The notes below the pieces were generated by a model that ran no database searches, was not told the DNA's origin, and saw only the letters and a list, made by a program, of their open reading frames with translations. DNA of 64,000 nucleotides from the NCBI GenBank assembly GCA_937899875.1, contig CALBQP010000069.1, positions 921 to 64,920 of the forward strand, in the 5' to 3' direction. The stretch comes from an uncultured Clostridia bacterium (GTDB lineage: Bacteria > Bacillota > Clostridia > Christensenellales > Christensenellaceae). The position numbers and the translations under genes were made by a program. Of the stretch, positions 1-64,000 are shown one piece after another (position 1 is the stretch's first letter; each line of letters begins with the position of its first letter).

Positions 1-725
1 GGATTATCCATCAGCACCCGCGCGCAGCTCAGGCAGGTTTTGAATATCGCTTCGCAAAGCCTGTCGGTCAGCTCGTTGCCCTTGTCCTTTGTAAAGTAAC
101 GCTCGAACGAGTGGGACATGATGTCCACAATGCCATAGGCTGTCTGCGTCTTGGGCAGTGACATGGTCACTTCAGGGTTCTCGATGACAAACTTCGCGCG
201 GTTGATGTCATTATCGCAGAAACGCTTCAGGTTTTCTTCTTCCTTGTTGACAACCGAGCTGTTGGATGTTTCGCTGCCGGAGGCGGGAATTGTCAGTATA
301 ACGCCGATCGGTGTGCTCTTTTGGGGCACGGCCTTCCAAACGCCGTTGCTATCGGCATCATAGAAATCCCACACATCGCCGTCGTACGGGATACCCATTG
401 CGATGCCCTTGGTGGAATCGATGACGCTGCCGCCGCCGACTGCCAGCATAAAATCTACGCCTTCCTTGCGTGCAAGCTCAATGCCTTCATATATCTTGGA
501 AAGGCGCGGGTTGGGCACAACGCCGCCCAGCTCTACAACGCCGAGTCCGGCATCCTTCAGATACCCGATGATTTTGTCGATAAAACCGCTCTCTTTGAGG
601 TATGCGCTGTCATGATGCACCATGACCTTTGTTCCGCCGTACTCCTTGACCCATTTGCCAACCTGCTTTTCGGCCTCTTTGCCTACAATCAGCCGGGAAG
701 GCGCCAAATACGTAAAATCTCTCAT
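1..725 (-). CDS. iron-containing (group III) alcohol dehydrogenase; N-terminal part only, because the gene runs off the left edge
   Basis: This ORF is absent from the ORF track because it has no stop in the window. My minus-strand translation from the ATG at 725 (GGAGG lies 6 nt upstream) reads MRDFTYLAPSRLIVGKEAEKQVGKWVKEYGG... It contains the Fe-ADH hallmark DFMLAVGGGSVIDSTKGIA and TIPASGSE. Confidence 0.8.
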   Translation of the reverse strand, partial: MRDFTYLAPSRLIVGKEAEKQVGKWVKEYGGTKVMVHHDSAYLKESGFIDKIIGYLKDAGLGVVELGGVVPNPRLSKIYEGIELARKEGVDFMLAVGGGSVIDSTKGIAMGIPYDGDVWDFYDADSNGVWKAVPQKSTPIGVILTIPASGSETSNSSVVNKEEENLKRFCDNDINRAKFVIENPEVTMSLPKTQTAYGIVDIMSHSFERYFTKDKGNELTDRLCEAIFKTCLSCARVLMDN

Positions 726-834
726 TTTCATCCTCCGTTTATATTTAATTAAAAGTCGTTGATTATCTGCCTACAAAGTATAGGTGCATGATAGCACACC
801 ATAAAACGAAATTCAATTCATGAATTAAAATAAA

Positions 835-862
835 CCCAGGGGCAAAAGCCCCTGAGTTTTTC
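835..862 (-). terminator. GC hairpin with a U-tract between the Zn-ADH and Fe-ADH genes; an intrinsic terminator or attenuator
   Basis: CAGGGGC (837-843) pairs with GCCCCTG (848-854) around an AAAA loop. On the minus strand it is followed by GGGTTTATTTTAATT. It lies 11 nt past the Zn-ADH stop. Confidence 0.55.
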
Positions 863-872
863 CGTTGTATAA

Positions 873-1928
873 TTATTCTACGTCGCCGTTGGGCAGGAAC
901 AGTATCTTGTTGAAGAAGAATCCGCCCTTGTCGATTTTTTTGAATATGCCGGGTGCGTCGTCCAGCGGCAGCTTGTGGCTAATCATCGGGCCCGCGGTGA
1001 TTTTACCTTCCTTAAACAGCTCCAGGCCGTCGAACCAGTCGGGGCCGGGCCATGGGTCGGTAAACGAGTTCCACGAACCGATCACGGAAATCTGGCCGCG
1101 CATGATGTTATCCACCTGCTTCTCCTCAAGGTCAAGCCCCTTGTGCGAGATGCCCAGCAGCACGACGCGAGCCATTTTGCCTGCGCAGTCGATCGCTTTT
1201 TTCTGCGCGAGGGGCGCGCCGGTAAAGTCGATGACGACATCGGCCATCTGGCCGTTTGTCTCTTTTTTGATTATCTCGTACGGGTCTTCCTTGGATGCAT
1301 CGATCACGATGTCAGCGCCGCATTCTTTGGCAACCTTGATTTTTTCTTCGCCCATATCAACCGCAAACACCTTGCTGGCGCCGCGCGCTTTGGCGATCTG
1401 GATGGCGAAAAGGCCGATTGGGCCCGCGCCGTAAGCAAGGAATATTTCGCCGGGCTTCAGCTTTGCCTGCGCAAGGCCGTGCAGCGCGTTCCCGCAGGGG
1501 TCGGTTGTTGCAGCGTCCAGATAACCGACGTTGTCCGGCACCTGCAGCATGTTGCTCTCGGGCACGGCGACAAACTCCGCCATAGCGCCGTCCCTGCGTG
1601 ATCCGAAATAATCGTAATCCTCGCAGAGGGAATAGATGCCCTCTTTACACCATTTGCACTGGTTGCAGGGGATCAGCGGCGGAACAGTGACCCTGTCGCC
1701 CACTTTGAATTTCTTTACATCTTTGCCCACTTCCACGATCTGGCCGGAAAATTCGTGGCCCAACGTGATGGGGGAAATATACGCGCCGTATTTGTTTGCG
1801 CGGGGAATGTCGGAGCCGCAAACGCCAACCGCCATTACCTTCACAAGCGCTTCATCGTCCTTGGGCTGGGGGACGGGAACGTCCTCTACCCTGAGATCAC
1901 CGGGTTTGTACATCCTGACTGCTTTCAT
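873..1928 (-). CDS. zinc-dependent medium-chain dehydrogenase (sorbitol / galactitol-1-phosphate dehydrogenase-like)
   Basis: Translation reads MKAVRMYKPGDLRVEDVP...GVCGSDIPR...LGHEFSG...CNQCKWCKEG (structural Zn Cys cluster), with the Rossmann motif AYGAGPIG. I chose the start at 1928 (ATG after GAGGAAGG) rather than the track start at 1961. Confidence 0.85.
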   Translation of the reverse strand: MKAVRMYKPGDLRVEDVPVPQPKDDEALVKVMAVGVCGSDIPRANKYGAYISPITLGHEFSGQIVEVGKDVKKFKVGDRVTVPPLIPCNQCKWCKEGIYSLCEDYDYFGSRRDGAMAEFVAVPESNMLQVPDNVGYLDAATTDPCGNALHGLAQAKLKPGEIFLAYGAGPIGLFAIQIAKARGASKVFAVDMGEEKIKVAKECGADIVIDASKEDPYEIIKKETNGQMADVVIDFTGAPLAQKKAIDCAGKMARVVLLGISHKGLDLEEKQVDNIMRGQISVIGSWNSFTDPWPGPDWFDGLELFKEGKITAGPMISHKLPLDDAPGIFKKIDKGGFFFNKILFLPNGDVE

Positions 1929-2176
1929 AAAAAACACCTTCCTCGTTTCTTTTTCTTTCATATATTCTCAGAAAAACGATAGACGTTTTCCCAATATACC
2001 GTTTTGGCGGATGCCTGCGGCTGCCACCGCAAACGGCGCCATGCGCCACACCTGCCGCTTTGTCAGCCTGCCATGCGCTGCGCCCCGTTCCAGGCACAGC
2101 CGCAAAAAACCTGCCGTCCTTTTGCTACTGCGCCGCTCCTGCATTTCCACGTCGTAACGCGAAACGACACAGTACA

Positions 2177-2449
2177 TTATTTTTTTGGCAGAATCAGCTC
2201 CACATCGTCATGGGGACTGGGGATCACATGCACGCCGTACAGGTCGCCTACGCGTTTTGCCGCTGCAGCGCCCGCATCCACAGCCGATTTCACGGCGGCA
2301 ACATCGCCCCGTACCATCACTGTCACCAGGCCCGATCCAATCTGCTCTTTGCCAATCAGCTTGACGTCGGCCGCTTTGACCATTGCGTCCGCAGCCTCTA
2401 TCGAGCCGATCAGGCCCTTTGTCTCTACCATTCCAAGTGCAAGTTTCAT
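2177..2449 (-). CDS. bacterial microcompartment hexameric shell protein (BMC-H, PduA/EutM/CcmK type)
   Basis: The 90-aa product reads [60 protein letters not shown]..., a canonical BMC domain. Confidence 0.92.
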
Positions 2450-2490
2450 TCTCTTTCTCCTTTAACCGTCTGATATGTGCTATTTTCGTC

Positions 2491-2781
2491 TTATTTTGTA
2501 AATACGCGGGCACCTTTGATGTCGATGTTATCGATCACGCCCACAATGGTCTGGTCCACCGGCTTCATGTCGGTGCGCTTTGTTTGCCGCGCCGGGCTGC
2601 CGCCTGTGACAAGCACAACCTCGCCTTCGCCCGCGCCCACAACGTCCACCGCCACGACCATCGGGCCGGTCTCCTCAAATGTACGGAGGTCAATCGGCTT
2701 GATGACCAGCAGTTTAAAGTTATTCAGTTGTTCCGCCTTTTCCGTGCTGACGACGTTTCCCTTGACCCTTGCAACTTGCAT
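2491..2781 (-). CDS. eutN: microcompartment pentameric vertex protein (BMC-P, EutN/CcmL/PduN family)
   Basis: Translation reads MQVARVKGNVVSTEKAEQLNNFKLLVIKPID...VVAVDVVGAGEGEVVLVTGGSPAR...DQTIVGVIDNIDI. The start at 2781 follows GGAAGGTGAAAAT. Confidence 0.88.
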   Translation of the reverse strand: MQVARVKGNVVSTEKAEQLNNFKLLVIKPIDLRTFEETGPMVVAVDVVGAGEGEVVLVTGGSPARQTKRTDMKPVDQTIVGVIDNIDIKGARVFTK

Positions 2782-3029
2782 ATTTTCACCTTCCGAGGCT
2801 GCCTTCCATTTGCGCAAATACCGCCAGTGGAATACAGCTTAATATTTCAGCCTTTGCAACTTTTTTCCGCTCTATTATTATACTATAAACACTATGCAAA
2901 ATAAAGCGGAAAAATATATACAGGGCGGCAATGGGTTTTTTTCCTCCGCAGGGCTTGAAATTTTTTTCTTACATTGGGATTTTTTTAACAAACTTGCCAC
3001 GATTCTTATACCCGCGCACTTTTGTTATA

Positions 3030-3059
3030 TTGTCATCCCCGCGGGGCGGATGCTATAAT
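3030..3059 (+). promoter_or_regulatory. sigma-70-type promoter for the MFS gene
   Basis: TTGTCA (3030-3035), an 18-nt spacer, then TGcTATAAT (extended -10, TATAAT at 3054-3059), about 40 nt upstream of the ORF start. Confidence 0.55.
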
Positions 3060-3094
3060 TTCATTATAGTATTCACCAATTTTTTGGGGGTTGG

Positions 3095-4276
3095 GTGCGT
3101 AGGATGCAGAAAACAGATTTTGGAAAAAAGACGCTGTTGCCGCTTGTGTGCGGCTGCCTTTTTGTTTTTGGCTTTGTGACTGGCGGCGTGCAGCTGGTGC
3201 TGGCTGATATTGCGGGCGAATTTAAGATGCAGTACACGGCCATGGGGTCCATTGTGACAATGTATTTCATTGCCACGCTTTGCATGCCTATTTTGTTTGG
3301 GCATATAGGCGATAAATTCGGCAAAAAAAAGGTGCTGGCGCTGGCGTTTGTGTTCTTCCTTTCCGGTTGCCTGCTGGCAATGTTTGCGCAAAACGCGGCC
3401 GGGCTGTATATCGGCATGTTTGTGATGGGCGCGGGCGTCAGCGTGGGCGAGTGCATGGGTACGGCGGCGCTCTCCGACAGCCATCCTGAACGATCGGAAA
3501 AAAACCTGAACCTCTCGCAGTCCTTTTTTAGCGGGGGATCGGTGGTCAGCCCGTTTATCATCATGGCGCTGATGGGCGCTGGTTTCAGCTGGCGGATTGT
3601 GTACATATCTTCCGCCGTCATTTTCCTCTTCTTTATTCCCCTTCTGAAAATGTCTGCGTTTCCTGTCCGGCCGCCGGAGGGCGGGCACACGCTGGAGCGG
3701 CAGTCGGTGTTCAGCTTGTTGAAATCCAAGATATTGATCGTACTGGTCATTTGCCTGATGATCTATGTGGGGATAGAATCGGGTGTTGCATATTTTGCGG
3801 ATTCCTTCTTTACCGTCGAGCTTGGGCAGCAAGCGTTTAGCGCGGCGGCCATATCGCTTTACTGGCTTGCCGTAACGTTGTCGCGCATACTGTTTGGGGT
3901 TATCAATGTCAACGCGCAAAAAGTGCTGGCAGCGTCGTTTGGGCTGGCCGCGGTTGTGTTGGTGTTCCTGGCAATCAGCACCAACGCGCCTTTGGCGCTT
4001 GCGCTTTGCATTGTGGTGGGCTTTTTGTACGGCCCTATATGGCCCATGCTGGTGGCCCAGGCCGCCAAGCGGTTTACCGCCAGCTCGGGTACTGTCACCA
4101 GTATTATGATGATTGGCGGCGGCGCGGGCGGCGCGCTGGTGCCCGTGTTGATGGGGTTGGTTGCGGACAATGCCGATTTGCGCTGGTCGATGGGCCTGTT
4201 GGTGGTGCTGGCGGTTGTCGCATTCTTCTGCTGTATGCTGGTTTTTCGAAAAAAGCAGACTGCTGCAACGGCATAG
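3095..4276 (+). CDS. MFS transporter
   Basis: The 393-aa product has about 12 hydrophobic segments and the MFS loop motif GHIGDKFGKKKV. The start is ambiguous: GTG at 3095 or ATG at 3104. Confidence 0.85.
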   Translation: MRRMQKTDFGKKTLLPLVCGCLFVFGFVTGGVQLVLADIAGEFKMQYTAMGSIVTMYFIATLCMPILFGHIGDKFGKKKVLALAFVFFLSGCLLAMFAQNAAGLYIGMFVMGAGVSVGECMGTAALSDSHPERSEKNLNLSQSFFSGGSVVSPFIIMALMGAGFSWRIVYISSAVIFLFFIPLLKMSAFPVRPPEGGHTLERQSVFSLLKSKILIVLVICLMIYVGIESGVAYFADSFFTVELGQQAFSAAAISLYWLAVTLSRILFGVINVNAQKVLAASFGLAAVVLVFLAISTNAPLALALCIVVGFLYGPIWPMLVAQAAKRFTASSGTVTSIMMIGGGAGGALVPVLMGLVADNADLRWSMGLLVVLAVVAFFCCMLVFRKKQTAATA

Positions 4277-4402
4277 TTTCCAGCTGGCGGACCGTATTCG
4301 TATATGTATATTCAAAAGGGCAGACGCGGTCAAGCGCTCCTGCCTTTTTTATACTATGCTGTTCATATGTTCATAACCCCAAATGAAGCGGAGGTACACA
4401 CG

Positions 4403-5308
4403 ATGCATGCATGGGAAGCCATTCAAAAAACATTGGATTACATGGAAGAGAACATCGGAAACGAAATTACCATAGAGCAACTTTCTAAAATCGCGGCGCT
4501 CTCACCATTCTACTACCAACGGTTGTTTTCGCGCCTTGTCAAAAAACCTGTGCGGGAATATATCAAGCTGCGCCGGCTGGCCCATGCCAGCGAGATGTTG
4601 CAGGATGGGCGTACTCGCATATTGGACATTGCGCTGGACTGTGGCTTTGGCAGCCATGAAACGTTTACGCGGGCGTTTAAAAACGCGTACGGTATGACGC
4701 CGGAGCAGTACCGTGCCCAGCCCGTGCTGCTCAACCAGTTTGACAAGCCGGACCTGCTGCTGGATTATACAATGATTGACGAGGGTGTTCCGTTGATCAG
4801 CGACGGGCTGGTGCTGGAGCTGAACCGAAAAACGCTGGCACAGCCCATATCATTTTTGGGGGTGACGGGTTTTGTGCCCATTGAAGGGCAAATACCGCTG
4901 GGGGAGGCGACCGGCGTGGATGTGCCCGGAGAGGTTTGGGAACGGTTCCACCGTGAAAAGCACATGATCCCCCGTATCAAGGGTGGGCGCGAGGCGGGAG
5001 TCGCGTACTTTGATGATGCGCCGGCGGGGTACTTTACGTATTTTGCCGGGGCCGAGGTTGCCCCCGGTGCGCACGACGACAGGTTCACGGCATGGCAGCT
5101 CCCTGCAAGGGAGTATATCGTCTGCGGGTTTGAGGCGGAAAATTTTGAGCAGCTTGTCACGGTTGCCATCAACAAGGCGGTCAAGTACAGCGGACGCTGG
5201 CTGGAGCAACACCACCTGACAATGGACGAATATTCGCCCGAGGTGTATTATGACAGCACACCGGAAAGCACATATATGGAACTATGGCTGCCTGCCCGAA
5301 CAATCTAA
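4403..5308 (+). CDS. AraC-family transcriptional regulator with a C-terminal GyrI-like effector-binding domain
   Basis: Translation starts MHAWEAIQKTLDYMEENIGNEITIEQLSKIAALSPFYYQRLFSRLV...CGFGSHETFTRAFKNAYGMTPEQYR. The C-terminal ~170 aa resemble a GyrI-like fold. The ATG at 4403 follows GGAGG. Confidence 0.85.
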   Translation: MHAWEAIQKTLDYMEENIGNEITIEQLSKIAALSPFYYQRLFSRLVKKPVREYIKLRRLAHASEMLQDGRTRILDIALDCGFGSHETFTRAFKNAYGMTPEQYRAQPVLLNQFDKPDLLLDYTMIDEGVPLISDGLVLELNRKTLAQPISFLGVTGFVPIEGQIPLGEATGVDVPGEVWERFHREKHMIPRIKGGREAGVAYFDDAPAGYFTYFAGAEVAPGAHDDRFTAWQLPAREYIVCGFEAENFEQLVTVAINKAVKYSGRWLEQHHLTMDEYSPEVYYDSTPESTYMELWLPARTI

Positions 5309-5322
5309 TACTATTCTCCAAT

Positions 5323-5483
5323 AAAAACGTAGACGTTTTTATTCCGCGCCTTTAGCGCGGGGTTCATTACGCTTTTTGGCGTAATGAACCGGATAAGCCG
5401 TTCAATGCTAAATCCTGCAAAACGGCATATCGTTTTGCATCCGCATTTCATGCGGGAATAGAAAAGTAGTTTTTCTACTTTTC
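5323..5483. other. tandem array of six perfect short hairpins in a convergent intergenic region
   Basis: The six stems are: AAAACG/CGTTTT (5324-5339); CCGCGC/GCGCGG (5344-5360); GGTTCATTACGC/GCGTAATGAACC, 12 bp (5361-5390); GCAAAACG/CGTTTTGC (5417-5438); CCGCAT/ATGCGG (5441-5455); GAAAAGTAG/CTACTTTTC (5461-5483). A seventh, imperfect stem followed by TTTTT lies at about 5503-5535. Confidence 0.8.
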
Positions 5484-5556
5484 TATTGGATATTAGTATA
5501 AAGAAAGGCCGCCACTTCGCTGTGACAGCCTTTTTATATGTCTGAAGCAACTTGCC

Positions 5557-7221
5557 CTAGCTTCCCGCCTCGTCCTTTTCGCGGATTTCGATGCGGCGAA
5601 TTTTGCCGCTGGTGGTTTTCGGCAGCTCGTCCACAAATTCCACCACGCGGGGATATTTATAAGGGGCTGTCGTTTGCTTCACATGTTCCTGCAGCTCCTT
5701 TTTCAGCTCGTCCGAAGGCGACGCGTTTTTGACAAGCACGATGGTCGCCTTGACCACCTGCCCGCGCACCGGGTCGGGCACGGCTGTCACTGCGCATTCC
5801 AGCACCGCGCTGTGTGTCAGCAGTGCGCTTTCCACCTCAAACGGGCCGATGCGGTATCCCGAGCACTTGATGACGTCGTCGTTGCGCCCCACAAACCAAT
5901 AATACCCGTCCGCATCACGCCATGCCGTATCGCCGGTGGAATATGTCCCGCCGGGCCAGCTGGCCTGCATGGCCTTTTCATCCCTGTAGTATTCATGGAA
6001 AAGCCCCGTCGGGTGCTTTTTATCTGTGTTTTTGATGACAATCGTCCCCACAATGCCGTCCTCGCACGGCGCGCCCGTCTCGTCCACAATGTCCAGGTCG
6101 TAAAGCGGAGAAGGCTTGCCCATCGACCCCGGCTTGACGGGGAACCATTGGTCGTAGTTTGCGAGCAGCACACTGGATTCCGACTGGCCGAATCCGTCGG
6201 AAATGGAAAGCCCAGTCGCTTCCTTAAAGCGGTTGAAAACCTCCGGGTTGAGCGGCTCGCCCGCCGTACAGGCGTGGTGCAGTGTGGAAAGGTCGTACTT
6301 TGTCAGGTCTTCCTGAATCAAAAAACGGTAGATGGTGGGGGGAGCGCAAAATGTCGTCAATTGCAGCCGCTCCATTGTTTCCAACGTCTTTTGAGGGTTG
6401 AACTTCTCTGTGTCGTACGCCACGATGACCGCGCCGCAAATCCACTGTCCGTAAATTTTGCCCCAGCCAAATTTTGCCCAGCCGGAATCCGCCATCACCA
6501 GGTGCAGGCCGCCGTCCTCGACACGGTGCCAGTAGTTGGCCGTGACAATGTGCCCCAGCGGGTATTCGTGGTCGTGCAAAATCATTTTGGGCATACCGGT
6601 GGTGCCGGAAGAGAAGTAGATCAGCATCGGGTCGCCATTGCCTGCCGCGTCGGCCGGTTTTGTCCAGTTTTCGGACGCCGATTCCAGGTCCGTCTCCAGC
6701 GAGCACCAACCGTCCGGCACGTCGCCCAGTATGCTGGTGTATTCCAGCGTTGTGCAGTCGAGCCGCGCTTCGTCCACGTGTTTGACAATCTCCGGGTCGT
6801 CCGCCGCGCAAATCATCTTTACATCCGCCGCGTTGCAGCGGTACACGATATCCTTGGCAGTCAGTTGGAACGTTGCGGGGATCACCACCGCGCCCAGCTT
6901 GTGCAGCCCCACCATCAAAAACCAGACTTCGGGCCGCTGCTTGAGCATCAGCAACACCATGTCGCCTTTGCCGATGCCCTTTGCCGCAAACATATTGGCG
7001 GCCTTGTCGCTCATGCGCTTGACGTCGCCAAACGAAAACCGCTTTTCGTTGCCGTCGTCGTCGCACCAGACCAATGCGGGCTTGTTTTGGTCGATCTGCG
7101 CCCACGCATCCACAATGTCATACCCAAAGTTAAAACCTTTGGGTATGTTCAACTTGTAATTTTTCTTGAAATCCTCATAACGGTCAAATTCTATCTGTTC
7201 GACTAATTTATCCAGCAGCAT
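5557..7221 (-). CDS. AMP-forming acyl-CoA synthetase (medium-chain / acetyl-CoA synthetase-like adenylating enzyme)
   Basis: The 554-aa product contains the AMP-binding core motif YFSSGTTGMPKM, plus YSTGD and the C-terminal PKTTSGKIRR. Confidence 0.88.
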   Translation of the reverse strand: MLLDKLVEQIEFDRYEDFKKNYKLNIPKGFNFGYDIVDAWAQIDQNKPALVWCDDDGNEKRFSFGDVKRMSDKAANMFAAKGIGKGDMVLLMLKQRPEVWFLMVGLHKLGAVVIPATFQLTAKDIVYRCNAADVKMICAADDPEIVKHVDEARLDCTTLEYTSILGDVPDGWCSLETDLESASENWTKPADAAGNGDPMLIYFSSGTTGMPKMILHDHEYPLGHIVTANYWHRVEDGGLHLVMADSGWAKFGWGKIYGQWICGAVIVAYDTEKFNPQKTLETMERLQLTTFCAPPTIYRFLIQEDLTKYDLSTLHHACTAGEPLNPEVFNRFKEATGLSISDGFGQSESSVLLANYDQWFPVKPGSMGKPSPLYDLDIVDETGAPCEDGIVGTIVIKNTDKKHPTGLFHEYYRDEKAMQASWPGGTYSTGDTAWRDADGYYWFVGRNDDVIKCSGYRIGPFEVESALLTHSAVLECAVTAVPDPVRGQVVKATIVLVKNASPSDELKKELQEHVKQTTAPYKYPRVVEFVDELPKTTSGKIRRIEIREKDEAGS

Positions 7222-7234
7222 CCATATACCCCAA

Positions 7235-7780
7235 TCATTCGTTTATTACCGTCAAAAACCTTGCGGTCTCTGTAACGGCGCGCTGGCCGTGCGGCACGGC
7301 CGGGTTAAAATATACACTGTCGCCCGCATGCAGGTCAAATTCGCGCCCGCCAATCACCACTTTGATCGTGCCTTCCAGCACATAGTTGAACTCCTGCCCC
7401 GGGTGCGAGACAAGCTCGGCCACTTCGGTGTGGAGCAGGTCGACAATCATCGGCTCCATGTCGCGGTTTTTGAAATTGGCCGCCAGCGCCGTGAACGAAT
7501 ATCCCGCGTACCGGTCTACCTTAACACCTTTGCCGCCGCGCACAATGGTGTATTCGTCCATCCGCGGCGTATCGCCTGTCATCAGCACGGTTGGGTCGAC
7601 GCCAAAGACAGCGGCCACGCCGTAAAGCACGCCGACGGGGATGTCGTCCTCGCCCTGCTCGTACTTGCCGTATTCATCCAGGCTGACGCCTACTTTGTCG
7701 GCAATTTCCTGCTGGGACATATCAAGTATATCCCGCATCTCGCGGATACGTGCCGCGATTTGTAAAATTTGCTCGTTCAT
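7235..7780 (-). CDS. XRE-family HTH regulator with a C-terminal cupin domain
   Basis: The N-terminus reads MSQQEIADKVGVSLDEYGKYEQG (HTH). The C-terminus carries the cupin motif HPGQEFNYVLEGT...GDSVYF...PHG. It sits 13 nt upstream of the acyl-CoA synthetase gene on the same strand. Confidence 0.85.
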   Translation of the reverse strand: MNEQILQIAARIREMRDILDMSQQEIADKVGVSLDEYGKYEQGEDDIPVGVLYGVAAVFGVDPTVLMTGDTPRMDEYTIVRGGKGVKVDRYAGYSFTALAANFKNRDMEPMIVDLLHTEVAELVSHPGQEFNYVLEGTIKVVIGGREFDLHAGDSVYFNPAVPHGQRAVTETARFLTVINE

Positions 7781-7881
7781 TTGCGGTTGCTCCCCATTTT
7801 TTTCATTATTCTACCATAAATCGGGCTTTTTTTATACTGGAAATATACGGAAATTCATTGGTGCGGGGCATGTATCTTAAA

Positions 7882-8122
7882 AGGGAGTTCTTAGAACCGT
7901 AGGTTCTAGCTTTGCATAGCTTCCTCTGGCAAAATCAAAGATTTTGAGTGTCACCTAAGTCGGCGCAGCCGAAATATCTACAGCGGTCTAACTTAATATC
8001 GGTTGAATCAGACGTGTGAGAAACCGCTTGCATATGCAATTTATACCAAAAGTTTGTTACCAACCTCTTGACAAATTGCTATAAATTGCGCCGCAGGCTT
8101 CTTGACCTCAAAGGAATACTCA
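7882..8122 (+). repeat. dispersed intergenic repeat family 1, copy A (a composite copy with a ~110 bp internal insertion)
   Basis: GGGAGTTCTTAGAACCGTAGGTTCTAG, CTAAGTCGGCGCAGCCGAAATATCTA and CGCCGCAGGCTTCTTGACCTCAAAGGAATACTC align module by module with copies B and D. Confidence 0.7.
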
Positions 8123-8280
8123 TCAGTTGACAAAGACCTATTTTTTATCTTCGCTTCTCATACCACAAAAAGCGTCATAACAATCAACTTATAAAAAATT
8201 TCCCAACTGCTGCTGGTTATCCGTCCACACAATGGGTATAGTATATTTATACATTTCTACATTTCAAGGTGGTGATATCA

Positions 8281-9108
8281 ATGCCGATCTCAAGCGCGTA
8301 CGCGGTGCCCCATCCGCCGTTGATTATTCCCGAAGTGGGCCGGGGTGACGAGAAGAAAATTTCCGCAACAATTCGCTCTTATTTGCAGGTGGCCGATTAT
8401 ATCGCGGGCGAACAGCCCGAGACCATTGTGATCGTATCGCCCCATGCGGAATCGTATATGGATTATTTTCATATAGAATCACAGGCGCGCGCCCGCGGCG
8501 ACATGCGGCGGTTTGGTGTGGACGGCGTCAGTGTGGAGGCGGAATACGATCAGGCGTTTATTGGGGAGTTGAGCACGCTCGCGAGCGAAAACGATTTTCC
8601 TGCGGGGGTGCAGGGCCGCAAGGGCGAAGCGCTCGACCATGCTACCATGATTCCGCTGTACTTCATCAACCGGGTGTACGACCGATACAAGCTGGTGGTG
8701 TCCGGCGTATCGGGGTTGCCGCCCGAGGATCATTACCGGCTGGGCATGCTGATATCCGAGGCAAGCCGGCGGCTGGATAAAAAAACAGTATTTATCGCGA
8801 GCGGCGATCTTTCACATCGGCTGCTGGACGAGGGCCCTTACGGATTTACAGAGGAAGGGCCTGTATTTGACAGGCAGGTGACCGAAGCGCTGGGGCGTGC
8901 GGATTTTGCCGCGTTGCTGCAAATGGATCCCGACCTGTGCGACCGCGCGGGGGAATGCGGCCTGCGGACTTTTCAGGTGATGGCGGGCGCGCTGGACGGC
9001 ATGGCGGTCAAATCCGAGCTGCTGTCGTATGAGGGGCCGTTTGGCGTGGGCTATGGCGTTGCGATGTTTTTTGTGACGGGCGACGACCCGTCCCGGAAGT
9101 TTATTTGA
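8281..9108 (+). CDS. LigB/Memo-superfamily (class III extradiol dioxygenase-like) protein; the protein-B-like partner of an AmmeMemoRadiSam system
   Basis: Translation reads MPISSAYAVPHPPLIIPE...IVSPHAES...LDHATMIPL...ASGDLSHRL...ECG. The ATG at 8281 follows AAGGTGGTGA. It is immediately followed by AMMECR1 and radical SAM genes. Confidence 0.65.
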   Translation: MPISSAYAVPHPPLIIPEVGRGDEKKISATIRSYLQVADYIAGEQPETIVIVSPHAESYMDYFHIESQARARGDMRRFGVDGVSVEAEYDQAFIGELSTLASENDFPAGVQGRKGEALDHATMIPLYFINRVYDRYKLVVSGVSGLPPEDHYRLGMLISEASRRLDKKTVFIASGDLSHRLLDEGPYGFTEEGPVFDRQVTEALGRADFAALLQMDPDLCDRAGECGLRTFQVMAGALDGMAVKSELLSYEGPFGVGYGVAMFFVTGDDPSRKFI

Positions 9109-9131
9109 ATTTTGGAAAGGGAGGAATTGTT

Positions 9132-9653
9132 ATGAGCAAACAGGATACCGACCCGTATGTCAAGCTGGCGAAGCAATCGCTGGAGACGTATCTTGAAACA
9201 GGAAAGCTGATGGACGTGCCGGACGGGTTGCCCGGCGAGATGCAAAAAAGCACGGGGGTTTTTGTTTCGCTCAAAAAAAATGGCGATTTGCGGGGGTGCA
9301 TCGGCACCATTGAGCCCACGGGGATGCCGTTATCCGAAGAAATTATCCGCTTCGCGGTCATTTCCGCCACGGAGGACCCACGATTTTCCCCGGTTACAAA
9401 GGACGAGCTTCCCGCGCTCACATACAGCGTGGATGTGTTGGGCGATCCCGAACCTGCCCCCAGCACCGACGATCTGGATGCCAAGGTCTACGGCGTGATT
9501 GTATCCCGGGGGCACAGGCGCGGCGTGCTGCTGCCCGACCTGGAATTGGTTGATACGCCGGAACAGCAGATAGAGATTGCGCTTCGCAAGGCGGGCATCC
9601 TGCCGCAGGAGCACTATACGGTCGAACGCTTCAAAGTGGAGAGACACAAATGA
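9132..9653 (+). CDS. AMMECR1-domain protein (AmmeMemoRadiSam system protein A)
   Basis: Contains GVFVSLKKNGDLRGCIGTIEP, the AMMECR1 signature. The ATG at 9132 follows AAGGGAGGAATTGTT. Confidence 0.85.
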   Translation: MSKQDTDPYVKLAKQSLETYLETGKLMDVPDGLPGEMQKSTGVFVSLKKNGDLRGCIGTIEPTGMPLSEEIIRFAVISATEDPRFSPVTKDELPALTYSVDVLGDPEPAPSTDDLDAKVYGVIVSRGHRRGVLLPDLELVDTPEQQIEIALRKAGILPQEHYTVERFKVERHK

Positions 9654-10474
9654 AAACAACATGCACCATATGCCCGCGGGCCTGCGCCATCGAGGAAGAC
9701 GATACCGGGTTTTGCCGCGCCCGTAAAAATGAAAACGGCCAAATCATCGACGCAAACTATGGCAGGCTGACCGCGCTAGCCCTCGACCCGATCGAGAAGA
9801 AGCCGCTTGCCCGCTTTATGCCCGGCAAAATGATTCTTTCGGCGGGCAGCTTTGGATGCAACCTGCGCTGTTCGTTTTGCCAAAACAGCGATATATCAAT
9901 GAACGACGGCTCTATTGCCAAAGAGACAGTGCTGCCACAGGCGTTGGCCGACAAGGCGGAAAAGCTGATTCCACAGGGGAATATCGGCGTGGCGTACACG
10001 TACAACGAGCCGGTTGTAGGATTTGAATATGTACGCGATTGCGGGGAGATCGTGCACAACCGGGGCATGGTCAACGTGCTGGTTACCAACGGATATATCA
10101 ACGAAGCGCCGCTGATAGAGCTGCTGCGCCATACCGATGCCATGAACATTGACCTGAAAGCATTTACCGAACGGTTTTACCGGATGATGGGCGGGCATCT
10201 TGACGTTGTGAAACGGTCGATTGCCCTTGCGGCGCAGTATTGCCATGTGGAGGTGACGACGCTGATTGTTCCCGGCGAAAACGACAGCCCCGCGGAAATG
10301 GATCAGGAAGCCAAATGGCTCGCGTCCATTGATCGGACAATTCCCCTGCACATCAGCAGGTTTTTTCCGCGGTACAAAATGACCAACGCGGAGGCGACAG
10401 ACCCTGACATGCTCTTTCAATTGGCGGACGTTGCGCGTTATCATCTCGATTATGTCTACACCGGCAATGTGTGA
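9650..10474 (+). CDS. AmmeMemoRadiSam-system radical SAM enzyme (PFL-activase-like)
   Basis: Contains the CX3CX2C motif GCNLRCSFCQNSDIS. The N-terminus has CTICPRAC..FC. Its start overlaps the AMMECR1 stop by 4 nt. Confidence 0.85.
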   Translation: MKTTCTICPRACAIEEDDTGFCRARKNENGQIIDANYGRLTALALDPIEKKPLARFMPGKMILSAGSFGCNLRCSFCQNSDISMNDGSIAKETVLPQALADKAEKLIPQGNIGVAYTYNEPVVGFEYVRDCGEIVHNRGMVNVLVTNGYINEAPLIELLRHTDAMNIDLKAFTERFYRMMGGHLDVVKRSIALAAQYCHVEVTTLIVPGENDSPAEMDQEAKWLASIDRTIPLHISRFFPRYKMTNAEATDPDMLFQLADVARYHLDYVYTGNV

Positions 10475-10665
10475 GGGGGCGCGTTTAAAAGCATATGAGA
10501 GATTACAAGGACGTAGCATTGTAGCATAATCCTGAGAAACAAGACATGACATCACGCCGTGTCGATCGTTTTTGTTTTAGGCTTTAACTTCTTTTCGATT
10601 ACTTTTATCACAGTTTTCATGTGTCTGACAGTATACGGGAGTTGGATCTTTTGACCATTATTTTA

Positions 10666-10758
10666 GAGGGAATTCTTAAAACCGTAGGTGTTAAGTCGCC
10701 GAAGGCGAAACTATCAAAATCCACCGGAGGTACATTGACCCCAAAGGAATACCTACAT
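10666..10758 (+). repeat. dispersed intergenic repeat family 1, copy B
   Basis: AGGGAATTCTTAAAACCGTAGGTGTTAAGTCGCCGAAGGCGAAACTATCAAAATCCACCGGAGGTACATTGACCCCAAAGGAATACCTACA. Roughly 85-90 percent identical by eye, over about 68 nt, to the reverse complement of 16724-16790. Confidence 0.8.
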
Positions 10759-10984
10759 GCCATAGAAAGATTTCTATATATTTTCCATTAAAATGATTTT
10801 TCAATAATCCGGGCTTTTCTTTTTGTGAAAAGTTTCTTCACTATCTACGGTTTCCTGTTGGTTTCTTGAAACTTTCTGTAAAAACACACCTTCGCCAAAA
10901 GCGCATACTGTGTCCATAACCAATTGAGAGGATGGACGCGAAAATGAATATTGAAAGCATGAACCTGTATTTTTTATATGCCTT

Positions 10985-11434
10985 TTGCATGGGTGGCAGC
11001 AAGCACGCATTGCAAGCGTTGAGCGGCGAAGAGGTTCCTTGTTTCAAGGACCAGTGGCACAAAAGATCTTTTATTTCTGGCACTCCCGCGGCGGCAACTG
11101 TGTGGCCTCTGATTTCCAATACTTGTACAGGCTGCGGGAAGAGTTTGAAAAACAGGTCGATTTTTGGTTTGTCAACCTGACCGGTGTGGACGATGAGGAA
11201 AAAGAAAACGCAAAGGCATTTGCCGAATTACATAAGCTGGACGCGGGTAGCATACTGATGGATGTGGACGAGGAAGCCGCAACCACCATGCAGCTCAGCA
11301 AGTTCTGTACGATCGTGCTTGTCTCGCGGGATAACTATGTTTTCCGAAAGCTGGAGCAGGATTTTGACGAGGGCGCGGTCAGGGCCGCGATTACGGCCAT
11401 GCTGGATAAGCCGCTGCACAGGGATTACTTTTGA
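10985..11434 (+). CDS. thioredoxin-fold (TlpA/redoxin-like) protein with a degenerate active site; the 5' end is possibly frameshifted
   Basis: KIFYFWHSRGGNCVASDFQYLYRLREEF...FWFVNLTG...AKAFAELHKLD...FCTIVLVSRDNYVF follows the redoxin fold pattern, but WCxxC is replaced by WHSRGGNC. The upstream frame (10932-11064) reads ...LSGEEVPCFKDQWHK and would join at the A4 run at 11061-11064. Confidence 0.45.
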   Translation: MHGWQQARIASVERRRGSLFQGPVAQKIFYFWHSRGGNCVASDFQYLYRLREEFEKQVDFWFVNLTGVDDEEKENAKAFAELHKLDAGSILMDVDEEAATTMQLSKFCTIVLVSRDNYVFRKLEQDFDEGAVRAAITAMLDKPLHRDYF

Positions 11435-11530
11435 ACCGGAGATGGAATTTTTTTGCTGTGTAGCGTATGATAGAGATGTATTCAATGAATTCTGCACACA
11501 TTCTCGCCACTCCAGACAAGGGGGAAAATC

Positions 11531-13321
11531 ATGGAAAAGAAAATCAGCATTACATATGACCAGGCACCGACAATCATCCCCATACAGGCCAAAATATCGG
11601 CGGTACTTGATCTTTCCGACAACGCCTACCTGGCGGGCGGAAAAAAGTTTGGCGCAATAGACGAATACGGCAAGCTTTTTATGCCGTTGCAGTACGACAT
11701 TATCACGGCGCTAAGTGAGACGCTGTTTGTCGGCAAGCAGTCGAAGCGGATGTCCTCGTTTTTGGATTTGTACAGGATTGACGGCACCTGTCTGATTGAC
11801 GGGAAAGCGCGGAACTGTACGGAAATGCGCAAATTTTATGACAACAGGGCTGCCTGCCGGTTGGATAAAAAATGGGGGTACATCGACGAAAACGGCGCGA
11901 TGGCAATCCCGGCGTCCTTTGACAGTTGCGGCGATTTTGCCGAGGGCAAGGCGTTTGCGATAGAGGGAGACCGCGTGTTCTGTATCGATGGCACAGGCTA
12001 TAAACTGTTTGAGGTGCCCGGAACGGACGCGTACCGGTACCACGAGGGATACGCCGTGTTTGCGGCCGCCAATGGCAAAAAAGGCGTGCTGGACACAGGG
12101 GGCAACATTGTCATACCGCCGGAATATACAGACATTGACCACTGCCAAAACGGCTTGTTCCCTTTCAGGCATGAAAAGCACTGGGGTGTGATGGATGTGC
12201 AGCAACGCGTTATTGTGGGGGATACGCACGAAAAAGTGATCGTGGAGCAAGACCGGATCAAGTATGGGTTTTATATTCCTGTTACGCGAAACAATGCGCT
12301 TACCGTTGCTTTGGTGTATGGATCCAGCGATTTGCAGAGCAACGCCAAGCTGGAAGAAAAGTATCTGGAATTGAAGGAACCGAGCGAAGGATATGCGGCC
12401 TTCCGCACGTATGAAGCGGGCAAGGTGGCAATGGGCTACATCACGCCGGACGGCAGGGTTGCGCCGATCATTGACGGCAAAGGCACCGCCATCGGCATGC
12501 ACAGCCTGCTGGGGCCCGATGTCAGCGATTACCTAACGTCCTATTCAGAGGGGCTGGCGTTTGTGAAGCTCTACAATGTCCACTACGGAAAAGTAAAAAA
12601 TGCCAAATATGTGGTGATCGACGCCAACCAGCGGCCTGTTTCCGACGCGGGGTTTGATTCGGTCATTTGGGGGTTCCGTGGCGGGTACGCCTGCGTGACG
12701 GAGGATGCAAACGGCCAGCTCATCATAGACAAGCAACTGCGCCCCATGACGCAGAAGTATATGAACATACAACCGGAGAAATACGGCCGATATATTGCAC
12801 GGCAGTGGAAAAAACAGGGGCGCAACGCGCAGTTTGATATATTGGACGAGCAACTGCGTGTCATTGCCACCATTCCGTCGGTGATGCCCGCCGACATCGC
12901 CATGGATGACGACGGCATTATCGAGGCCCGCCCGGACGGCAAACTGATGTATTTTGACCGGGACGGCCGCGTGATCAGGCAGACGGATTTTGAAGTTGGC
13001 TCTGTTTATACGGATGCAGATTATGCAAGTGCGCAAAATGTGTTTTTGCCGCAAAAGCTGGCGGACAACATTTGGCTTTGCCGGGATGAGAACGGGCAGC
13101 CTTATCAAAAAATCAGCCCCAAGGAATCACGCCTTTTTACGGACGGAGCCGCGCTATTCCGGCAGGGGCCTAAAATGGGCGCGATTGACACCAATGGAAA
13201 TGTGATTGTGTCGCCCGCGTACGACTTGATCTGGCCGTTTAACAACGGCCGCGCGACCGCGGTTCAGGGAAAGCAGTTTTATATCATACGGCGCAACCCG
13301 CACATTGCAATGCAGGGATAG
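11531..13321 (+). CDS. WG-repeat (KWG) containing protein
   Basis: The 596-aa product has repeated KWGYIDENGAMAIPASFD, KKGVLDTGGNIVIPPEY and HWGVMDVQQRVIV modules. The ATG follows AAGGGGGAAAATC. Confidence 0.8.
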   Translation: MEKKISITYDQAPTIIPIQAKISAVLDLSDNAYLAGGKKFGAIDEYGKLFMPLQYDIITALSETLFVGKQSKRMSSFLDLYRIDGTCLIDGKARNCTEMRKFYDNRAACRLDKKWGYIDENGAMAIPASFDSCGDFAEGKAFAIEGDRVFCIDGTGYKLFEVPGTDAYRYHEGYAVFAAANGKKGVLDTGGNIVIPPEYTDIDHCQNGLFPFRHEKHWGVMDVQQRVIVGDTHEKVIVEQDRIKYGFYIPVTRNNALTVALVYGSSDLQSNAKLEEKYLELKEPSEGYAAFRTYEAGKVAMGYITPDGRVAPIIDGKGTAIGMHSLLGPDVSDYLTSYSEGLAFVKLYNVHYGKVKNAKYVVIDANQRPVSDAGFDSVIWGFRGGYACVTEDANGQLIIDKQLRPMTQKYMNIQPEKYGRYIARQWKKQGRNAQFDILDEQLRVIATIPSVMPADIAMDDDGIIEARPDGKLMYFDRDGRVIRQTDFEVGSVYTDADYASAQNVFLPQKLADNIWLCRDENGQPYQKISPKESRLFTDGAALFRQGPKMGAIDTNGNVIVSPAYDLIWPFNNGRATAVQGKQFYIIRRNPHIAMQG

Positions 13322-13362
13322 CCTGAAGCAGCGCTTGCCAACAACAATTGGATATTATTTGT

Positions 13363-13388
13363 AAAGGCGCCCTAAGCGGCGCCTTTTT
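13363..13388. terminator. bidirectional intrinsic terminator between the WG-repeat gene and the MATE gene
   Basis: AAAGGCGCC (13363-13371) pairs with GGCGCCTTT (13378-13386) around a 6-nt loop, followed by TTTTT on the plus strand. The MATE stop codon (TAG, 13372-13374) lies in the loop. Confidence 0.7.
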
Positions 13389-14790
13389 CCATCAACAACC
13401 CTTCCGTCAATGTGTTTTCCTGTATGGTTTTGTTGATGCGCCGGATTTCCATAGCGATCAATATAAACGCCATGGCAAACGACACGATATCGGCGAGTGG
13501 CCCCGCCCACAAAACGCCGTCCAGGCCAATCAGCCGGGGCAGGATCAGTACAGCCGGTATCAATATCAGGATTTGCCGGGACAATGTGATGATCGCCGCT
13601 TTCACCGGTTTACCGATCGACTGGAAGAACACGCCCGAAACCTGCTGGAACCCCGCCGGAATGCAGAACATCAGGAATATCCGGAAGCACTTCTGTGCAA
13701 ATTCATTATATAACACGCTTTCCTGCCCAAACAGACTGATGATTGCCTGCGGGAAAAACTGGAACATCACAAAGCCCACGGTTGTGATGATGATCGCAAT
13801 GCCAATGGTGGTAAACAGCGTCTTTTTTACCCGGTCCAGCTTGCCCGCGCCATAGTTGTAGCCAATGATGGGCTGCGCGCCCACAGCCGTGCCGATCACG
13901 CAGGAAATCAGTATTTGGTTGACCTTCATGACAATGCCCAGCGCCGCAAGCGGAATATCCTCGCCATAGGACGACGCCGCGCCGTACTTGACCAGTACGT
14001 TGTTCATGACCAATATGCTAGCTGTAATGGCGATCTGGGTAATAAAGCTGGAAACGCCGTAACCTGCAATCGTTTTGGTTACTTTTCCAGATAATTTCAT
14101 ATCCTTCCGGCGTATTTTGACATGCTTCAGGCGCAAGACATAATACAGGCTGATGGCAAACGAAAGCCCCTGGCCGATAATGGTTGCAAGCGCCGCACCC
14201 TGCACGCCCCATCCAAACACAAAAATAAAAATAGGATCTAAAATGGTGTTTGTAACCGCGCCAACGATCATGGAGACCATCGCGATACGCGGGCTGCCGT
14301 CCGCACGCAGTATGGAGTTGAGCCCCGTGCTGATGATGACAAAGGGATATCCCAGTGCAATGATGCCGCCATATTCCTTGGCATAGGGAAGCACGTTGTC
14401 CGTTGCGCCGGAAAACCGCGCCAACGGTTCAATAAAGGCAAGTCCGATGACCAGAAACGCCACGCCCAGTATGAGCAGCAGCGAGAACCCGTTGTTGACG
14501 CCTTTTTGTGCGGATTCCATGTCCTTTTGCCCCAGCTTGAGGCTGAAAAACGATGCGGTTCCGTCGCCGATCAGCAACGCAAAAGCCATTACGATCACCG
14601 TCATGGGGAATATAACGTTTGTTGCCGCGTTGCCCAGGTATCCGACACCCTGGCCGATGAATATCTGGTCGACAATGTTGTACAGCGCATTGACCACCAT
14701 CGAAATGATGCTGGGGATTGCGAAGGTACGCAATAGTTTTGAGATAGGGGCTGTGCCCAGTTTGTTTTCTTTTGATACCAGTTGTTCCAT
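13372..14790 (-). CDS. MATE-family multidrug efflux transporter
   Basis: Translation reads MEQLVSKENKLGTAPISKLLRTFAIPSIISMVVNALYNIVDQIFIGQGVG..., with 12 predicted TM segments. The ATG at 14790 follows GGAGGG; the track start at 14868 is rejected. Confidence 0.88.
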   Translation of the reverse strand: MEQLVSKENKLGTAPISKLLRTFAIPSIISMVVNALYNIVDQIFIGQGVGYLGNAATNVIFPMTVIVMAFALLIGDGTASFFSLKLGQKDMESAQKGVNNGFSLLLILGVAFLVIGLAFIEPLARFSGATDNVLPYAKEYGGIIALGYPFVIISTGLNSILRADGSPRIAMVSMIVGAVTNTILDPIFIFVFGWGVQGAALATIIGQGLSFAISLYYVLRLKHVKIRRKDMKLSGKVTKTIAGYGVSSFITQIAITASILVMNNVLVKYGAASSYGEDIPLAALGIVMKVNQILISCVIGTAVGAQPIIGYNYGAGKLDRVKKTLFTTIGIAIIITTVGFVMFQFFPQAIISLFGQESVLYNEFAQKCFRIFLMFCIPAGFQQVSGVFFQSIGKPVKAAIITLSRQILILIPAVLILPRLIGLDGVLWAGPLADIVSFAMAFILIAMEIRRINKTIQENTLTEGLLMEKGAA

Positions 14791-14805
14791 AAACCCTCCA
14801 AATAA

Positions 14806-14821
14806 AGTTGCCGAGGCAACT
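14806..14821. promoter_or_regulatory. putative MarR operator, box 1 (perfect palindrome)
   Basis: AGTTGCC-GA-GGCAACT has perfect 7-bp arms and sits in the MATE 5' leader, just upstream of its RBS. Confidence 0.6.
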
Positions 14822-14854
14822 ATGTTTCCATAAATAATGCCTGCGCAACAAAAA

Positions 14855-14870
14855 ACTTGCCAAGGCAACT
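14855..14870. promoter_or_regulatory. putative MarR operator, box 2
   Basis: ACTTGCC-AA-GGCAACT has one arm mismatch and lies immediately downstream of the putative MATE -10 element. Confidence 0.55.
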
Positions 14871-14873
14871 ATT

Positions 14874-14903
14874 ATAGTAGCATTTTTATTGAAAAAAAGT
14901 CAA
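14874..14903 (-). promoter_or_regulatory. putative promoter of the MATE gene
   Basis: On the minus strand: TTGACT (14898-14903), an 18-nt spacer, then TGcTACTAT (-10 at 14874-14879, overlapping a TATAAT at 14871-14876). Confidence 0.5.
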
Positions 14904-15011
14904 GTGTTTTATAAATAAATCATGCGATCATGATAGATAGTTGTTTTTACAAGGTTTTGCTACATACGCTTGCAGGGTTGGCGCTGCAGTTACGCACCGT
15001 AAAGATTTTGA

Positions 15012-15040
15012 TTGACCAAATGCAATCTACAGTATAAAAT
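15012..15040 (+). promoter_or_regulatory. putative promoter of marR
   Basis: TTGACC (15012-15017), a 17-nt spacer, then TAAAAT (15035-15040). The predicted transcription start falls inside operator box 3. Confidence 0.5.
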
Positions 15041-15042
15041 AT

Positions 15043-15058
15043 AGTTGTCCAGGCAACA
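15043..15058. promoter_or_regulatory. putative MarR operator, box 3
   Basis: AGTTGTC-CA-GGCAACA shares the GTTGyC..GGCAAC core with boxes 1 and 2 and sits just upstream of the marR RBS (AGGAG at 15066-15070). Confidence 0.5.
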
Positions 15059-15077
15059 TACTAACAGGAGTGTTTCA

Positions 15078-15485
15078 ATGGATCATTTGGGAAAAGTATT
15101 CTCTATCATACACCGCACATCGGCCGCGCATATGGAAAAAGCGCTGAAAGCGCTGGGCGTGCCGTACGGCCAGTTTATGTTTATACTGTGCATTTGCGAC
15201 CACGAGGGGTTCTCGCAGGAGCAACTGGCTGCGGAACTGAAAATGGACAAGGGTTTTGTTGCCCGTACAGTCAAAAACCTGGAGCAACAGGGGTTTGTCA
15301 GGCGAATGGAATCACCGGACGACCGCCGTCAAAAAATTCTTTTTCCAACAGAAAAATCCAAACGGCTTTATCCAAAAATCACCGGCGTCATCCAGCAGCA
15401 GGAGCAATACCTGACCAAAAACCTCTCTGATATCGAAAAGGATTTGCTGCGGAGCCTGCTGGACAAGGTGCGAGAGGGCTTGTGA
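15078..15485 (+). CDS. MarR-family transcriptional regulator
   Basis: Translation reads MDHLGKVFSIIHRTSAAHMEKALKALGVPYGQFMFILCIC...SQEQLAAELKMDKGFVARTVKNLEQQGFVRR..DRRQK. It is divergent from the MATE gene. Confidence 0.88.
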   Translation: MDHLGKVFSIIHRTSAAHMEKALKALGVPYGQFMFILCICDHEGFSQEQLAAELKMDKGFVARTVKNLEQQGFVRRMESPDDRRQKILFPTEKSKRLYPKITGVIQQQEQYLTKNLSDIEKDLLRSLLDKVREGL

Positions 15486-15518
15486 GGGAATGCAGCCCAA
15501 ACAAAATAATGGACATAA

Positions 15519-15632
15519 CTCAAAGGTATTCCTTTGGGTTTAACGTACATCTTGCACACATTCGGCGCAATTCACCTTGTGCGTACTTTAAAGGGGGCAA
15601 GGGAGAAATGACGAATCCCCCTTGCCCCCTCA
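15519..15632 (-). repeat. dispersed intergenic repeat family 1, copy C (diverged)
   Basis: The reverse complement reads GAGGGGGCAAGGG...CCCTTGCCCCCTTTAAAGT...GCGCCGAATGTGTGCAAGATGTACGTTAAACCCAAAGGAATACCTTTGAG. It has the same module order (GC hairpin, then the CCAAAGGAATACC terminal box) as copies B and D. Confidence 0.5.
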
Positions 15633-15717
15633 ATGAAAATTAACTTTTAATCATTCGTGGCCCAAAAGATTTCGGGCTTTTTTTGTTACTTACCACACCG
15701 TTAGACGTTCACGTCCT

Positions 15718-16653
15718 TCACTGCAAAACAATCTTTGTCCCGCTCTCGCCCTTCAGCGCAAGCGCCGCCTTGTCCAGCGACCCTATGATGGATTTGCGTC
15801 CCGGCTTGCTCTCGGCAAACAGGCATGCGGCCCGCACTTTGGGCAACATGCTGCCCGGCGCAAATTGGCCTTCATCCGCATACTGCTGCGCCTGCTCCAC
15901 CGTGATCTCGCGCAGGTCCTGCTGGTCGGGCTTGCCAAAGTTGATGGCCACACGGTCTACGGCCGTCAGTATAAACAGGTATTCCGCATCCACCAACTCC
16001 GCCAGCTTTTCCGCCGCAAAATCCTTGTCCACCACTGCGGCGACGCCTTTATATCCGTTCTCGGTTTTCACCACGGGAATGCCGCCTCCGCCGCCGGCAA
16101 TAATCACTTCCTTGTCGCGCATCAGCGTGGCAAGCGTCACATGCTCGTAAATGCTGACCGGTTTGGGCGACGCCACAACACGCCGCCAGCCCCGCCCGGC
16201 GTCCTCTACATATTTGTCGCCCGTCTTAGCCATCAACTGCCGCGCAGCGTCTTCGTCGTAATAGCTGCCGATCGGCTTTGTCGGGTTTTGGAAGGCAGGA
16301 TCCTTGGCGTCCACAATTACCTGGGTCAGCATGGTAATAACGGGCGTTTCATTGTCTCCGTTTGCCACCAGCTCCGCATCGATCGCCTGTTGCAGGTGAT
16401 ACCCAATGTACCCCTGGCTCATGGCCGTGCATTCCGCAAGCGGCATCAGGGGCGCGATTCCCATCTGGTGTCCTTTTTCAAACACCAGGTTGATCATGCC
16501 CACCTGCGGGCCGTTTCCGTGACAGACAATGATATCGTGTCCTGCCAAAATAAGCGGCACAATGGCCTTGGCGGTCGTCTGTACCTTGATCAATTGTTCT
16601 TCTGGCGTGTTCCCCAAGGCGTTCCCGCCCAGGGCGATGACCATTCTACTCAT
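15718..16653 (-). CDS. arcC: carbamate kinase
   Basis: Translation reads MSRMVIALGGNALG...IVCHGNGPQVG...GGGGGIPV. The ATG follows GGAGGTATAAAAC. Confidence 0.92.
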   Translation of the reverse strand: MSRMVIALGGNALGNTPEEQLIKVQTTAKAIVPLILAGHDIIVCHGNGPQVGMINLVFEKGHQMGIAPLMPLAECTAMSQGYIGYHLQQAIDAELVANGDNETPVITMLTQVIVDAKDPAFQNPTKPIGSYYDEDAARQLMAKTGDKYVEDAGRGWRRVVASPKPVSIYEHVTLATLMRDKEVIIAGGGGGIPVVKTENGYKGVAAVVDKDFAAEKLAELVDAEYLFILTAVDRVAINFGKPDQQDLREITVEQAQQYADEGQFAPGSMLPKVRAACLFAESKPGRKSIIGSLDKAALALKGESGTKIVLQ

Positions 16654-16723
16654 GTTTTATACCTCCGGCGGCACAAGCTTTTTCAGAAAAAGCGTTCACA
16701 CTTTTTAAAGAAATTAACATTGT

Positions 16724-16810
16724 ATGTATTCCTTTGGGGTCAAGGTGCCTCCGGCGATTTTATAGGTTTCGGCTTCGCCGACTTAAGGGGCAAGCCCCTT
16801 AAGAAACCCC
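16724..16810 (-). repeat. dispersed intergenic repeat family 1, copy D
   Basis: The reverse complement reads GGGGTTTCTTAAGGGGCTTGCCCCTTAAGTCGGCGAAGCCGAAACCTATAAAATCGCCGGAGGCACCTTGACCCCAAAGGAATACATACA, which aligns along its whole length with copy B. Confidence 0.8.
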
Positions 16811-16876
16811 ACATCAACATAGGCAAGCACCCAAACGAAAAGGGAATCCATAATGAAAATATGCCTGTGACTGACT

Positions 16877-16900
16877 ACTTGACCTAAAAAGAATACCTAT
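16877..16900 (+). repeat. solo terminal box of repeat family 1, forming an inverted repeat with the end of copy D
   Basis: CTTGACCTAAAAAGAATACCTATG compares with the reverse complement of 16727-16748, CTTGACCCCAAAGGAATACATA. The two boxes face each other across about 130 bp, which is a MITE-like geometry. Confidence 0.55.
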
Positions 16901-16952
16901 GCGTAATTACAAATATCTTTTCAAATCGCTATTTCCATCATAACGATTTTTT

Positions 16953-16983
16953 ATGGGGTCGAGATTTTCAATCCCGACCCCAT
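16953..16983. other. long hairpin just downstream of aguA
   Basis: ATGGGGTCGAGATT (16953-16966) pairs with AATCCCGACCCCAT (16970-16983): 14 bp with one mismatch and a 3-nt loop. The T-run precedes the stem on the plus strand, so it is not a canonical terminator in either direction. Confidence 0.5.
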
Positions 16984-17003
16984 AAGCACATGCAAGTCTT
17001 GTA

Positions 17004-18107
17004 TTACTTCCCTGCGGCGGGCTGCTGCTGCGTGATGCAATGCACATTGCCGCCGCCAAGCAGTATCTCTCGCGCGTATACGGTCGCAACCTCCCTGTCG
17101 GGGAAGCACGCCTTGATGGTCTGCACGGCCTTCTCGTCGTTGGGGTCGCCAAACGCAGGCAGTATGATGCCACCGTTGACAATCAGGAAGTTGACATACG
17201 AAGCCGCCAGCCGGTCGCCCTCCAGGCGGGGCAGGGTGCCGTCCACCGCGTCCACGCCTTCTTCTTCCTCCTTGGTGATCAATATGGGTTTGGGCACGTA
17301 CATTTTGACAATTTCCAGCTTGCGCCCTTTTGCATCCGTCTCGCTTTCCAGATATTCCAGGTTCTCCTTGGAAATTTCGTACTGCGGGTCGCTCTCGTCG
17401 TCTGTCCACGCAAGCAACACCTTGCCGGGCTTCACAAAGCAGCAAATATTGTCCACGTGGCCGTTGGTCTCGTCGAGGTAAATGCCGCGCTTGAGCCACA
17501 GCACCTTGTCCGCGCCCAGATAGTTGCACAACATGTCGGTGATTTCCGCTTTGGTCATGTCCGGGTTGCGGCCTTCGGAAAGCAGGCATTCCTCTGTCAC
17601 CATAACCGTGCCGTCGCCGTCCGAGTGGATGGAGCCGCCCTCCAACACAAAGTCCGCCAGGCGGTAGCCGTCTTTGCGTTCCATGTCGGTCATTTTGCGC
17701 GCCACTTCATCGTCCAAAAGCCAGGGGAAATAGAGCCCGTCCACTAGGCCGCCCCATGCGTTGAAGCGCCAGTCCACGCCGCGCACCTCGCCAGTGGCGT
17801 CGTTTTTCACAAACGTCGCGCCGCAGTCGCGGATCCACGAGTCGTCGTTGCTCATTTCCACTACGCGGATGTCGTCCGGCATCATGCCACGGCAGTTTTC
17901 ATACTGATTCTCGTTGACGCCAATGGTCACCGGCTCAAATTTATTGATGGCCTTTGCCACCTCCACAAATGCTTTTTGCGCGGGCTTGCCGCCAAGCCGC
18001 CAGTTGTCGGGGCGCTGCGGCCACAGCATCCAGCATCCTTCGTGGGGCTCAAATTCGCCTGGCATCCTGAATCCGTCTTCTTTGGGGGTGGTGTTATATA
18101 CTTTCAT
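17004..18107 (-). CDS. aguA: agmatine deiminase
   Basis: Translation reads [37 protein letters not shown]... and carries the C-terminal catalytic motif [13 protein letters not shown]. Confidence 0.93.
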
Positions 18108-18210
18108 TGGTTTCCTTCCTTTCCCGCGCCGCGCGCGAGGTCAAATAATGGTTTTATTCCTGGCTGGTTTCAGCCGTTCCTGATTCGCTTAGGTGATAGC
18201 CTTGATTTGA

Positions 18211-19620
18211 TCAACTGTCACCTGATATTTCCTTGTCGGGCAGACCCAGCTTTTTGGCCTTTTTTACGCTCATGGCGGCAATGATCTCTCCCAGCACCAC
18301 CGCGATGATAACGCCGATGATCAGCGTCCAGTCGGGCTCCAGCCCGCCGGTATCCTCGTTGTAATAGAACATGCTGAAGAAGATCGCCATAATGAGCAGT
18401 ATCAGCGGCACAAAAGTCATAACTGCAATCATGCCTTTGCCGCCGGGCACCTTGTAGGGGCGCGGCCTGTCCGGGTCTACCTTGCGCAGCTTCCAGAACG
18501 CCGGGAACATAAAGATGTACGACGCAAGCAGCGTCACCACATTGAGCGCGAACAGCGTCCAGAACGTATCGAGCGCGTCGGGGTTGATCTCGCCTATGAT
18601 TGTCGCAACCACCACGATGATGCTGGCGATCGCGCCGTTTAAGATGTTGGAGCTCGAGGGCACTTCGTACTTGTTTTCCTTGTCAAAAACCTTGGGCATG
18701 GCATGGTCGCGGGCCGCGTACATGGCCACGTAGTTGACGCCGAACGACCACGAGGTCAGGTTGGCGATCAGCGTAAACATGAACATCACGCCCACGATAA
18801 TCATGACAATTGCCTGGGGGCTTCCCATCAGCAGCGCGATGGATTCCATGAATCCTGTATCCATGGACAGCTCGTCCACCGGGATGGCGGCGCTGATGCC
18901 AAAGGCGGCAAACAGGTAGAACACCGCAATCAGTACGCCGCCCAGTATAATGGCTTTTGGGATCTGTTTTTTGGGATTCTGCATGTCGCCCGCAAACGTA
19001 GTCACAACCTCAAAACCCATGAAGTTGAACAGTATAATGGATACAAACGAAATACCCATCAACGGGGAAATATCCGCAAGCGAACCGGTGTTGGCCATGC
19101 CGTTTGTCACTGCGCCGTATATGCCGAGGCACCCAAGCATCAGCACCAGTATCACCTTTACAATGGTACCGGAGTTGATCAGCGCCTTGCTCTCGCTGAC
19201 GCGGAAGCGGCTGACAAAAATGACAAACCAGATGAACGCAAGCTGGATGACCAGCGCAAGGCCGACGGGGATCTCGATGCCCGTTGCTTCGGTAAAAATG
19301 GATGTGAACATCACGGCGAGCGATGCCATCCAAAGCGGGAAGTTGACCCAGTAATACCATGCCGTACGCGAGCCTGTACGCCTGCCAAACGCGCGCTTGA
19401 CCCAGTCGTACAGCCCGCCTTCATCGTCATAGGCGGTACCAAGCTCGGCGGAGATCATCCCGTAGGGGAGGAAAAACGCCACCAGCATAATGGCCCACCA
19501 GATGTACTGCATGGGCCCGATGGCCGCAACCGGCGCAACCGATTCCACCACCAGCACAATACACACAGCGGCAAGCACCGCGTCAAACAGCCGAAACTCC
19601 TTCTTCTTTTTTACTTCCAT
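18211..19620 (-). CDS. aguD: APC-family amino acid permease; by context a likely agmatine/putrescine antiporter
   Basis: The 469-aa product has about 12-13 TM segments with APC-type composition. It sits between ptcA and aguA, as in characterised AgDI clusters. Confidence 0.8.
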   Translation of the reverse strand: MEVKKKKEFRLFDAVLAAVCIVLVVESVAPVAAIGPMQYIWWAIMLVAFFLPYGMISAELGTAYDDEGGLYDWVKRAFGRRTGSRTAWYYWVNFPLWMASLAVMFTSIFTEATGIEIPVGLALVIQLAFIWFVIFVSRFRVSESKALINSGTIVKVILVLMLGCLGIYGAVTNGMANTGSLADISPLMGISFVSIILFNFMGFEVVTTFAGDMQNPKKQIPKAIILGGVLIAVFYLFAAFGISAAIPVDELSMDTGFMESIALLMGSPQAIVMIIVGVMFMFTLIANLTSWSFGVNYVAMYAARDHAMPKVFDKENKYEVPSSSNILNGAIASIIVVVATIIGEINPDALDTFWTLFALNVVTLLASYIFMFPAFWKLRKVDPDRPRPYKVPGGKGMIAVMTFVPLILLIMAIFFSMFYYNEDTGGLEPDWTLIIGVIIAVVLGEIIAAMSVKKAKKLGLPDKEISGDS

Positions 19621-19797
19621 AGAATTTACCTCCTCATACTATTTACCAATGCAAAACGCTCTGTGTTTTTAATACCCGGTCACTTTTTGCAGTGACAGGG
19701 TATGCGTAACGTTTTTAGGTAAGCCGTTCAATGATTGGTATCATAAAGGGGCCTTTTGCGGGGGATGGATATCCCCCGCACAGGCAATGTAAACGAG

Positions 19798-20814
19798 TTA
19801 TTTCCCAGCCAAAAAAGCGTCCAGTTTGGCCATTTCATCCGCAAAGGTCGCCTTGTCCAGCTCGCTGTTCCGCTGCAGGAATGTCACAAGCAGCGCGCGG
19901 ATGGATGTCAGGCGGTTTTCCGCTTCGTCAAACACAATGGAGATGTCCTTGTTATCGATGACTTCCGCCGCCACTTCCTCGCCGCGGGAGGCAGGCAGGC
20001 AGTGCATGAACTTCACGTTGGGCGAGGCTTTTTTCATAAGATCCATATCCACTTGGTATTTTGGATAGAAAATGTGCATGCGTTCTTCTTCGGAAAGCTC
20101 GGCGTCATAGAGCCCATACCAAACGTCGGTATATACAAAATCCGCGCCGGCCATGGCGTCGTCTTCATCCTCGGTCACGCGAACGCAGCCGCCCGATACT
20201 TCGCACATCTTGCGGCCGATGTCCAGCTTTTCTTCCGTAAGCTGATATCCTTTGGGGCCAAACTGTACAAATTCACAGCCCATTTTGGCGCAAATGCACA
20301 TCAGCGAGAAGCAGACTTGCGTCTGGTCGCCTACGAAAACCACCTTCAGGTCTTCCAGCTTTTTGCCTGCGGGCAGGTGTTCTATGATGGTTGTGAGGTC
20401 GCCGATTTCCTGCGTGGGATGGTTATAATCGCTCATTGCGTTCAGGACGGGAATGGTGGCGTGGGTCGCAAGGTCGGCCACCTGGCTGTGGCGGTCTACG
20501 CGCGCCATCACAATATCCAGCAAGCGCGACAACACCTGCGCCGTGTCCTCAATCGTTTCGTGCCCGCCCAGCTGGATCTGGCCCGGGGCAAGGTATTGCG
20601 CATGCCCGCCCATTTGCGCCATCGCCGTTTCAAAGGAGCAACGCGTGCGCGTCGAGCTCTGCATAAAAATCATGCCCAGCACCTTATGCTTCATCAACTG
20701 CGGATAATACCCCATCTTGACCGCTTTTTTGACCCTGATACCCAGATTGACAATATCCAGGATTTCTTCCTTGGTAAAACCTACCGTCTCAACAAAGTCT
20801 TTGACACGAGCCAT
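19798..20814 (-). CDS. ptcA: putrescine carbamoyltransferase
   Basis: Contains [49 protein letters not shown]...[10 protein letters not shown]...HCLPA. It closely recalls the Enterococcus PTCase, including the C-terminal helical extension. Confidence 0.88.
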
Positions 20815-21105
20815 TTGTTCTATCCTCCTTGAAAATAATGATTTTTACCCTATGTTTCAATATAGACATCTGAAACAATAATAAACATTTATGTTGAATA
20901 CTGACTGTTTCCTGAGACAAATAACCAATAGCACATAAAACAATTGTGATGAAGTTTTTCAATTTACGCTGATTACAATAGTTAAAAAAGTGTCCGTCGC
21001 CCGGCGGTGTTCCGCCTGATGATGACACCAATATATACCTGAAAAATGCATTTGTCCAGCCAATTGGGTAATGTTGGAAAGGGTGTAACAAAGGTTGGAT
21101 GCGTG

Positions 21106-21906
21106 TTACTTTTTTGTGAACAAAACGCCATCATCTTTGGCGAACATCTCATAAAAGACCATTTCCATGACCGCGATGATGGAGATACGCGAAGTGATGT
21201 CGGCGCCGCCTATATGCAGTTCGTCCGCAAAATAATAGAAGTTGATGTCGCTGAGCATCTGGACCATGTTGTTGTCCGCCCGCGTCACGGAGACAACCTT
21301 GGCGTGGCTTTCGCTTTTGATCCGCTCGATGGCATCGATCAACCGCTGTTCCTCGCCCGTGTACGAGAACACGAACGCCAGATCGCCCGTGCCAATCCGC
21401 CCCAGCATGGATGCAACCTCGTAATCCATCGCGGCAATTTCGGCGTCGTGCCCCAGTGCAATCAATATGTGCTGTACATAACGCGCGGCCTCCAGCGCAA
21501 GCCCCAGCGAGACAAGGTATATTTTGGGGTTTGTTTTTAACAATTCCTGCAGTTCCCTGACGCTCTCTTTTTTGAGTACGCGCACCGTCTCAATGATGTT
21601 TTTCAGGTATTCCTCGCTGTACGCGGTTTTTTTCATCGCCTTGGGAATCATTGCCCGCTCGGCGGAATCGTCCGTCAGCTGCAGCATTGCCAGAAACTGG
21701 TTGTAGCCCAAAAACCCCAGCTTTTTGACGAAGCGGAACACCGTGGTTGTGGAAACAAAGCATTCGTGCGCAAGCATACGGATGCTCATATATTTGACGC
21801 GATCCATATTTTTGACCACAAAATCAAACATCCGCATTTCCGTATTGTTAAGCGGTTTGGAGTTGTTTTGCACAAAATCGAAAAAATCGCGGGCCATACC
21901 AGCCAC
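21106..21906 (-). CDS. MurR/RpiR-family transcriptional regulator (HTH plus SIS domain)
   Basis: The N-terminal HTH reads MSIRMLAHECFVSTTTVFRFVKKLGFLGYNQF, and the C-terminal part is SIS-like. It lies upstream of the AgDI genes on the same strand. Confidence 0.85.
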   Translation of the reverse strand: MAGMARDFFDFVQNNSKPLNNTEMRMFDFVVKNMDRVKYMSIRMLAHECFVSTTTVFRFVKKLGFLGYNQFLAMLQLTDDSAERAMIPKAMKKTAYSEEYLKNIIETVRVLKKESVRELQELLKTNPKIYLVSLGLALEAARYVQHILIALGHDAEIAAMDYEVASMLGRIGTGDLAFVFSYTGEEQRLIDAIERIKSESHAKVVSVTRADNNMVQMLSDINFYYFADELHIGGADITSRISIIAVMEMVFYEMFAKDDGVLFTKK

Positions 21907-21961
21907 CTCTTATTACTGAGGGTATCACAGCGGGCAGGCAGCGTCAACAAAATGTGCGACT

Positions 21962-22885
21962 TTAAGTTAATACGCCGTAACCGGGAAACGATTGCGGATT
22001 TTCAAAGAACCCTTCCCACGGATCATGGTCGCGCAGCCGGGCGATTGCCCCCGCAATATCGACGCCCTGGGGCGGCACCGTGGCAAGCGCATCCCAAAAG
22101 ATCGGCATGGATACAGGCGCGCCTTCCCGCGCCCGGATGGAATAAGGCGCGACACTGGTGGCCCCCCTGGTGTTCCGGAGCCAGTCGATAAAAATCTTGC
22201 CATCCCGGCGGCCCTTTCTGCTGTTGCTTGTATACCTGTCGGGCCATGTGGTTTCCATTGTTTGCGCTATGCTTTTTGCGAATCCGTGAAAAGCGCCCCA
22301 ATCGGCCTCTTGTGCGAATGGAACGACAATGTGATACCCTTTGCCGCCGCTTGTTTTCAGGTAGGACGTCAGCGCATGTTTATCCAGTAAGCGCTTCAGG
22401 TCCAGCACCCCCTGCCGCACCCTTGCCAAGTCCATTCCTTTGTCCGGGTCCAAATCAAACACCATCACATCGGGTTTTTCCAGGGAATCAACCTTGCTGC
22501 CCCACGTATGAAATTCCAACGTGTACATCTGGACTTCGGCGATCAACCCGCGGACGTCCGCAATATAAAAGTATTCTTCCTGGCCGCCGTTGTTGGAGTC
22601 CACAGCGACTGTTACAATTCCGCTGTCGCCTGCGGGATGCTTTTTGAAGAAGCAACCGCCGTCAATGCCGCCGGGGCAGCGCACGATGCTGATGATCCTG
22701 TTTTGAATATACGGCATCATTCGCTGCGCAACTTCTGCATAATATTTGGCGACATCGGCTTTTGTAATGTCGGATTTTTCGTAAAGGATCTTGCCGGGCT
22801 TGGTGATCGCCACATCCTCGATTACGAGATTTGGCGGTGCGCCCCTCGCATGGCGTTGCGTATCAGATGTTCCTGTTTCTTTCAT
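21962..22885 (-). CDS. stand-alone LigD polymerase/primase domain protein (NHEJ polymerase)
   Basis: Translation includes ...ITKPGKILYEKSDITKADVAKYYAEVAQRMMPYIQNRIISIVRCPGG...YLKTSGGKGYHIVVPF...FIDWLRNTRGATSVAPYSIRA. I chose the start at 22885; the track start at 23050 would overlap the Hpt gene. Confidence 0.8.
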   Translation of the reverse strand: MKETGTSDTQRHARGAPPNLVIEDVAITKPGKILYEKSDITKADVAKYYAEVAQRMMPYIQNRIISIVRCPGGIDGGCFFKKHPAGDSGIVTVAVDSNNGGQEEYFYIADVRGLIAEVQMYTLEFHTWGSKVDSLEKPDVMVFDLDPDKGMDLARVRQGVLDLKRLLDKHALTSYLKTSGGKGYHIVVPFAQEADWGAFHGFAKSIAQTMETTWPDRYTSNSRKGRRDGKIFIDWLRNTRGATSVAPYSIRAREGAPVSMPIFWDALATVPPQGVDIAGAIARLRDHDPWEGFFENPQSFPGYGVLT

Positions 22886-23031
22886 ATCCGTACCTGCCTT
22901 TGTTTCAATTGCGTAAGAATGCATGTTGCACCATATTGATAAACAGGAATGGCCCTGTGCAAAATTTAATGGTGGCGATAAACCCCAACCTATACTATAA
23001 TAAAGGCAGAATAACAAAAGGGAGGCCGTGT

Positions 23032-23379
23032 ATGATGGAGTACACTGCACAAGATTATTTTAATGTAGAAGAAGCGCTTTCGCGTATCCGCGGGGATAAA
23101 AACACCCTGAAGCTTTTGATAGGCCTTTTTGTGGACAGCGAGGAAATGACCGGGCTGGAAAAAGCCCTTGCGGAGCAGGACTATCCGAGCGCCGCGGCGT
23201 TTGCGCATGGCATAAAAGGCGCCGCGGGGAACCTGTCCTTCACGGCGATGTACAATATCTCATCAAAATTAAACGAGGAACTGAAGCTGGGCGCCCCCAA
23301 TGAGGAGACCGTAGCGGAATACTACGCGGTGTTGGACGGCACCAGGGCCGCCGCGCAAGAAGCCGCCGCCGGGTTATAG
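23032..23379 (+). CDS. stand-alone histidine phosphotransfer (Hpt) protein
   Basis: The 115-aa product carries the Hpt motif AHGIKGAAGNLSF. The ATG at 23032 follows GGGAGG. Confidence 0.8.
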   Translation: MMEYTAQDYFNVEEALSRIRGDKNTLKLLIGLFVDSEEMTGLEKALAEQDYPSAAAFAHGIKGAAGNLSFTAMYNISSKLNEELKLGAPNEETVAEYYAVLDGTRAAAQEAAAGL

Positions 23380-24471
23380 TTCCGCCGTTTTATTCCGGTC
23401 GTCCATATCCGTTAAGGCGATCAGCGTGGGCAGGTCGTCCTTGATTTCTTTAAACCGTTCCATCAGGAGCGGGTTGAATGTGCCGCACTCGCCGTTGAGT
23501 ATCATCTCGACAGCTTGCTCGTGCGAATACGCTTTTTTGTAAACCCGGTCGCTGGTGAGGGCGTCGTACACATCCGCCAGCGATGTCGCTTGCGCCCATA
23601 TGGGGATTTCGTCCCCTTTCAATCCGTCGGGGTATCCTTTTCCGTCCCACCGCTCGTGGTGGTGGCGGCAGATCTCATAGCAATATCCAAAATATTCCTG
23701 ATCGGGTACATAGTGCAGGCTGTTTAATATCTCGCAGCCGCGCACGGTGTGCGTTTTCATAATTTTGAATTCTTCATCCGTTAACCGGCCCGGCTTTAAC
23801 AGCACCGAGTCGGGTATGGCGATTTTACCTATATCGTGCAGCACCGATGCGTTGGCAATTGCGTCAATTTCTTCCTTGGGCAAATGATACTTGTCGTTGA
23901 TCATTTCCAGGAAAATCTTTGTCAGGTTGCGGATGCGCTTGACATGCTCGCCCGATTCCACATCGCGAAATTCCACCGTGGTAGAGAGCGCGTCGATCAG
24001 GAACATGTTTGTCTGCTTGAGGCGCTTGTCCTGTTCGGCCAGCTCGCGTTTTTGCTCCCGCAGTTTTTGCTCCAGATATTTTTTATGGTCGTACAAATCC
24101 GCCACATTGTTGACCCTGCGCGTGATGATCTCCGGGTTAAAAGGTTTGGAAACAAGGTCGGACGCGCCCAGTGCATAGCCGCCCAAGGTCCGCTCGTCGC
24201 TGACGTCGCCTGTGATGATGATCACCGGTATGCGTTTGATGTCGCCCGATGCGTTCATGGATTCCAGCACCTGGAAGCCGTCCATATCGGGCATCACAAG
24301 GTCCAGCAGCATGATGGCGATTTGGTCGCCGTATTGCGCCAGCCGGTCCAGCGCCTGGCGGCCGGTGGCGGCCTCAATCACTTCGTATTCATCGGCGAAC
24401 AACTGGCGCAGTATGACGCGGTTGACCTCTATATCGTCAACCACCAGCATTTTTCTTTTTTCGTTACTCAA
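23374..24471 (-). CDS. response regulator with an HD-GYP c-di-GMP phosphodiesterase output domain
   Basis: The receiver domain reads MLVVDDIEVNR...MLLDLVMPDMDG...KP. The output domain carries HDIGKIAIPD and HHERWDGKGYPDGL. Confidence 0.9.
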   Translation of the reverse strand: MSNEKRKMLVVDDIEVNRVILRQLFADEYEVIEAATGRQALDRLAQYGDQIAIMLLDLVMPDMDGFQVLESMNASGDIKRIPVIIITGDVSDERTLGGYALGASDLVSKPFNPEIITRRVNNVADLYDHKKYLEQKLREQKRELAEQDKRLKQTNMFLIDALSTTVEFRDVESGEHVKRIRNLTKIFLEMINDKYHLPKEEIDAIANASVLHDIGKIAIPDSVLLKPGRLTDEEFKIMKTHTVRGCEILNSLHYVPDQEYFGYCYEICRHHHERWDGKGYPDGLKGDEIPIWAQATSLADVYDALTSDRVYKKAYSHEQAVEMILNGECGTFNPLLMERFKEIKDDLPTLIALTDMDDRNKTAEL

Positions 24472-27346
24472 TTTCCTTTTCTCCCGGTTCTTCCAATAAG
24501 TATTTTCGCAGCTGCTGTATGATTGCGGCCGAGTCCAGCGGTTTGCCCAAATGGCCGTTCATCCCGCAGGCAAGACACCTTTCCACGTCCTCTTTGAATA
24601 CGTTTGCCGTCATGGCAATGATGGGGACACGCTGCGCCTGCGGAATATCCAGCGCGCGGATTGCCCTCGTCGCGGTATACCCGTCCATCTGCGGCATGTG
24701 GATGTCCATAAAGATCAACTCGTATTCATCGGGCGCGTTTTTAAACTTTTCCAGCGCTTCGGCACCGTTTTGCGCGCCTTCAATCTGTACCCCCGTAGGC
24801 TCCAGTATCGATTGCATAATCTCCTGGTTGATTTCGTAATCCTCGGCCAGCAGCACCGTGTGTCCATCAAAGATGCCTTCCAAATCACCCTGCCACACGC
24901 GCAGGTCGGGGCCTTCGACCGGGGTTCCCAGATGTGTGTTGATACAGTCTGTGATGGCCGACGGCAGCAACGGTTTTTGAATGAAGCCATCTATGCCCAG
25001 CTCTTTTGCGATCAGTTCCGATTCCGCCTGCTCGTGCGCGGAGGCCATGACCACAACAACGCTATCTGCAGATTTTTGCCGGATGCGCCGTGCCAGGCTG
25101 GTCCCGTCCGTATCCGGCATATTGCCATCCACAAAAATCATGTCGAAGGCGGTGTCTTCTATCAGCACACGGGCATCCCGCCCGGTTTGCGCTGTTTGAC
25201 AGCGTATGCCGGCCGTAGAAGCAATGTCGCCAAAGTATTCCAACACCTCGGGCATGTCGTCGGCGACCAGAATCGCTACATTGTCCAGGTCGATGTTTGT
25301 GTCCAGATGGCTGCCGTATGTGGAAGAACCTTTTTGAAACGGCGCGGTAAAATAAAATCGCGCGCCTTGGCCGGGCGTGGAATCGATCCCCACATTGCCG
25401 CCCATCCGTTCCACAATGCTTTTGAAAATAGCCAGTCCCAGGCCGGTGCCGCCGTACTTTTTGGATATCCCGCCGTCCGCCTGCTCAAATGAGCTCCAGA
25501 GCCTTTGTCGGTCTTCCGCCGAAATCCCGATCCCTGTGTCGATCACCTCGAACAGCAGTGTGCATTCGTCCGGCGTATTCCGGACATTGTGGACCAGCAA
25601 ATCGATGCGGCCCTCGTCCGGCGTAAACTTGATGGCGTTGGAAAGCAGGTTGGTGAGCGCCTGCGCCAGCCGCTGCCTGTCGGCGACAATGGCCGGGGGC
25701 ACGTCTTTATCTATTTTAATCACAAACTTTTGGCGCTTTTGCTCGGCCTTCAAGTTCGTGATGTCGCAGACCTGTCGCAACACTTCCTCAAGGGCGATGT
25801 CTTCCGGTAGCAGGGTCAGCTTACCCGCGCCAATCTGGGACATGTCCAGTATGTCGTTGATGACCCCAAGCAGATGGGCCGACGCATCCTTTGTTTTCTT
25901 CAGATATGCGCGGATCTGTTCTATGTCGTTGCTTCTCTCCGCCAGTTCTGTCATGCCGATAATCGCGTTCATGGGCGTACGGATTTCGTGGCTCATGTTT
26001 GCCAGAAAGTTGCTCTTGAATTGCGCGTTCTCCTCCGCTTTGTCCCGCGCCTGAACCAGTTCCCGCTGTGTGTTTTCTATCTTCGCCATGTTGGCTTTCA
26101 GCTCGCTCAAATCCTGCGCGTATCCGGCAAGGCGGAACCCGTCCCGCCACTGGATGCGCACCAGTGTGATTTCGGTGGGAAACGCCTGCCCCTGGGCGGT
26201 TTGATGCACCCATTCAAAAATCTCGTAACCGGTTTCCGCAGCTTTTTTCAGCATTTTCACGGCTTTCTCCCTGCTGGGCATTCCATCGGGCTGCACATCC
26301 GGCGAAAGCGAGAAGAAATTCTCTATATATTCTTTTTTGCTGGCAAGGCCATAAACCCGCAACGCTTCTTCATTGCAGTCGATGACGTTGCCGTTCTCGT
26401 CAAAAAACGTACAGGAAAGGGGTGTCGAATCCAGCATCATCTGGGTATGGGCGTCCGCTTCGCGCATGTTTTTCTGCATTGCCTCCCGCGTGAACACCCC
26501 GCTGATCACGTCGGCGGTCATTCTTGTCAAAAAAATCGAGCTTTCATCCGGCTTCCGGGGTTTTGTGCAAACCTCCAGGTTGAGCGTCCCCCAAAACCGG
26601 TCCCTGACAAATATGGGCGCGGCAATAAACCCGCAAACCCCATTCTTTGCCATCCCGGCAAAATGATTGTTTTTGGAAACGTCGGTACACGCGATATATG
26701 GCAGGCCTTTTTCTATAAAAGCGGTGGTGACGAGGGAGTAATCGATATACAGTTTAATGCGATCCTGCTGGGCGTATTGTTCACCGCTGTACCAGGCCGC
26801 AGCCACATCCAGGCTCTCCATATCATTGGCGCAACACTTCAGCATCACGCGGTCGTTCTGCAGGAAACGGCCGATTCGCTCGAGCGCGCTGTTTATGGCC
26901 TGGAGCGTATCCTCCGGCGCAATAAAACTCTGCGATATCGACGTCATCAGCTCCTGCTGTGCCAGGCGTCTTCTCTGCCCGGTGATGTCCGTTCCATGCT
27001 GCAGGTGAACCTTTCGTCCGTCTATCCAGTCGATCACCCTGTCGGTGTTATAAAACCATTTGCCTGTTTTTTTGTTAAACATCTCCGATTTTATTGTGGA
27101 ATCAGGCTTTTTTACCAACCGATGCAGGGGGCAGAAATCGCACCGTCCCTGCGCCATCTGGTATACCTTCCAGCAGGGCTCGCCGCGCGGGTCGTATTGC
27201 ACGTCGTAATCCGCGTTCATTTTATCGTTGGCATACAGTATCTCATCGGTGTCCAGGTCGGTCACAAGCACCTGGACATCCATCTCGTTGATGATATTCA
27301 GAAACGTTTCCATCCACATTTCATGACGGGTTATGTCTTTTGGCAT
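24464..27346 (-). CDS. cytoplasmic hybrid sensor histidine kinase (PAS-GAF-PAS-HisKA-HATPase-REC-REC)
   Basis: The H-box reads NMSHEIRTPMNAIIGMTEL. HATPase motifs are DTGIGI and GGTGLGL. Two receiver modules are present (ILVADD..FVDGNMPDTDG and VLLAEDYEIN..IFMDIHMPQMDG). There is no TM segment and no Hpt domain. ATG at 27346. Confidence 0.9.
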   Translation of the reverse strand: MPKDITRHEMWMETFLNIINEMDVQVLVTDLDTDEILYANDKMNADYDVQYDPRGEPCWKVYQMAQGRCDFCPLHRLVKKPDSTIKSEMFNKKTGKWFYNTDRVIDWIDGRKVHLQHGTDITGQRRRLAQQELMTSISQSFIAPEDTLQAINSALERIGRFLQNDRVMLKCCANDMESLDVAAAWYSGEQYAQQDRIKLYIDYSLVTTAFIEKGLPYIACTDVSKNNHFAGMAKNGVCGFIAAPIFVRDRFWGTLNLEVCTKPRKPDESSIFLTRMTADVISGVFTREAMQKNMREADAHTQMMLDSTPLSCTFFDENGNVIDCNEEALRVYGLASKKEYIENFFSLSPDVQPDGMPSREKAVKMLKKAAETGYEIFEWVHQTAQGQAFPTEITLVRIQWRDGFRLAGYAQDLSELKANMAKIENTQRELVQARDKAEENAQFKSNFLANMSHEIRTPMNAIIGMTELAERSNDIEQIRAYLKKTKDASAHLLGVINDILDMSQIGAGKLTLLPEDIALEEVLRQVCDITNLKAEQKRQKFVIKIDKDVPPAIVADRQRLAQALTNLLSNAIKFTPDEGRIDLLVHNVRNTPDECTLLFEVIDTGIGISAEDRQRLWSSFEQADGGISKKYGGTGLGLAIFKSIVERMGGNVGIDSTPGQGARFYFTAPFQKGSSTYGSHLDTNIDLDNVAILVADDMPEVLEYFGDIASTAGIRCQTAQTGRDARVLIEDTAFDMIFVDGNMPDTDGTSLARRIRQKSADSVVVVMASAHEQAESELIAKELGIDGFIQKPLLPSAITDCINTHLGTPVEGPDLRVWQGDLEGIFDGHTVLLAEDYEINQEIMQSILEPTGVQIEGAQNGAEALEKFKNAPDEYELIFMDIHMPQMDGYTATRAIRALDIPQAQRVPIIAMTANVFKEDVERCLACGMNGHLGKPLDSAAIIQQLRKYLLEEPGEKEIE

Positions 27347-27471
27347 CAAACTCTCCCTGTCCCCGCATACAAGAATACCGTGTAAAAATTTACCTACATA
27401 GTAATTCTAACACTTTTATGGATGAAATAAAATGGTTTATACGATTTCCAAGCAGAAACACTTGAAATATT

Positions 27472-28695
27472 TTACAGGATATTTGGTGCTTGCACATCTG
27501 CATGATCTGCAATTTCTTTCAGGGCGGCGCCGCCCCGGAGCTTTTCATAAACCGATACAATATAGCTGTGTATAGACCGGCCTTGCCGTATGCCGCTGTA
27601 TGTTTCCAATGCGGAACTAAATCCGTGCGCCGCGATATCGTCTTGTATTTCCAGCGAGGCGGGGTCATCCTTGCTGCAGTAACAGTAGCCTGCGGCAATG
27701 CCCACCGCGATATGCGTTGGCGCAATGCCGTTTCGCAGGCACATTTCCAGCGATCCGGCCAGCCGGTCATCCGGCGAGAGCTTGCGCTTGTTATCCTGTA
27801 CCACGCGCCATACCGCAATGCCCAGGCGGCGGTTTTCGAAACGATGGAGCAATTCGTCACAAAACGCATGGATTTCGTCGGGATCGGCATGGTGCTCCCG
27901 CGCAAGCGCCAACCCGGCCTCCCGCAGTGCGCCGACGGCAATCCGCCGGATATCCTCCTGCCGGATCGCTTCTGCCAACAGGCCGATATGCAGCAGGTTG
28001 CCCAAATAAGCGGCCAGTGTATGCGCCATATTGTATACAAACAGCTTTTGCTGTATATAATAGTCAAATGGATGGCAGGGTTTCATATATTTTACATCAG
28101 GGATGGGCCCCACAAATGTTTTGGAATCGACAGGTAGCACGTTGTACGGCTCTGCAATGACACGCAGCGGGTCGCCGTCCTGCAGTGCTTCGGTCATGAC
28201 GGGGACATTTCGCCCAATGCAGGTTTCCACCATGCCGACACATTGACGGAAATGCTGCGCTTCCGCGCCGTGTAGGTGCTGCAAAACAAGCTCGCGTAAA
28301 TAAGTGTTTGCGCCAAGCATGTTCTCGCACACGATGATATTGAACGGACTGAAGTTTCCATTGTTCCAGCGGAACCGCAGGCCCCCGGCAATGCCTTCTG
28401 CTACTGCGGGCAACGCGTTTTTGCCTACGGATGTTGCCATAAGGCCAGCGGTGCAGATGGCTTCATATACTGCGGCGCTGTCATTCGCGCAGACGCCGCA
28501 TACGTTTTGCACAACCACCTCTGTAGTGCGCGTATCCTCCACAAAGCGCAAAGGGTATTGGCCGCTTGCATTCAGCAGGCCGATAAGCGGCCTGTTGACA
28601 TCTATAAAAACAACACGGTAACCGGATTCGCTGAACAATTGTCCGATAAACCCTCGCCCGATGCTGCCTGCGCCGTATATCACCGCGCTTTTCAT
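27472..28695 (-). CDS. mannitol dehydrogenase-family oxidoreductase (mannitol-1-phosphate 5-dehydrogenase-like)
   Basis: MKSAVIYGAGSIGRGFIGQLFSESGYRVVFIDVN...PFNIIVCENM parallels E. coli MtlD (HFGAGNIGRGFIG...NIIACENM). Confidence 0.7.
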   Translation of the reverse strand: MKSAVIYGAGSIGRGFIGQLFSESGYRVVFIDVNRPLIGLLNASGQYPLRFVEDTRTTEVVVQNVCGVCANDSAAVYEAICTAGLMATSVGKNALPAVAEGIAGGLRFRWNNGNFSPFNIIVCENMLGANTYLRELVLQHLHGAEAQHFRQCVGMVETCIGRNVPVMTEALQDGDPLRVIAEPYNVLPVDSKTFVGPIPDVKYMKPCHPFDYYIQQKLFVYNMAHTLAAYLGNLLHIGLLAEAIRQEDIRRIAVGALREAGLALAREHHADPDEIHAFCDELLHRFENRRLGIAVWRVVQDNKRKLSPDDRLAGSLEMCLRNGIAPTHIAVGIAAGYCYCSKDDPASLEIQDDIAAHGFSSALETYSGIRQGRSIHSYIVSVYEKLRGGAALKEIADHADVQAPNIL

Positions 28696-28765
28696 AACGA
28701 TGCCCTCCGGATATCCAAATGCGAAAAAAATGTTTTATACCATGATCAAATTTTGTGTCGGCAGT

Positions 28766-29965
28766 CTATTCCCCAACGCCGGTATATTTATAAACAAACA
28801 CCTTGTTGCGGCCCGCGGCCTTGGCGTCGTACAGTACGGAATCGGCGTAGCGGATGAGCTGGCTGATGGTCGCGCTCCCGTCCTTGCGTGAGCAGCACAC
28901 GCCTATGCTGATGGTCACACGGCCCTCGGGCGAGTCAAAGTGGGGAATGTCGGCGCTTTGCACATCGCTGCGGATTTTCTCTGCCAGCGCCCGGACGTCC
29001 TCCGGTTCCATATCAAGCAGCAGCAGCAAAAATTCCTCCCCGCCGTAACGTACAAGGTGTGATTTTTCCCCGGCAACAGCCTCGTTGATGATACGCGCGA
29101 CATAGCGCAGGCAATGGTCGCCCGCCTGGTGTTTGTACCGGTCGTTGTATTGCTTGAAGCGGTCGATATCCATCATCATCAGCGCAACCTCCTGGTATTT
29201 ATGCCGGGCGCGTTCCAACAGATGTGGAAATTCCCTCTCCATAAAGCGCCGGTTGTGCATTTGCGTCAGTTCGTCCACCGTCACCATTTCGCTCAGGCGG
29301 GTGTTCATTTCATTGATCCACTCGTTTTGCTGCATGATGGTTTTGGAATTGATGAAATCATCCGCCTGCGACCGGTACATCACAATGGAAATGCAGATGC
29401 AGAGTACGGAGGCAAACGCGCTGTTGAGCTGGCTGGAAAAAGGGTCGAGGCCGGGGCCAAGATACTGCCGCATCATGATCATGAAAAACGCCCAGCTGGA
29501 GCCGTACAGCAGAAACGCCTGCCACGGTTTCATCAAAATCAAAACCGCCACGCAGATGCATACGTACAAAAAAACACTGACATCCGCGGCGGTGCGGTGG
29601 GAAAGCGCCGCCACATAGCTGCCCCAGAAGCAGATGCAGAATGCGTAGACGACGCTGATGTTCAAAAACGCCGTCGGTCTTTTCTCAAAATAAGCTTTCC
29701 TGGTCAACAAAGCAATGATACAGGCCATTGTCAGGGCAAGCAGGATGATATATAAAATCAGGAATGTGAAGCGGGGGGATGAACAATCCAGTGGGGAAGA
29801 CGAAGGCCTTACAAGCGTGGATATAATCATAAACAGCTCGAACGCCGCAATAAGCCACGCCACTGCCAAAAACGGCCTTCGCCTTTTTTGGTAAGTTGCC
29901 AATGCAAACGCGCCCCATTCTTCCCGGTTCAGTTTGTTAAAGAAAGACTTTAGCTTTGCTATCAT
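28766..29965 (-). CDS. membrane-anchored diguanylate cyclase (about 6 TM segments plus GGDEF)
   Basis: Translation starts MIAKLKSFFNK..., followed by hydrophobic segments, then MMDIDRFKQYNDRYKHQAGD...VRYGGEEFLLLL. The ATG at 29965 lies 1 nt after the GNAT stop. Confidence 0.88.
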   Translation of the reverse strand: MIAKLKSFFNKLNREEWGAFALATYQKRRRPFLAVAWLIAAFELFMIISTLVRPSSSPLDCSSPRFTFLILYIILLALTMACIIALLTRKAYFEKRPTAFLNISVVYAFCICFWGSYVAALSHRTAADVSVFLYVCICVAVLILMKPWQAFLLYGSSWAFFMIMMRQYLGPGLDPFSSQLNSAFASVLCICISIVMYRSQADDFINSKTIMQQNEWINEMNTRLSEMVTVDELTQMHNRRFMEREFPHLLERARHKYQEVALMMMDIDRFKQYNDRYKHQAGDHCLRYVARIINEAVAGEKSHLVRYGGEEFLLLLLDMEPEDVRALAEKIRSDVQSADIPHFDSPEGRVTISIGVCCSRKDGSATISQLIRYADSVLYDAKAAGRNKVFVYKYTGVGE

Positions 29966-29966
29966 T

Positions 29967-30527
29967 TTACTTTTTTGCTTTTTGGGCCTCAAAATCCTCA
30001 TGCAGCAGGCCATAACGCATGGTGTTGACATACTGCCCATCCACGGCGACTTCCTGCCGGAACAGGCCCTCGGGCTTGAATCCCGCTTTCTCCAGCGCGC
30101 GCCTGCTGGCAATGTTGGGCTCTATCAGTCCGGCGCTCACCTTGTGCAGGCCCAGGTGGTCAAAGCAGAACCCCGCCGTCAGGGAGATTGCCTCGGTTGC
30201 GATGCCCCTGCCCCAGTAGCGCTGTTCGCCTATCAGGTAGCCGATGTACGCATTTTTGTAGTGCGGGTGGATCGGCCCCACCTTGATGTTGCCAATGTGC
30301 TCTTCCGTATCTTTATATATGATCGCAAACATATAATTATTCTTCGATCCCGCAATGTCGATGACAAAATTGCGTATCGACTGAATGGTCTGCTCAGTCA
30401 ACCGGCTCTCCAAAAACCGGTTGATGTCGGGGTCTGTCAGCCAGTTCAAGTACCTGTCCGTACAATCGGCAGGGGCCAGGTCACGCAATATGGTTTTTTC
30501 TCCTACAATCTCTTTGCCGTAGATCAT
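29967..30527 (-). CDS. GNAT-family N-acetyltransferase (RimJ/RimL-like)
   Basis: The 186-aa product has the acetyl-CoA loop YWGRGIATEA and ...SRRALEKAGFKPEG. Its start overlaps the upstream stop by 4 nt. Confidence 0.8.
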   Translation of the reverse strand: MIYGKEIVGEKTILRDLAPADCTDRYLNWLTDPDINRFLESRLTEQTIQSIRNFVIDIAGSKNNYMFAIIYKDTEEHIGNIKVGPIHPHYKNAYIGYLIGEQRYWGRGIATEAISLTAGFCFDHLGLHKVSAGLIEPNIASRRALEKAGFKPEGLFRQEVAVDGQYVNTMRYGLLHEDFEAQKAKK

Positions 30528-31657
30528 ATTGTTTTATCCCACTGTTCCATATCGGGCAAAGGCGCGCCTTTTTCTACCTGCGCCCGGTCAAATCCCCAGT
30601 TTGCGACTTCGTTCTCCACCAGCATATCTACAAATTCATCCTCCGACATGCCCACAACATCCAGAAAATAATCCAGCGAGGCAGGGCGCTTGCCGTCGTA
30701 TTTTTGCGCCAGAGCCATGCCCGTTTCCCTGTCCATATCGCCGTTGCGGATGTCGATGCAGGCCAGATGGTTTGTGCGCCCATGTCCGCGCTTGATGTAT
30801 TTGCAATAATCGCGTACGCCCTGGAACTTGCACTCGATTTTTTCATAATCGTACGATGCGGGGATGCCCTCGACCTGTTGGCCCTCCCAGCCCAGCTCGC
30901 GCTTGATGGTTTCCACGTTTTCTTTGGTATTCCACAAAATATAATTGCCCAGCCAGATCGACTTGGCGTGGATGCGCTTCAGATCCTCGTCGGGAGGAAA
31001 CGCATAAGGCATCAGGTCGCGCCGCGAAACTTTCCCGCCCAGGTATTCGTACATATCGTCCGCCGTAATGGAAAGGTTGATCATCTCGTTAAACAGCTTG
31101 TTGTTGAGCTCCTCCACTTCTTCGGCGGAGCGGTACGCGCGGTATTCGGACGATGATTCGCCCCAGATAACCAGCGGGATATTATATTTGATGGCGATCT
31201 GCATTGTGTGCGCAAAGACGCCCGTATGGCAGAACCAGCAGAAATCGCCGGTGCGTTTGAGCGCTTCCTGCATCAGCAGGCGCACGACCTTCCAGTTGGC
31301 GGTGAATTCCAGTACGTCCACGCCCAGTTTTTTGAATGTACGGTTGTTGTTTTCCTCCACCAGGGGGCGGTATCCCCAATGGTTAAAGCGCACGACCAGC
31401 GGCTTTAAGTGCAGCTGCGTGACCACATACCAGAGCTGGAACGTACTGTCCTTGCCTCCGGAAAAAGGCACGATGCAGTCGTACTGCCCTTTGTCTTTAT
31501 ACTGTGCAATGATGCCGTCCAGTATCTCCTTGCGCTCGTTCCAGTCGATTTTCGCATGCTTGACCTCGGCCTGGCGGCAGATGTTGCACACGCCCTCCGC
31601 ATCAAATTGAATAGTTTCGTGCGTGTCGGGCAACACACATTTTGTACAATACCTCAT
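30524..31657 (-). CDS. N-acetyl sugar amidotransferase (PP-loop ATPase, WbuX/WbpG/PseA-like)
   Basis: MRYCTKCVLPDTHETIQFDAEGVCNICRQ...IDWNERKE...DCIVPFSGGKDSTFQ matches the family N-terminus and the SGGxDS PP-loop. Confidence 0.82.
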   Translation of the reverse strand: MRYCTKCVLPDTHETIQFDAEGVCNICRQAEVKHAKIDWNERKEILDGIIAQYKDKGQYDCIVPFSGGKDSTFQLWYVVTQLHLKPLVVRFNHWGYRPLVEENNNRTFKKLGVDVLEFTANWKVVRLLMQEALKRTGDFCWFCHTGVFAHTMQIAIKYNIPLVIWGESSSEYRAYRSAEEVEELNNKLFNEMINLSITADDMYEYLGGKVSRRDLMPYAFPPDEDLKRIHAKSIWLGNYILWNTKENVETIKRELGWEGQQVEGIPASYDYEKIECKFQGVRDYCKYIKRGHGRTNHLACIDIRNGDMDRETGMALAQKYDGKRPASLDYFLDVVGMSEDEFVDMLVENEVANWGFDRAQVEKGAPLPDMEQWDKTI

Positions 31658-31698
31658 GTGATTCGTCTCCCTTCAAAATCCACCTGTAAAAATTCAAC

Positions 31699-31715
31699 GC
31701 CGGGGCAACCCCGGC
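31699..31715 (-). other. intra-operon GC hairpin between the DUF2142-like gene and the amidotransferase gene; a possible attenuator
   Basis: On the minus strand GCCGGGG-TTG-CCCCGGC is followed by GTTGAATTTTTAC. Confidence 0.35.
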
Positions 31716-31729
31716 AATATTAATATTGA

Positions 31730-33763
31730 TCAATAGTATTCCAGTACTGTCGTAAGCAGCGTAAACGCGGCAAGCAGCACGGCGACAAACTGGATGTTGA
31801 GCTGTGCGCGCTCGTACGAACCGCGCCCCACGACCGGCCACACGTTCTGCCCCAAAAACGGCAGCAGGAAAAACATAAACAGGAAATACCGGCCCTGCAC
31901 GCCCTCCACGCTGCCCGCGCGTACCGGCGTCCACGACAGGTACAATGCCAAGTACGTCAGCGCGACCGTTGCCACCATGACAAGCAGGATCATAAACCGG
32001 TTTAACAGGGAAACGCCGGTCACGCCCTGCGCCAGTTCGGGCTTGTATTGGTAACGGGTATAGCTGAACGCCACGACCGCCAAAAAGGCGATGTAGATAT
32101 AGATAAATATCTCGTATGGAAAATACGTCATCTGCCCCAGGTTGAAAAGCTGCGTCAGGTTGAGCCCCGCATCCCGCATCATCGATTTATACACGATGGA
32201 GGTGGCGGAAACCGGCTCCTGCATAAAGAAAGCCAGCTGCTGGCCCATGTTTGCGCCGCGCGTGCTCACCGTATCGCCCGAAAGCGCGGAAGTGCCGCCC
32301 GAAAGAGACGTCATAAGCTTCACCTGCCACAGCGCGGCCAGTACGGCCAGCCCCACGACCAGTAACGCGCCCAGGTATTTTGTCTTCTTGTCCGCATAGC
32401 GCGACGCGGGGATGAAAAGCGGCAGCAGCGCCAGCGCTCCCAGCGTATATTTTTTCATAACGACCAGCGCCATAAGCAGCGCAAAGACCGCAATATGCTT
32501 CCACGATATCTTGTACGAGTCGTTGAAATACATATCGATAAAGTATGCGCCCATCAACAGGCTGATGCCGTAGACGACCGCGTCGGAATTATATGAGCCG
32601 GCAACCATCAGCGTCATGGGCATGATGGACAGCACTGCCATAAACAGCTTGAACCGCGGCGCTTTTTTGACGGCGAAAAACACAAACAGTGCGTACACAA
32701 TCGCACTGGCAATCCGCCCCGCATAAAAGCAGCCCATCAGGTCCGCCCCAAACAACCGCGCAAAGAAAAGTCCGATGGCGGACGGCAGGTGCCACAGGAA
32801 GAATACGCCTGTCCCCCATGCGGAATTCGGCTCGGGGGTGGCGTCAAACGCAACGCCCCCAAGGGAATTGCCCGTCAGGGTCGCCTGGTGGTTGTTTATG
32901 ATGTCGTTATAGCTGGCGGCCAGCTGCCCGCCCTCTGCGGCGTTGGTGAAAAATTGTCCGTCCGCCACCAAAAACGCCGTGGCAACGTGCTGCTGCTCGT
33001 CGGGCGTATCGGTAATGGGCGTGATCAGGCTGAACAGTATGCCGAACACCAGCACGAGTATGAACATGTTGACATACAATTTGTCCGACCAAAACAGTAT
33101 GGCGGCGCACACCAGCAAAATGAGTACGGCTGTGATGGCAAGGATATCGGTGCTGACGTGGGAATACCCCATCCGTAGCGCAATGCTGCCGTCCAGCGCC
33201 GTGTCGTCCACCTGCGCCGGCGCGATGCCGCCGTCTGTGATCAGGTATATGCCTAACGCATTGCCCGACTCGGCCTCGGCAGTTGTGATGGTCAGCGTCG
33301 CGGTATCGCCCGCGGCCACGGCTGTTTCGGCAATCGGTATGCCAAACGTGCCCTCCATTGGGATTTTGTCGGCGTTAAAAACGGCTTGTGTGATGATTTG
33401 CCCGTCGCTGCCCGTCAGCGTGATCGTATATTCGGCGCGGTTGATCCGCTCGTATGTATCAAACCGTATTTCCAGCCCTTTGATCGATCCGCCGTCAAGC
33501 GGCACCTCCTGCGAGACCTGCATGCCGGTGGTAATCTCTCCGCTGTCAGCTGTCCCGCCGGGGCTGGCAATATCCACAAACTGCGTACGCGGCATAAACA
33601 TAAACACAAAAAGACTGATGACCACTGCAAATATGACCATCAACATAATCCGCTGCTTCAGCCGGGGCTGGGGCGGCGTCAGCACCCGCTGTATTTTTGT
33701 TTTCCACGGTAACGGAGAAGTGGCATTTGCGCTGCTTCCATCTTGCTGCCGGGTTTGTTCCAT
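31730..33763 (-). CDS. large polytopic membrane protein, DUF2142-like (putative GT-C-like glycan-modifying enzyme)
   Basis: The 677-aa product has one N-terminal TM segment, a ~170-aa extracytoplasmic domain, then more than 10 TM segments with ITPITDTPDEQQHVATAF. The family assignment is from memory only. Confidence 0.5.
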   Translation of the reverse strand: MEQTRQQDGSSANATSPLPWKTKIQRVLTPPQPRLKQRIMLMVIFAVVISLFVFMFMPRTQFVDIASPGGTADSGEITTGMQVSQEVPLDGGSIKGLEIRFDTYERINRAEYTITLTGSDGQIITQAVFNADKIPMEGTFGIPIAETAVAAGDTATLTITTAEAESGNALGIYLITDGGIAPAQVDDTALDGSIALRMGYSHVSTDILAITAVLILLVCAAILFWSDKLYVNMFILVLVFGILFSLITPITDTPDEQQHVATAFLVADGQFFTNAAEGGQLAASYNDIINNHQATLTGNSLGGVAFDATPEPNSAWGTGVFFLWHLPSAIGLFFARLFGADLMGCFYAGRIASAIVYALFVFFAVKKAPRFKLFMAVLSIMPMTLMVAGSYNSDAVVYGISLLMGAYFIDMYFNDSYKISWKHIAVFALLMALVVMKKYTLGALALLPLFIPASRYADKKTKYLGALLVVGLAVLAALWQVKLMTSLSGGTSALSGDTVSTRGANMGQQLAFFMQEPVSATSIVYKSMMRDAGLNLTQLFNLGQMTYFPYEIFIYIYIAFLAVVAFSYTRYQYKPELAQGVTGVSLLNRFMILLVMVATVALTYLALYLSWTPVRAGSVEGVQGRYFLFMFFLLPFLGQNVWPVVGRGSYERAQLNIQFVAVLLAAFTLLTTVLEYY

Positions 33764-33817
33764 GTGATGTTTCCCTCAAATAATACTATTGCTGATTCGT
33801 ATAAAAAGACACGTGTC

Positions 33818-33846
33818 ATTATACCGCTTAAGCGTTGCGCTGTCAA
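33818..33846 (-). promoter_or_regulatory. perfect consensus sigma-70 promoter of the DUF2142-amidotransferase-GNAT-GGDEF operon
   Basis: On the minus strand: TTGACA (33841-33846), a 17-nt spacer, then TATAAT (33818-33823), about 55 nt upstream of the ATG at 33763. Confidence 0.7.
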
Positions 33847-33904
33847 AAAACGCAGGTATAAAACACGCCGATCTATATAAAATGTATTTTTGTGGAAAAA
33901 CATC

Positions 33905-36622
33905 TTAAGATGGTTCGTTTTCGGCCACAAAACGGTCTATGGCAGCGATGGCTTTCTCGTATTCGGCGACAAGCACAAGATCCGCCAACTCGTCGGTCAG
34001 ATCCTTGAAGCTGTGTGCTTCGGCCAGACGAACCAGCACCCTGTCCACTGCCGCGATATCCATTGCCGCCAGGTGGCCGCGCAATGCGGTGAGGGACGCA
34101 AAAAACGCATCCACATCCTGTGCGCCGGCGGCTTTGCCGGTGGAAGGCGCGGCGGCGGCCAAAGCGGCGTCGATCGCGTCCAGCACAGTCCTGTATGCCG
34201 ATACAAATCCCGCATGACTTGCAGCTATATAAGACGTATTCTCTTCGCGCGCAGCCTGTTCCAGCGCCAGTGCTTGCTGGGAGACGCCGTCGGCGCCAAT
34301 GCTGGCGGCGGCACTCTTGACCGCGTGCACATATGTCCTGTACAGCGGGTAATCCCCGTTTCGAACCGCCTCGTCCATCTCGGGGATTTTCTCGTCCCCA
34401 TCCTTCATGAATGCGCGCAGCGCACGCAAATAACCGGCCAGCGACCCGCCTGTCAACGCAATACCTTTTGCGGTATCCACGCCGCCTATGGCAATGTCGA
34501 ATTGTTCCTGTTTATGTTTGTACGGGACGGCTTCCCGCTGCTTTCCTTTTGGAATCCACAGGGCCAGCATCCGCGTCAGTTTTTCAATGTCAATGGGTTT
34601 GGACAGGTAGTCGCTCATGCCGCTCTTCAAAAACATGTCCTCTATGCCGGCAATTGCGTTGGCCGTAAGCGCCACAATCGGCAGGTTCTTGTACCGGTCG
34701 TCTGCGGCGGGCAGGTTCCGAATCAGGTTGGTTGCCTCGATTCCGTCCATCCCCGGCATCATATGGTCCATAAACACAATATCATAGTCCGTGCTGCGAA
34801 TGCGCTCCACAGCCTCGGCCCCGCTCCCGCAGGTATCCACGTGCATGCCATACGGCGTCAGGAGGCCCTGCATCACAATCAGGTTGGTTAAAATGTCGTC
34901 CACTACCAGCACGCGCGCGTCGGGGGCGGTGAACATCATGTCATGTGCGCCGTGATCACCCGCGGAGTCCTCCGCAGGCTTGCCCCTATCCAGCAAATCG
35001 GCTATGGTTATGGAGTGTAAAGGCAGATGTGCGGTGTCGGCCTGTGACACGACGGCCTGCGCGCCGTATTCCAGCAGCGCAACCACCTCTGTGCCAAGAT
35101 GCAGCTTTTCCAGGACGTTGACTGCGCTGGAAAGCATCACCTGCGACACAAAAACATGGGTAAAGTCCGGGCCGGATTCCAGCAGTTTCTCATAAAATCC
35201 CGCATACGTATCCGTCCATGTGCAGTGGATCCCCAGGTTTTCCAACGAACGCATGATGGACCGGCTGTCGTATTCGTCCATGTCGTACAGTAAAACGTTT
35301 ATCTGGTCCGCACCACGCACGGCAATGGCCGGGGTTTTGTCCACAATGCGCTGTGGCAGGGTGACGGTGAAGCAGCTGCCCTTTCCGTGCTCGCTTTCCA
35401 CACGGATATCGCCGCCCATTGCGGTGCAAAGGCTCTTGGTGATGGCGAGGCCAAGGCCCACGCCTTCAATCCCGTGCGTTCCCTTTTCGTGCAGTTGGAC
35501 AAAATTATCAAAAAGGTGCTCCATATTTTCAGGCGCGATGCCTATACCGCTGTCCGACACCTTTATGCGTAACCGGGCGATGTCATCGTCCAGTATTTCC
35601 ACTTCAACAGACAGGTCGACAAATCCCTGCGCCGTATATTTTTCGGCATTGGAAATCAGGTTGATGATGATTTGGCGTAGGCGGAGCTCGTCACCCATCA
35701 ACATGGACGGCAACTGCGCATCGATAAACGCCGTCAGCTTGACCGGCCGGTCCGTAAGCCGCATGTTGACCGTGTTGATGATGTCGCTCAGCATGGACGC
35801 GGGCGCATATTCCGCATCGACAATCACCAGCCGTCCCGATTCGATTTTGGACAGGTCCAATATGTCGTTGATGAGGGAAAGCAGCGTCAGGCTTGCTTGC
35901 TTGATGTTTTTGGCGTGGCCGTATGTCGCGGGGGATATCTCATCCCGCAAAATCAACTCGTTCATTCCCATGATTGCGTTCATCGGCGTGCGTATCTCGT
36001 GGCTCATTTTTGCCAGGAAATCGCTCTTGGCCTTGTTGGCGGTTTCCGCCATCATTTTGGCCTGTATAATGTCCGTAAAATCGTGGAAAAAACCGATTGC
36101 GCCGCTGATATGGCCGTCGTTATCGTACAGCGGCGATATCTGTATGCGAAGATGCAGAACATTGCGCGGCGGCGTATTGATTTGCGCGTCAAACACCGTG
36201 TCGCCGTTATGGATGGCGTATTCAAAGGAATCAAATATCTTTTTGGATACGTCCGCATTGCTGCGCGAGATAGCGGATTCCAAAAAAAGGTCGGCGTGGC
36301 GGCCGTTGACAATGCCGATGGATGGAATGCCCATTGCACGCAAAAAAGCGTCCGTGCAATAGAGTACGCGCATATCCTTGTCCACCATGACCAGCAGTTC
36401 GGGACTGTAGCGCATCAGCAACTCCATGTGCTTTTCCTGGCGCGCCTTTTCCTCCGACATCAGCGTGGATACTTTTGCCTTTGCCTCCACGACAGCCGTC
36501 GTACGGCTCATCATCTGCTCCTGGACCCGGATTTTACGCGTCAGGCGCTTGACTTCGTTTTGCAGTTTTTTAATCTGTTTTTCTGTGGTAAAGTCTTGCT
36601 CGTCTTCCGGCAATCTATACAC
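33905..36622 (-). CDS. cytoplasmic hybrid sensor histidine kinase (coiled coil-PAS-HisKA-HATPase-pseudoREC-REC-Hpt)
   Basis: The H-box reads KMSHEIRTPMNAIMGMNEL, with DSGIGI and GVGLGL. The receiver reads VLVVDDILTN..VFMDHMMPGMDG..SKP. The C-terminal Hpt motif is YVHAVKSAAASIGA. The start is GTG at 36622, or TTG 9 nt downstream. Confidence 0.9.
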   Translation of the reverse strand: MYRLPEDEQDFTTEKQIKKLQNEVKRLTRKIRVQEQMMSRTTAVVEAKAKVSTLMSEEKARQEKHMELLMRYSPELLVMVDKDMRVLYCTDAFLRAMGIPSIGIVNGRHADLFLESAISRSNADVSKKIFDSFEYAIHNGDTVFDAQINTPPRNVLHLRIQISPLYDNDGHISGAIGFFHDFTDIIQAKMMAETANKAKSDFLAKMSHEIRTPMNAIMGMNELILRDEISPATYGHAKNIKQASLTLLSLINDILDLSKIESGRLVIVDAEYAPASMLSDIINTVNMRLTDRPVKLTAFIDAQLPSMLMGDELRLRQIIINLISNAEKYTAQGFVDLSVEVEILDDDIARLRIKVSDSGIGIAPENMEHLFDNFVQLHEKGTHGIEGVGLGLAITKSLCTAMGGDIRVESEHGKGSCFTVTLPQRIVDKTPAIAVRGADQINVLLYDMDEYDSRSIMRSLENLGIHCTWTDTYAGFYEKLLESGPDFTHVFVSQVMLSSAVNVLEKLHLGTEVVALLEYGAQAVVSQADTAHLPLHSITIADLLDRGKPAEDSAGDHGAHDMMFTAPDARVLVVDDILTNLIVMQGLLTPYGMHVDTCGSGAEAVERIRSTDYDIVFMDHMMPGMDGIEATNLIRNLPAADDRYKNLPIVALTANAIAGIEDMFLKSGMSDYLSKPIDIEKLTRMLALWIPKGKQREAVPYKHKQEQFDIAIGGVDTAKGIALTGGSLAGYLRALRAFMKDGDEKIPEMDEAVRNGDYPLYRTYVHAVKSAAASIGADGVSQQALALEQAAREENTSYIAASHAGFVSAYRTVLDAIDAALAAAAPSTGKAAGAQDVDAFFASLTALRGHLAAMDIAAVDRVLVRLAEAHSFKDLTDELADLVLVAEYEKAIAAIDRFVAENEPS

Positions 36623-36628
36623 CTCGTA

Positions 36629-37774
36629 TCAAAATATACAGGCTGTGAACGTAAAGTTGTGGAACCTGTTGACGGGTTTTCCGTCCTCGTCGTACACAGG
36701 GCAAATCTCCCCGCCCGAGTAGCTCAGGAAGCAGGGGATGTCTCCCGATATATCGCGGGCAATGTCGATCTCTGCACGCATATCGCCGCCCGCAACCAGG
36801 TAGCGCGTCATGCAGGGCAATACCAGGAGGCCGTTGCGCTTGCCGGTCGCGACCATGTCCTGCAGCGACAGCTCTGCCGTTATGATCACATCATCCCTGT
36901 CTATCGAGCCAATGGAGAGCGTCGCGCCCTTGGGCATAAAACCGCCGCACAGCGCGCTGCCGTCAGGCAGGATATTATAAATCGCACGGGCAAAGGGCAT
37001 TGTGCCGTCCTGAAAGTCGACGACAAAGGGGATGGCGCCCATGCCTGCCCGGTCGTCGCCCAGCACGACGCCGATCGATTCCAGATACTCTATAATCGGC
37101 ATGCCGTTGACACCCTTCAGCAAGCAGTCCTCCGAGTCTGTAATGACCGCGTTCTGCGCCTGTATTTTGCCTTCCGGCATATGCGCCACAACAAATGTAG
37201 GTTCAATGTTCCCGTAGACAAGTGAAAACACCATGTTTTCCAGCGATACATTGCCATTGAATATCGTATATGTTTTTCCCAGATCCTTTGACCCGTCGCT
37301 GGCGACAGTGCCAAACTGCGGGACGCCGCCGGACACTTTATTAAGTGCCGCAAGCGGCCGCTCCGGGCCCGCTTCGATGACCGGCATAAACGTGAATATC
37401 AGCTTGGGATCCCCGTCCCGGCCTTCCGTTGCCGCCGCATATGCGGTGCGGATGGTATCCTCGCTGTCCGCCTCCAGCTTGCCCGACATCCGGCAGGAGA
37501 ACTCCAACTCGTCGCTGGTGATGACAGCCAGTGTGAGCATGACAGGGTCGTACTCGCCGTCTACCGCCGTTGCCAGCGTTGTGAAGCCCACCACGTCAAA
37601 AGGTAGATTGGCGGCAATGTGCTGCGCGACGCCCGTATCCACAAATTCGTCGTAACAGCTGAGTATGCCCAACGAATTTTTGAGCAGGCCGTCCCCGATC
37701 ATACCGTTGATTTCTTCCAGAGCGTCGTCCGCGTCGTCCGCTTCCAACGTATACGCGTTCAGCATCTTGATCAT
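36629..37774 (-). CDS. FIST-domain signal-sensing protein
   Basis: The 381-aa product ends with the FIST_C-like motif SYSGGEICPVYDEDGKPVNRFHNFTFTACIF. The ATG at 37774 follows AGGAGG. Its stop lies 6 nt before the hybrid kinase start. Confidence 0.7.
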   Translation of the reverse strand: MIKMLNAYTLEADDADDALEEINGMIGDGLLKNSLGILSCYDEFVDTGVAQHIAANLPFDVVGFTTLATAVDGEYDPVMLTLAVITSDELEFSCRMSGKLEADSEDTIRTAYAAATEGRDGDPKLIFTFMPVIEAGPERPLAALNKVSGGVPQFGTVASDGSKDLGKTYTIFNGNVSLENMVFSLVYGNIEPTFVVAHMPEGKIQAQNAVITDSEDCLLKGVNGMPIIEYLESIGVVLGDDRAGMGAIPFVVDFQDGTMPFARAIYNILPDGSALCGGFMPKGATLSIGSIDRDDVIITAELSLQDMVATGKRNGLLVLPCMTRYLVAGGDMRAEIDIARDISGDIPCFLSYSGGEICPVYDEDGKPVNRFHNFTFTACIF

Positions 37775-37920
37775 GGATATTTCCTCCTGACTGTATGAGA
37801 ATATATGTAATATAGGCAATAAATATCAAAAACAAGCAAAAATAACACTGCATTATCGCATACTAAGTATAACAATACTGTCAATCGTTGTAAAGCGGCG
37901 TTTTTCGGCATTAAAATGCT

Positions 37921-37954
37921 TGAAAACGGCGGATTTGCACCCCGCAACATCCGC
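37921..37954 (-). terminator. intrinsic terminator after the sensor/binding-protein operon
   Basis: On the minus strand GGCGGAT...ATCCGCC (37927-37954, with an inner TTGC/GCAA stem) is followed by GTTTTC. The hairpin starts 2 nt after the PBP2 stop. Confidence 0.55.
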
Positions 37955-37956
37955 CT

Positions 37957-38943
37957 TCAGCTGATCACAATAGAGGGGGTGATGTATGCCGTGTCGACGG
38001 GGTTGCCCAAAAGAATGCCTTCCACGCACTCTGTCACGGATGCAGCCAGTGGCGCGGCGTCTGTGGAGACCGTTGCAAGCAAAGCGCCTGTTTCCACTGC
38101 GTCGATGGCGGTGTTTGTCCCATCCGCACCCACAATCAGCAGGCTGCCCTGGCCGCCGTTGTCACGTGCCGCACGGGCCGCCCCCAGCGCCATGCTGTCG
38201 TTTTGCGCAAGCACGCCGGTTATGTCGCAGCCCTCCTGGCGGAGCTGGTTTCTGATGATGATATAGGCTTCGTCTTCTTTGCCATGCGCACACTGTATGT
38301 CGATCATATTGATATCGGGATATGTTGCAAGGACATCCCTGTACGCGCGGCTGCGCGCAATCTGAATCGCTGTCGCCGGCGTATCTTCGAGCACAAATAT
38401 ATTGCCCCCGCTGCTCATGCGCCGTGCCAGCGCCTGGGCCTGCATCGTCCCCACGTCGTACTGGTCCGGGCCTACAAAGCTGACGCAGTCCTCCTGGTTG
38501 GAAACCTCCGAAATGACCGTAACAACAGGAATGTTGTTATCCCGTGCGGTCTTCAGTACGCGCTCGCACGCCGTAAAGGATACTGCGTTCAGCAAGATCA
38601 TGTCCATGCGTTGAGAGACCATCAGTTCGATCTGGCTCAATTGCTTTTCGACGTTGGATTCTCCGTCGTACATCACAAGCTCTATATTCATGTCGGAATT
38701 TTTGAGCGCTTTTAACACTTCGTCCCGGACCGATACGGCAAACGGGATGTTATAATCCTGGCAGGCATACCCGACAATGTATTTTTTCTGCGTGTTTTCG
38801 CTGGGCGCATGCTGGGTGGTATTGTGATAGTTGCTGCCCATGTATTGCTCAAATATGTCCTCGTTCCAGGTGTCATAGCCGGATGTACATCCCCACAGCA
38901 GCAGGACGGCGCAAAGCAAAACAATGAAAAATGTTTTTTCCAT
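37957..38943 (-). CDS. periplasmic-binding-protein (RbsB/LacI-fold) lipoprotein, PBP2
   Basis: MEKTFFIVLLCAVLLLWGC carries the lipobox. The rest follows the type I sugar-binding fold pattern (VGYACQD...ILLNAV...VVTV...VGPDQY...AQNDSMALGA). The ATG at 38943 follows GGAGGGGGAGG. Confidence 0.82.
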   Translation of the reverse strand: MEKTFFIVLLCAVLLLWGCTSGYDTWNEDIFEQYMGSNYHNTTQHAPSENTQKKYIVGYACQDYNIPFAVSVRDEVLKALKNSDMNIELVMYDGESNVEKQLSQIELMVSQRMDMILLNAVSFTACERVLKTARDNNIPVVTVISEVSNQEDCVSFVGPDQYDVGTMQAQALARRMSSGGNIFVLEDTPATAIQIARSRAYRDVLATYPDINMIDIQCAHGKEDEAYIIIRNQLRQEGCDITGVLAQNDSMALGAARAARDNGGQGSLLIVGADGTNTAIDAVETGALLATVSTDAAPLAASVTECVEGILLGNPVDTAYITPSIVIS

Positions 38944-39833
38944 GACGCCTCCCCCTCCACAATCACCGGCTCCAGCTCCAGGTATGTCTGCTGGCGCAGG
39001 TCCGGGTTCATGATGATATCCACTGCATCGTACGCCCCAAGCGGACAATATACCGCCGCGGCAAGCCCTGCCGCAGCGCCGTCCAGCCCGCCTGCGCTGA
39101 TGACGGATACGCCCAGGCCTTTCTCTTCCGCATATGCCGCCGCGGCAAGCGCCATCTCGTCGGAATGCGCAAAGACATACCCGGGCGCCGGATCGCGCCC
39201 GTACAGGCCGGAATCACGTATGTTGGCGATTGTAGTCAGCTTGTTGTCATAGCCCACGCAGGTGTAGGCCATATCAATATTGTCGTATGCGTGCGCCTGG
39301 CGGTAAAACCCTTCGGAAAGATCGGCGCACCGCTTGGTTTCGGGATGGCAGCAAACCTCCAGCGTTACGGCATTGCTGCTGCCCGATTGTGCCGCAATCC
39401 ACTCCGCGACCATGGCGCCCACCCTGCCGTAATCCAGGTAGATGTGAACGTCGACATTCTGGTCCTGCTCGTCCTGGCCCACATAAGCGACGTAGATATC
39501 CTTGGCCCGGGCAGACCGCATCTGCCGCCCGGTGTATTCCTGATCATCGGAGACGACAATCAGCGCGTCCACCTTTTGTTCCGATAAAAAGAATATATCG
39601 GATGCCTGCTTTTTAGACGATCCCCCAGCATCCATTGCAATAATTTTGACATCGCCGTAAGCAGCGGCGGCTTCTTCCGCCTCCTGCTTGAATGCAAGCG
39701 AAGACAGATCCTGCATACTTTTTAATGAGACGCCGATCACCGTGCCAACCCCGTCGTCGGGCGGCGCCGCACAGCCGGTCAGTATCGCAGCCAGCATAAA
39801 CGCCGCCAACAGGAAGACCGCTTTATTCTTCAT
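38712..39833 (-). CDS. periplasmic-binding-protein (RbsB-fold) lipoprotein, PBP1, with an anomalous ~75-aa C-terminal tail that overlaps PBP2
   Basis: MKNKAVFLLAAFMLAAILTGC carries the lipobox. The fold appears to end near ...LELEPVIVEGEA, but the frame stays open to 38712, 232 nt into the next gene. Confidence 0.7.
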   Translation of the reverse strand: MKNKAVFLLAAFMLAAILTGCAAPPDDGVGTVIGVSLKSMQDLSSLAFKQEAEEAAAAYGDVKIIAMDAGGSSKKQASDIFFLSEQKVDALIVVSDDQEYTGRQMRSARAKDIYVAYVGQDEQDQNVDVHIYLDYGRVGAMVAEWIAAQSGSSNAVTLEVCCHPETKRCADLSEGFYRQAHAYDNIDMAYTCVGYDNKLTTIANIRDSGLYGRDPAPGYVFAHSDEMALAAAAYAEEKGLGVSVISAGGLDGAAAGLAAAVYCPLGAYDAVDIIMNPDLRQQTYLELEPVIVEGEASWKKHFSLFCFAPSCCCGDVHPAMTPGTRTYLSNTWAATITIPPSMRPAKTRRKNTLSGMPARIITSRLPYRSGTKC

Positions 39834-41023
39834 TTCGAATGATGCCTTTCTTTCGATACTCTGTCGGCGTGACGCCAAACATATTTTTAAATATTTCGCA
39901 AAAGTAGTGTTGAGAGTTATACCCGGTCTTCTCGGCGATTTCGTATATTTTCAGGTCGGTGCCGCCCAGCAGCTGCGCCGCTTGTTTCAGCCGGTATTTG
40001 GTCATGTATGTCACAAACGTATCGCCGGTTTCCTGCCGGAAAAGTTTGGTCAGGTATCCCACGCTGATACTGTTTCTTTCTGCAAAGGTGGTTAGCTGCA
40101 GCGCCGGGTCGGCATAGTTCTCGCGTACGTATTCCATAATCCGGTTTACGATGGGGAGCGTTTGCGTATCTTTTTCCATGTGCGCCTTCACCTGCAGGTG
40201 CGCCGCGTGAACGTCATACCCCTCCACCCGGCCAAAATACGCGTGGACATCGTGCATCATGCCCGCGGTCACACGTTCTGTGATCAAACGCTGTTGCCTG
40301 CTGCCGGGGGGTATACAACGCGGATATGCTGTCGTCCTTATTGATCCATGTGACAAAGGGCCGGAAATGTTCCAGCGCCGTATCCACTGCCGCGCGCAGT
40401 TTTTTTGTCTCATCTTCCCTCTGCTGTTTCTCCTCTTTGGTTTCAATATCGGTTTTCTTCAGGTCAAAAAAACGCACATAACCCATATCTGCGGGAATTT
40501 CCACATCCAGCAGGGCAAGGCTCTCCCTAATCTTTGAGTTGTCTCCCTGTTCTACCACAAGCTGGCGGAGCAACTCCGCCTCCAAAACAGGTTTGTTCTG
40601 GTCCACAAGCGAGCGGGCCTCTGCATAATCGGTGCGCTTTTGCCGGCGTTCCTCCACCTCGGCGCATGCCTTTTTCAGCAAATCCTGCAGTGCGTCTTCA
40701 TCAATTGGTTTGAGAATGTAATCGTACACACCCAGCGTCAGTGCCTGTTTGGCATAGCGAAAGTCGTCGTAGCCGGTGATGACGATAAAAACAGGATCGT
40801 CCAGGCATTCCTTTGCCTGCTCCACAAACTCGAGCCCGCTGACGATGGGCATACAAATGTCCAGCAGGCAGATGTCGGGCAGCCGCTCCCGGGCAATTGC
40901 CAGCGCTTCGCTGCCATTGGCCGCAAGCCCCACCACTTCCATGCCGAGCGCGGCCCAATCAAATGCGTCGTTTATGCCGTTCCGGATATATTTTTCGTCA
41001 TCCGCTATCAGTACTTTGATCAT
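39823..41023 (-). pseudogene. YesN-like response regulator (REC plus AraC HTH) split by a frameshift at a G6/C6 homopolymer
   Basis: Frame A (41023 downward) reads MIKVLIADDEKYIRNG...LLDICMP...KP...SISALY and then degenerates. Frame B resumes with ...GSRQQRLITERV...IMEYVRENYADPALQLTTFAERNSISVGYLTKLFRQETG...TGYNSQHYFCEIFKNMFGVTPTEYRK. The switch falls at 40306-40311. Confidence 0.8.
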
Positions 41024-42789
41024 GTTCTTCCTCCGTCAAGGTCGGTGACCGCGGCGCATCGTATGGTCACCGTTGTCCCTTCCCCGTATACGCTCTCAAT
41101 GCTGACCCCGTATATGGTTCCATAATACAGCTTGATCCGCTCGTTTACATTATAAATGCCGTACCCTTCCTCGCCCCGTTTGCCCTCCCGCAGGTTTGCG
41201 TTGATTACCTCCAGTTCGGCGGTGCGTATGCCTGCGCCCGTGTCCGTGATCCGGAACACGAGGTCAGTGCCTTCCATTGCGGCAGACACCGTAATTTTGC
41301 CGCCCTCCGGCTTCAGCTTGATGCCGTGGTAGATGGCGTTTTCCACAATTGGCTGCAAAATCAGCTTGGGTACGGAGTATGCCTGCAACCCCGGCTGTTC
41401 GCTGATCTCGTAGGAAAGCAGATCCTCGTACCGCGTGCTCTGGATGATCAGGTAATTGCGCACATGGGTGATTTCCTGGTCCACGCTGATAAAATCCTTG
41501 CCGCGGCTGATGCCGATGCGGAAGAATGTGGTCAGCGCTTTGATCATATCGACCACCTCGGTCGCGTTGTACTTCTTTGCCATCCACTGTATCGTGTCAA
41601 ACGTGTTGTACAAGAAATGCGGATTGATTTGCGCCTGCAGCGCGAGCAGCTCGGCCTGGCGTTTTTGCTGTTGCTCTTCGTACACAAGGTCCACCAGGTC
41701 GTTTATTTTCTCTGTCATGCTGTTGAAGCTGCTGCCCAGCATGCCGATCTCATCCGACGATTTGATGTCCGCCCGGACGGAAAGATCGCCCGATTCGGTT
41801 ATTTTCATCAGCTTGCTGAGCTCGCGGATCGGTTTGGTGATCATGCGCGCCATCATTACGGCAATGCATATGGCGATGGCCAATAGCAACACCATGATAA
41901 AAAGCATGGCCTGCTCGTATTCAGTGATGGCGGTCAGCATATCCTTGATGGGGAAGACGCCCACGGTCTTCCAACCGGTGTAGTCCGACTGAAAATAGAT
42001 GAACTGGTAGCTTTCGCCGTCGATGTTTTTGGTAAAAAGCCCGGCGCTGCCATCAAACCATTCCGGCCGGACGCGGGCAATGACGTCGTCGGCGGGCGTA
42101 TAGGCCATTTCGTTGGTGCTGTCCAGTATAAAGAACGAGCCTTCCTCGCCCGGCTTGATGTTTTCCGTCAGGTTTTCAAAGAAGCCCGCATCGATATCGA
42201 TTGCAATGGCGCCTGCGGGGCTTTCCGTTGTGCGGTCGGTCACGGCTTTTGCTACGCAGATGATGTCGTCCATACTCTTTTGGTCGAAATATTCCATGTT
42301 GCGGTCCGCGGGCTTGTTGATCAATACAACGCTGCCGGGCGACGCAACGCACTCCGCATACCAGCTGCTGTCCATGAACCCCGATTCCTCCACGGCATAC
42401 ATCTCGTTGCTCAGCAACCGGCCCGCGTTGTTGACGATGGCAATGCCCTGGATTTCGGGATTGGCGGACTTGACCGTCTCCAGCGTGGACCGTATGTCCA
42501 GCCGCAGGTCCGTGCTTGCCGCCACGCCGTACTGGTCCTGTATAAAGCGCTGCACCTGTGTGTTGACAGACAAAATCTCGATGAGTTTTTCAATGGAACG
42601 TATCTGGCTGTCCACGTTCTGGTTGGTTTGGTAAATGGACTACAACGCGTACCTGTTTGTCGTCTCGTGTATGGTGCGGGCGAAATAATTGTTGGCAAAG
42701 AAAATCAGCACGCAGGACACAAAAAGGATCAACACCGTGATGACCGCTATGAACTTGTACATAATGCTGATGGCTTTTTGGTTTTTCAT
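41020..42789 (-). pseudogene. YesM/LytS-like sensor histidine kinase (TM-sensor-TM-HAMP-His_kinase-HATPase) interrupted by an in-frame TAG
   Basis: From the ATG at 42789 the frame reads MKNQKAISIMYKFIAVITVLILFVSCVLIFFANNYFARTIHETTNRYAL-TAG(42640-42642)-SIYQTNQNVDSQIRSIEKL... It continues in the same frame to INPHFLYNTFDTIQWM and the HATPase TDTGAGI. Confidence 0.8.
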
Positions 42790-43013
42790 TGCTCTACCGG
42801 GTCGATATACGTCTGGATTTAAAACAAGCTATCACTTCCAATAACCGGGCATTACCCGGTTTGGCGCTGTTTGGCGCGTGCTGCAACAAACAGTTGCTTA
42901 ATTATAACACAGACGACTGGTGGGAAAACCTACAGATGTTTTATATAATTTTGCTATGTGTTTGACCTGTGTGCCTGCGGTGCTTGTCTCCTTATGCCCC
43001 GATGACCGGCGTT

Positions 43014-43862
43014 TCACAGAAAAACGATACCCAGCACCGTCATCGCGATGCCTGCGATGATCATCAGCCAACCCACGATGCGGCTGATGAGGGCGCCTGC
43101 CCGAACATTCTTTTCCACATACATGATAATGGTGAAAAGCCCCATCCAAAGCAGGTTCATCAACCCCAGCGGAAACAGTATGACCATCAGCGCCCAGCAG
43201 CACGCCACGCAGATAGCGCCGTGTTTGATGCCGATGTAAAGCGCGCCGCCGTACCCGTTGCGCCAGTTGCGGATCAAAAACATCACCGGATGGCGGCAGC
43301 CGTGAAGGCACGCCTCCTTGAGCCTGCTGATCTGGTAGAAGCCGCAGGCGACAAACAGCACGCCCGTGGCAATCATTGCGTGGGACGACTGGCCCAGCCA
43401 GTCCCCAATCAGGTTGTATATCAGCGTGGCGACAGCCCAGCACGCAATGCCAAATGCCGCCCAAAGCAGTATGTAGCCGGCCACAAATATGATCGTATAG
43501 CCGTTTGCCTCTTTATCGGTTTTTTTGAATTTGTTGTGCAGCAGCGCCTGGTACGCGTAGATCATCGGAATGGCGGTAGGCAGCATCATTGCGACGCACA
43601 TAATAATCCACATGGGCACAAACATCGCAAAATCGGGCGCGGCCATATCCGTGGCTGCCCGCGCGGCCATTGCGGCGTCCATGCCCGCGTCGGCCCCGGC
43701 CCCCATGTCCATCACCATGCCGCCGTCGCCGGACGATGTGGCAATCGTATACACCCATGCCAACGCCGTAAATGCAATCAATACCGCAAATATCACCCGC
43801 TGGTAGGGCATCCACCTGCGCCTTTTCGGTTTGCTTTCCTGTGCCACTTGATTCGCATCCAT
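43014..43862 (-). CDS. DUF2182-like predicted metal-binding integral membrane protein
   Basis: Translation reads MDANQVAQESKPKRRRWMPYQRVIFAVL..., with about 6 TM segments and the motifs KEACLHGCRHP and GAICVACCW. The ATG at 43862 follows AAGAGG, 5 nt after the ABC ATPase stop. Confidence 0.65.
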   Translation of the reverse strand: MDANQVAQESKPKRRRWMPYQRVIFAVLIAFTALAWVYTIATSSGDGGMVMDMGAGADAGMDAAMAARAATDMAAPDFAMFVPMWIIMCVAMMLPTAIPMIYAYQALLHNKFKKTDKEANGYTIIFVAGYILLWAAFGIACWAVATLIYNLIGDWLGQSSHAMIATGVLFVACGFYQISRLKEACLHGCRHPVMFLIRNWRNGYGGALYIGIKHGAICVACCWALMVILFPLGLMNLLWMGLFTIIMYVEKNVRAGALISRIVGWLMIIAGIAMTVLGIVFL

Positions 43863-43867
43863 ATCGT

Positions 43868-44557
43868 TCAAACCTCTTTCGTTACTTCGCGGGAGCCCGC
43901 CTCGCGCAGCTTTCCTTTTTCCATGATCATCAGCCTGTCGCCGTATCCTGCCGAATCCTGGTCGTGCGTCACCATGATCATTGCGGTGCCCGCTTTGTTC
44001 AGCGCGCTGAACAGCTCCATGATTTCCTTTGTGGTCTCGTGGTCCAGGTCGCCCGTCGGCTCGTCCGCCACAATCACCTTGGGGCCGCACATCAATGCCC
44101 GCGCAATCGCGACCCTGCGGCTTTCGCCACCCGAAAGCGTTGTGGGGCTGTGCCCGGCAAAGCCCTGCAGGCCAACCTGCTCCAGCAGCTTGCGGGCGCG
44201 CTTTACACTGTGCTCCGGCGTCTCGAAAAAGAATGCGGGCAGGCGGACATTGTCTATAACGGACAGGTTGTTCAGCAGGCCGCAGCCCTGCGGCACATAT
44301 CCTATATTGCGGTTGCGTATTTTGGACATTTCCTCGTCTGTCAGGCTGAAAAGATCGGTGCCCTCAAACAGGATTTTTCCGCCGTCCGGTTTCAGCAGGC
44401 CCACCGTCATGTTCATCAGCGTGCTTTTGCCACTACCCGATTTGCCCACGATCGTCACAAAATCGCCTTCGTTTACCGTCAGGCTGACGTCGTCCACCGC
44501 GTCAAATGTGCGTCCGCGCGTATATGTTTTTTTGATGTTTTGAATTTCCAGAAGCAC
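43868..44557 (-). CDS. ABC transporter ATP-binding protein (MacB/LolD-type)
   Basis: Contains Walker A GKSGSGKSTL, the signature LSGGESRRVAIARAL and Walker B VIVADEPTGDLD. Confidence 0.9.
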   Translation of the reverse strand: MLLEIQNIKKTYTRGRTFDAVDDVSLTVNEGDFVTIVGKSGSGKSTLMNMTVGLLKPDGGKILFEGTDLFSLTDEEMSKIRNRNIGYVPQGCGLLNNLSVIDNVRLPAFFFETPEHSVKRARKLLEQVGLQGFAGHSPTTLSGGESRRVAIARALMCGPKVIVADEPTGDLDHETTKEIMELFSALNKAGTAMIMVTHDQDSAGYGDRLMIMEKGKLREAGSREVTKEV

Positions 44558-44560
44558 TTG

Positions 44561-45763
44561 TCAGTTCTCCCTCATTACAGTATATGTATCCGCCTGGCCA
44601 ATTTTGCGCGCAGGCGGCAGGCAGGCCAGCGGGCCGGTCAGTACCGAGACGGCTGCGCTCAGCACGCCGTAGCCGATGATTTCTGCAGTTGTGGGCATTA
44701 GGAAAGGCATGCCCAGCATGTCGCCTATGTATGTGGTGAAAGGGAAGTAGATCAGCGACGCCAGCAATATGCCGCAGGCCGCGCCCACCAGGCTGATCAG
44801 TACAGCCTCCGTCATCACCAGGCCAATGATTTTTTTGCGGGTCGCCCCCTGTGCGCGGAACAGCGCAAATTCGCTGCGCCGCTCGTTGATGGTCACAGAG
44901 AACATGATGACCAGCACAACGATGCACAGTACAAATATCAGCGCCGCCAACATGTAGATCAGCAGCGTCATGTTGCTGAGGCGCGACGAGATGTCGATCA
45001 GCATATCGGATGACGTCACCACATCGGTGTTGAGGTGCGCGTTAATGATTGCGGTGCGAACAGGCGCGGGGTCGGTACCGTCATCCAGCTTGACCATGAC
45101 GGAAGAAACATCCGCACCCCCGACATCGCCGGGAAGAAGCCCGCTCTCGCGCGACAGCTCAATCATGTGCTGGGCGGTGTCCATTGTCATAAAGACCGAT
45201 GAATCGAACCCCATGCCGGTGGCGTCCATTTTGGCCACGACTTTGAAGGGCTGGTTGAAGAAAATGACCTCGTCGCCCGGCTCGGCCAGTATCAGGTCGC
45301 CGATCACCACTTCGCCTGCCTCCAGCGGCCGTTCCATCTTGCCGATGATCCACGGCTGGATGTTGAAATCGGTAGCGGGATCGTAACCGATCAGTTGCAC
45401 GGGCACCGTGCAGCATGCGGCGTCCAGCGATTGTATGAAAAGCTGGGGACTTGCCGTCTTCACCCCCGGCATAGCGGCAATTTCGGCCGTGATATCCTCG
45501 TCCAGGTAAAAAGCGCTGGGTTCGCTCCGTAGCAGCAGGCCCTCGGCCGATGCGTCGCTGCCGCGTGGCACCACCATCATATCCGCGCCAAAACGGCCCG
45601 ACATGCTGTTCATGCCGTGCTGGATGCTGCTGACCAGCATCATGCCGCCAAAAAGCACCGCTGCCAGCAATGTAACAAGGACGATAAGTCCCACCGTCCT
45701 GTTCGCCCTGCTTTTCAGGTTACTTAACGCCAGTGTAAACGTAGTCAGTTTTTTTTCAGTCAT
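44561..45763 (-). CDS. ABC transporter permease, FtsX/MacB type with a large extracytoplasmic domain
   Basis: The 400-aa product has TM1, then a ~230-aa loop (containing SLDAACCTVPVQLIGYD), then 3 C-terminal TM segments with the FtsX-like motif INERRSEFALFRAQGATRKKI. Confidence 0.85.
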   Translation of the reverse strand: MTEKKLTTFTLALSNLKSRANRTVGLIVLVTLLAAVLFGGMMLVSSIQHGMNSMSGRFGADMMVVPRGSDASAEGLLLRSEPSAFYLDEDITAEIAAMPGVKTASPQLFIQSLDAACCTVPVQLIGYDPATDFNIQPWIIGKMERPLEAGEVVIGDLILAEPGDEVIFFNQPFKVVAKMDATGMGFDSSVFMTMDTAQHMIELSRESGLLPGDVGGADVSSVMVKLDDGTDPAPVRTAIINAHLNTDVVTSSDMLIDISSRLSNMTLLIYMLAALIFVLCIVVLVIMFSVTINERRSEFALFRAQGATRKKIIGLVMTEAVLISLVGAACGILLASLIYFPFTTYIGDMLGMPFLMPTTAEIIGYGVLSAAVSVLTGPLACLPPARKIGQADTYTVMREN

Positions 45764-46184
45764 TTTGCTTTGTGTTTCTCCCCGCCCGCAGGGCCATGAT
45801 GGCGCCCAGCAGCATTGTGAATGCCGACAGTATTATTATAGCGGGTTTGGTACCCATTACGCAAGACATTGCCGGGTTCATGCACACGCCGATAACCGAT
45901 GTGACCAGAAGCAGCGCGCACAGGCCGCCCAGCGCCGCGAAAATACCGCTTGCCATACGCCCGCCGTCTTTTTTGACAACCAGGCTGAGCACGCCGGCGG
46001 CAAGGATCATGAGGCCCGTCAATATTTCAGCCTGCGCGGTCCAGTGGCACTTCATGGGAACTTCCTTGCCTGCGTCGGTCACCAGCGTGCCTTCGCACAC
46101 AGGCAGTATGAATTGCGGAACCAAAATGATCAACAAACCCAAAATCATGATCACGACGGATAATACGATATCCAATTTTTTCAT
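45756..46184 (-). CDS. DUF4418-like small Cys-rich membrane protein
   Basis: The 142-aa product has 4 TM segments and the motifs PVCEG, PMKCHWT and GVCMNPAMSCV. Its stop overlaps the FtsX-permease start by 8 nt. The family is recalled from memory. Confidence 0.6.
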   Translation of the reverse strand: MKKLDIVLSVVIMILGLLIILVPQFILPVCEGTLVTDAGKEVPMKCHWTAQAEILTGLMILAAGVLSLVVKKDGGRMASGIFAALGGLCALLLVTSVIGVCMNPAMSCVMGTKPAIIILSAFTMLLGAIMALRAGRNTKQND

Positions 46185-46257
46185 AAAACAGCACCCCTTA
46201 TATTTTGTTATACTATTAGACCCAATTATATATGAATCCCCAGTCGAGCAAAAGCTG

Positions 46258-46283
46258 GCCGGGAGCCGGTATACGGCTCCGGC
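46258..46283 (-). other. GC hairpin between the DUF1326-like and DUF4418-like genes
   Basis: On the minus strand GCCGGAGCCG-TATA-CCGGCTCCCGGC forms 10 bp with one bulge, followed by CAGCTTTTGC. A TATAAT-like element follows, so it may mark a partial terminator plus an internal promoter. Confidence 0.4.
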
Positions 46284-46316
46284 AAGCTAAAAAGGAGAGA
46301 ACATGCGTTCCTATCA

Positions 46317-46976
46317 TTAATCTTTCATACTTGCGGGCAGGCCGTACCGCTGGTCCGGCCGCCAGACAATCTCGCCAAAAAGGGAGCTTCGGCCGTCGTT
46401 GTCAAACACCATCTGGTGGTCGTTGTATTTACCTGTCTTTACGACGGACGGCGTTACGGAGTAAGCCTGCGGGTGGACGTTGTCCAACGTGACAATTTTG
46501 TCGGGGAACAACAAACCTTCTTTGGCAACGATGTGATTGACCAGTATACCGGGGATTTCCACCTTGCGGCCATTGGCCCGCCGCTCATATTGGATATCCG
46601 CAGGGGCAACGCCGAGGTCCAGCCCCATGCATGCGTTCAACGCCTCCATTGGCCCGCCCGCCTTGCCGGTGAATATCTGTATCATGGCTGCCCGTTGCGC
46701 GGGCGTCGCGCGGTTGTCGTAGTAGTGCGCGATGCTCCAGTTATGCCATTTCATCTCCCGGGGCGTATAACAGATAATGACGTGCGCCAGCCCGGAGATG
46801 TCCACATCCCCAAATCTGCCGGCATCCACGTAATACGCCAGTATCAGGTCGCAGTGCACATACGTGGGCATGACATCCTGTGGCGGAGATGCCGAGAGCA
46901 TACAGGGGCAGAGCAACTCGCAGTTACAGCTTTCAAAGTAGTCGCCGTCGATATACCAATCGGGATTTTCGGTCAT
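46317..46976 (-). CDS. DUF1326-like Cys-rich soluble protein
   Basis: MTENPDWYIDGDYFESCNCELLCPCMLS... fits the N-terminal W..G.Y.E.C.C...CPC pattern I recall for DUF1326. The product is 219 aa. Confidence 0.65.
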   Translation of the reverse strand: MTENPDWYIDGDYFESCNCELLCPCMLSASPPQDVMPTYVHCDLILAYYVDAGRFGDVDISGLAHVIICYTPREMKWHNWSIAHYYDNRATPAQRAAMIQIFTGKAGGPMEALNACMGLDLGVAPADIQYERRANGRKVEIPGILVNHIVAKEGLLFPDKIVTLDNVHPQAYSVTPSVVKTGKYNDHQMVFDNDGRSSLFGEIVWRPDQRYGLPASMKD

Positions 46977-47161
46977 AGCTTGGGTTGCTCCTTCTGCCTG
47001 TCAAGGCAAAGACATACCTTATACATTACATTTTGTTGGTTGAATGTCAACGAATATCATCGCTTAATATCCATTTTGTTTAAAAAATAGCTTTTTTGTG
47101 GATTTACTTCCGCCCCGCTTTCGTGCAGAATTTAGTATATGCGTAGCAGGTACGCTGCTGT

Positions 47162-47190
47162 TTGTCATTTAACCATATAAATCATACAAT
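47162..47190 (+). promoter_or_regulatory. sigma-70-type promoter of the sugar ABC importer operon
   Basis: TTGTCA (47162-47167), a 17-nt spacer, then TACAAT (47185-47190), 36 nt upstream of the ATG. Confidence 0.55.
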
Positions 47191-47225
47191 AAATTCATAT
47201 ATTTTTGGGCGGGAGTGTAAAAGAT

Positions 47226-48737
47226 ATGCCGGAAACAGTTATGAAGCTGGAAAACATCACAAAAACCTTTGGCGGCATCCACGCGTTGGATAATATTGAA
47301 CTGGAGCTTGAGAAAGGCGAGGTGCACGCGCTGCTGGGAGAGAACGGCGCGGGCAAATCCACACTGATCAAAATTATCACAGGTGTGCACCGCGCAGACC
47401 ACGGCGACATTTATATTGCCGGCAAAAAGGTGGAGATCACCGATCCCATCAACGCCCGTCACCAGGGTATATGTGCAATCTACCAGGAATTGAGCCTTGT
47501 CAACGGGCTGACCGTGGGCGAGAATATTTTCCTGGGGCGCATCCCGACAAAGACGGTGTTTGGGGTGACGGACAGAAACGCGATCATTGAGCAGAGCAAC
47601 GAGCTGCTGGCGCATTTCAAAATCGATATCGACCCGCGCGAGACGGTGGCGAACCTGGGGCTGGGGCAGCGCAGGGTGGTGGAGATTGTCAAGGCGGTGT
47701 CGGTCAATGCCAAGATACTGCTGCTGGACGAGCCCACAACCGGTATGAGCCAGGCCGAGATCGATACGCTGTTTGAGATCATGGACGAACTAAAGAAGAA
47801 TCATGTGACCATGATCTATATATCGCATCACCTGGAAGAGGTGTTCCGTGTGTGCGACCGTATATCTGTGCTGCGTGACGGCAAAAACTCAGGCCTGTTC
47901 CTGAAGGAAGAGGTCAATATTGAGAAAATCGTCGGCGCAATGATCGGTAAGGAGTACGACGACACGGTTGTGAAGGCAACGTATAAGGATTATTCGGACA
48001 AGCCCATTGCGCTGGAGGCAAGGGATTTTCAGGCGGAAACAATGAAGCAGCCGGTCTCCTTCCAGGTGCATAAGGGAGAGATCCTCGGCATCACGGGCAT
48101 TGTGGGCGCGGGCAAAAGCGAACTGTCCAACGCGCTGTTTGGTGCAGAAAAGCACATAGGCGGCGAGCTTTTTATAAACGAAGAGAAGGTGGATATGCAA
48201 TCGCCCATTGACGCGAAGAAGCACGGGCTTGCCTATATTCCCGAAGACAGGAAGGGCAAGGGCCTGTTTTTGATACACAACATTGAAGATAACCTGACGG
48301 TCGCCAATGTGGAGCTGGTCTCCGGAAAGGGCGGCGTGCTGAAACTCCAGAAGAAGGCGCAATTGGCTACGGAGATTGCCGAAACATTGAAAGTCAAACC
48401 GCTGGACCTGAAAATGGAGGCGCGGCAGCTTTCGGGGGGCAACCAGCAAAAGGTGGTGCTGGGCAAATGGCTGGTGGGAAGCCCTGACATACTGATTATG
48501 GACGAGCCCACATGGGGGATTGACGTGGGTGCAAAGGCGGAGATTTACGATTTTATCGCCAAGCTGGCTGCGGATGGCGTTTCGGTCATTGTGCTGTCGT
48601 CCGAATTCAAGGAAATACTGACGCTCTCTAACCGCATTATGGTGCTGCGCAATGGGAAAATCACCCATGAGCTGAAACCGGAGGATACGAGCAGCGAAGA
48701 ACTTTTGACACTATCGTTGGGAGGTAACACACAGTGA
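47226..48737 (+). CDS. sugar ABC transporter ATP-binding protein (duplicated ATPase, RbsA/MglA type)
   Basis: Contains GENGAGKSTL, LGLGQRRVVEI and LLLDEPT. The second half carries GIVGAGKSEL, LSGGNQQKVVL and LIMDEPT. Confidence 0.9.
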   Translation: MPETVMKLENITKTFGGIHALDNIELELEKGEVHALLGENGAGKSTLIKIITGVHRADHGDIYIAGKKVEITDPINARHQGICAIYQELSLVNGLTVGENIFLGRIPTKTVFGVTDRNAIIEQSNELLAHFKIDIDPRETVANLGLGQRRVVEIVKAVSVNAKILLLDEPTTGMSQAEIDTLFEIMDELKKNHVTMIYISHHLEEVFRVCDRISVLRDGKNSGLFLKEEVNIEKIVGAMIGKEYDDTVVKATYKDYSDKPIALEARDFQAETMKQPVSFQVHKGEILGITGIVGAGKSELSNALFGAEKHIGGELFINEEKVDMQSPIDAKKHGLAYIPEDRKGKGLFLIHNIEDNLTVANVELVSGKGGVLKLQKKAQLATEIAETLKVKPLDLKMEARQLSGGNQQKVVLGKWLVGSPDILIMDEPTWGIDVGAKAEIYDFIAKLAADGVSVIVLSSEFKEILTLSNRIMVLRNGKITHELKPEDTSSEELLTLSLGGNTQ

Positions 48738-49693
48738 ATCAGATCTCATCCAAACGCAAGGTTACATTTGGGTCAATCATGAAGGGGGAGCTCGGCCTAT
48801 TTATCATCATGGTCGCGCTGATCATCATCTTTGCCACCACGGCAAACAACTTCATCCACCCGAACAACCTGATCAACATTACCCGCCAGGTTTCCATCAA
48901 CCTGATCGTCTCCATCGGTATGCTTTTTGTCATACTGCAGGGCGAGCTTGACCTTTCGGTTGGTTCGGTGGCGGCGTTGGCAGGCATTGCCACCGCTTAC
49001 GTGATGAGTATGACGTGGAACATTCCGCTGGGGATGATTTGCGGCGTGGCCATCGGCGTATTGTTTGGCGCGCTCAACGGCATCTTTGTGGTGTTTGGCA
49101 AAATCCCGTCCTTCATTGTCACGCTGGCAATGATGAGCATTGCGCGGGGCATTGCGCATGTCTGGTCGGGCGGCAAGCCCATATCCAACCTGCCGGAGGA
49201 TTTTGGCGTGTTTGGTGCGGGCTATGTGGCGGGCGTGATTCCTGTCAGCACAATTATTGCGGCAGCGTTCCTGCTGGTGGGGTATTTTGTGCTGCAACGT
49301 ACCAAACATGGCATGTACATCAAGGCAATTGGCGCAAACCGCGAGGCATCGCGCCTGACGGCTATTCCCGTTAAGAAATACACATTGATTTCATTCATCA
49401 TCTGCGGTACGCTTGCGGCGGTGGGCGGCATACTGACGACGTCCAAGCTGTTATCCGGCGTATCGGTGTCCAACGATGGAATGGAGATGGACGTTATTTC
49501 TGCCGTGATTTTGGGCGGCGCGTCGCTTTCGGGCGGCAAGGGCACTGTGATAGGCACCTTGCTGGGCGCGCTCATCATCGGCATTATCAATAACGGCATG
49601 AATATGTTACAAATATCATCTTTCTACCAGATGATTGTAAAAGGCATCATCATCATAGCCGCGGTTCTTGTAAAACGCGGCGACCAAGCTTGA
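48734..49693 (+). CDS. sugar ABC transporter permease (RbsC/branched-chain permease fold)
   Basis: The 319-aa polytopic product contains GELDLSVGS and GANREASRLTAIPV. Its GTG start overlaps the ATPase stop. Confidence 0.88.
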   Translation: MNQISSKRKVTFGSIMKGELGLFIIMVALIIIFATTANNFIHPNNLINITRQVSINLIVSIGMLFVILQGELDLSVGSVAALAGIATAYVMSMTWNIPLGMICGVAIGVLFGALNGIFVVFGKIPSFIVTLAMMSIARGIAHVWSGGKPISNLPEDFGVFGAGYVAGVIPVSTIIAAAFLLVGYFVLQRTKHGMYIKAIGANREASRLTAIPVKKYTLISFIICGTLAAVGGILTTSKLLSGVSVSNDGMEMDVISAVILGGASLSGGKGTVIGTLLGALIIGIINNGMNMLQISSFYQMIVKGIIIIAAVLVKRGDQA

Positions 49694-49807
49694 GTAACCG
49701 GCAAAAGCAATATGCGCGGCCCTGCACCAAAAAGGTAGGCACGGCGCGCATAACAGTTCTGCCGGATGCTCTTCAATCCTTATGATATGGGAAGGAGAAC
49801 CTAAAGT

Positions 49808-50842
49808 ATGAAAAAAGTTCTATCGATCGTTTTAATCGTAGTATTGGTCTCTATGGTATTCGCGGCCTGCACAGCGCAGGAAGCGCCCGCTGCTGAAACA
49901 GCGGCGGCAACACCTGCACCTGCTGAAGAAGCACCCGCCACAGAGGCGCCCGCGGTAGCGGAGCCCGCTGCCCCAGAGGAGGAGCTTCAAGAGACAACCG
50001 ACGGCGGATACACGCTGGGAATCTCGATGTCTACACTGGCAAATGCGTACTTTGTTGCAATGAAGGACGCCGCGGAGGCATATGCCCCCGAGCTTGGCGT
50101 GAACATTGTAATCACGGACGCACAGGACAACAACGAGACGCAGCTTGCGCAGATTCAGGATATGATTATGCAGCAGGTTGACCTGATGATTGTAAACGCG
50201 GTTGATTCCGATGCTGTCGGCACTGCCGTCAAGGAGTGCAACAGCGCAGGCATCCCCGTAATCACCATCACAAGGCGTGCAAACTCCGGTGATTTCATTG
50301 AGCATCTTGACACCAACAACGTAGACGCTGGCGAAGCGATCGGCAAGCAGCTGGTCGAGGACATGGGCGGCGAAGGCAAGCTGGTTATACTGGAAGGCCC
50401 CGCAGGCGTTTCGTCCGTTGTGGACAGGGCTGAAGGATTCAACAAAGCAATCGAGGGCACAGACCTCGAAGTGCTCACTACACTTTCCGCCAACTATTCG
50501 CGCGACGAAGCTGCAACCGTTATGGAAGATATACTGAACAGCTTCCCCGAGATCGACGTACTGTTTGCACAGAACGACGAGATGGCGATGGGCGCGCTGC
50601 GCAGCATCGAGGCGGCCAACAGGCTTGACCAGATCAAGATCTATGGCATTGACGCGATCGCTGATGCTCTGCAGTCAATCAGGGACGGCAAAATGGCTGC
50701 TACACTGCGTACCAACCAGGAAGACATGATGCGTACAGCTATGGACAACGCGGTAAAATACCTGGATGGCGGCGAGATCGAAGAATTGATCTACATCCCG
50801 CTGACAGTGGTAACAGACGCCAACGTTGACGACATCTCATAA
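49808..50842 (+). CDS. sugar ABC transporter substrate-binding lipoprotein (RbsB-like) with an Ala/Pro/Glu-rich tether
   Basis: MKKVLSIVLIVVLVSMVFAAC carries the lipobox. A ~45-aa A/P/E linker follows, then YTLGISMSTLANAYFVA...AQNDEMAMGA. Confidence 0.88.
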   Translation: MKKVLSIVLIVVLVSMVFAACTAQEAPAAETAAATPAPAEEAPATEAPAVAEPAAPEEELQETTDGGYTLGISMSTLANAYFVAMKDAAEAYAPELGVNIVITDAQDNNETQLAQIQDMIMQQVDLMIVNAVDSDAVGTAVKECNSAGIPVITITRRANSGDFIEHLDTNNVDAGEAIGKQLVEDMGGEGKLVILEGPAGVSSVVDRAEGFNKAIEGTDLEVLTTLSANYSRDEAATVMEDILNSFPEIDVLFAQNDEMAMGALRSIEAANRLDQIKIYGIDAIADALQSIRDGKMAATLRTNQEDMMRTAMDNAVKYLDGGEIEELIYIPLTVVTDANVDDIS

Positions 50843-50889
50843 TTTCACGGCAAGATTTACAGACAACTGATGATGCAAAAATAGACATA

Positions 50890-50919
50890 AAAGCCCTCCG
50901 GGTTCCGGGGGGCTTTTTG
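50890..50919 (+). terminator. intrinsic terminator of the ABC importer operon
   Basis: AGCCCTCCGG-GTT-CCGGGGGGCT is followed by TTTTTG. Confidence 0.7.
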
Positions 50920-50972
50920 CTTGCCGGAATATATTGTATAATAGGCGTATCATACATTTGGGAGGAAACGTT

Positions 50973-51395
50973 ATGCCACTCAGCATTGCGATCAATTTTA
51001 ACGGGAATTGCCGCGAGGCGGTGAATTTTTACGCCGGCGTGTTTGGCAGCGAACCGCTCCGCCTTATGACATATGGCGAGGGAGACGCGTCATTTGACCA
51101 GAATTTTCAGGTGACGGAGGCCATGCGGGATAAAATCATGTTTGCTTACCTGGACATTGCGGGCGCGCTGGTGGAATTCAGCGACATGCCCGACGGATTC
51201 GATTTTGAACGGGGCAACAGCATGTCGCCCGTGTTGGTCTATGCGCGCTGGGCGGATGCGCAGAAGGCGTTTGACGGGCTGTGCGCGGGCGGGCAGGTGT
51301 TTGTGCCCTTTGCCAACATCCCGGGGCAGGGCTGGTACGGTATGCTGGCCGATCGATTTGGCATCGTCTGGATATTCCGCGCGTCGGCAAAATGA
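50973..51395 (+). CDS. VOC-superfamily protein (PhnB-like / 3-demethylubiquinone methyltransferase-like domain)
   Basis: MPLSIAINFNGNCREAVNFYAGVFGSEP... and ...GMLADRFGIVWIF match the PhnB-like pattern. The ATG follows GGGAGG. Confidence 0.7.
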   Translation: MPLSIAINFNGNCREAVNFYAGVFGSEPLRLMTYGEGDASFDQNFQVTEAMRDKIMFAYLDIAGALVEFSDMPDGFDFERGNSMSPVLVYARWADAQKAFDGLCAGGQVFVPFANIPGQGWYGMLADRFGIVWIFRASAK

Positions 51396-51444
51396 TCCGC
51401 TGAGGCCATGACGGAATCATAATAATAAAAAAAGGAGATTTGCT

Positions 51445-52005
51445 ATGAAAACGATCAAGGACAAACAGATACTGGTTGGCGCCGATTTTGCGGGCGTCTC
51501 TCTAAAAGACCACATCGTCGCCCACTTGCAGCGTCACGGGTGGGAGGTCACGGATGTTGGCGTGAAGGCGGGCGACACCAATCCCGAGATGTTCCACCGC
51601 ATCGGGTTTAAGGTCGGCGCAAAGATCGCAGAAAAGGAATTTGAGAAAGCACTGATCTTTTGCGGTACGGGCATGGGCATTCATATTGCATGCAGCAAGG
51701 TACCCGGTGTACAGTGCGCTGTATGCGAGAGCGTGCCGGCGGCGTTGCGCGCCATCACCGGCAACAACTGCAATGTCCTTGCCATGGGGGGCTTTTATAT
51801 TGCGCCGCAGATGGGCATTGAGATGGCCGACGCATTTTTGAACCATAAGCTGGGTGATGGATATGAAGACGTTGAAAACTGGAACGAATTCCATCAAATT
51901 GCCTATGACGAGATAGACGCGTTTGATTATCAGGCGTATAAAGAGAATAATTTTGAGGTAAAAAACGCAAAAAATGTTGCACTGGGGACATTTCCAAAGC
52001 CGTAG
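51445..52005 (+). CDS. RpiB/LacA/LacB-family sugar-phosphate isomerase with a ~35-aa C-terminal extension
   Basis: Translation reads ILVGADFAGVSLKDHIVAHLQRHGWEVTDVG...ALIFCGTGMGIHIACSKVPGV.CAVC. Confidence 0.8.
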   Translation: MKTIKDKQILVGADFAGVSLKDHIVAHLQRHGWEVTDVGVKAGDTNPEMFHRIGFKVGAKIAEKEFEKALIFCGTGMGIHIACSKVPGVQCAVCESVPAALRAITGNNCNVLAMGGFYIAPQMGIEMADAFLNHKLGDGYEDVENWNEFHQIAYDEIDAFDYQAYKENNFEVKNAKNVALGTFPKP

Positions 52006-52006
52006 G

Positions 52007-52720
52007 TTACTCGGAAACAGTATAAGCTTTTGCGCCCGCATGGACGGCCAGGGCATCGGCGGGCAGCCCGGAAAGGCGATACCCCTGCCCCCAGACCGCT
52101 TTGATCTGTATATGCGCGTTGATGTGGCGCAGTTTTTTGCGTAGGAAGGAGACATATGCCTCCACCACATTTGCCTCTGCCCGCGCGCCATATCCCCAAA
52201 CCTTCAAAAACAGCGTTTCTTTGGAAACGATGGTCCCGCCTCCTGCCATCAACAGGCGCATCAGTGCAAGCTCCGTTTTGCCAAGCTGCACGGCATTGCC
52301 GCCACACTGCAAAACGCCGGTGCCTGGAACCAGTGATACATCGCCAAAATGTATGGCATCCCCGTTCAATTCCGCAGGCCGCCGAAGCAGCGCGTGCATA
52401 CACGCTGCAAGCTCCTTCATTTCCAGCGGGAGCGACAGGCAATAATCCGCGCCGCCATCCAACATTGCGGCGCGCGCGATCCCATCCCCGTTGCCGCACA
52501 GCGTAAGCACGGGCAGGCCGCAGTCTCTGCGCCGCAACTTGGGCAACAACGTGCTGCCATGGGCCGCGCCCACAATCGCCGCGTCGTACACGCCGCTCAA
52601 CGCCCGCGCCATGCCTTCCGCGCTGTTTGCGACAATGTCCACAGCCAGGTTTTCCTTTGTCAGCGTATCCGCAAGCGCATGTGCCAGCCGCTTCTCATTT
52701 TCAATTACCAGTATCCTCAT
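52007..52720 (-). CDS. OmpR/PhoB-type winged-helix regulator with a degenerate (Asp-less) receiver domain
   Basis: Translation reads MRILVIENEKRLAHAL...YDAAIVGAAHG...DYCLSLPL... The C-terminus reads LGKTELALMRLLMAGGGTIVSKETLFLKVWG...NVVEAYVSFLRKKL...IKAVWGQGYRL. The acidic pocket DD is EN, the phospho-acceptor position is Gly/Ala, and the conserved Lys is absent. I chose the start at 52720; there is no clear RBS. Confidence 0.65.
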   Translation of the reverse strand: MRILVIENEKRLAHALADTLTKENLAVDIVANSAEGMARALSGVYDAAIVGAAHGSTLLPKLRRRDCGLPVLTLCGNGDGIARAAMLDGGADYCLSLPLEMKELAACMHALLRRPAELNGDAIHFGDVSLVPGTGVLQCGGNAVQLGKTELALMRLLMAGGGTIVSKETLFLKVWGYGARAEANVVEAYVSFLRKKLRHINAHIQIKAVWGQGYRLSGLPADALAVHAGAKAYTVSE

Positions 52721-52867
52721 GTGAGGGAGTGTAACACCGTATATGGTATGTTCATGTGAGGGCATTGTGAAATGTATGTGATATTCAGGATTTTTTAAGA
52801 AACAAGGTTTATAATAGGGGCAACGATTGAACGCATGGATAGCGGAATACAAAACAGAAAGGAATCG

Positions 52868-53353
52868 ATGATTATGGGCAATAGTATCAGTGCAATTGGC
52901 AGCATGATGAACAGCGGCCCGGCCATTCAACAAACCCAACAGGAGCAGCGCGCCACAGAGGCGCAGCAGCAGACAACGGACGAAATGCAGGATATTGCAT
53001 TGGCGGCGGACTCCACGGTCAACGACCTGGATCTGTCTGTTTCTTATGAGGTAAAGCTCTCGGAGCAGGCCACTGCGGCGCATGTGCCACCTCCCACGGT
53101 CGAAACAACAGACAGCGAGAACGAGGCCACAACCGCATCGAGCGCAAGCGCCGTTTCGGTCGATACCTCCTCGGCAAGCAGCAGCACAGTTGCGTCGGAC
53201 TCCGGCAGCAGCGCAACAACGGACGTCAGCTCGATGACGGAGCAACAGATGCAGTCGGCGGTGTCGGAAGGTACGATCACCCGCACACAAATGGCAGACG
53301 AGCTGGCACGCCGTAACGGCGGCAACGGTGAAGCCATAGCGGCGGAAGCATGA
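52868..53353 (+). CDS. hypothetical Ser/Thr/Gln-rich low-complexity protein
   Basis: MIMGNSISAIG...QQTQQEQRATEAQQQ...TTASSASAVSVDTSSASSSTVASDSGSSATTDVSS...GTITRTQMADELARR. The ATG follows AGAAAGGAATCG, and a hairpin with a T-run follows the stop on this strand. The alternative reading on the opposite strand is Arg/Cys-rich junk. Confidence 0.45.
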   Translation: MIMGNSISAIGSMMNSGPAIQQTQQEQRATEAQQQTTDEMQDIALAADSTVNDLDLSVSYEVKLSEQATAAHVPPPTVETTDSENEATTASSASAVSVDTSSASSSTVASDSGSSATTDVSSMTEQQMQSAVSEGTITRTQMADELARRNGGNGEAIAAEA

Positions 53354-53379
53354 TGGAACAGAAAAATTGAACGATGGAG

Positions 53380-53410
53380 TATCCCTGCGCAATGCGCAGG
53401 GATATTTGTT
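53380..53410. terminator. hairpin terminator between the Ser/Thr-rich ORF and the kinase gene
   Basis: TATCCCTGCG (53380-53389) pairs with CGCAGGGATA (53395-53404) around a 5-nt loop, followed by TTTGTT on the plus strand. Confidence 0.6.
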
Positions 53411-53431
53411 ATATCGCCGGCGGTTGATCGA

Positions 53432-56400
53432 TCATCTGCTTCCGGAGAATTCATGCAGCCTGTTTTGCACGCCCGCCGTTCTAAGCCAACCCAGCCCGCG
53501 GTTTTGCAGGTCTTGAATCAGCGGTGCGGTATCCGCCTTTTGCCATTTTGGGAAGCGTGCCAGATGACGCTGGAGGCAGGGGGCCGCCCTATCGTCCCAA
53601 TCGGAAAAGCCGGGGAATTCGTAGTCGTAATCCAGCCGGTATATGATGATCTTGCCGCTTGAAGCTACAAAAAGCTTGTGGCCATCGGGCGAAAACCGCA
53701 TACTTTTGATATCGCTTACATTTTGAAAGCTTGTTATTTCCCCCGCTTGCCATTCGAATTTGGTTTCTCCCGTCAGGGCGTCGGCCAGCATCACTTTTCC
53801 GTCGTTACGTGCAATGGCCAGCAATTTGCCGTCCGGACTGATTGCAAGGGATGTAACGGGCCGGTCAGATTGCACAATTGTTTTGCCGGTTGTTTGGGAT
53901 TCGGTGTTGATCACGTATACGCCTTCTGCGCCACCGATGTACAACATCCCACCATCACTCAGCACACAGCTTTCAGGCGATCCGCAACCGGTAGTGTTAT
54001 ATTTTACGCATGTGCCGTCGGGCAAGGAAAGCGCCCCCGCGCCTCCGCCCCCTTCGGTTACGATAAGCTTTCTTCCATCCGGGCTTAACGCCAGGAACTT
54101 CATGGAATAAAATTGATCCGTAAGCGCTTGGGTCTTTTTGCTTTTCAAGCCGATCACATACAGCTTGGCATAGCCGCTGACATAGCCGGTAAGCCCATCG
54201 TGGCTGATGTCTACGTCACGCGCTGCGCCGTCCTGTCTGTTACTTTCGTACACAGTGACGCAGGCGCCTGTTTGCAGGTCGGTGTATTTGACCGTGGCCG
54301 ATGTATCGGACGAAAGCGCATATCTGCCGTCGGGGCTGAGTTTTACGCATAAAACAGGGTTATTCTGGACGTTGCTGCATGTACGGATGTTTTCTCCGGT
54401 TTGCGTGTCCCAAAGCCGCAGGGACCTGTCCCAGCCGGCGCTTATCAGCTGCCTGCCGTCCGCGCTTACGTCCAGGTCATAGATGCCGCCATTTTCATGC
54501 GCCAAAAGCTCCCTGTCCAGGAAAACAGCGCGCGGCGCCTTTCGCCCGCAATAGGCGGCCAAACCGGCGCACAGGCTGGCGTAGCCGGAAGCCTCCGTAA
54601 ACCCCGGGATGCTACGGGCCTCATCCAGCGCCAGTACGGCGTCGGCAATATCCATCGCGGCGATCAGGCCGGATATTTTTGATATATTCTTGGCGTATAC
54701 TTCGTCCAGGTTTGTCCTGTGTTCGGATGAAGCCACTTTTTGCAGCCAATAATCGCTTGTGTCACTTAGAGGCGGCAGATACACATGTTTCAGGCCATTG
54801 TCATATTCGCTAAACAGAAGTCCGCTGCCGTCATAAGTAAAACAGGGTGTTGAATCCTGCCCGAGTCGGGGGCTTAGGCTCAGGCGGCACAGCCCGTTTT
54901 TGATATCCAGAAGCTTCATTTTATTGTCCAGGCTGTCATAGATGAGTATGCGCTCGTACGTGCGGTCTGTGCAAACGTCCGACGACCATTTCAATTCCAT
55001 AAGATTGGTATTGAGAATACCTGCGCCGGTTAGGAGGTTATATAGCAAAACCCCGCCATTTACGCCTGCTGTGACGCAAAGGCGCGCGCCGATATCATAT
55101 CTTACAATCTTTGCATTGTGCGAACTGCCGGGCGTAAACATGCCGGAAACAGGATTGCCGGTTGCCAGGGAAAGCCATTTGTTCTCTACCACAGCAACCA
55201 GGTCATCGTTTACAAACCCGGCCCCGGAGTTATAATGCGATTCTCCATGGATCGGCTTGAAGCGGTAGTCTTTGATCACCTCAAGCGTATCAAAATCCAG
55301 CACGTAGCAGACCTTTTTGTCGTTCACACATAGTTTGCTGAAGTCGCCGTTCACGGTGATCTGCGGCAGGTTCAGCACGCCTATATAAGGCAGCGCTACG
55401 CGCTGGGGCAGGTATCCGCCAACCTCTGTATCCCATATCCGTACCGTGTATTCGTTGGTGTCGGGTTGATCATACGTCGCATAAAAGATGTACTTTCCAC
55501 TATACGCCATGGCGAGGAGGTCCTCGCCGGAGGCGTCGTAATCGTTTATCTGGTATACATCCTGCATTGCATGGGCTTTTTGTTCGCAGGCAGAGACTTG
55601 CTGGTCCTCGCCCCATCGGTTGTAGAAAGATTGGATGTTGCTTAGGGCGTCATTGCGCCTGTACAGGAGTACGTTCATTTTGATCAGCGCGAGCAGGCTG
55701 TCGCGCGTTCCCAGGCGGCCGTGGAGGCTTTCCATCAAAAATGCCGCCCTGTCGTCATCTATTTTGCCGTTTCGCCAAAGATATTGTGTTTGGTTATAAG
55801 CCGCTGCGACATAATCGGGAGCAAGCGACAACGCCTTCTGCCAGCATGCTTCCGCCGCTTCGGGCTTTCCGATATCAAGAAAACTGAGCGCACGGTTGTT
55901 CAGGCTATCCGCTGTATCTGCCGCCGCCTTTGGATCCTTGCGCGGGTATGTCGATCCGGACACTTGACGGTAGATGGCGAGCAAAACAGCCTCCACCGCA
56001 GTGAAATCGTGCGGGCGGGCGGCCTCGTCCTCTTCAAAGCACATCTTAAGCAGCGCTTTGAGCATATCCGGCAAATCGTACCGGCATTCGGCAAAGTAAT
56101 CATCGCATCCCAGCCCCGCCACCGCGCCGCTTTGCCAAAGCCGCTCGCCGATCAGCATTTCCAGTACGGTCACCGCCCAGCTCCAGATATCCGTGCGGCG
56201 TGTAAGCTTCAGCCCGTTCATCTGCTCTATAGAGCAGTAGGCCGGCGTATACGCACCGCTTTCCGAAAGTATGGTACCGCTGCCGGCGGCGCCGCCGTCC
56301 GGGTACGTTATGACGGCACGCGCCTGTGCGATGCCAAAATCGGCGGCCTTTGCCGATCCGTCCGAGGTCAGAAGCAGGTTATCCGGCTTGACATCCTGGT

Positions 56401-56893
56401 GGATCAGTCCGCTTTCATGCGCATAGTGAAGCCCTCTGGCGTACTGTATGGCGATATCCAGCACGCGCGCCAGCTGTTCCCGCTCGCTTCCTTCGTACAG
56501 CCGCCTGTCCGCAATCCAGTCTTTCAGGCTGCCGCCATCCATCCATTCGGAAAATATCGAAGGCGTACCCGCTATCTCGCGCACATAGTAGCATGATACG
56601 ATATGCGGGTGCAGGCCTAAGTTTATCCATGCCTCACACTCGTTTATGAACATCTGCTTTTGTGCTTCTGTCTGAAAAAGGCGCGCATGCGGTTGTTTGA
56701 GCGCAAGGGCTACGTTCCAGCCCTCGTGGCGCATCTTGAACACACGGCCCATGCCGCCCTCAAGGGCGTCCGACTCGACATCATATAAGTCAAGCAAACG
56801 CATGCCCCTGGCGATTTCGCCAGATGAAGCGGGAACAGCCTGATCGTCATTCGTGATGTCCGCATCCAAAATAGTGGTATCATTTTGATTCAT
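53432..56893 (-). CDS. Hanks-type Ser/Thr protein kinase fused to TPR and WD40/beta-propeller regions
   Basis: Kinase motifs are GGMGRVFKM, VALALK, HQDVKPDNLLL, ADFGIA and YTPAYCSIEQ. The middle region is TPR-like (ALSFLDIGKPEAAEACWQKALSLAPDY). The C-terminal ~650 aa carry repeated SPDG/SADG...WD-type blades (ISAGWDRSLRLWD). ATG at 56893 follows AGGAG. Confidence 0.85.
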   Translation of the reverse strand: MNQNDTTILDADITNDDQAVPASSGEIARGMRLLDLYDVESDALEGGMGRVFKMRHEGWNVALALKQPHARLFQTEAQKQMFINECEAWINLGLHPHIVSCYYVREIAGTPSIFSEWMDGGSLKDWIADRRLYEGSEREQLARVLDIAIQYARGLHYAHESGLIHQDVKPDNLLLTSDGSAKAADFGIAQARAVITYPDGGAAGSGTILSESGAYTPAYCSIEQMNGLKLTRRTDIWSWAVTVLEMLIGERLWQSGAVAGLGCDDYFAECRYDLPDMLKALLKMCFEEDEAARPHDFTAVEAVLLAIYRQVSGSTYPRKDPKAAADTADSLNNRALSFLDIGKPEAAEACWQKALSLAPDYVAAAYNQTQYLWRNGKIDDDRAAFLMESLHGRLGTRDSLLALIKMNVLLYRRNDALSNIQSFYNRWGEDQQVSACEQKAHAMQDVYQINDYDASGEDLLAMAYSGKYIFYATYDQPDTNEYTVRIWDTEVGGYLPQRVALPYIGVLNLPQITVNGDFSKLCVNDKKVCYVLDFDTLEVIKDYRFKPIHGESHYNSGAGFVNDDLVAVVENKWLSLATGNPVSGMFTPGSSHNAKIVRYDIGARLCVTAGVNGGVLLYNLLTGAGILNTNLMELKWSSDVCTDRTYERILIYDSLDNKMKLLDIKNGLCRLSLSPRLGQDSTPCFTYDGSGLLFSEYDNGLKHVYLPPLSDTSDYWLQKVASSEHRTNLDEVYAKNISKISGLIAAMDIADAVLALDEARSIPGFTEASGYASLCAGLAAYCGRKAPRAVFLDRELLAHENGGIYDLDVSADGRQLISAGWDRSLRLWDTQTGENIRTCSNVQNNPVLCVKLSPDGRYALSSDTSATVKYTDLQTGACVTVYESNRQDGAARDVDISHDGLTGYVSGYAKLYVIGLKSKKTQALTDQFYSMKFLALSPDGRKLIVTEGGGGAGALSLPDGTCVKYNTTGCGSPESCVLSDGGMLYIGGAEGVYVINTESQTTGKTIVQSDRPVTSLAISPDGKLLAIARNDGKVMLADALTGETKFEWQAGEITSFQNVSDIKSMRFSPDGHKLFVASSGKIIIYRLDYDYEFPGFSDWDDRAAPCLQRHLARFPKWQKADTAPLIQDLQNRGLGWLRTAGVQNRLHEFSGSR

Positions 56894-57092
56894 AACAGAT
56901 CTCCTGCCAACGCAAATTGGCTTATACAAGTGAAATTGCAGACCACAGCTATATATAAAGTATCACATCAGGGAAGAGTGGTTTTGAATAAAAGTTTCAA
57001 ACCGACTCTATTATACGGCTCATGATAGCGTATTGCAACGATTTGTAAATGCTATGGCAATCCCGGCCGTCATTGCCCACGGGCAGATCAAT

Positions 57093-57128
57093 AAAAAACT
57101 GGCTCCCGACAATATACAGGAGCCAGTT
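57093..57128 (-). terminator. intrinsic terminator of the PFOR gene
   Basis: On the minus strand AACTGGCTCC pairs with GGAGCCAGTT (10 bp, 12-nt loop), followed by TTTTAT. It lies 41 nt past the stop. Confidence 0.75.
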
Positions 57129-57169
57129 CTTTGCATGTTTTTTAAAAACAGGACAAGCATTCGATTGCT

Positions 57170-60790
<3,621 letters not shown>

Positions 60791-60890
60791 TCAAACATTT
60801 CCATTATATATAGTTACCATATAAAAATCAAGGAAATATAAGGCGCGGAGGGCGCACGGGGACCGCGTTTTTAAGTTGCCTAACGCTAAC

Positions 60891-61808
60891 TTAAAAAAGA
60901 CGCAGCTTCGCTTTTTTGTACATACGCTGAAATGCTTTGCGCTCTTCGCGCGGCACAACGGGAATTCCGTTGAAGTTTACATTGTAGAATGCGCTCTCCA
61001 GCACATCCAGGCTGCGCTCGTCGTGCAGGTACTCGTCCACCAGCTTGATGTATGTAATGCTTTTTTCAATCGATTTTTTTATCAGGCCCAAAAAGTAATC
61101 GTAATCAAAAAGATCCTTGACCTCTTCATATGGATAATACAACATGGTAAGCAGATCCAGCATTGTAAACTTGTTTTGCAGGCGGATCCACTTCATCTGT
61201 TTTTCGTCCGGCATAAACATTTTACGGTTGTATTCCGCAAAATACCGGTATGTGGTGTGGTACGAGTCCGGTTTCAGCTTGAACCCATAGTAGAGCCGCC
61301 GGTGACAGTCCTCAAAAAAACGGTTAAGTTCATCGGATTCCACAAACGTTTGCTCTACAAACTGCGCCCTGTCAAATTCCATCGCCTCAAAACCTTTTTC
61401 GTGCGCATAGACGGTATCGATCCCATATTCCAGCGTGTTGTGGTTGTTCATGGCGTTGGGACAAATGGCGTTGATCTTTGGGTGCATGATGTAATCGAGG
61501 CAGTAATGCGTAATGTAACCATAAAAAAAACTACGGATGACCATGTCGTCCGGGTGGTTTTTGACATACTGCGCGCCCTCCACAAAAAAACGCTGCGGAC
61601 GCGCCCTGTGCAGGGCGTAACCGAACATTTTGTACGTATGGCCGGCCCACATGGAATAGTATTTGTACAGGTAATAGTAATCGCCCCCCTGCGCGCCCGA
61701 ATGGTACGCGGGGATGTTGGCGTTTATGACGTCGGTGATCCTGGGGTTTCCGTCCAGCCTTTCCAAAATGTCGTCGGCTGCGAGTTTGTGTGTAAGAAAA
61801 GCCGGCAT
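60891..61808 (-). CDS. zinc-dependent phospholipase C-family protein
   Basis: MPAFLTHKLAADDIL...YHSGAQGGDYYY...YALHRARPQRFF...GYITHYCLDYIMHPKI matches the family pattern as I recall it. Confidence 0.65.
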   Translation of the reverse strand: MPAFLTHKLAADDILERLDGNPRITDVINANIPAYHSGAQGGDYYYLYKYYSMWAGHTYKMFGYALHRARPQRFFVEGAQYVKNHPDDMVIRSFFYGYITHYCLDYIMHPKINAICPNAMNNHNTLEYGIDTVYAHEKGFEAMEFDRAQFVEQTFVESDELNRFFEDCHRRLYYGFKLKPDSYHTTYRYFAEYNRKMFMPDEKQMKWIRLQNKFTMLDLLTMLYYPYEEVKDLFDYDYFLGLIKKSIEKSITYIKLVDEYLHDERSLDVLESAFYNVNFNGIPVVPREERKAFQRMYKKAKLRLF

Positions 61809-62330
61809 TTAATGTGTGCCCTCCGGATGGGAGGATTTTAAAAAGCAATCGGGCTCGTGCGCTTCAATTACACCGATGTTCTTCATCAGCCACAAAACAT
61901 TGGATTCCTGGATTTCCTGAAATCCATATTTGAGCAGCGCTTTGTATAGCTTTTCCGGCTGCTTAAAGCCGTACACAAACTTGAACAGGCTGCCGTAATC
62001 GGCAATGATTTCCTGGCAACAAATGGCGTTGGTCCGCACCGCGTAGACAATCTGCTTTTGCAGCCCCGATTCCTGTATAAAGCTGTCTAGCCGCGTATCA
62101 TCCATGTTGGCGCACCGGCCGATGTCAAACTGAAAAAACCAGTCCCGTATTTGATCCTGCCGTTCCAGCACCTCGGCATAGGTTTTTTGCTGTGTAAAAA
62201 TCTCCAGGCAAAACTTGGCGAAAATCGCATTGTCGTCCGTTTGGATCCTGCCGTACTCGTTGTCGTGATGCACTGTCATCAGGTCGCCGCTCACCCAGGA
62301 ACAGCGTTTTTTTTCATCTTTGTTTTTCAT
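61809..62330 (-). CDS. tag: DNA-3-methyladenine glycosylase I (Tag)-like protein, divergent
   Basis: KRCSWVSGDLMTVHHDNEYG...IFAKFCLE...QFD... parallels Tag (RCGW...YHDNEWG...LFE.ICLE...FD). Several otherwise conserved blocks (FQAGLSW, IIRNRxKI) are replaced. Confidence 0.5.
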   Translation of the reverse strand: MKNKDEKKRCSWVSGDLMTVHHDNEYGRIQTDDNAIFAKFCLEIFTQQKTYAEVLERQDQIRDWFFQFDIGRCANMDDTRLDSFIQESGLQKQIVYAVRTNAICCQEIIADYGSLFKFVYGFKQPEKLYKALLKYGFQEIQESNVLWLMKNIGVIEAHEPDCFLKSSHPEGTH

Positions 62331-62448
62331 TCTATTATCTTAACATATACGCTGTTTTTATGGTAGAATGGATTTGTAAAAAAAGTCTTAATATTCGGTT
62401 ATACTTAAGTAACTTTAAAAACAAGTCAGGAAGACTGTTTTTAAAGAC

Positions 62449-62569
62449 GCGGCAGATGCCGCGAGCTGCCGTCCGATAGGCGGCAGTATTATCGTGGATA
62501 GTCAATCTTCGCGCCTTTGGCGCAAAAGCGGGCATTACCCGTTTTTTGAAAACGACGGATCGTTTTCAA
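62449..62569 (+). other. cluster of short hairpins in the hisC 5' leader
   Basis: The stems are GCGGC/GCCGC (62449-62462), CTGCCG/CGGCAG (62466-62486), GCGCC/GGCGC (62510-62522), AGCGGG/CCCGTT (62527-62543) and TTGAAAACGA/TCGTTTTCAA, 10 bp (62546-62569). Confidence 0.6.
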
Positions 62570-62619
62570 AGTTGATTGACTATATTACCGGCCGGCGGAT
62601 TTTGCCGTGTGGAGGAACA

Positions 62620-63660
62620 TTGAAGAAATACTGGAGCAGGAAGGCGGCCGCGCTTACGCCGTATGTCGCGGGCGAGCAGCCGCAGCAGAAGCTGATCAAA
62701 CTGAATACCAACGAAAACGCATATCCGCCAAGCCCGCGGGCAGTGGCCGCTGCCGCGGCGGCATTAGGTCGCTTGCGGCTGTATCCCGATCCGGATTCGG
62801 CAGACCTGCGCGCGGCGATTGCGCAGTTGCACGGGGTGGAGCCCGAGAATATTTTTTGTTCCAACGGGTCGGATGAGGCGCTGGCCTTTTCGTTTATGGC
62901 GTTTTTCGATCCCGGCGTGCCGGTGCGCACGTATGATATCACGTACAGCTTTTATCCGGTCTGGGCGCGCATTTTTGATTTGACACTGGAAGAAATACCG
63001 CTTAAAATAGACTTTGGTGCGGATGTGGAAGCAATGACAGGTGCAAGTAATATTGTGATTGCCAACCCCAATGCGCCCACCGGCATTGCCGAGGATGCGG
63101 ACGATATCGTGCGTATGGCCCGAAGCACAAAAGGCGTCGCGGTGGTGGACGAAGCCTACGGCGATTTCGGGTGCGAAAGCATGGCAGGGCAAGCGGCGCA
63201 TCTTGACAACCTGGTTGTGGTGCGGACGCTTTCCAAGTCGCACAGCCTGGCGGGGATGCGTGTGGGTTATGCCGTTGCGAACAAAAACCTTGTTGCGGCG
63301 CTTGGTGCGGTCAAGGACAGCTTTAACTCTTATCCGCTGGACGCTGTGGCGCAGGCTGTCGCGGCCGCCGCAATACGCGACCGTGGATATTATGACGATG
63401 TAGCAAATAAAATTAAAGAAACAAGAACGCGTACCACAGATGCTCTCCAAAAAATGGGGCTCCCTGTCCTGCCATCTTCCGCCAATTTCATTTTTGTGCG
63501 GTTTGGAGATGCGCAGGCGGTGTTCCGGGAACTACGTGAGCGGGGCATACTGGTGCGGTACTTTGCGGGTGGGCGTACAGGGGAATACCTGCGGGTCACC
63601 ATTGGTACGGATGCGGAAATGGATGCGTTCCTAACAGCGGTAAGCGAGATCGTGAGGTAG
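62620..63660 (+). CDS. hisC: histidinol-phosphate aminotransferase
   Basis: Translation includes ...LTPYVAGEQPQQKLIKLNTNENAYPPSP...VRTLSKSHSLAGMRVGYAV (PLP Lys)...LRVTIG. I chose the TTG start at 62620, 5 nt after GGAGG. There is no in-frame ATG between the track start at 62494 and this site. Confidence 0.88.
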   Translation: MKKYWSRKAAALTPYVAGEQPQQKLIKLNTNENAYPPSPRAVAAAAAALGRLRLYPDPDSADLRAAIAQLHGVEPENIFCSNGSDEALAFSFMAFFDPGVPVRTYDITYSFYPVWARIFDLTLEEIPLKIDFGADVEAMTGASNIVIANPNAPTGIAEDADDIVRMARSTKGVAVVDEAYGDFGCESMAGQAAHLDNLVVVRTLSKSHSLAGMRVGYAVANKNLVAALGAVKDSFNSYPLDAVAQAVAAAAIRDRGYYDDVANKIKETRTRTTDALQKMGLPVLPSSANFIFVRFGDAQAVFRELRERGILVRYFAGGRTGEYLRVTIGTDAEMDAFLTAVSEIVR

Positions 63661-63662
63661 AA

Positions 63663-64000
63663 ATGAAAATTGGCATAGTTGGTCTGGGGCTCATTGGCGG
63701 GTCTCTGGCAAAAACATTTAAAAAGAACACAGGGCACCATATTGCCGGTGTGGACAGCAACCCCGACGTAGAGCAGGCGGCGCTTGCCGCAAAAGCGGTG
63801 GACAGTGTTGGCGGCATCGAGACATGCGACGTCGTGTATGTGTGCCTGTATCCCACGGATACGGCGCAATACCTGTTGGATAACGAATTTAAGCCTGGTG
63901 CAGTATTGACGGATGTGTGTGGTGTCAAGCGGTTTATCGTCGAGAAGGTTTCGGAACCCCTGGCCAAAAAAGGCCTGTTCTTCTGCGGCGGACACCCGAT
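63663..64000 (+). CDS. tyrA: prephenate dehydrogenase; N-terminal part only, because the gene runs off the right edge
   Basis: My translation from the ATG at 63663 reads MKIGIVGLGLIGGSLAKTFKKNTGHHIAGVDSNPDVEQAALAAKAVD...GVKRFIVEKV...FCGGHP. It is absent from the ORF track because it has no stop in the window. Confidence 0.8.
   Translation, partial: MKIGIVGLGLIGGSLAKTFKKNTGHHIAGVDSNPDVEQAALAAKAVDSVGGIETCDVVYVCLYPTDTAQYLLDNEFKPGAVLTDVCGVKRFIVEKVSEPLAKKGLFFCGGHP

Follow-up and report, generated by a model that had tools for sequence, protein, structure and literature searches.

Five neighbouring genes on the minus strand of the window, the whole 64,000-nucleotide stretch of DNA analysed here, make up a cluster that is conserved across a gut-type Clostridia clade and suggests an undescribed handling of copper or a similar sulfur-loving metal. 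From the protein families, the conserved motifs, the predicted sidedness and the co-conservation of the genes we infer a complex, a metal, a path and a direction. In the reading that we favour, tentatively and at somewhat less than an even chance, the five products would act as one membrane-associated machine that relays a soft metal, most probably Cu(I), by exchange of cysteine and methionine ligands. The cluster and its upstream region contain the following features; all Pfam matches are above gathering scores.

43014–43862, minus strand: DUF2182/PpoB2-family membrane protein, 282 aa, about seven TM segments (PF09948, E = 8e-58)
43868–44557, minus strand: ABC ATPase, 229 aa, GTG start (PF00005, E = 5e-36)
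44561–45763, minus strand: type VII (MacB/FtsX-type) ABC permease, 400 aa (PF12704, 9e-14; PF02687, 9e-16)
45756–46184, minus strand: DUF4418 protein, 142 aa, four TM segments (PF14387, E = 5e-27)
46185–46316, minus strand: spacer between the DUF1326 and DUF4418 genes, 132 nt, read from the sequence
about 46258–46283, minus strand: GC hairpin GGAGCCG-TATAC-CGGCUCC inside this spacer
46317–46976, minus strand: DUF1326 protein, 219 aa (PF07040, E = 2e-35)
47011–47090, minus strand: promoter-like conserved block upstream of the DUF1326 gene, with TTGACA at 47045–47050 and GTAATGTATA at about 47021–47029

The ORF list and the sequence place the five genes at 43014–46976 in the order DUF1326, DUF4418, permease, ATPase and DUF2182. 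The end of the DUF4418 gene overlaps the beginning of the permease gene by 8 nt (45756–45763), and the gaps at the permease–ATPase and ATPase–DUF2182 junctions are 3 and 5 nt. The mechanical ORF of the DUF2182 gene extends as far as 44090, but AAGAGG precedes the ATG at 43862. All of the genes, strands and junctions, the spacer with its hairpin and every quoted cysteine motif of the original prediction are present in the sequence, and the Pfam search recovers each family it had named (DUF1326, DUF4418, MacB_PCD with FtsX, ABC_tran and PF09948). The 132-nt spacer as a whole folds with −42.2 kcal/mol (z = −2.0) and has no match in Rfam. Its hairpin lacks a proper U-tract, is absent from the terminator scan output and is followed only by a weak TATAAT box. 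It is not a canonical intrinsic terminator and is possibly a partial terminator or a stabiliser. Orthologous spacers are far shorter (7–67 nt where measured). The single transcript suggested in the original prediction is therefore only putative. The window, L006 and L055, the three closest relatives, share the upstream block in conserved form; the consensus promoter scan does not call it, and no regulator is identified for it. A kinase/regulator pair adjoins the cluster only in the window and L055.

The cluster is not a chance juxtaposition. The DUF2182 protein belongs to a distinct subclade of 24 protein clusters, beyond which E-values fall from 1e-67 to 1e-42, and all five genes are complete in every one of the eight subclade lineages examined (the window, L055, L057/58, L015, L059-61, L143/144, L145 and L062; 43–100% identity). 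These lineages span at least five different flanking contexts. Gene order is permuted in L062 (DUF1326-DUF2182-DUF4418-FtsX-ABC), and in L059, L143 and L145 the end of the ABC gene overlaps or adjoins the start of the DUF2182 gene. L006 carries a 77%-identical DUF1326 gene followed by a DUF4418 gene. Outside the window's clade the two modules live apart. DUF1326 and DUF2182 share a locus in 34 of the 36 evaluable metagenome loci outside the subclade and are directly adjacent in 33, bearing out the earlier claim that they normally form a pair, and DUF4418 or FtsX accompanies DUF2182 there in 0 of 80 cases. In 44 of 48 genome loci an FtsX gene follows DUF4418, and in 38 the ABC gene is present too, so its predicted travelling with FtsX-type ABC genes holds as well. 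The conservation of both modules in one cluster throughout a whole clade, once in permuted order, is good evidence that they are functionally coupled.

Motif conservation, which had likewise been anticipated, holds across the window's clade and across the families. The DUF1326 protein is soluble by prediction, with no TM segment or signal peptide by hydropathy. It carries ESCNCELLCPC, an N-terminal CxCxxxCPC, plus C42; all of 81 homologues keep C17, C19, C23 and C42, and at least 90% keep P24 and C25. Its AF2 model is beta-rich (pLDDT 91), and the best fold match is only distant (acetoacetate-decarboxylase-like, TM 0.38). Sidedness of the membrane proteins is predicted from hydropathy, loop charge and AF2 helices only. 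DUF4418, with PVCEG, MKCHWT and GVCMNPAMSCV, is predicted to have its N-terminus inside and its four conserved cysteines and two methionines in or at the edge of two outer loops. In 142 representatives at 50% identity, C46 is invariant, C101 and C108 are each kept in 141, C30 in 140, M44 in 134 and M106 in 108. The four cysteines could also form two structural disulfides, which counts against a metal reading. The permease has four TM segments and a 223-residue outer domain by hydropathy, and matches MacB in the PDB (5lil, 8e-10). Its SLDAACCTVP motif contains a vicinal dyad, C115-C116, in the extracytoplasmic core domain, and 40 of 41 permeases linked to DUF4418, in loci that carry the labels of six phyla, keep this dyad. 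The ATPase has intact Walker A, signature, Walker B and H-loop motifs (GKSGSGKST, LSGGE, VADEPT and THD in the translation). Its top NCBIfam matches are LolD, FtsE and the MacB NBD, every one below the equivalog cut-off, and by sequence it is of the LolD/FtsE/MacB type.

The DUF2182 protein contains KEACLHGCRHP and ICVACCW, and the family motifs HGxxCxxCC in TM5 and MWxxMxxAMMLP. The family invariants M88, M92, M93, H214, C218, C221 and C222 are all present. Its outer loop is acidic and methionine-rich (GMVMDM...GMDAAM...DM), with 6 Met in the 38 residues of loop 1 and a family median of 14.3% Met. Hydropathy and loop charge give outer loops with methionine and no cysteine; M88, M92 and M93 lie within the membrane, and the cysteines are predicted in TM5 or in a K/R-rich cytoplasmic loop, with the CxxxC on the cytoplasmic face. 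The AF2 model (pLDDT 84) has no match among PDB folds. Cu(I) pathways usually place methionine outside and cysteine inside, as in Ctr1, CusF/CusA and the CopA CPC, and Hg(II) hand-off in MerT, MerF and MerA uses vicinal CC pairs.

In the proposed machine, the type VII motor would work at the outer face through the permease with its CC dyad and the obligatory 4-TM partner DUF4418 with its four Cys and two Met. Cytoplasmic ATP hydrolysis would drive a conformational change of the outer domain (mechanotransmission), by which metal may be captured, stripped or handed over. The PpoB2/DUF2182-type protein would be the trans-membrane conduit, with a putative path from the Met-rich outer loop to the TM2 methionines, the HGxxCxxCC of TM5 and the cytoplasmic CxxxC. 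Cytosolic DUF1326 would then be the soluble partner, receiving or donating metal through CxCxxxCPC. We lean tentatively toward inward acquisition or delivery rather than efflux. This direction would be akin to the supply of copper to tyrosinase by PpoB2, and to uptake through P19/FTR1 clusters, for which an FtsX-type ABC system is needed.

The thiophilic-metal role put forward in the original prediction fits the present Pfam name of PF09948, formerly DUF2182 ('PpoB2, copper chaperone'), and the copper proteins that adjoin DUF4418 trios in other phyla. The trio adjoins cupredoxin-domain proteins in 25 of 48 genome loci, 9 of these 25 also with a multicopper oxidase, and at L019 it adjoins a multicopper-oxidase-domain protein. 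FTR1, P19 and FtrD-like genes lie beside it in 8 of the 48. Other neighbours are molybdopterin oxidoreductases, a reductive dehalogenase, c-type cytochromes and beta-propellers, and the common theme could be extracytoplasmic redox enzymes generally rather than copper. Several points count against copper. Neither a cuproenzyme gene nor one for a metal-responsive regulator adjoins the cluster in any listed context. The hosts, which we take to be Christensenella-like gut anaerobes, would need little copper, and we know of no type VII ABC system that handles metal ions. In favour of copper, PpoB2 itself is a membrane copper chaperone that supplies copper to tyrosinase and acts as its maturation factor (PMC2855505). 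What had been proposed about families, pairing, cysteine conservation and coupling stands, and the accompanying statement that none of these families has an experimentally defined function is outdated by PpoB2 (2007) and DmdEF (2026; PMC12992908).

The motif and sidedness evidence applies equally to soft-metal detoxification in the opposite direction, in which DUF1326 would collect cytosolic Cu(I), Ag(I), Cd(II) or Hg(II), DUF2182 would let the metal out and the trio would strip it off at the outer face and expel it from the membrane surface. Type VII systems work outward or on the outer face, the permease matches MacB, HrtBA and MacB likewise clear substrates from the outer leaflet, and detoxification is easier to justify in an anaerobe than a copper demand. 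We nevertheless consider it unlikely. Resistance operons usually carry a metal sensor, and no CsoR-, CopY-, MerR- or ArsR-type metal regulator adjoins the cluster in any listed context. For DUF2182 no energy source is apparent that could drive export against the tight buffering of the cytosol, the P19/FTR1 association points toward uptake, and PpoB2, the sole homologue with a reported copper role, supplies an enzyme instead of removing copper (PMC2855505). A related argument concerns maturation or maintenance, with the trio, with or without the PpoB2-type protein, loading or repairing metal centres of secreted or membrane redox enzymes encoded elsewhere, in analogy with NosDFY-NosL loading copper into N2O reductase. 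PpoB2 matures tyrosinase (PMC2855505), and outside the clade the trio lies among cupredoxins, multicopper oxidases, beta-propellers, Mo-oxidoreductases and a reductive dehalogenase. All eight Clostridia contexts lack a client enzyme gene next to the cluster, and this quite improbable reading overlaps our favoured relay, the sole difference being the destination of the metal.

Somewhat less probable than detoxification is protection against oxidative or thiol stress, with DUF1326 as a peroxidase and DUF2182 and the Cys-rich outer proteins as a membrane unit for redox protection or sensing, which would keep thiols outside the cytoplasm in the reduced state or clear away molecules damaged by peroxide. 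Growth on DMSP depends genetically on DmdE (DUF2182) and DmdF (DUF1326); purified DmdF is reported to have peroxidase activity and consumes H2O2, the dmdF mutant has raised ROS, and the paper makes no mention of copper, which counts against the copper reading (PMC12992908). Thioredoxins or FMN-binding proteins also occur in some P19 clusters, and a MauG-like di-haem peroxidase adjoins one DUF4418 locus. Against this, the outer loops of DUF2182 are predicted to lack cysteine, and therefore no DsbD/CcdA-style disulfide relay would cross the membrane. The invariant outer-loop and TM methionines and HGxxCxxCC resemble metal ligands, a metal-loaded Cys protein may give adventitious peroxidase activity, and the cluster has no thioredoxin or peroxiredoxin gene. 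The trio might also extract some hydrophobic or peptide substrate (an antimicrobial peptide, a lipid or haem) in the generic manner of MacB, its cysteines forming structural disulfides and DUF1326 and DUF2182 being unrelated neighbours. Many Gram-positive FtsX systems confer peptide resistance, and the ATPase has good, though sub-threshold, scores with models for bacteriocin export and LolD. Unrelated neighbours are hard to square with the strict co-conservation of all five genes, with the permuted order and with the overlap of the ABC and DUF2182 genes, and we consider this reading very improbable; there is no conserved precursor peptide, BceRS-type sensor or HlyD adaptor, and the adjoining kinase/regulator pair is limited to two loci.

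The relay that we favour has partial counterparts among known systems. The window shares with type VII ABC systems (MacB, LolCDE, FtsEX, HrtBA and YbbAP) a 4-TM FtsX fold, a MacB-type outer core domain and a separate LolD/FtsE-like ATPase, but has no MacA/HlyD adaptor, hydrolase partner or lipoprotein carrier. To our knowledge, characterised members have neither an outer CC dyad nor an obligatory 4-Cys, 4-TM partner like DUF4418; SweC/SweD, reported with FtsEX, are a precedent for small membrane co-factors. Two likenesses are analogies only. In NosDFY-NosL an ABC motor passes Cu(I) to an extracytoplasmic acceptor instead of pumping a solute, and Anaerolineae-type loci place DUF4418 trios among cupredoxin, Fer4_5 and beta-propeller proteins; NosFY is of a different ABC class, works with the NosD beta-helix and has no sequence relationship to the window genes. 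The Mer Hg(II) relay (MerP, MerT/MerF, MerA) is an energy-independent hand-off of a thiophilic metal from vicinal TM CC pairs to a cytosolic Cys-rich acceptor. The CxxCC of DUF2182 and the CxCxxxCPC of DUF1326 resemble this relay and acceptor, but the window has an ABC motor and no mer genes or sequence relationship to them.

DmdE and DmdF of Roseobacters belong to the DUF2182 and DUF1326 families and are clustered together as in the window, where, however, three ABC-system genes split the pair, dmdA, acuI, dmdR and dinB genes are missing, and the host is a Clostridia-type anaerobe rather than a marine alphaproteobacterium. PpoB2 of Marinomonas mediterranea (COG5486/PF09948), the chaperone for the tyrosinase PpoB1, is in the same Pfam family as the window protein, and both are multi-pass membrane proteins with Met-, His- and Cys-type metal motifs. 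The window has no adjoining tyrosinase gene, and its DUF2182 protein, a putative copper binder, falls in a separate subclade always linked to DUF4418-FtsX-ABC and DUF1326. In the P19/FTR1 metal-uptake cluster of C. jejuni (cFtr, FtrABCD-like; 1649-1656), an FtsX-type, type VII ABC system of unknown substrate lies beside an ATPase-less permease and outer-face metal-binding proteins (PMC6083913), much as proposed for the window. P19/FTR1 clusters of Desulfovibrio, Deltaproteobacteria and Gilliamella loci contain the DUF4418-FtsX-ABC trio itself, and outside Clostridia no permease is closer to that of the window than theirs (E 1e-76 to 2e-93). The window lacks P19, FTR1, FtrD and thioredoxin genes, and has DUF2182 and DUF1326 in the corresponding positions.

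The cluster contains five minus-strand genes, and ORF calling on the window places all of them where the original prediction had put them. In gene order they are:

46317-46976, minus strand: DUF1326 gene, ORF of 219 aa
45756-46184, minus strand: DUF4418 gene, ORF of 142 aa
44561-45763, minus strand: FtsX permease gene, ORF of 400 aa
43868-44557, minus strand: ABC ATPase gene, ORF of 229 aa with a GTG start
43014-43862, minus strand: DUF2182 gene, 282 aa, ATG at 43862 preceded by AAGAGG

The mechanical ORF of the DUF2182 gene reaches 44090, beyond the ATG chosen at 43862. Reading of the DNA agrees with the junctions proposed earlier: the DUF4418 and permease genes overlap by 8 nt (45756-45763), the next two gaps are 3 nt and 5 nt, and a 132-nt spacer separates the DUF1326 and DUF4418 genes. 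Every Cys motif quoted in the prediction is found in the window sequence, and the family assignments also hold, with Pfam matches above the gathering scores for all five products. Each protein thus belongs to a known Pfam family, and it is the obligatory combination of the five genes that is new.

The DUF2182 protein of the window belongs to a subclade of 24 protein clusters (E <= 1e-67, 43-100% identity), beyond which E-values fall to 1e-42 for the mainstream family. Apart from the window, the genomic contexts of six subclade members were compared, together with one instance found independently by genome scan (relative loci from the genome and metagenome scans are labelled L). All examined members carry all five genes.

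Loci carrying the five genes, with identity of their DUF2182 protein to that of the window
L055/L056: 84% (77% by tblastn on L055 DNA); flanks as in the window
L057/L058: 65%; Christensenella sp. MAG GCA_036637515.1
L059-L061: 50%; present on 24 contigs
L015: 48%; uncultured Christensenella sp.
L145: 45%
L143/L144: 44%
L062: 43%; permuted order

Flanking genes vary and include a sugar ABC system with a kinase/regulator pair (as in the window), microcompartment genes, rhamnose-type catabolic genes, a Na/H antiporter and RNase PH, which indicates that the five genes stay together whatever lies around them. In L062 the order is DUF1326-DUF2182-DUF4418-FtsX-ABC, with the canonical pair beside the canonical trio; the linkage therefore joins two modules and is not an accident of one ancestral arrangement. 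Co-conservation and this permuted order rule out chance juxtaposition. The tight junctions recur as well: the 8-nt overlap of DUF4418 stop and FtsX start is found in L057 and L062, and the ABC stop and DUF2182 start abut or overlap in L059, L143 and L145. A 1.6-kb contig (L006) encodes a DUF1326 protein 77% identical to that of the window, followed by a DUF4418 gene. In L055 (3902-6302) stretches within DUF1326 and FtsX leave frame and then return. These compensated frameshifts are probably assembly indels and give no evidence on decay; indels are the likelier cause because fragmentation affects further genes in the L055 assembly. In L145 (7856-9893) two extra genes follow the PpoB2 (DUF2182) gene, encoding proteins of 231 aa (weak FtsX match) and 434 aa (no Pfam match).

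Outside this clade the two modules are found apart. A DUF4418 profile scan with one genome per species gives 48 loci, and in 44 of these the DUF4418 gene is followed by an FtsX gene, with an ABC gene also seen in 38 by HMM annotation. DUF1326 and DUF2182 are present in only one of the 48, L015. The corresponding DUF2182 scan of metagenomes gives 80 mainstream loci. Where the flank is sufficient (36 loci), DUF1326 is present in 34, directly upstream in 28 and directly downstream in 5. None of the 80 carries DUF4418 or a related permease, and none shows a recurrent third partner of the pair; the recurrent 'clusters' beside it are shadow ORFs. The two rules given in the original prediction, that DUF1326 pairs with DUF2182 and that DUF4418 rides with an FtsX-type ABC system, are borne out by these counts, and the neighbourhoods compared show the five genes co-conserved in other genomes of one clade. 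The fusion of both modules is a clade-specific innovation and very unusual outside the clade.

The motor module comprises DUF4418, permease and ATPase. The DUF4418 product matches PF14387 (E 5e-27; 95 bits against a gathering cut-off of 27), a family of 1232 representative clusters at E <= 0.001. Among representatives at 50% identity, its four Cys residues are nearly invariant (C30 140/142, C46 142/142, C101 141/142, C108 141/142) and are accompanied by M44 (134/142) and M106 (108/142). Hydropathy and the positive-inside rule give four TM segments with the N-terminus, loop 2 and C-terminus predicted inside, so that the two Cys-bearing loops are predicted outside, with C108 at the boundary of loop and TM4. 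The permease contains MacB_PCD (PF12704, 9e-14) and FtsX (PF02687, 9e-16), both above the gathering cut-off, and matches solved MacB chains (5lil, 8e-10). Its TM segments by hydropathy are 26-44, 268-286, 320-338 and 362-380, and the acidic outer core domain of 223 residues between TM1 and TM2 carries the CC dyad C115-C116. This dyad, within '...SL.A.CC...', is kept in 40/41 DUF4418-linked permeases from loci labelled Chloroflexota, Planctomycetota, Desulfobacterota, Proteobacteria, Bacillota and Actinomycetota. The ATPase matches ABC_tran (PF00005, E 5e-36), and Walker A, signature, Walker B and H-loop are intact in the translation. In NCBIfam it is nearest to LolD, FtsE and the MacB NBD; none of the ABC parts reaches an equivalog cut-off, and there is no model for the three DUF proteins. 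By domain content the ABC part is classed as a bona fide type VII (MacB/FtsX-type) system, within which DUF4418 and the CC-bearing permease define a distinct, newly recognised subfamily. No HlyD-type domain occurs in the five proteins and no MacA/HlyD gene in the listed contexts. PADLOC returns generic ATPase and LolE-TM similarities only, and anti-phage defence was rejected.

The DUF2182 protein matches PF09948 (E 8e-58; 195.9 bits against a gathering cut-off of 28.7), which current Pfam names 'PpoB2, copper chaperone', the DUF label having been dropped. Across 37 sequences, residues M88, M92, M93, P95, H214, G215, C218, C221 and C222 never vary, and C189 hardly does. The AF2 model (pLDDT 84) predicts ~7 TM helices. 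In the predicted layout the basic N-terminus is inside and loop 1 (residues 42-79), with 6 Met, 6 Asp/Glu, 1 Arg and no Cys, is outside; the invariant Met residues lie in TM2, HGxxCxxCC in the cytoplasmic half of TM5, and CxxxC on a K/R-rich loop inside. Median Met content of loop 1 is 14.3%, compared with 7.5% in the whole protein (107 homologues), and its 'GMxMDM...M...M' motif is clade-specific and kept throughout the five-gene clade. There is no PDB sequence match, and Foldseek gives no fold match either (best E 0.4). No tyrosinase domain is present in the cluster genes or the listed neighbours.

The DUF1326 protein matches PF07040 over profile positions 1-176 of 177 (E 2e-35; 122.9 bits against a gathering cut-off of 25) and is without TM segment or signal peptide. 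In 81 homologues C17, C19, C23 and C42 show no variation, with P24 and C25 >=90% conserved; CxCxxxCPC and the downstream Cys are all retained within the five-gene clade. The permease CC, the Cys and Met positions listed for DUF4418 and the motif positions of DUF2182 and DUF1326 are likewise all kept there. The Cys motifs are family hallmarks. The AF2 model is beta-rich and confident (pLDDT 91), less so around the Cys cluster. DUF1326 has no PDB sequence match, and Foldseek gives only a distant acetoacetate-decarboxylase-like match (E 6e-5, TM 0.38) that points to no function. L005 (9279-10540) carries a tandem pair of DUF1326 genes, of which the second is 57% identical to that of the window. 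They adjoin phage-like genes (ERF, HNH, a DNA methylase, a helicase and an integrase fragment), with no DUF2182 or DUF4418 nearby.

Neighbouring ORFs of the 48 DUF4418 genome loci were clustered and Pfam was run on representatives. The main contexts of the trio, with the taxa as labelled, are:

14 loci, Anaerolineae/Chloroflexota and Planctomycetota: Cupredoxin_1 + Fer4_5 protein immediately upstream; in many of this group, a PQQ-type beta-propeller directly downstream and another cupredoxin
11 loci, Chloroflexia: Cupredoxin_1 upstream, multicopper oxidase downstream in 9, c-type cytochrome in 7
8 loci, Desulfovibrio, Desulfovibrionaceae, Deltaproteobacteria and Gilliamella: FTR1, P19, FtrD-like and FtsX/ABC, then DUF4418-FtsX-ABC
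1 locus (L019), Sphingomonadaceae MAG: multicopper-oxidase-domain protein upstream

A cupredoxin-type, multicopper-oxidase or P19 gene is near the trio in 34/48 loci, and P19 binds copper. Judged from these neighbourhoods, the DUF4418-FtsX subfamily associates with predicted copper proteins, and recognition of this is new. Outside its own clade the window permease is closest by E-value to the P19-cluster-linked permeases (1e-76 to 2e-93, versus ~1e-42 to 1e-70 for others). The upstream Cupredoxin_1 + Fer4_5 membrane protein is seen in L002 (6002-12097), L009-L011, L013, L014, L016, L017, L020, L031, L038 and L052. These loci have the PQQ-type beta-propeller on the downstream side of the trio, in L002 with a small cupredoxin after it, a set that recalls parts of a nos cluster. 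P19-type loci (L012, L021, L022, L037, L041, L043, L046 and L050, ~1500-10400) carry two FtsX/ABC pairs after FTR1, P19 and FtrD-like genes, and DUF4418 precedes the second pair. Molybdopterin oxidoreductases, as one protein cluster, lie near the trio in 7 loci (L020, L029, L031, L033, L038, L042, L049), instead of or besides copper proteins. A reductive dehalogenase is another neighbour, and L023 (6025-7287) has a MauG-like di-haem cytochrome c peroxidase beside the trio. These neighbours make extracytoplasmic redox enzymes in general another possible theme.

The 132-nt spacer folds with -42.2 kcal/mol, only ~2 s.d. better than shuffles, and contains the hairpin GGAGCCG-TATAC-CGGCUCC at ~46258-46283. 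The hairpin is followed 3' by CAGCUUUUG with no real U-tract, and a consensus scan calls no intrinsic terminator there. The scan makes no call for an internal promoter in the spacer either; TATAAT at 46225-46230 has a poor -35 box only. Rfam gives 0 matches to riboswitch or leader RNA in 42600-47300, even at E = 1. The hairpin spacer is a local feature, because orthologous spacers differ (7-67 nt as measured in L059, L143, L057 and L145; 444 nt in L006). Upstream, a block at 47011-47090 (minus strand) is common to the three closest relatives, the window, L006 (~240-330) and L055 (~3740-3830). It contains TTTTTTAAACAAA, TTGACA and GTAATGTATA and is probably a promoter with a regulator site, the -10 spacing being ambiguous. 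No operator common to all orthologous clusters is obvious upstream, the block occurring only in these three. In L015, from a Christensenella MAG, the palindrome ACACGTGT occurs twice, ~20 nt apart, 5' of the DUF1326 gene (~7100-7150). This pair could be an operator; it is not seen upstream of other orthologous clusters. Directly downstream of the window cluster, a YesM-like histidine kinase gene (41020-42789, minus strand) has an in-frame TAG at 42640-42642, between an N-terminal TM segment (...TNRYAL-stop) and a 531-aa ORF starting at 42615, which could reflect a pseudogene, sequencing error or read-through. On the other side of the cluster, beyond the sugar ABC genes and ~6 kb past the DUF1326 gene, L001 (1-2753) encodes a large protein (at least 1153 aa) that combines a Ser/Thr kinase domain and WD40 beta-propeller domains.

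The earlier statement that none of the components has an experimentally defined function no longer holds. In Marinomonas mediterranea, PpoB2 (COG5486) is reported to take part in passing copper to the tyrosinase PpoB1 (PMC2855505). DUF2182 and DUF1326 correspond to DmdE and DmdF, reported always adjacent and estimated to occur in ~2% of marine prokaryotes; growth on DMSP is lost in either mutant, a role of DmdE in DMSP import is excluded, purified DmdF consumes H2O2, and copper is absent from the paper (PMC12992908, 2026). In C. jejuni the ABC genes of the P19 cluster are expressed together with the uptake genes, and the authors give their substrate as unknown (PMC6083913). For DUF4418 our literature search gave one expression-table entry, and it gave nothing on a combination of the five genes or on a link of type VII ABC systems to copper.

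In our best reading, which falls somewhat short of even odds, both modules would form one soft-metal relay, most probably for Cu(I), as suggested by the conserved motifs and gene contexts. The type VII ABC motor and DUF4418 would provide a Cys/Met-rich site on the outer face, and ATP-driven movement would alter the affinity or accessibility of this site. The PpoB2-type protein would offer a metal path through the membrane and DUF1326 would be the cytosolic partner. More tentatively, and with appreciable doubt, DUF4418, CC-bearing FtsX and ATPase may constitute an unrecognised type VII class that moves Cu(I) or another soft metal by ATP-driven ligand exchange at the outer face. The clade of the window would then dock a PpoB2 conduit and a cytosolic DUF1326 metallochaperone to it, giving a full outside-to-cytosol (or reverse) relay. 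In other phyla this motor would work for cupredoxins, multicopper oxidases and P19/FTR1 systems, and it would account for the substrate of the P19 ABC genes.

We lean towards inward delivery because PpoB2, the only homologue for which a role in copper handling is reported, delivers copper to an enzyme, the closest relatives of the permease belong to uptake clusters, and a metal-sensing regulator accompanies the five-gene cluster in none of the listed contexts. Efflux or detoxification by the same parts is a serious rival, and all the structural evidence is common to it and to inward delivery. A redox or peroxide-protection role is also possible and is suggested by the DmdF data. We infer that the DmdEF phenotype, including its partial rescue by dmdA deletion, would also fit a failure of copper supply to a Cu-dependent methanethiol oxidase. 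A DsbD-like disulfide relay is argued against by the predicted layout of DUF2182, which has no outer Cys.

To our knowledge, type VII ABC systems move lipoproteins, drugs, haem and hydrolase-activating signals, not metal ions. The DUF1326 and DUF2182 families are widespread, and a clade that always joins both modules provides a concrete, testable hypothesis for all component families at once. It also suggests what the unexplained ABC genes in P19/FTR1 uptake clusters may do. Precise mutagenesis targets are available in the conserved, sided Cys/Met motifs. Even if the copper reading is wrong, co-conservation shows that these families work together.

The window cluster is not a MacAB-type pump, a PpoB tyrosinase operon, a DmdEF operon or a P19/FTR1 cluster. 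A MacAB-TolC pump is expected to have a MacA/HlyD adaptor, whereas the window cluster is without one. The tyrosinase partner expected in a PpoB operon is not seen among the cluster genes or listed neighbours. In the DmdEF module the two genes are immediate neighbours and associate with dmdR, dmdA and acuI, but here DUF4418, FtsX and ABC separate them, and a sugar ABC system and a kinase/regulator pair flank the cluster. P19 (PF10634) and FTR1 (PF03239), which define the uptake cluster, occur neither among the five genes nor in the listed flanks; of the DUF4418 loci, only the eight from Desulfovibrio, Desulfovibrionaceae, Deltaproteobacteria and Gilliamella have them. A comparable Met/Cys layout is found in soft-metal pathways, namely Ctr1, CusA/CusF, the CPC of CopA and the CC pairs of MerT, MerF and MerA; in the window the predicted layout likewise places Met ligands outside and Cys/His in the membrane and at the cytoplasmic face.
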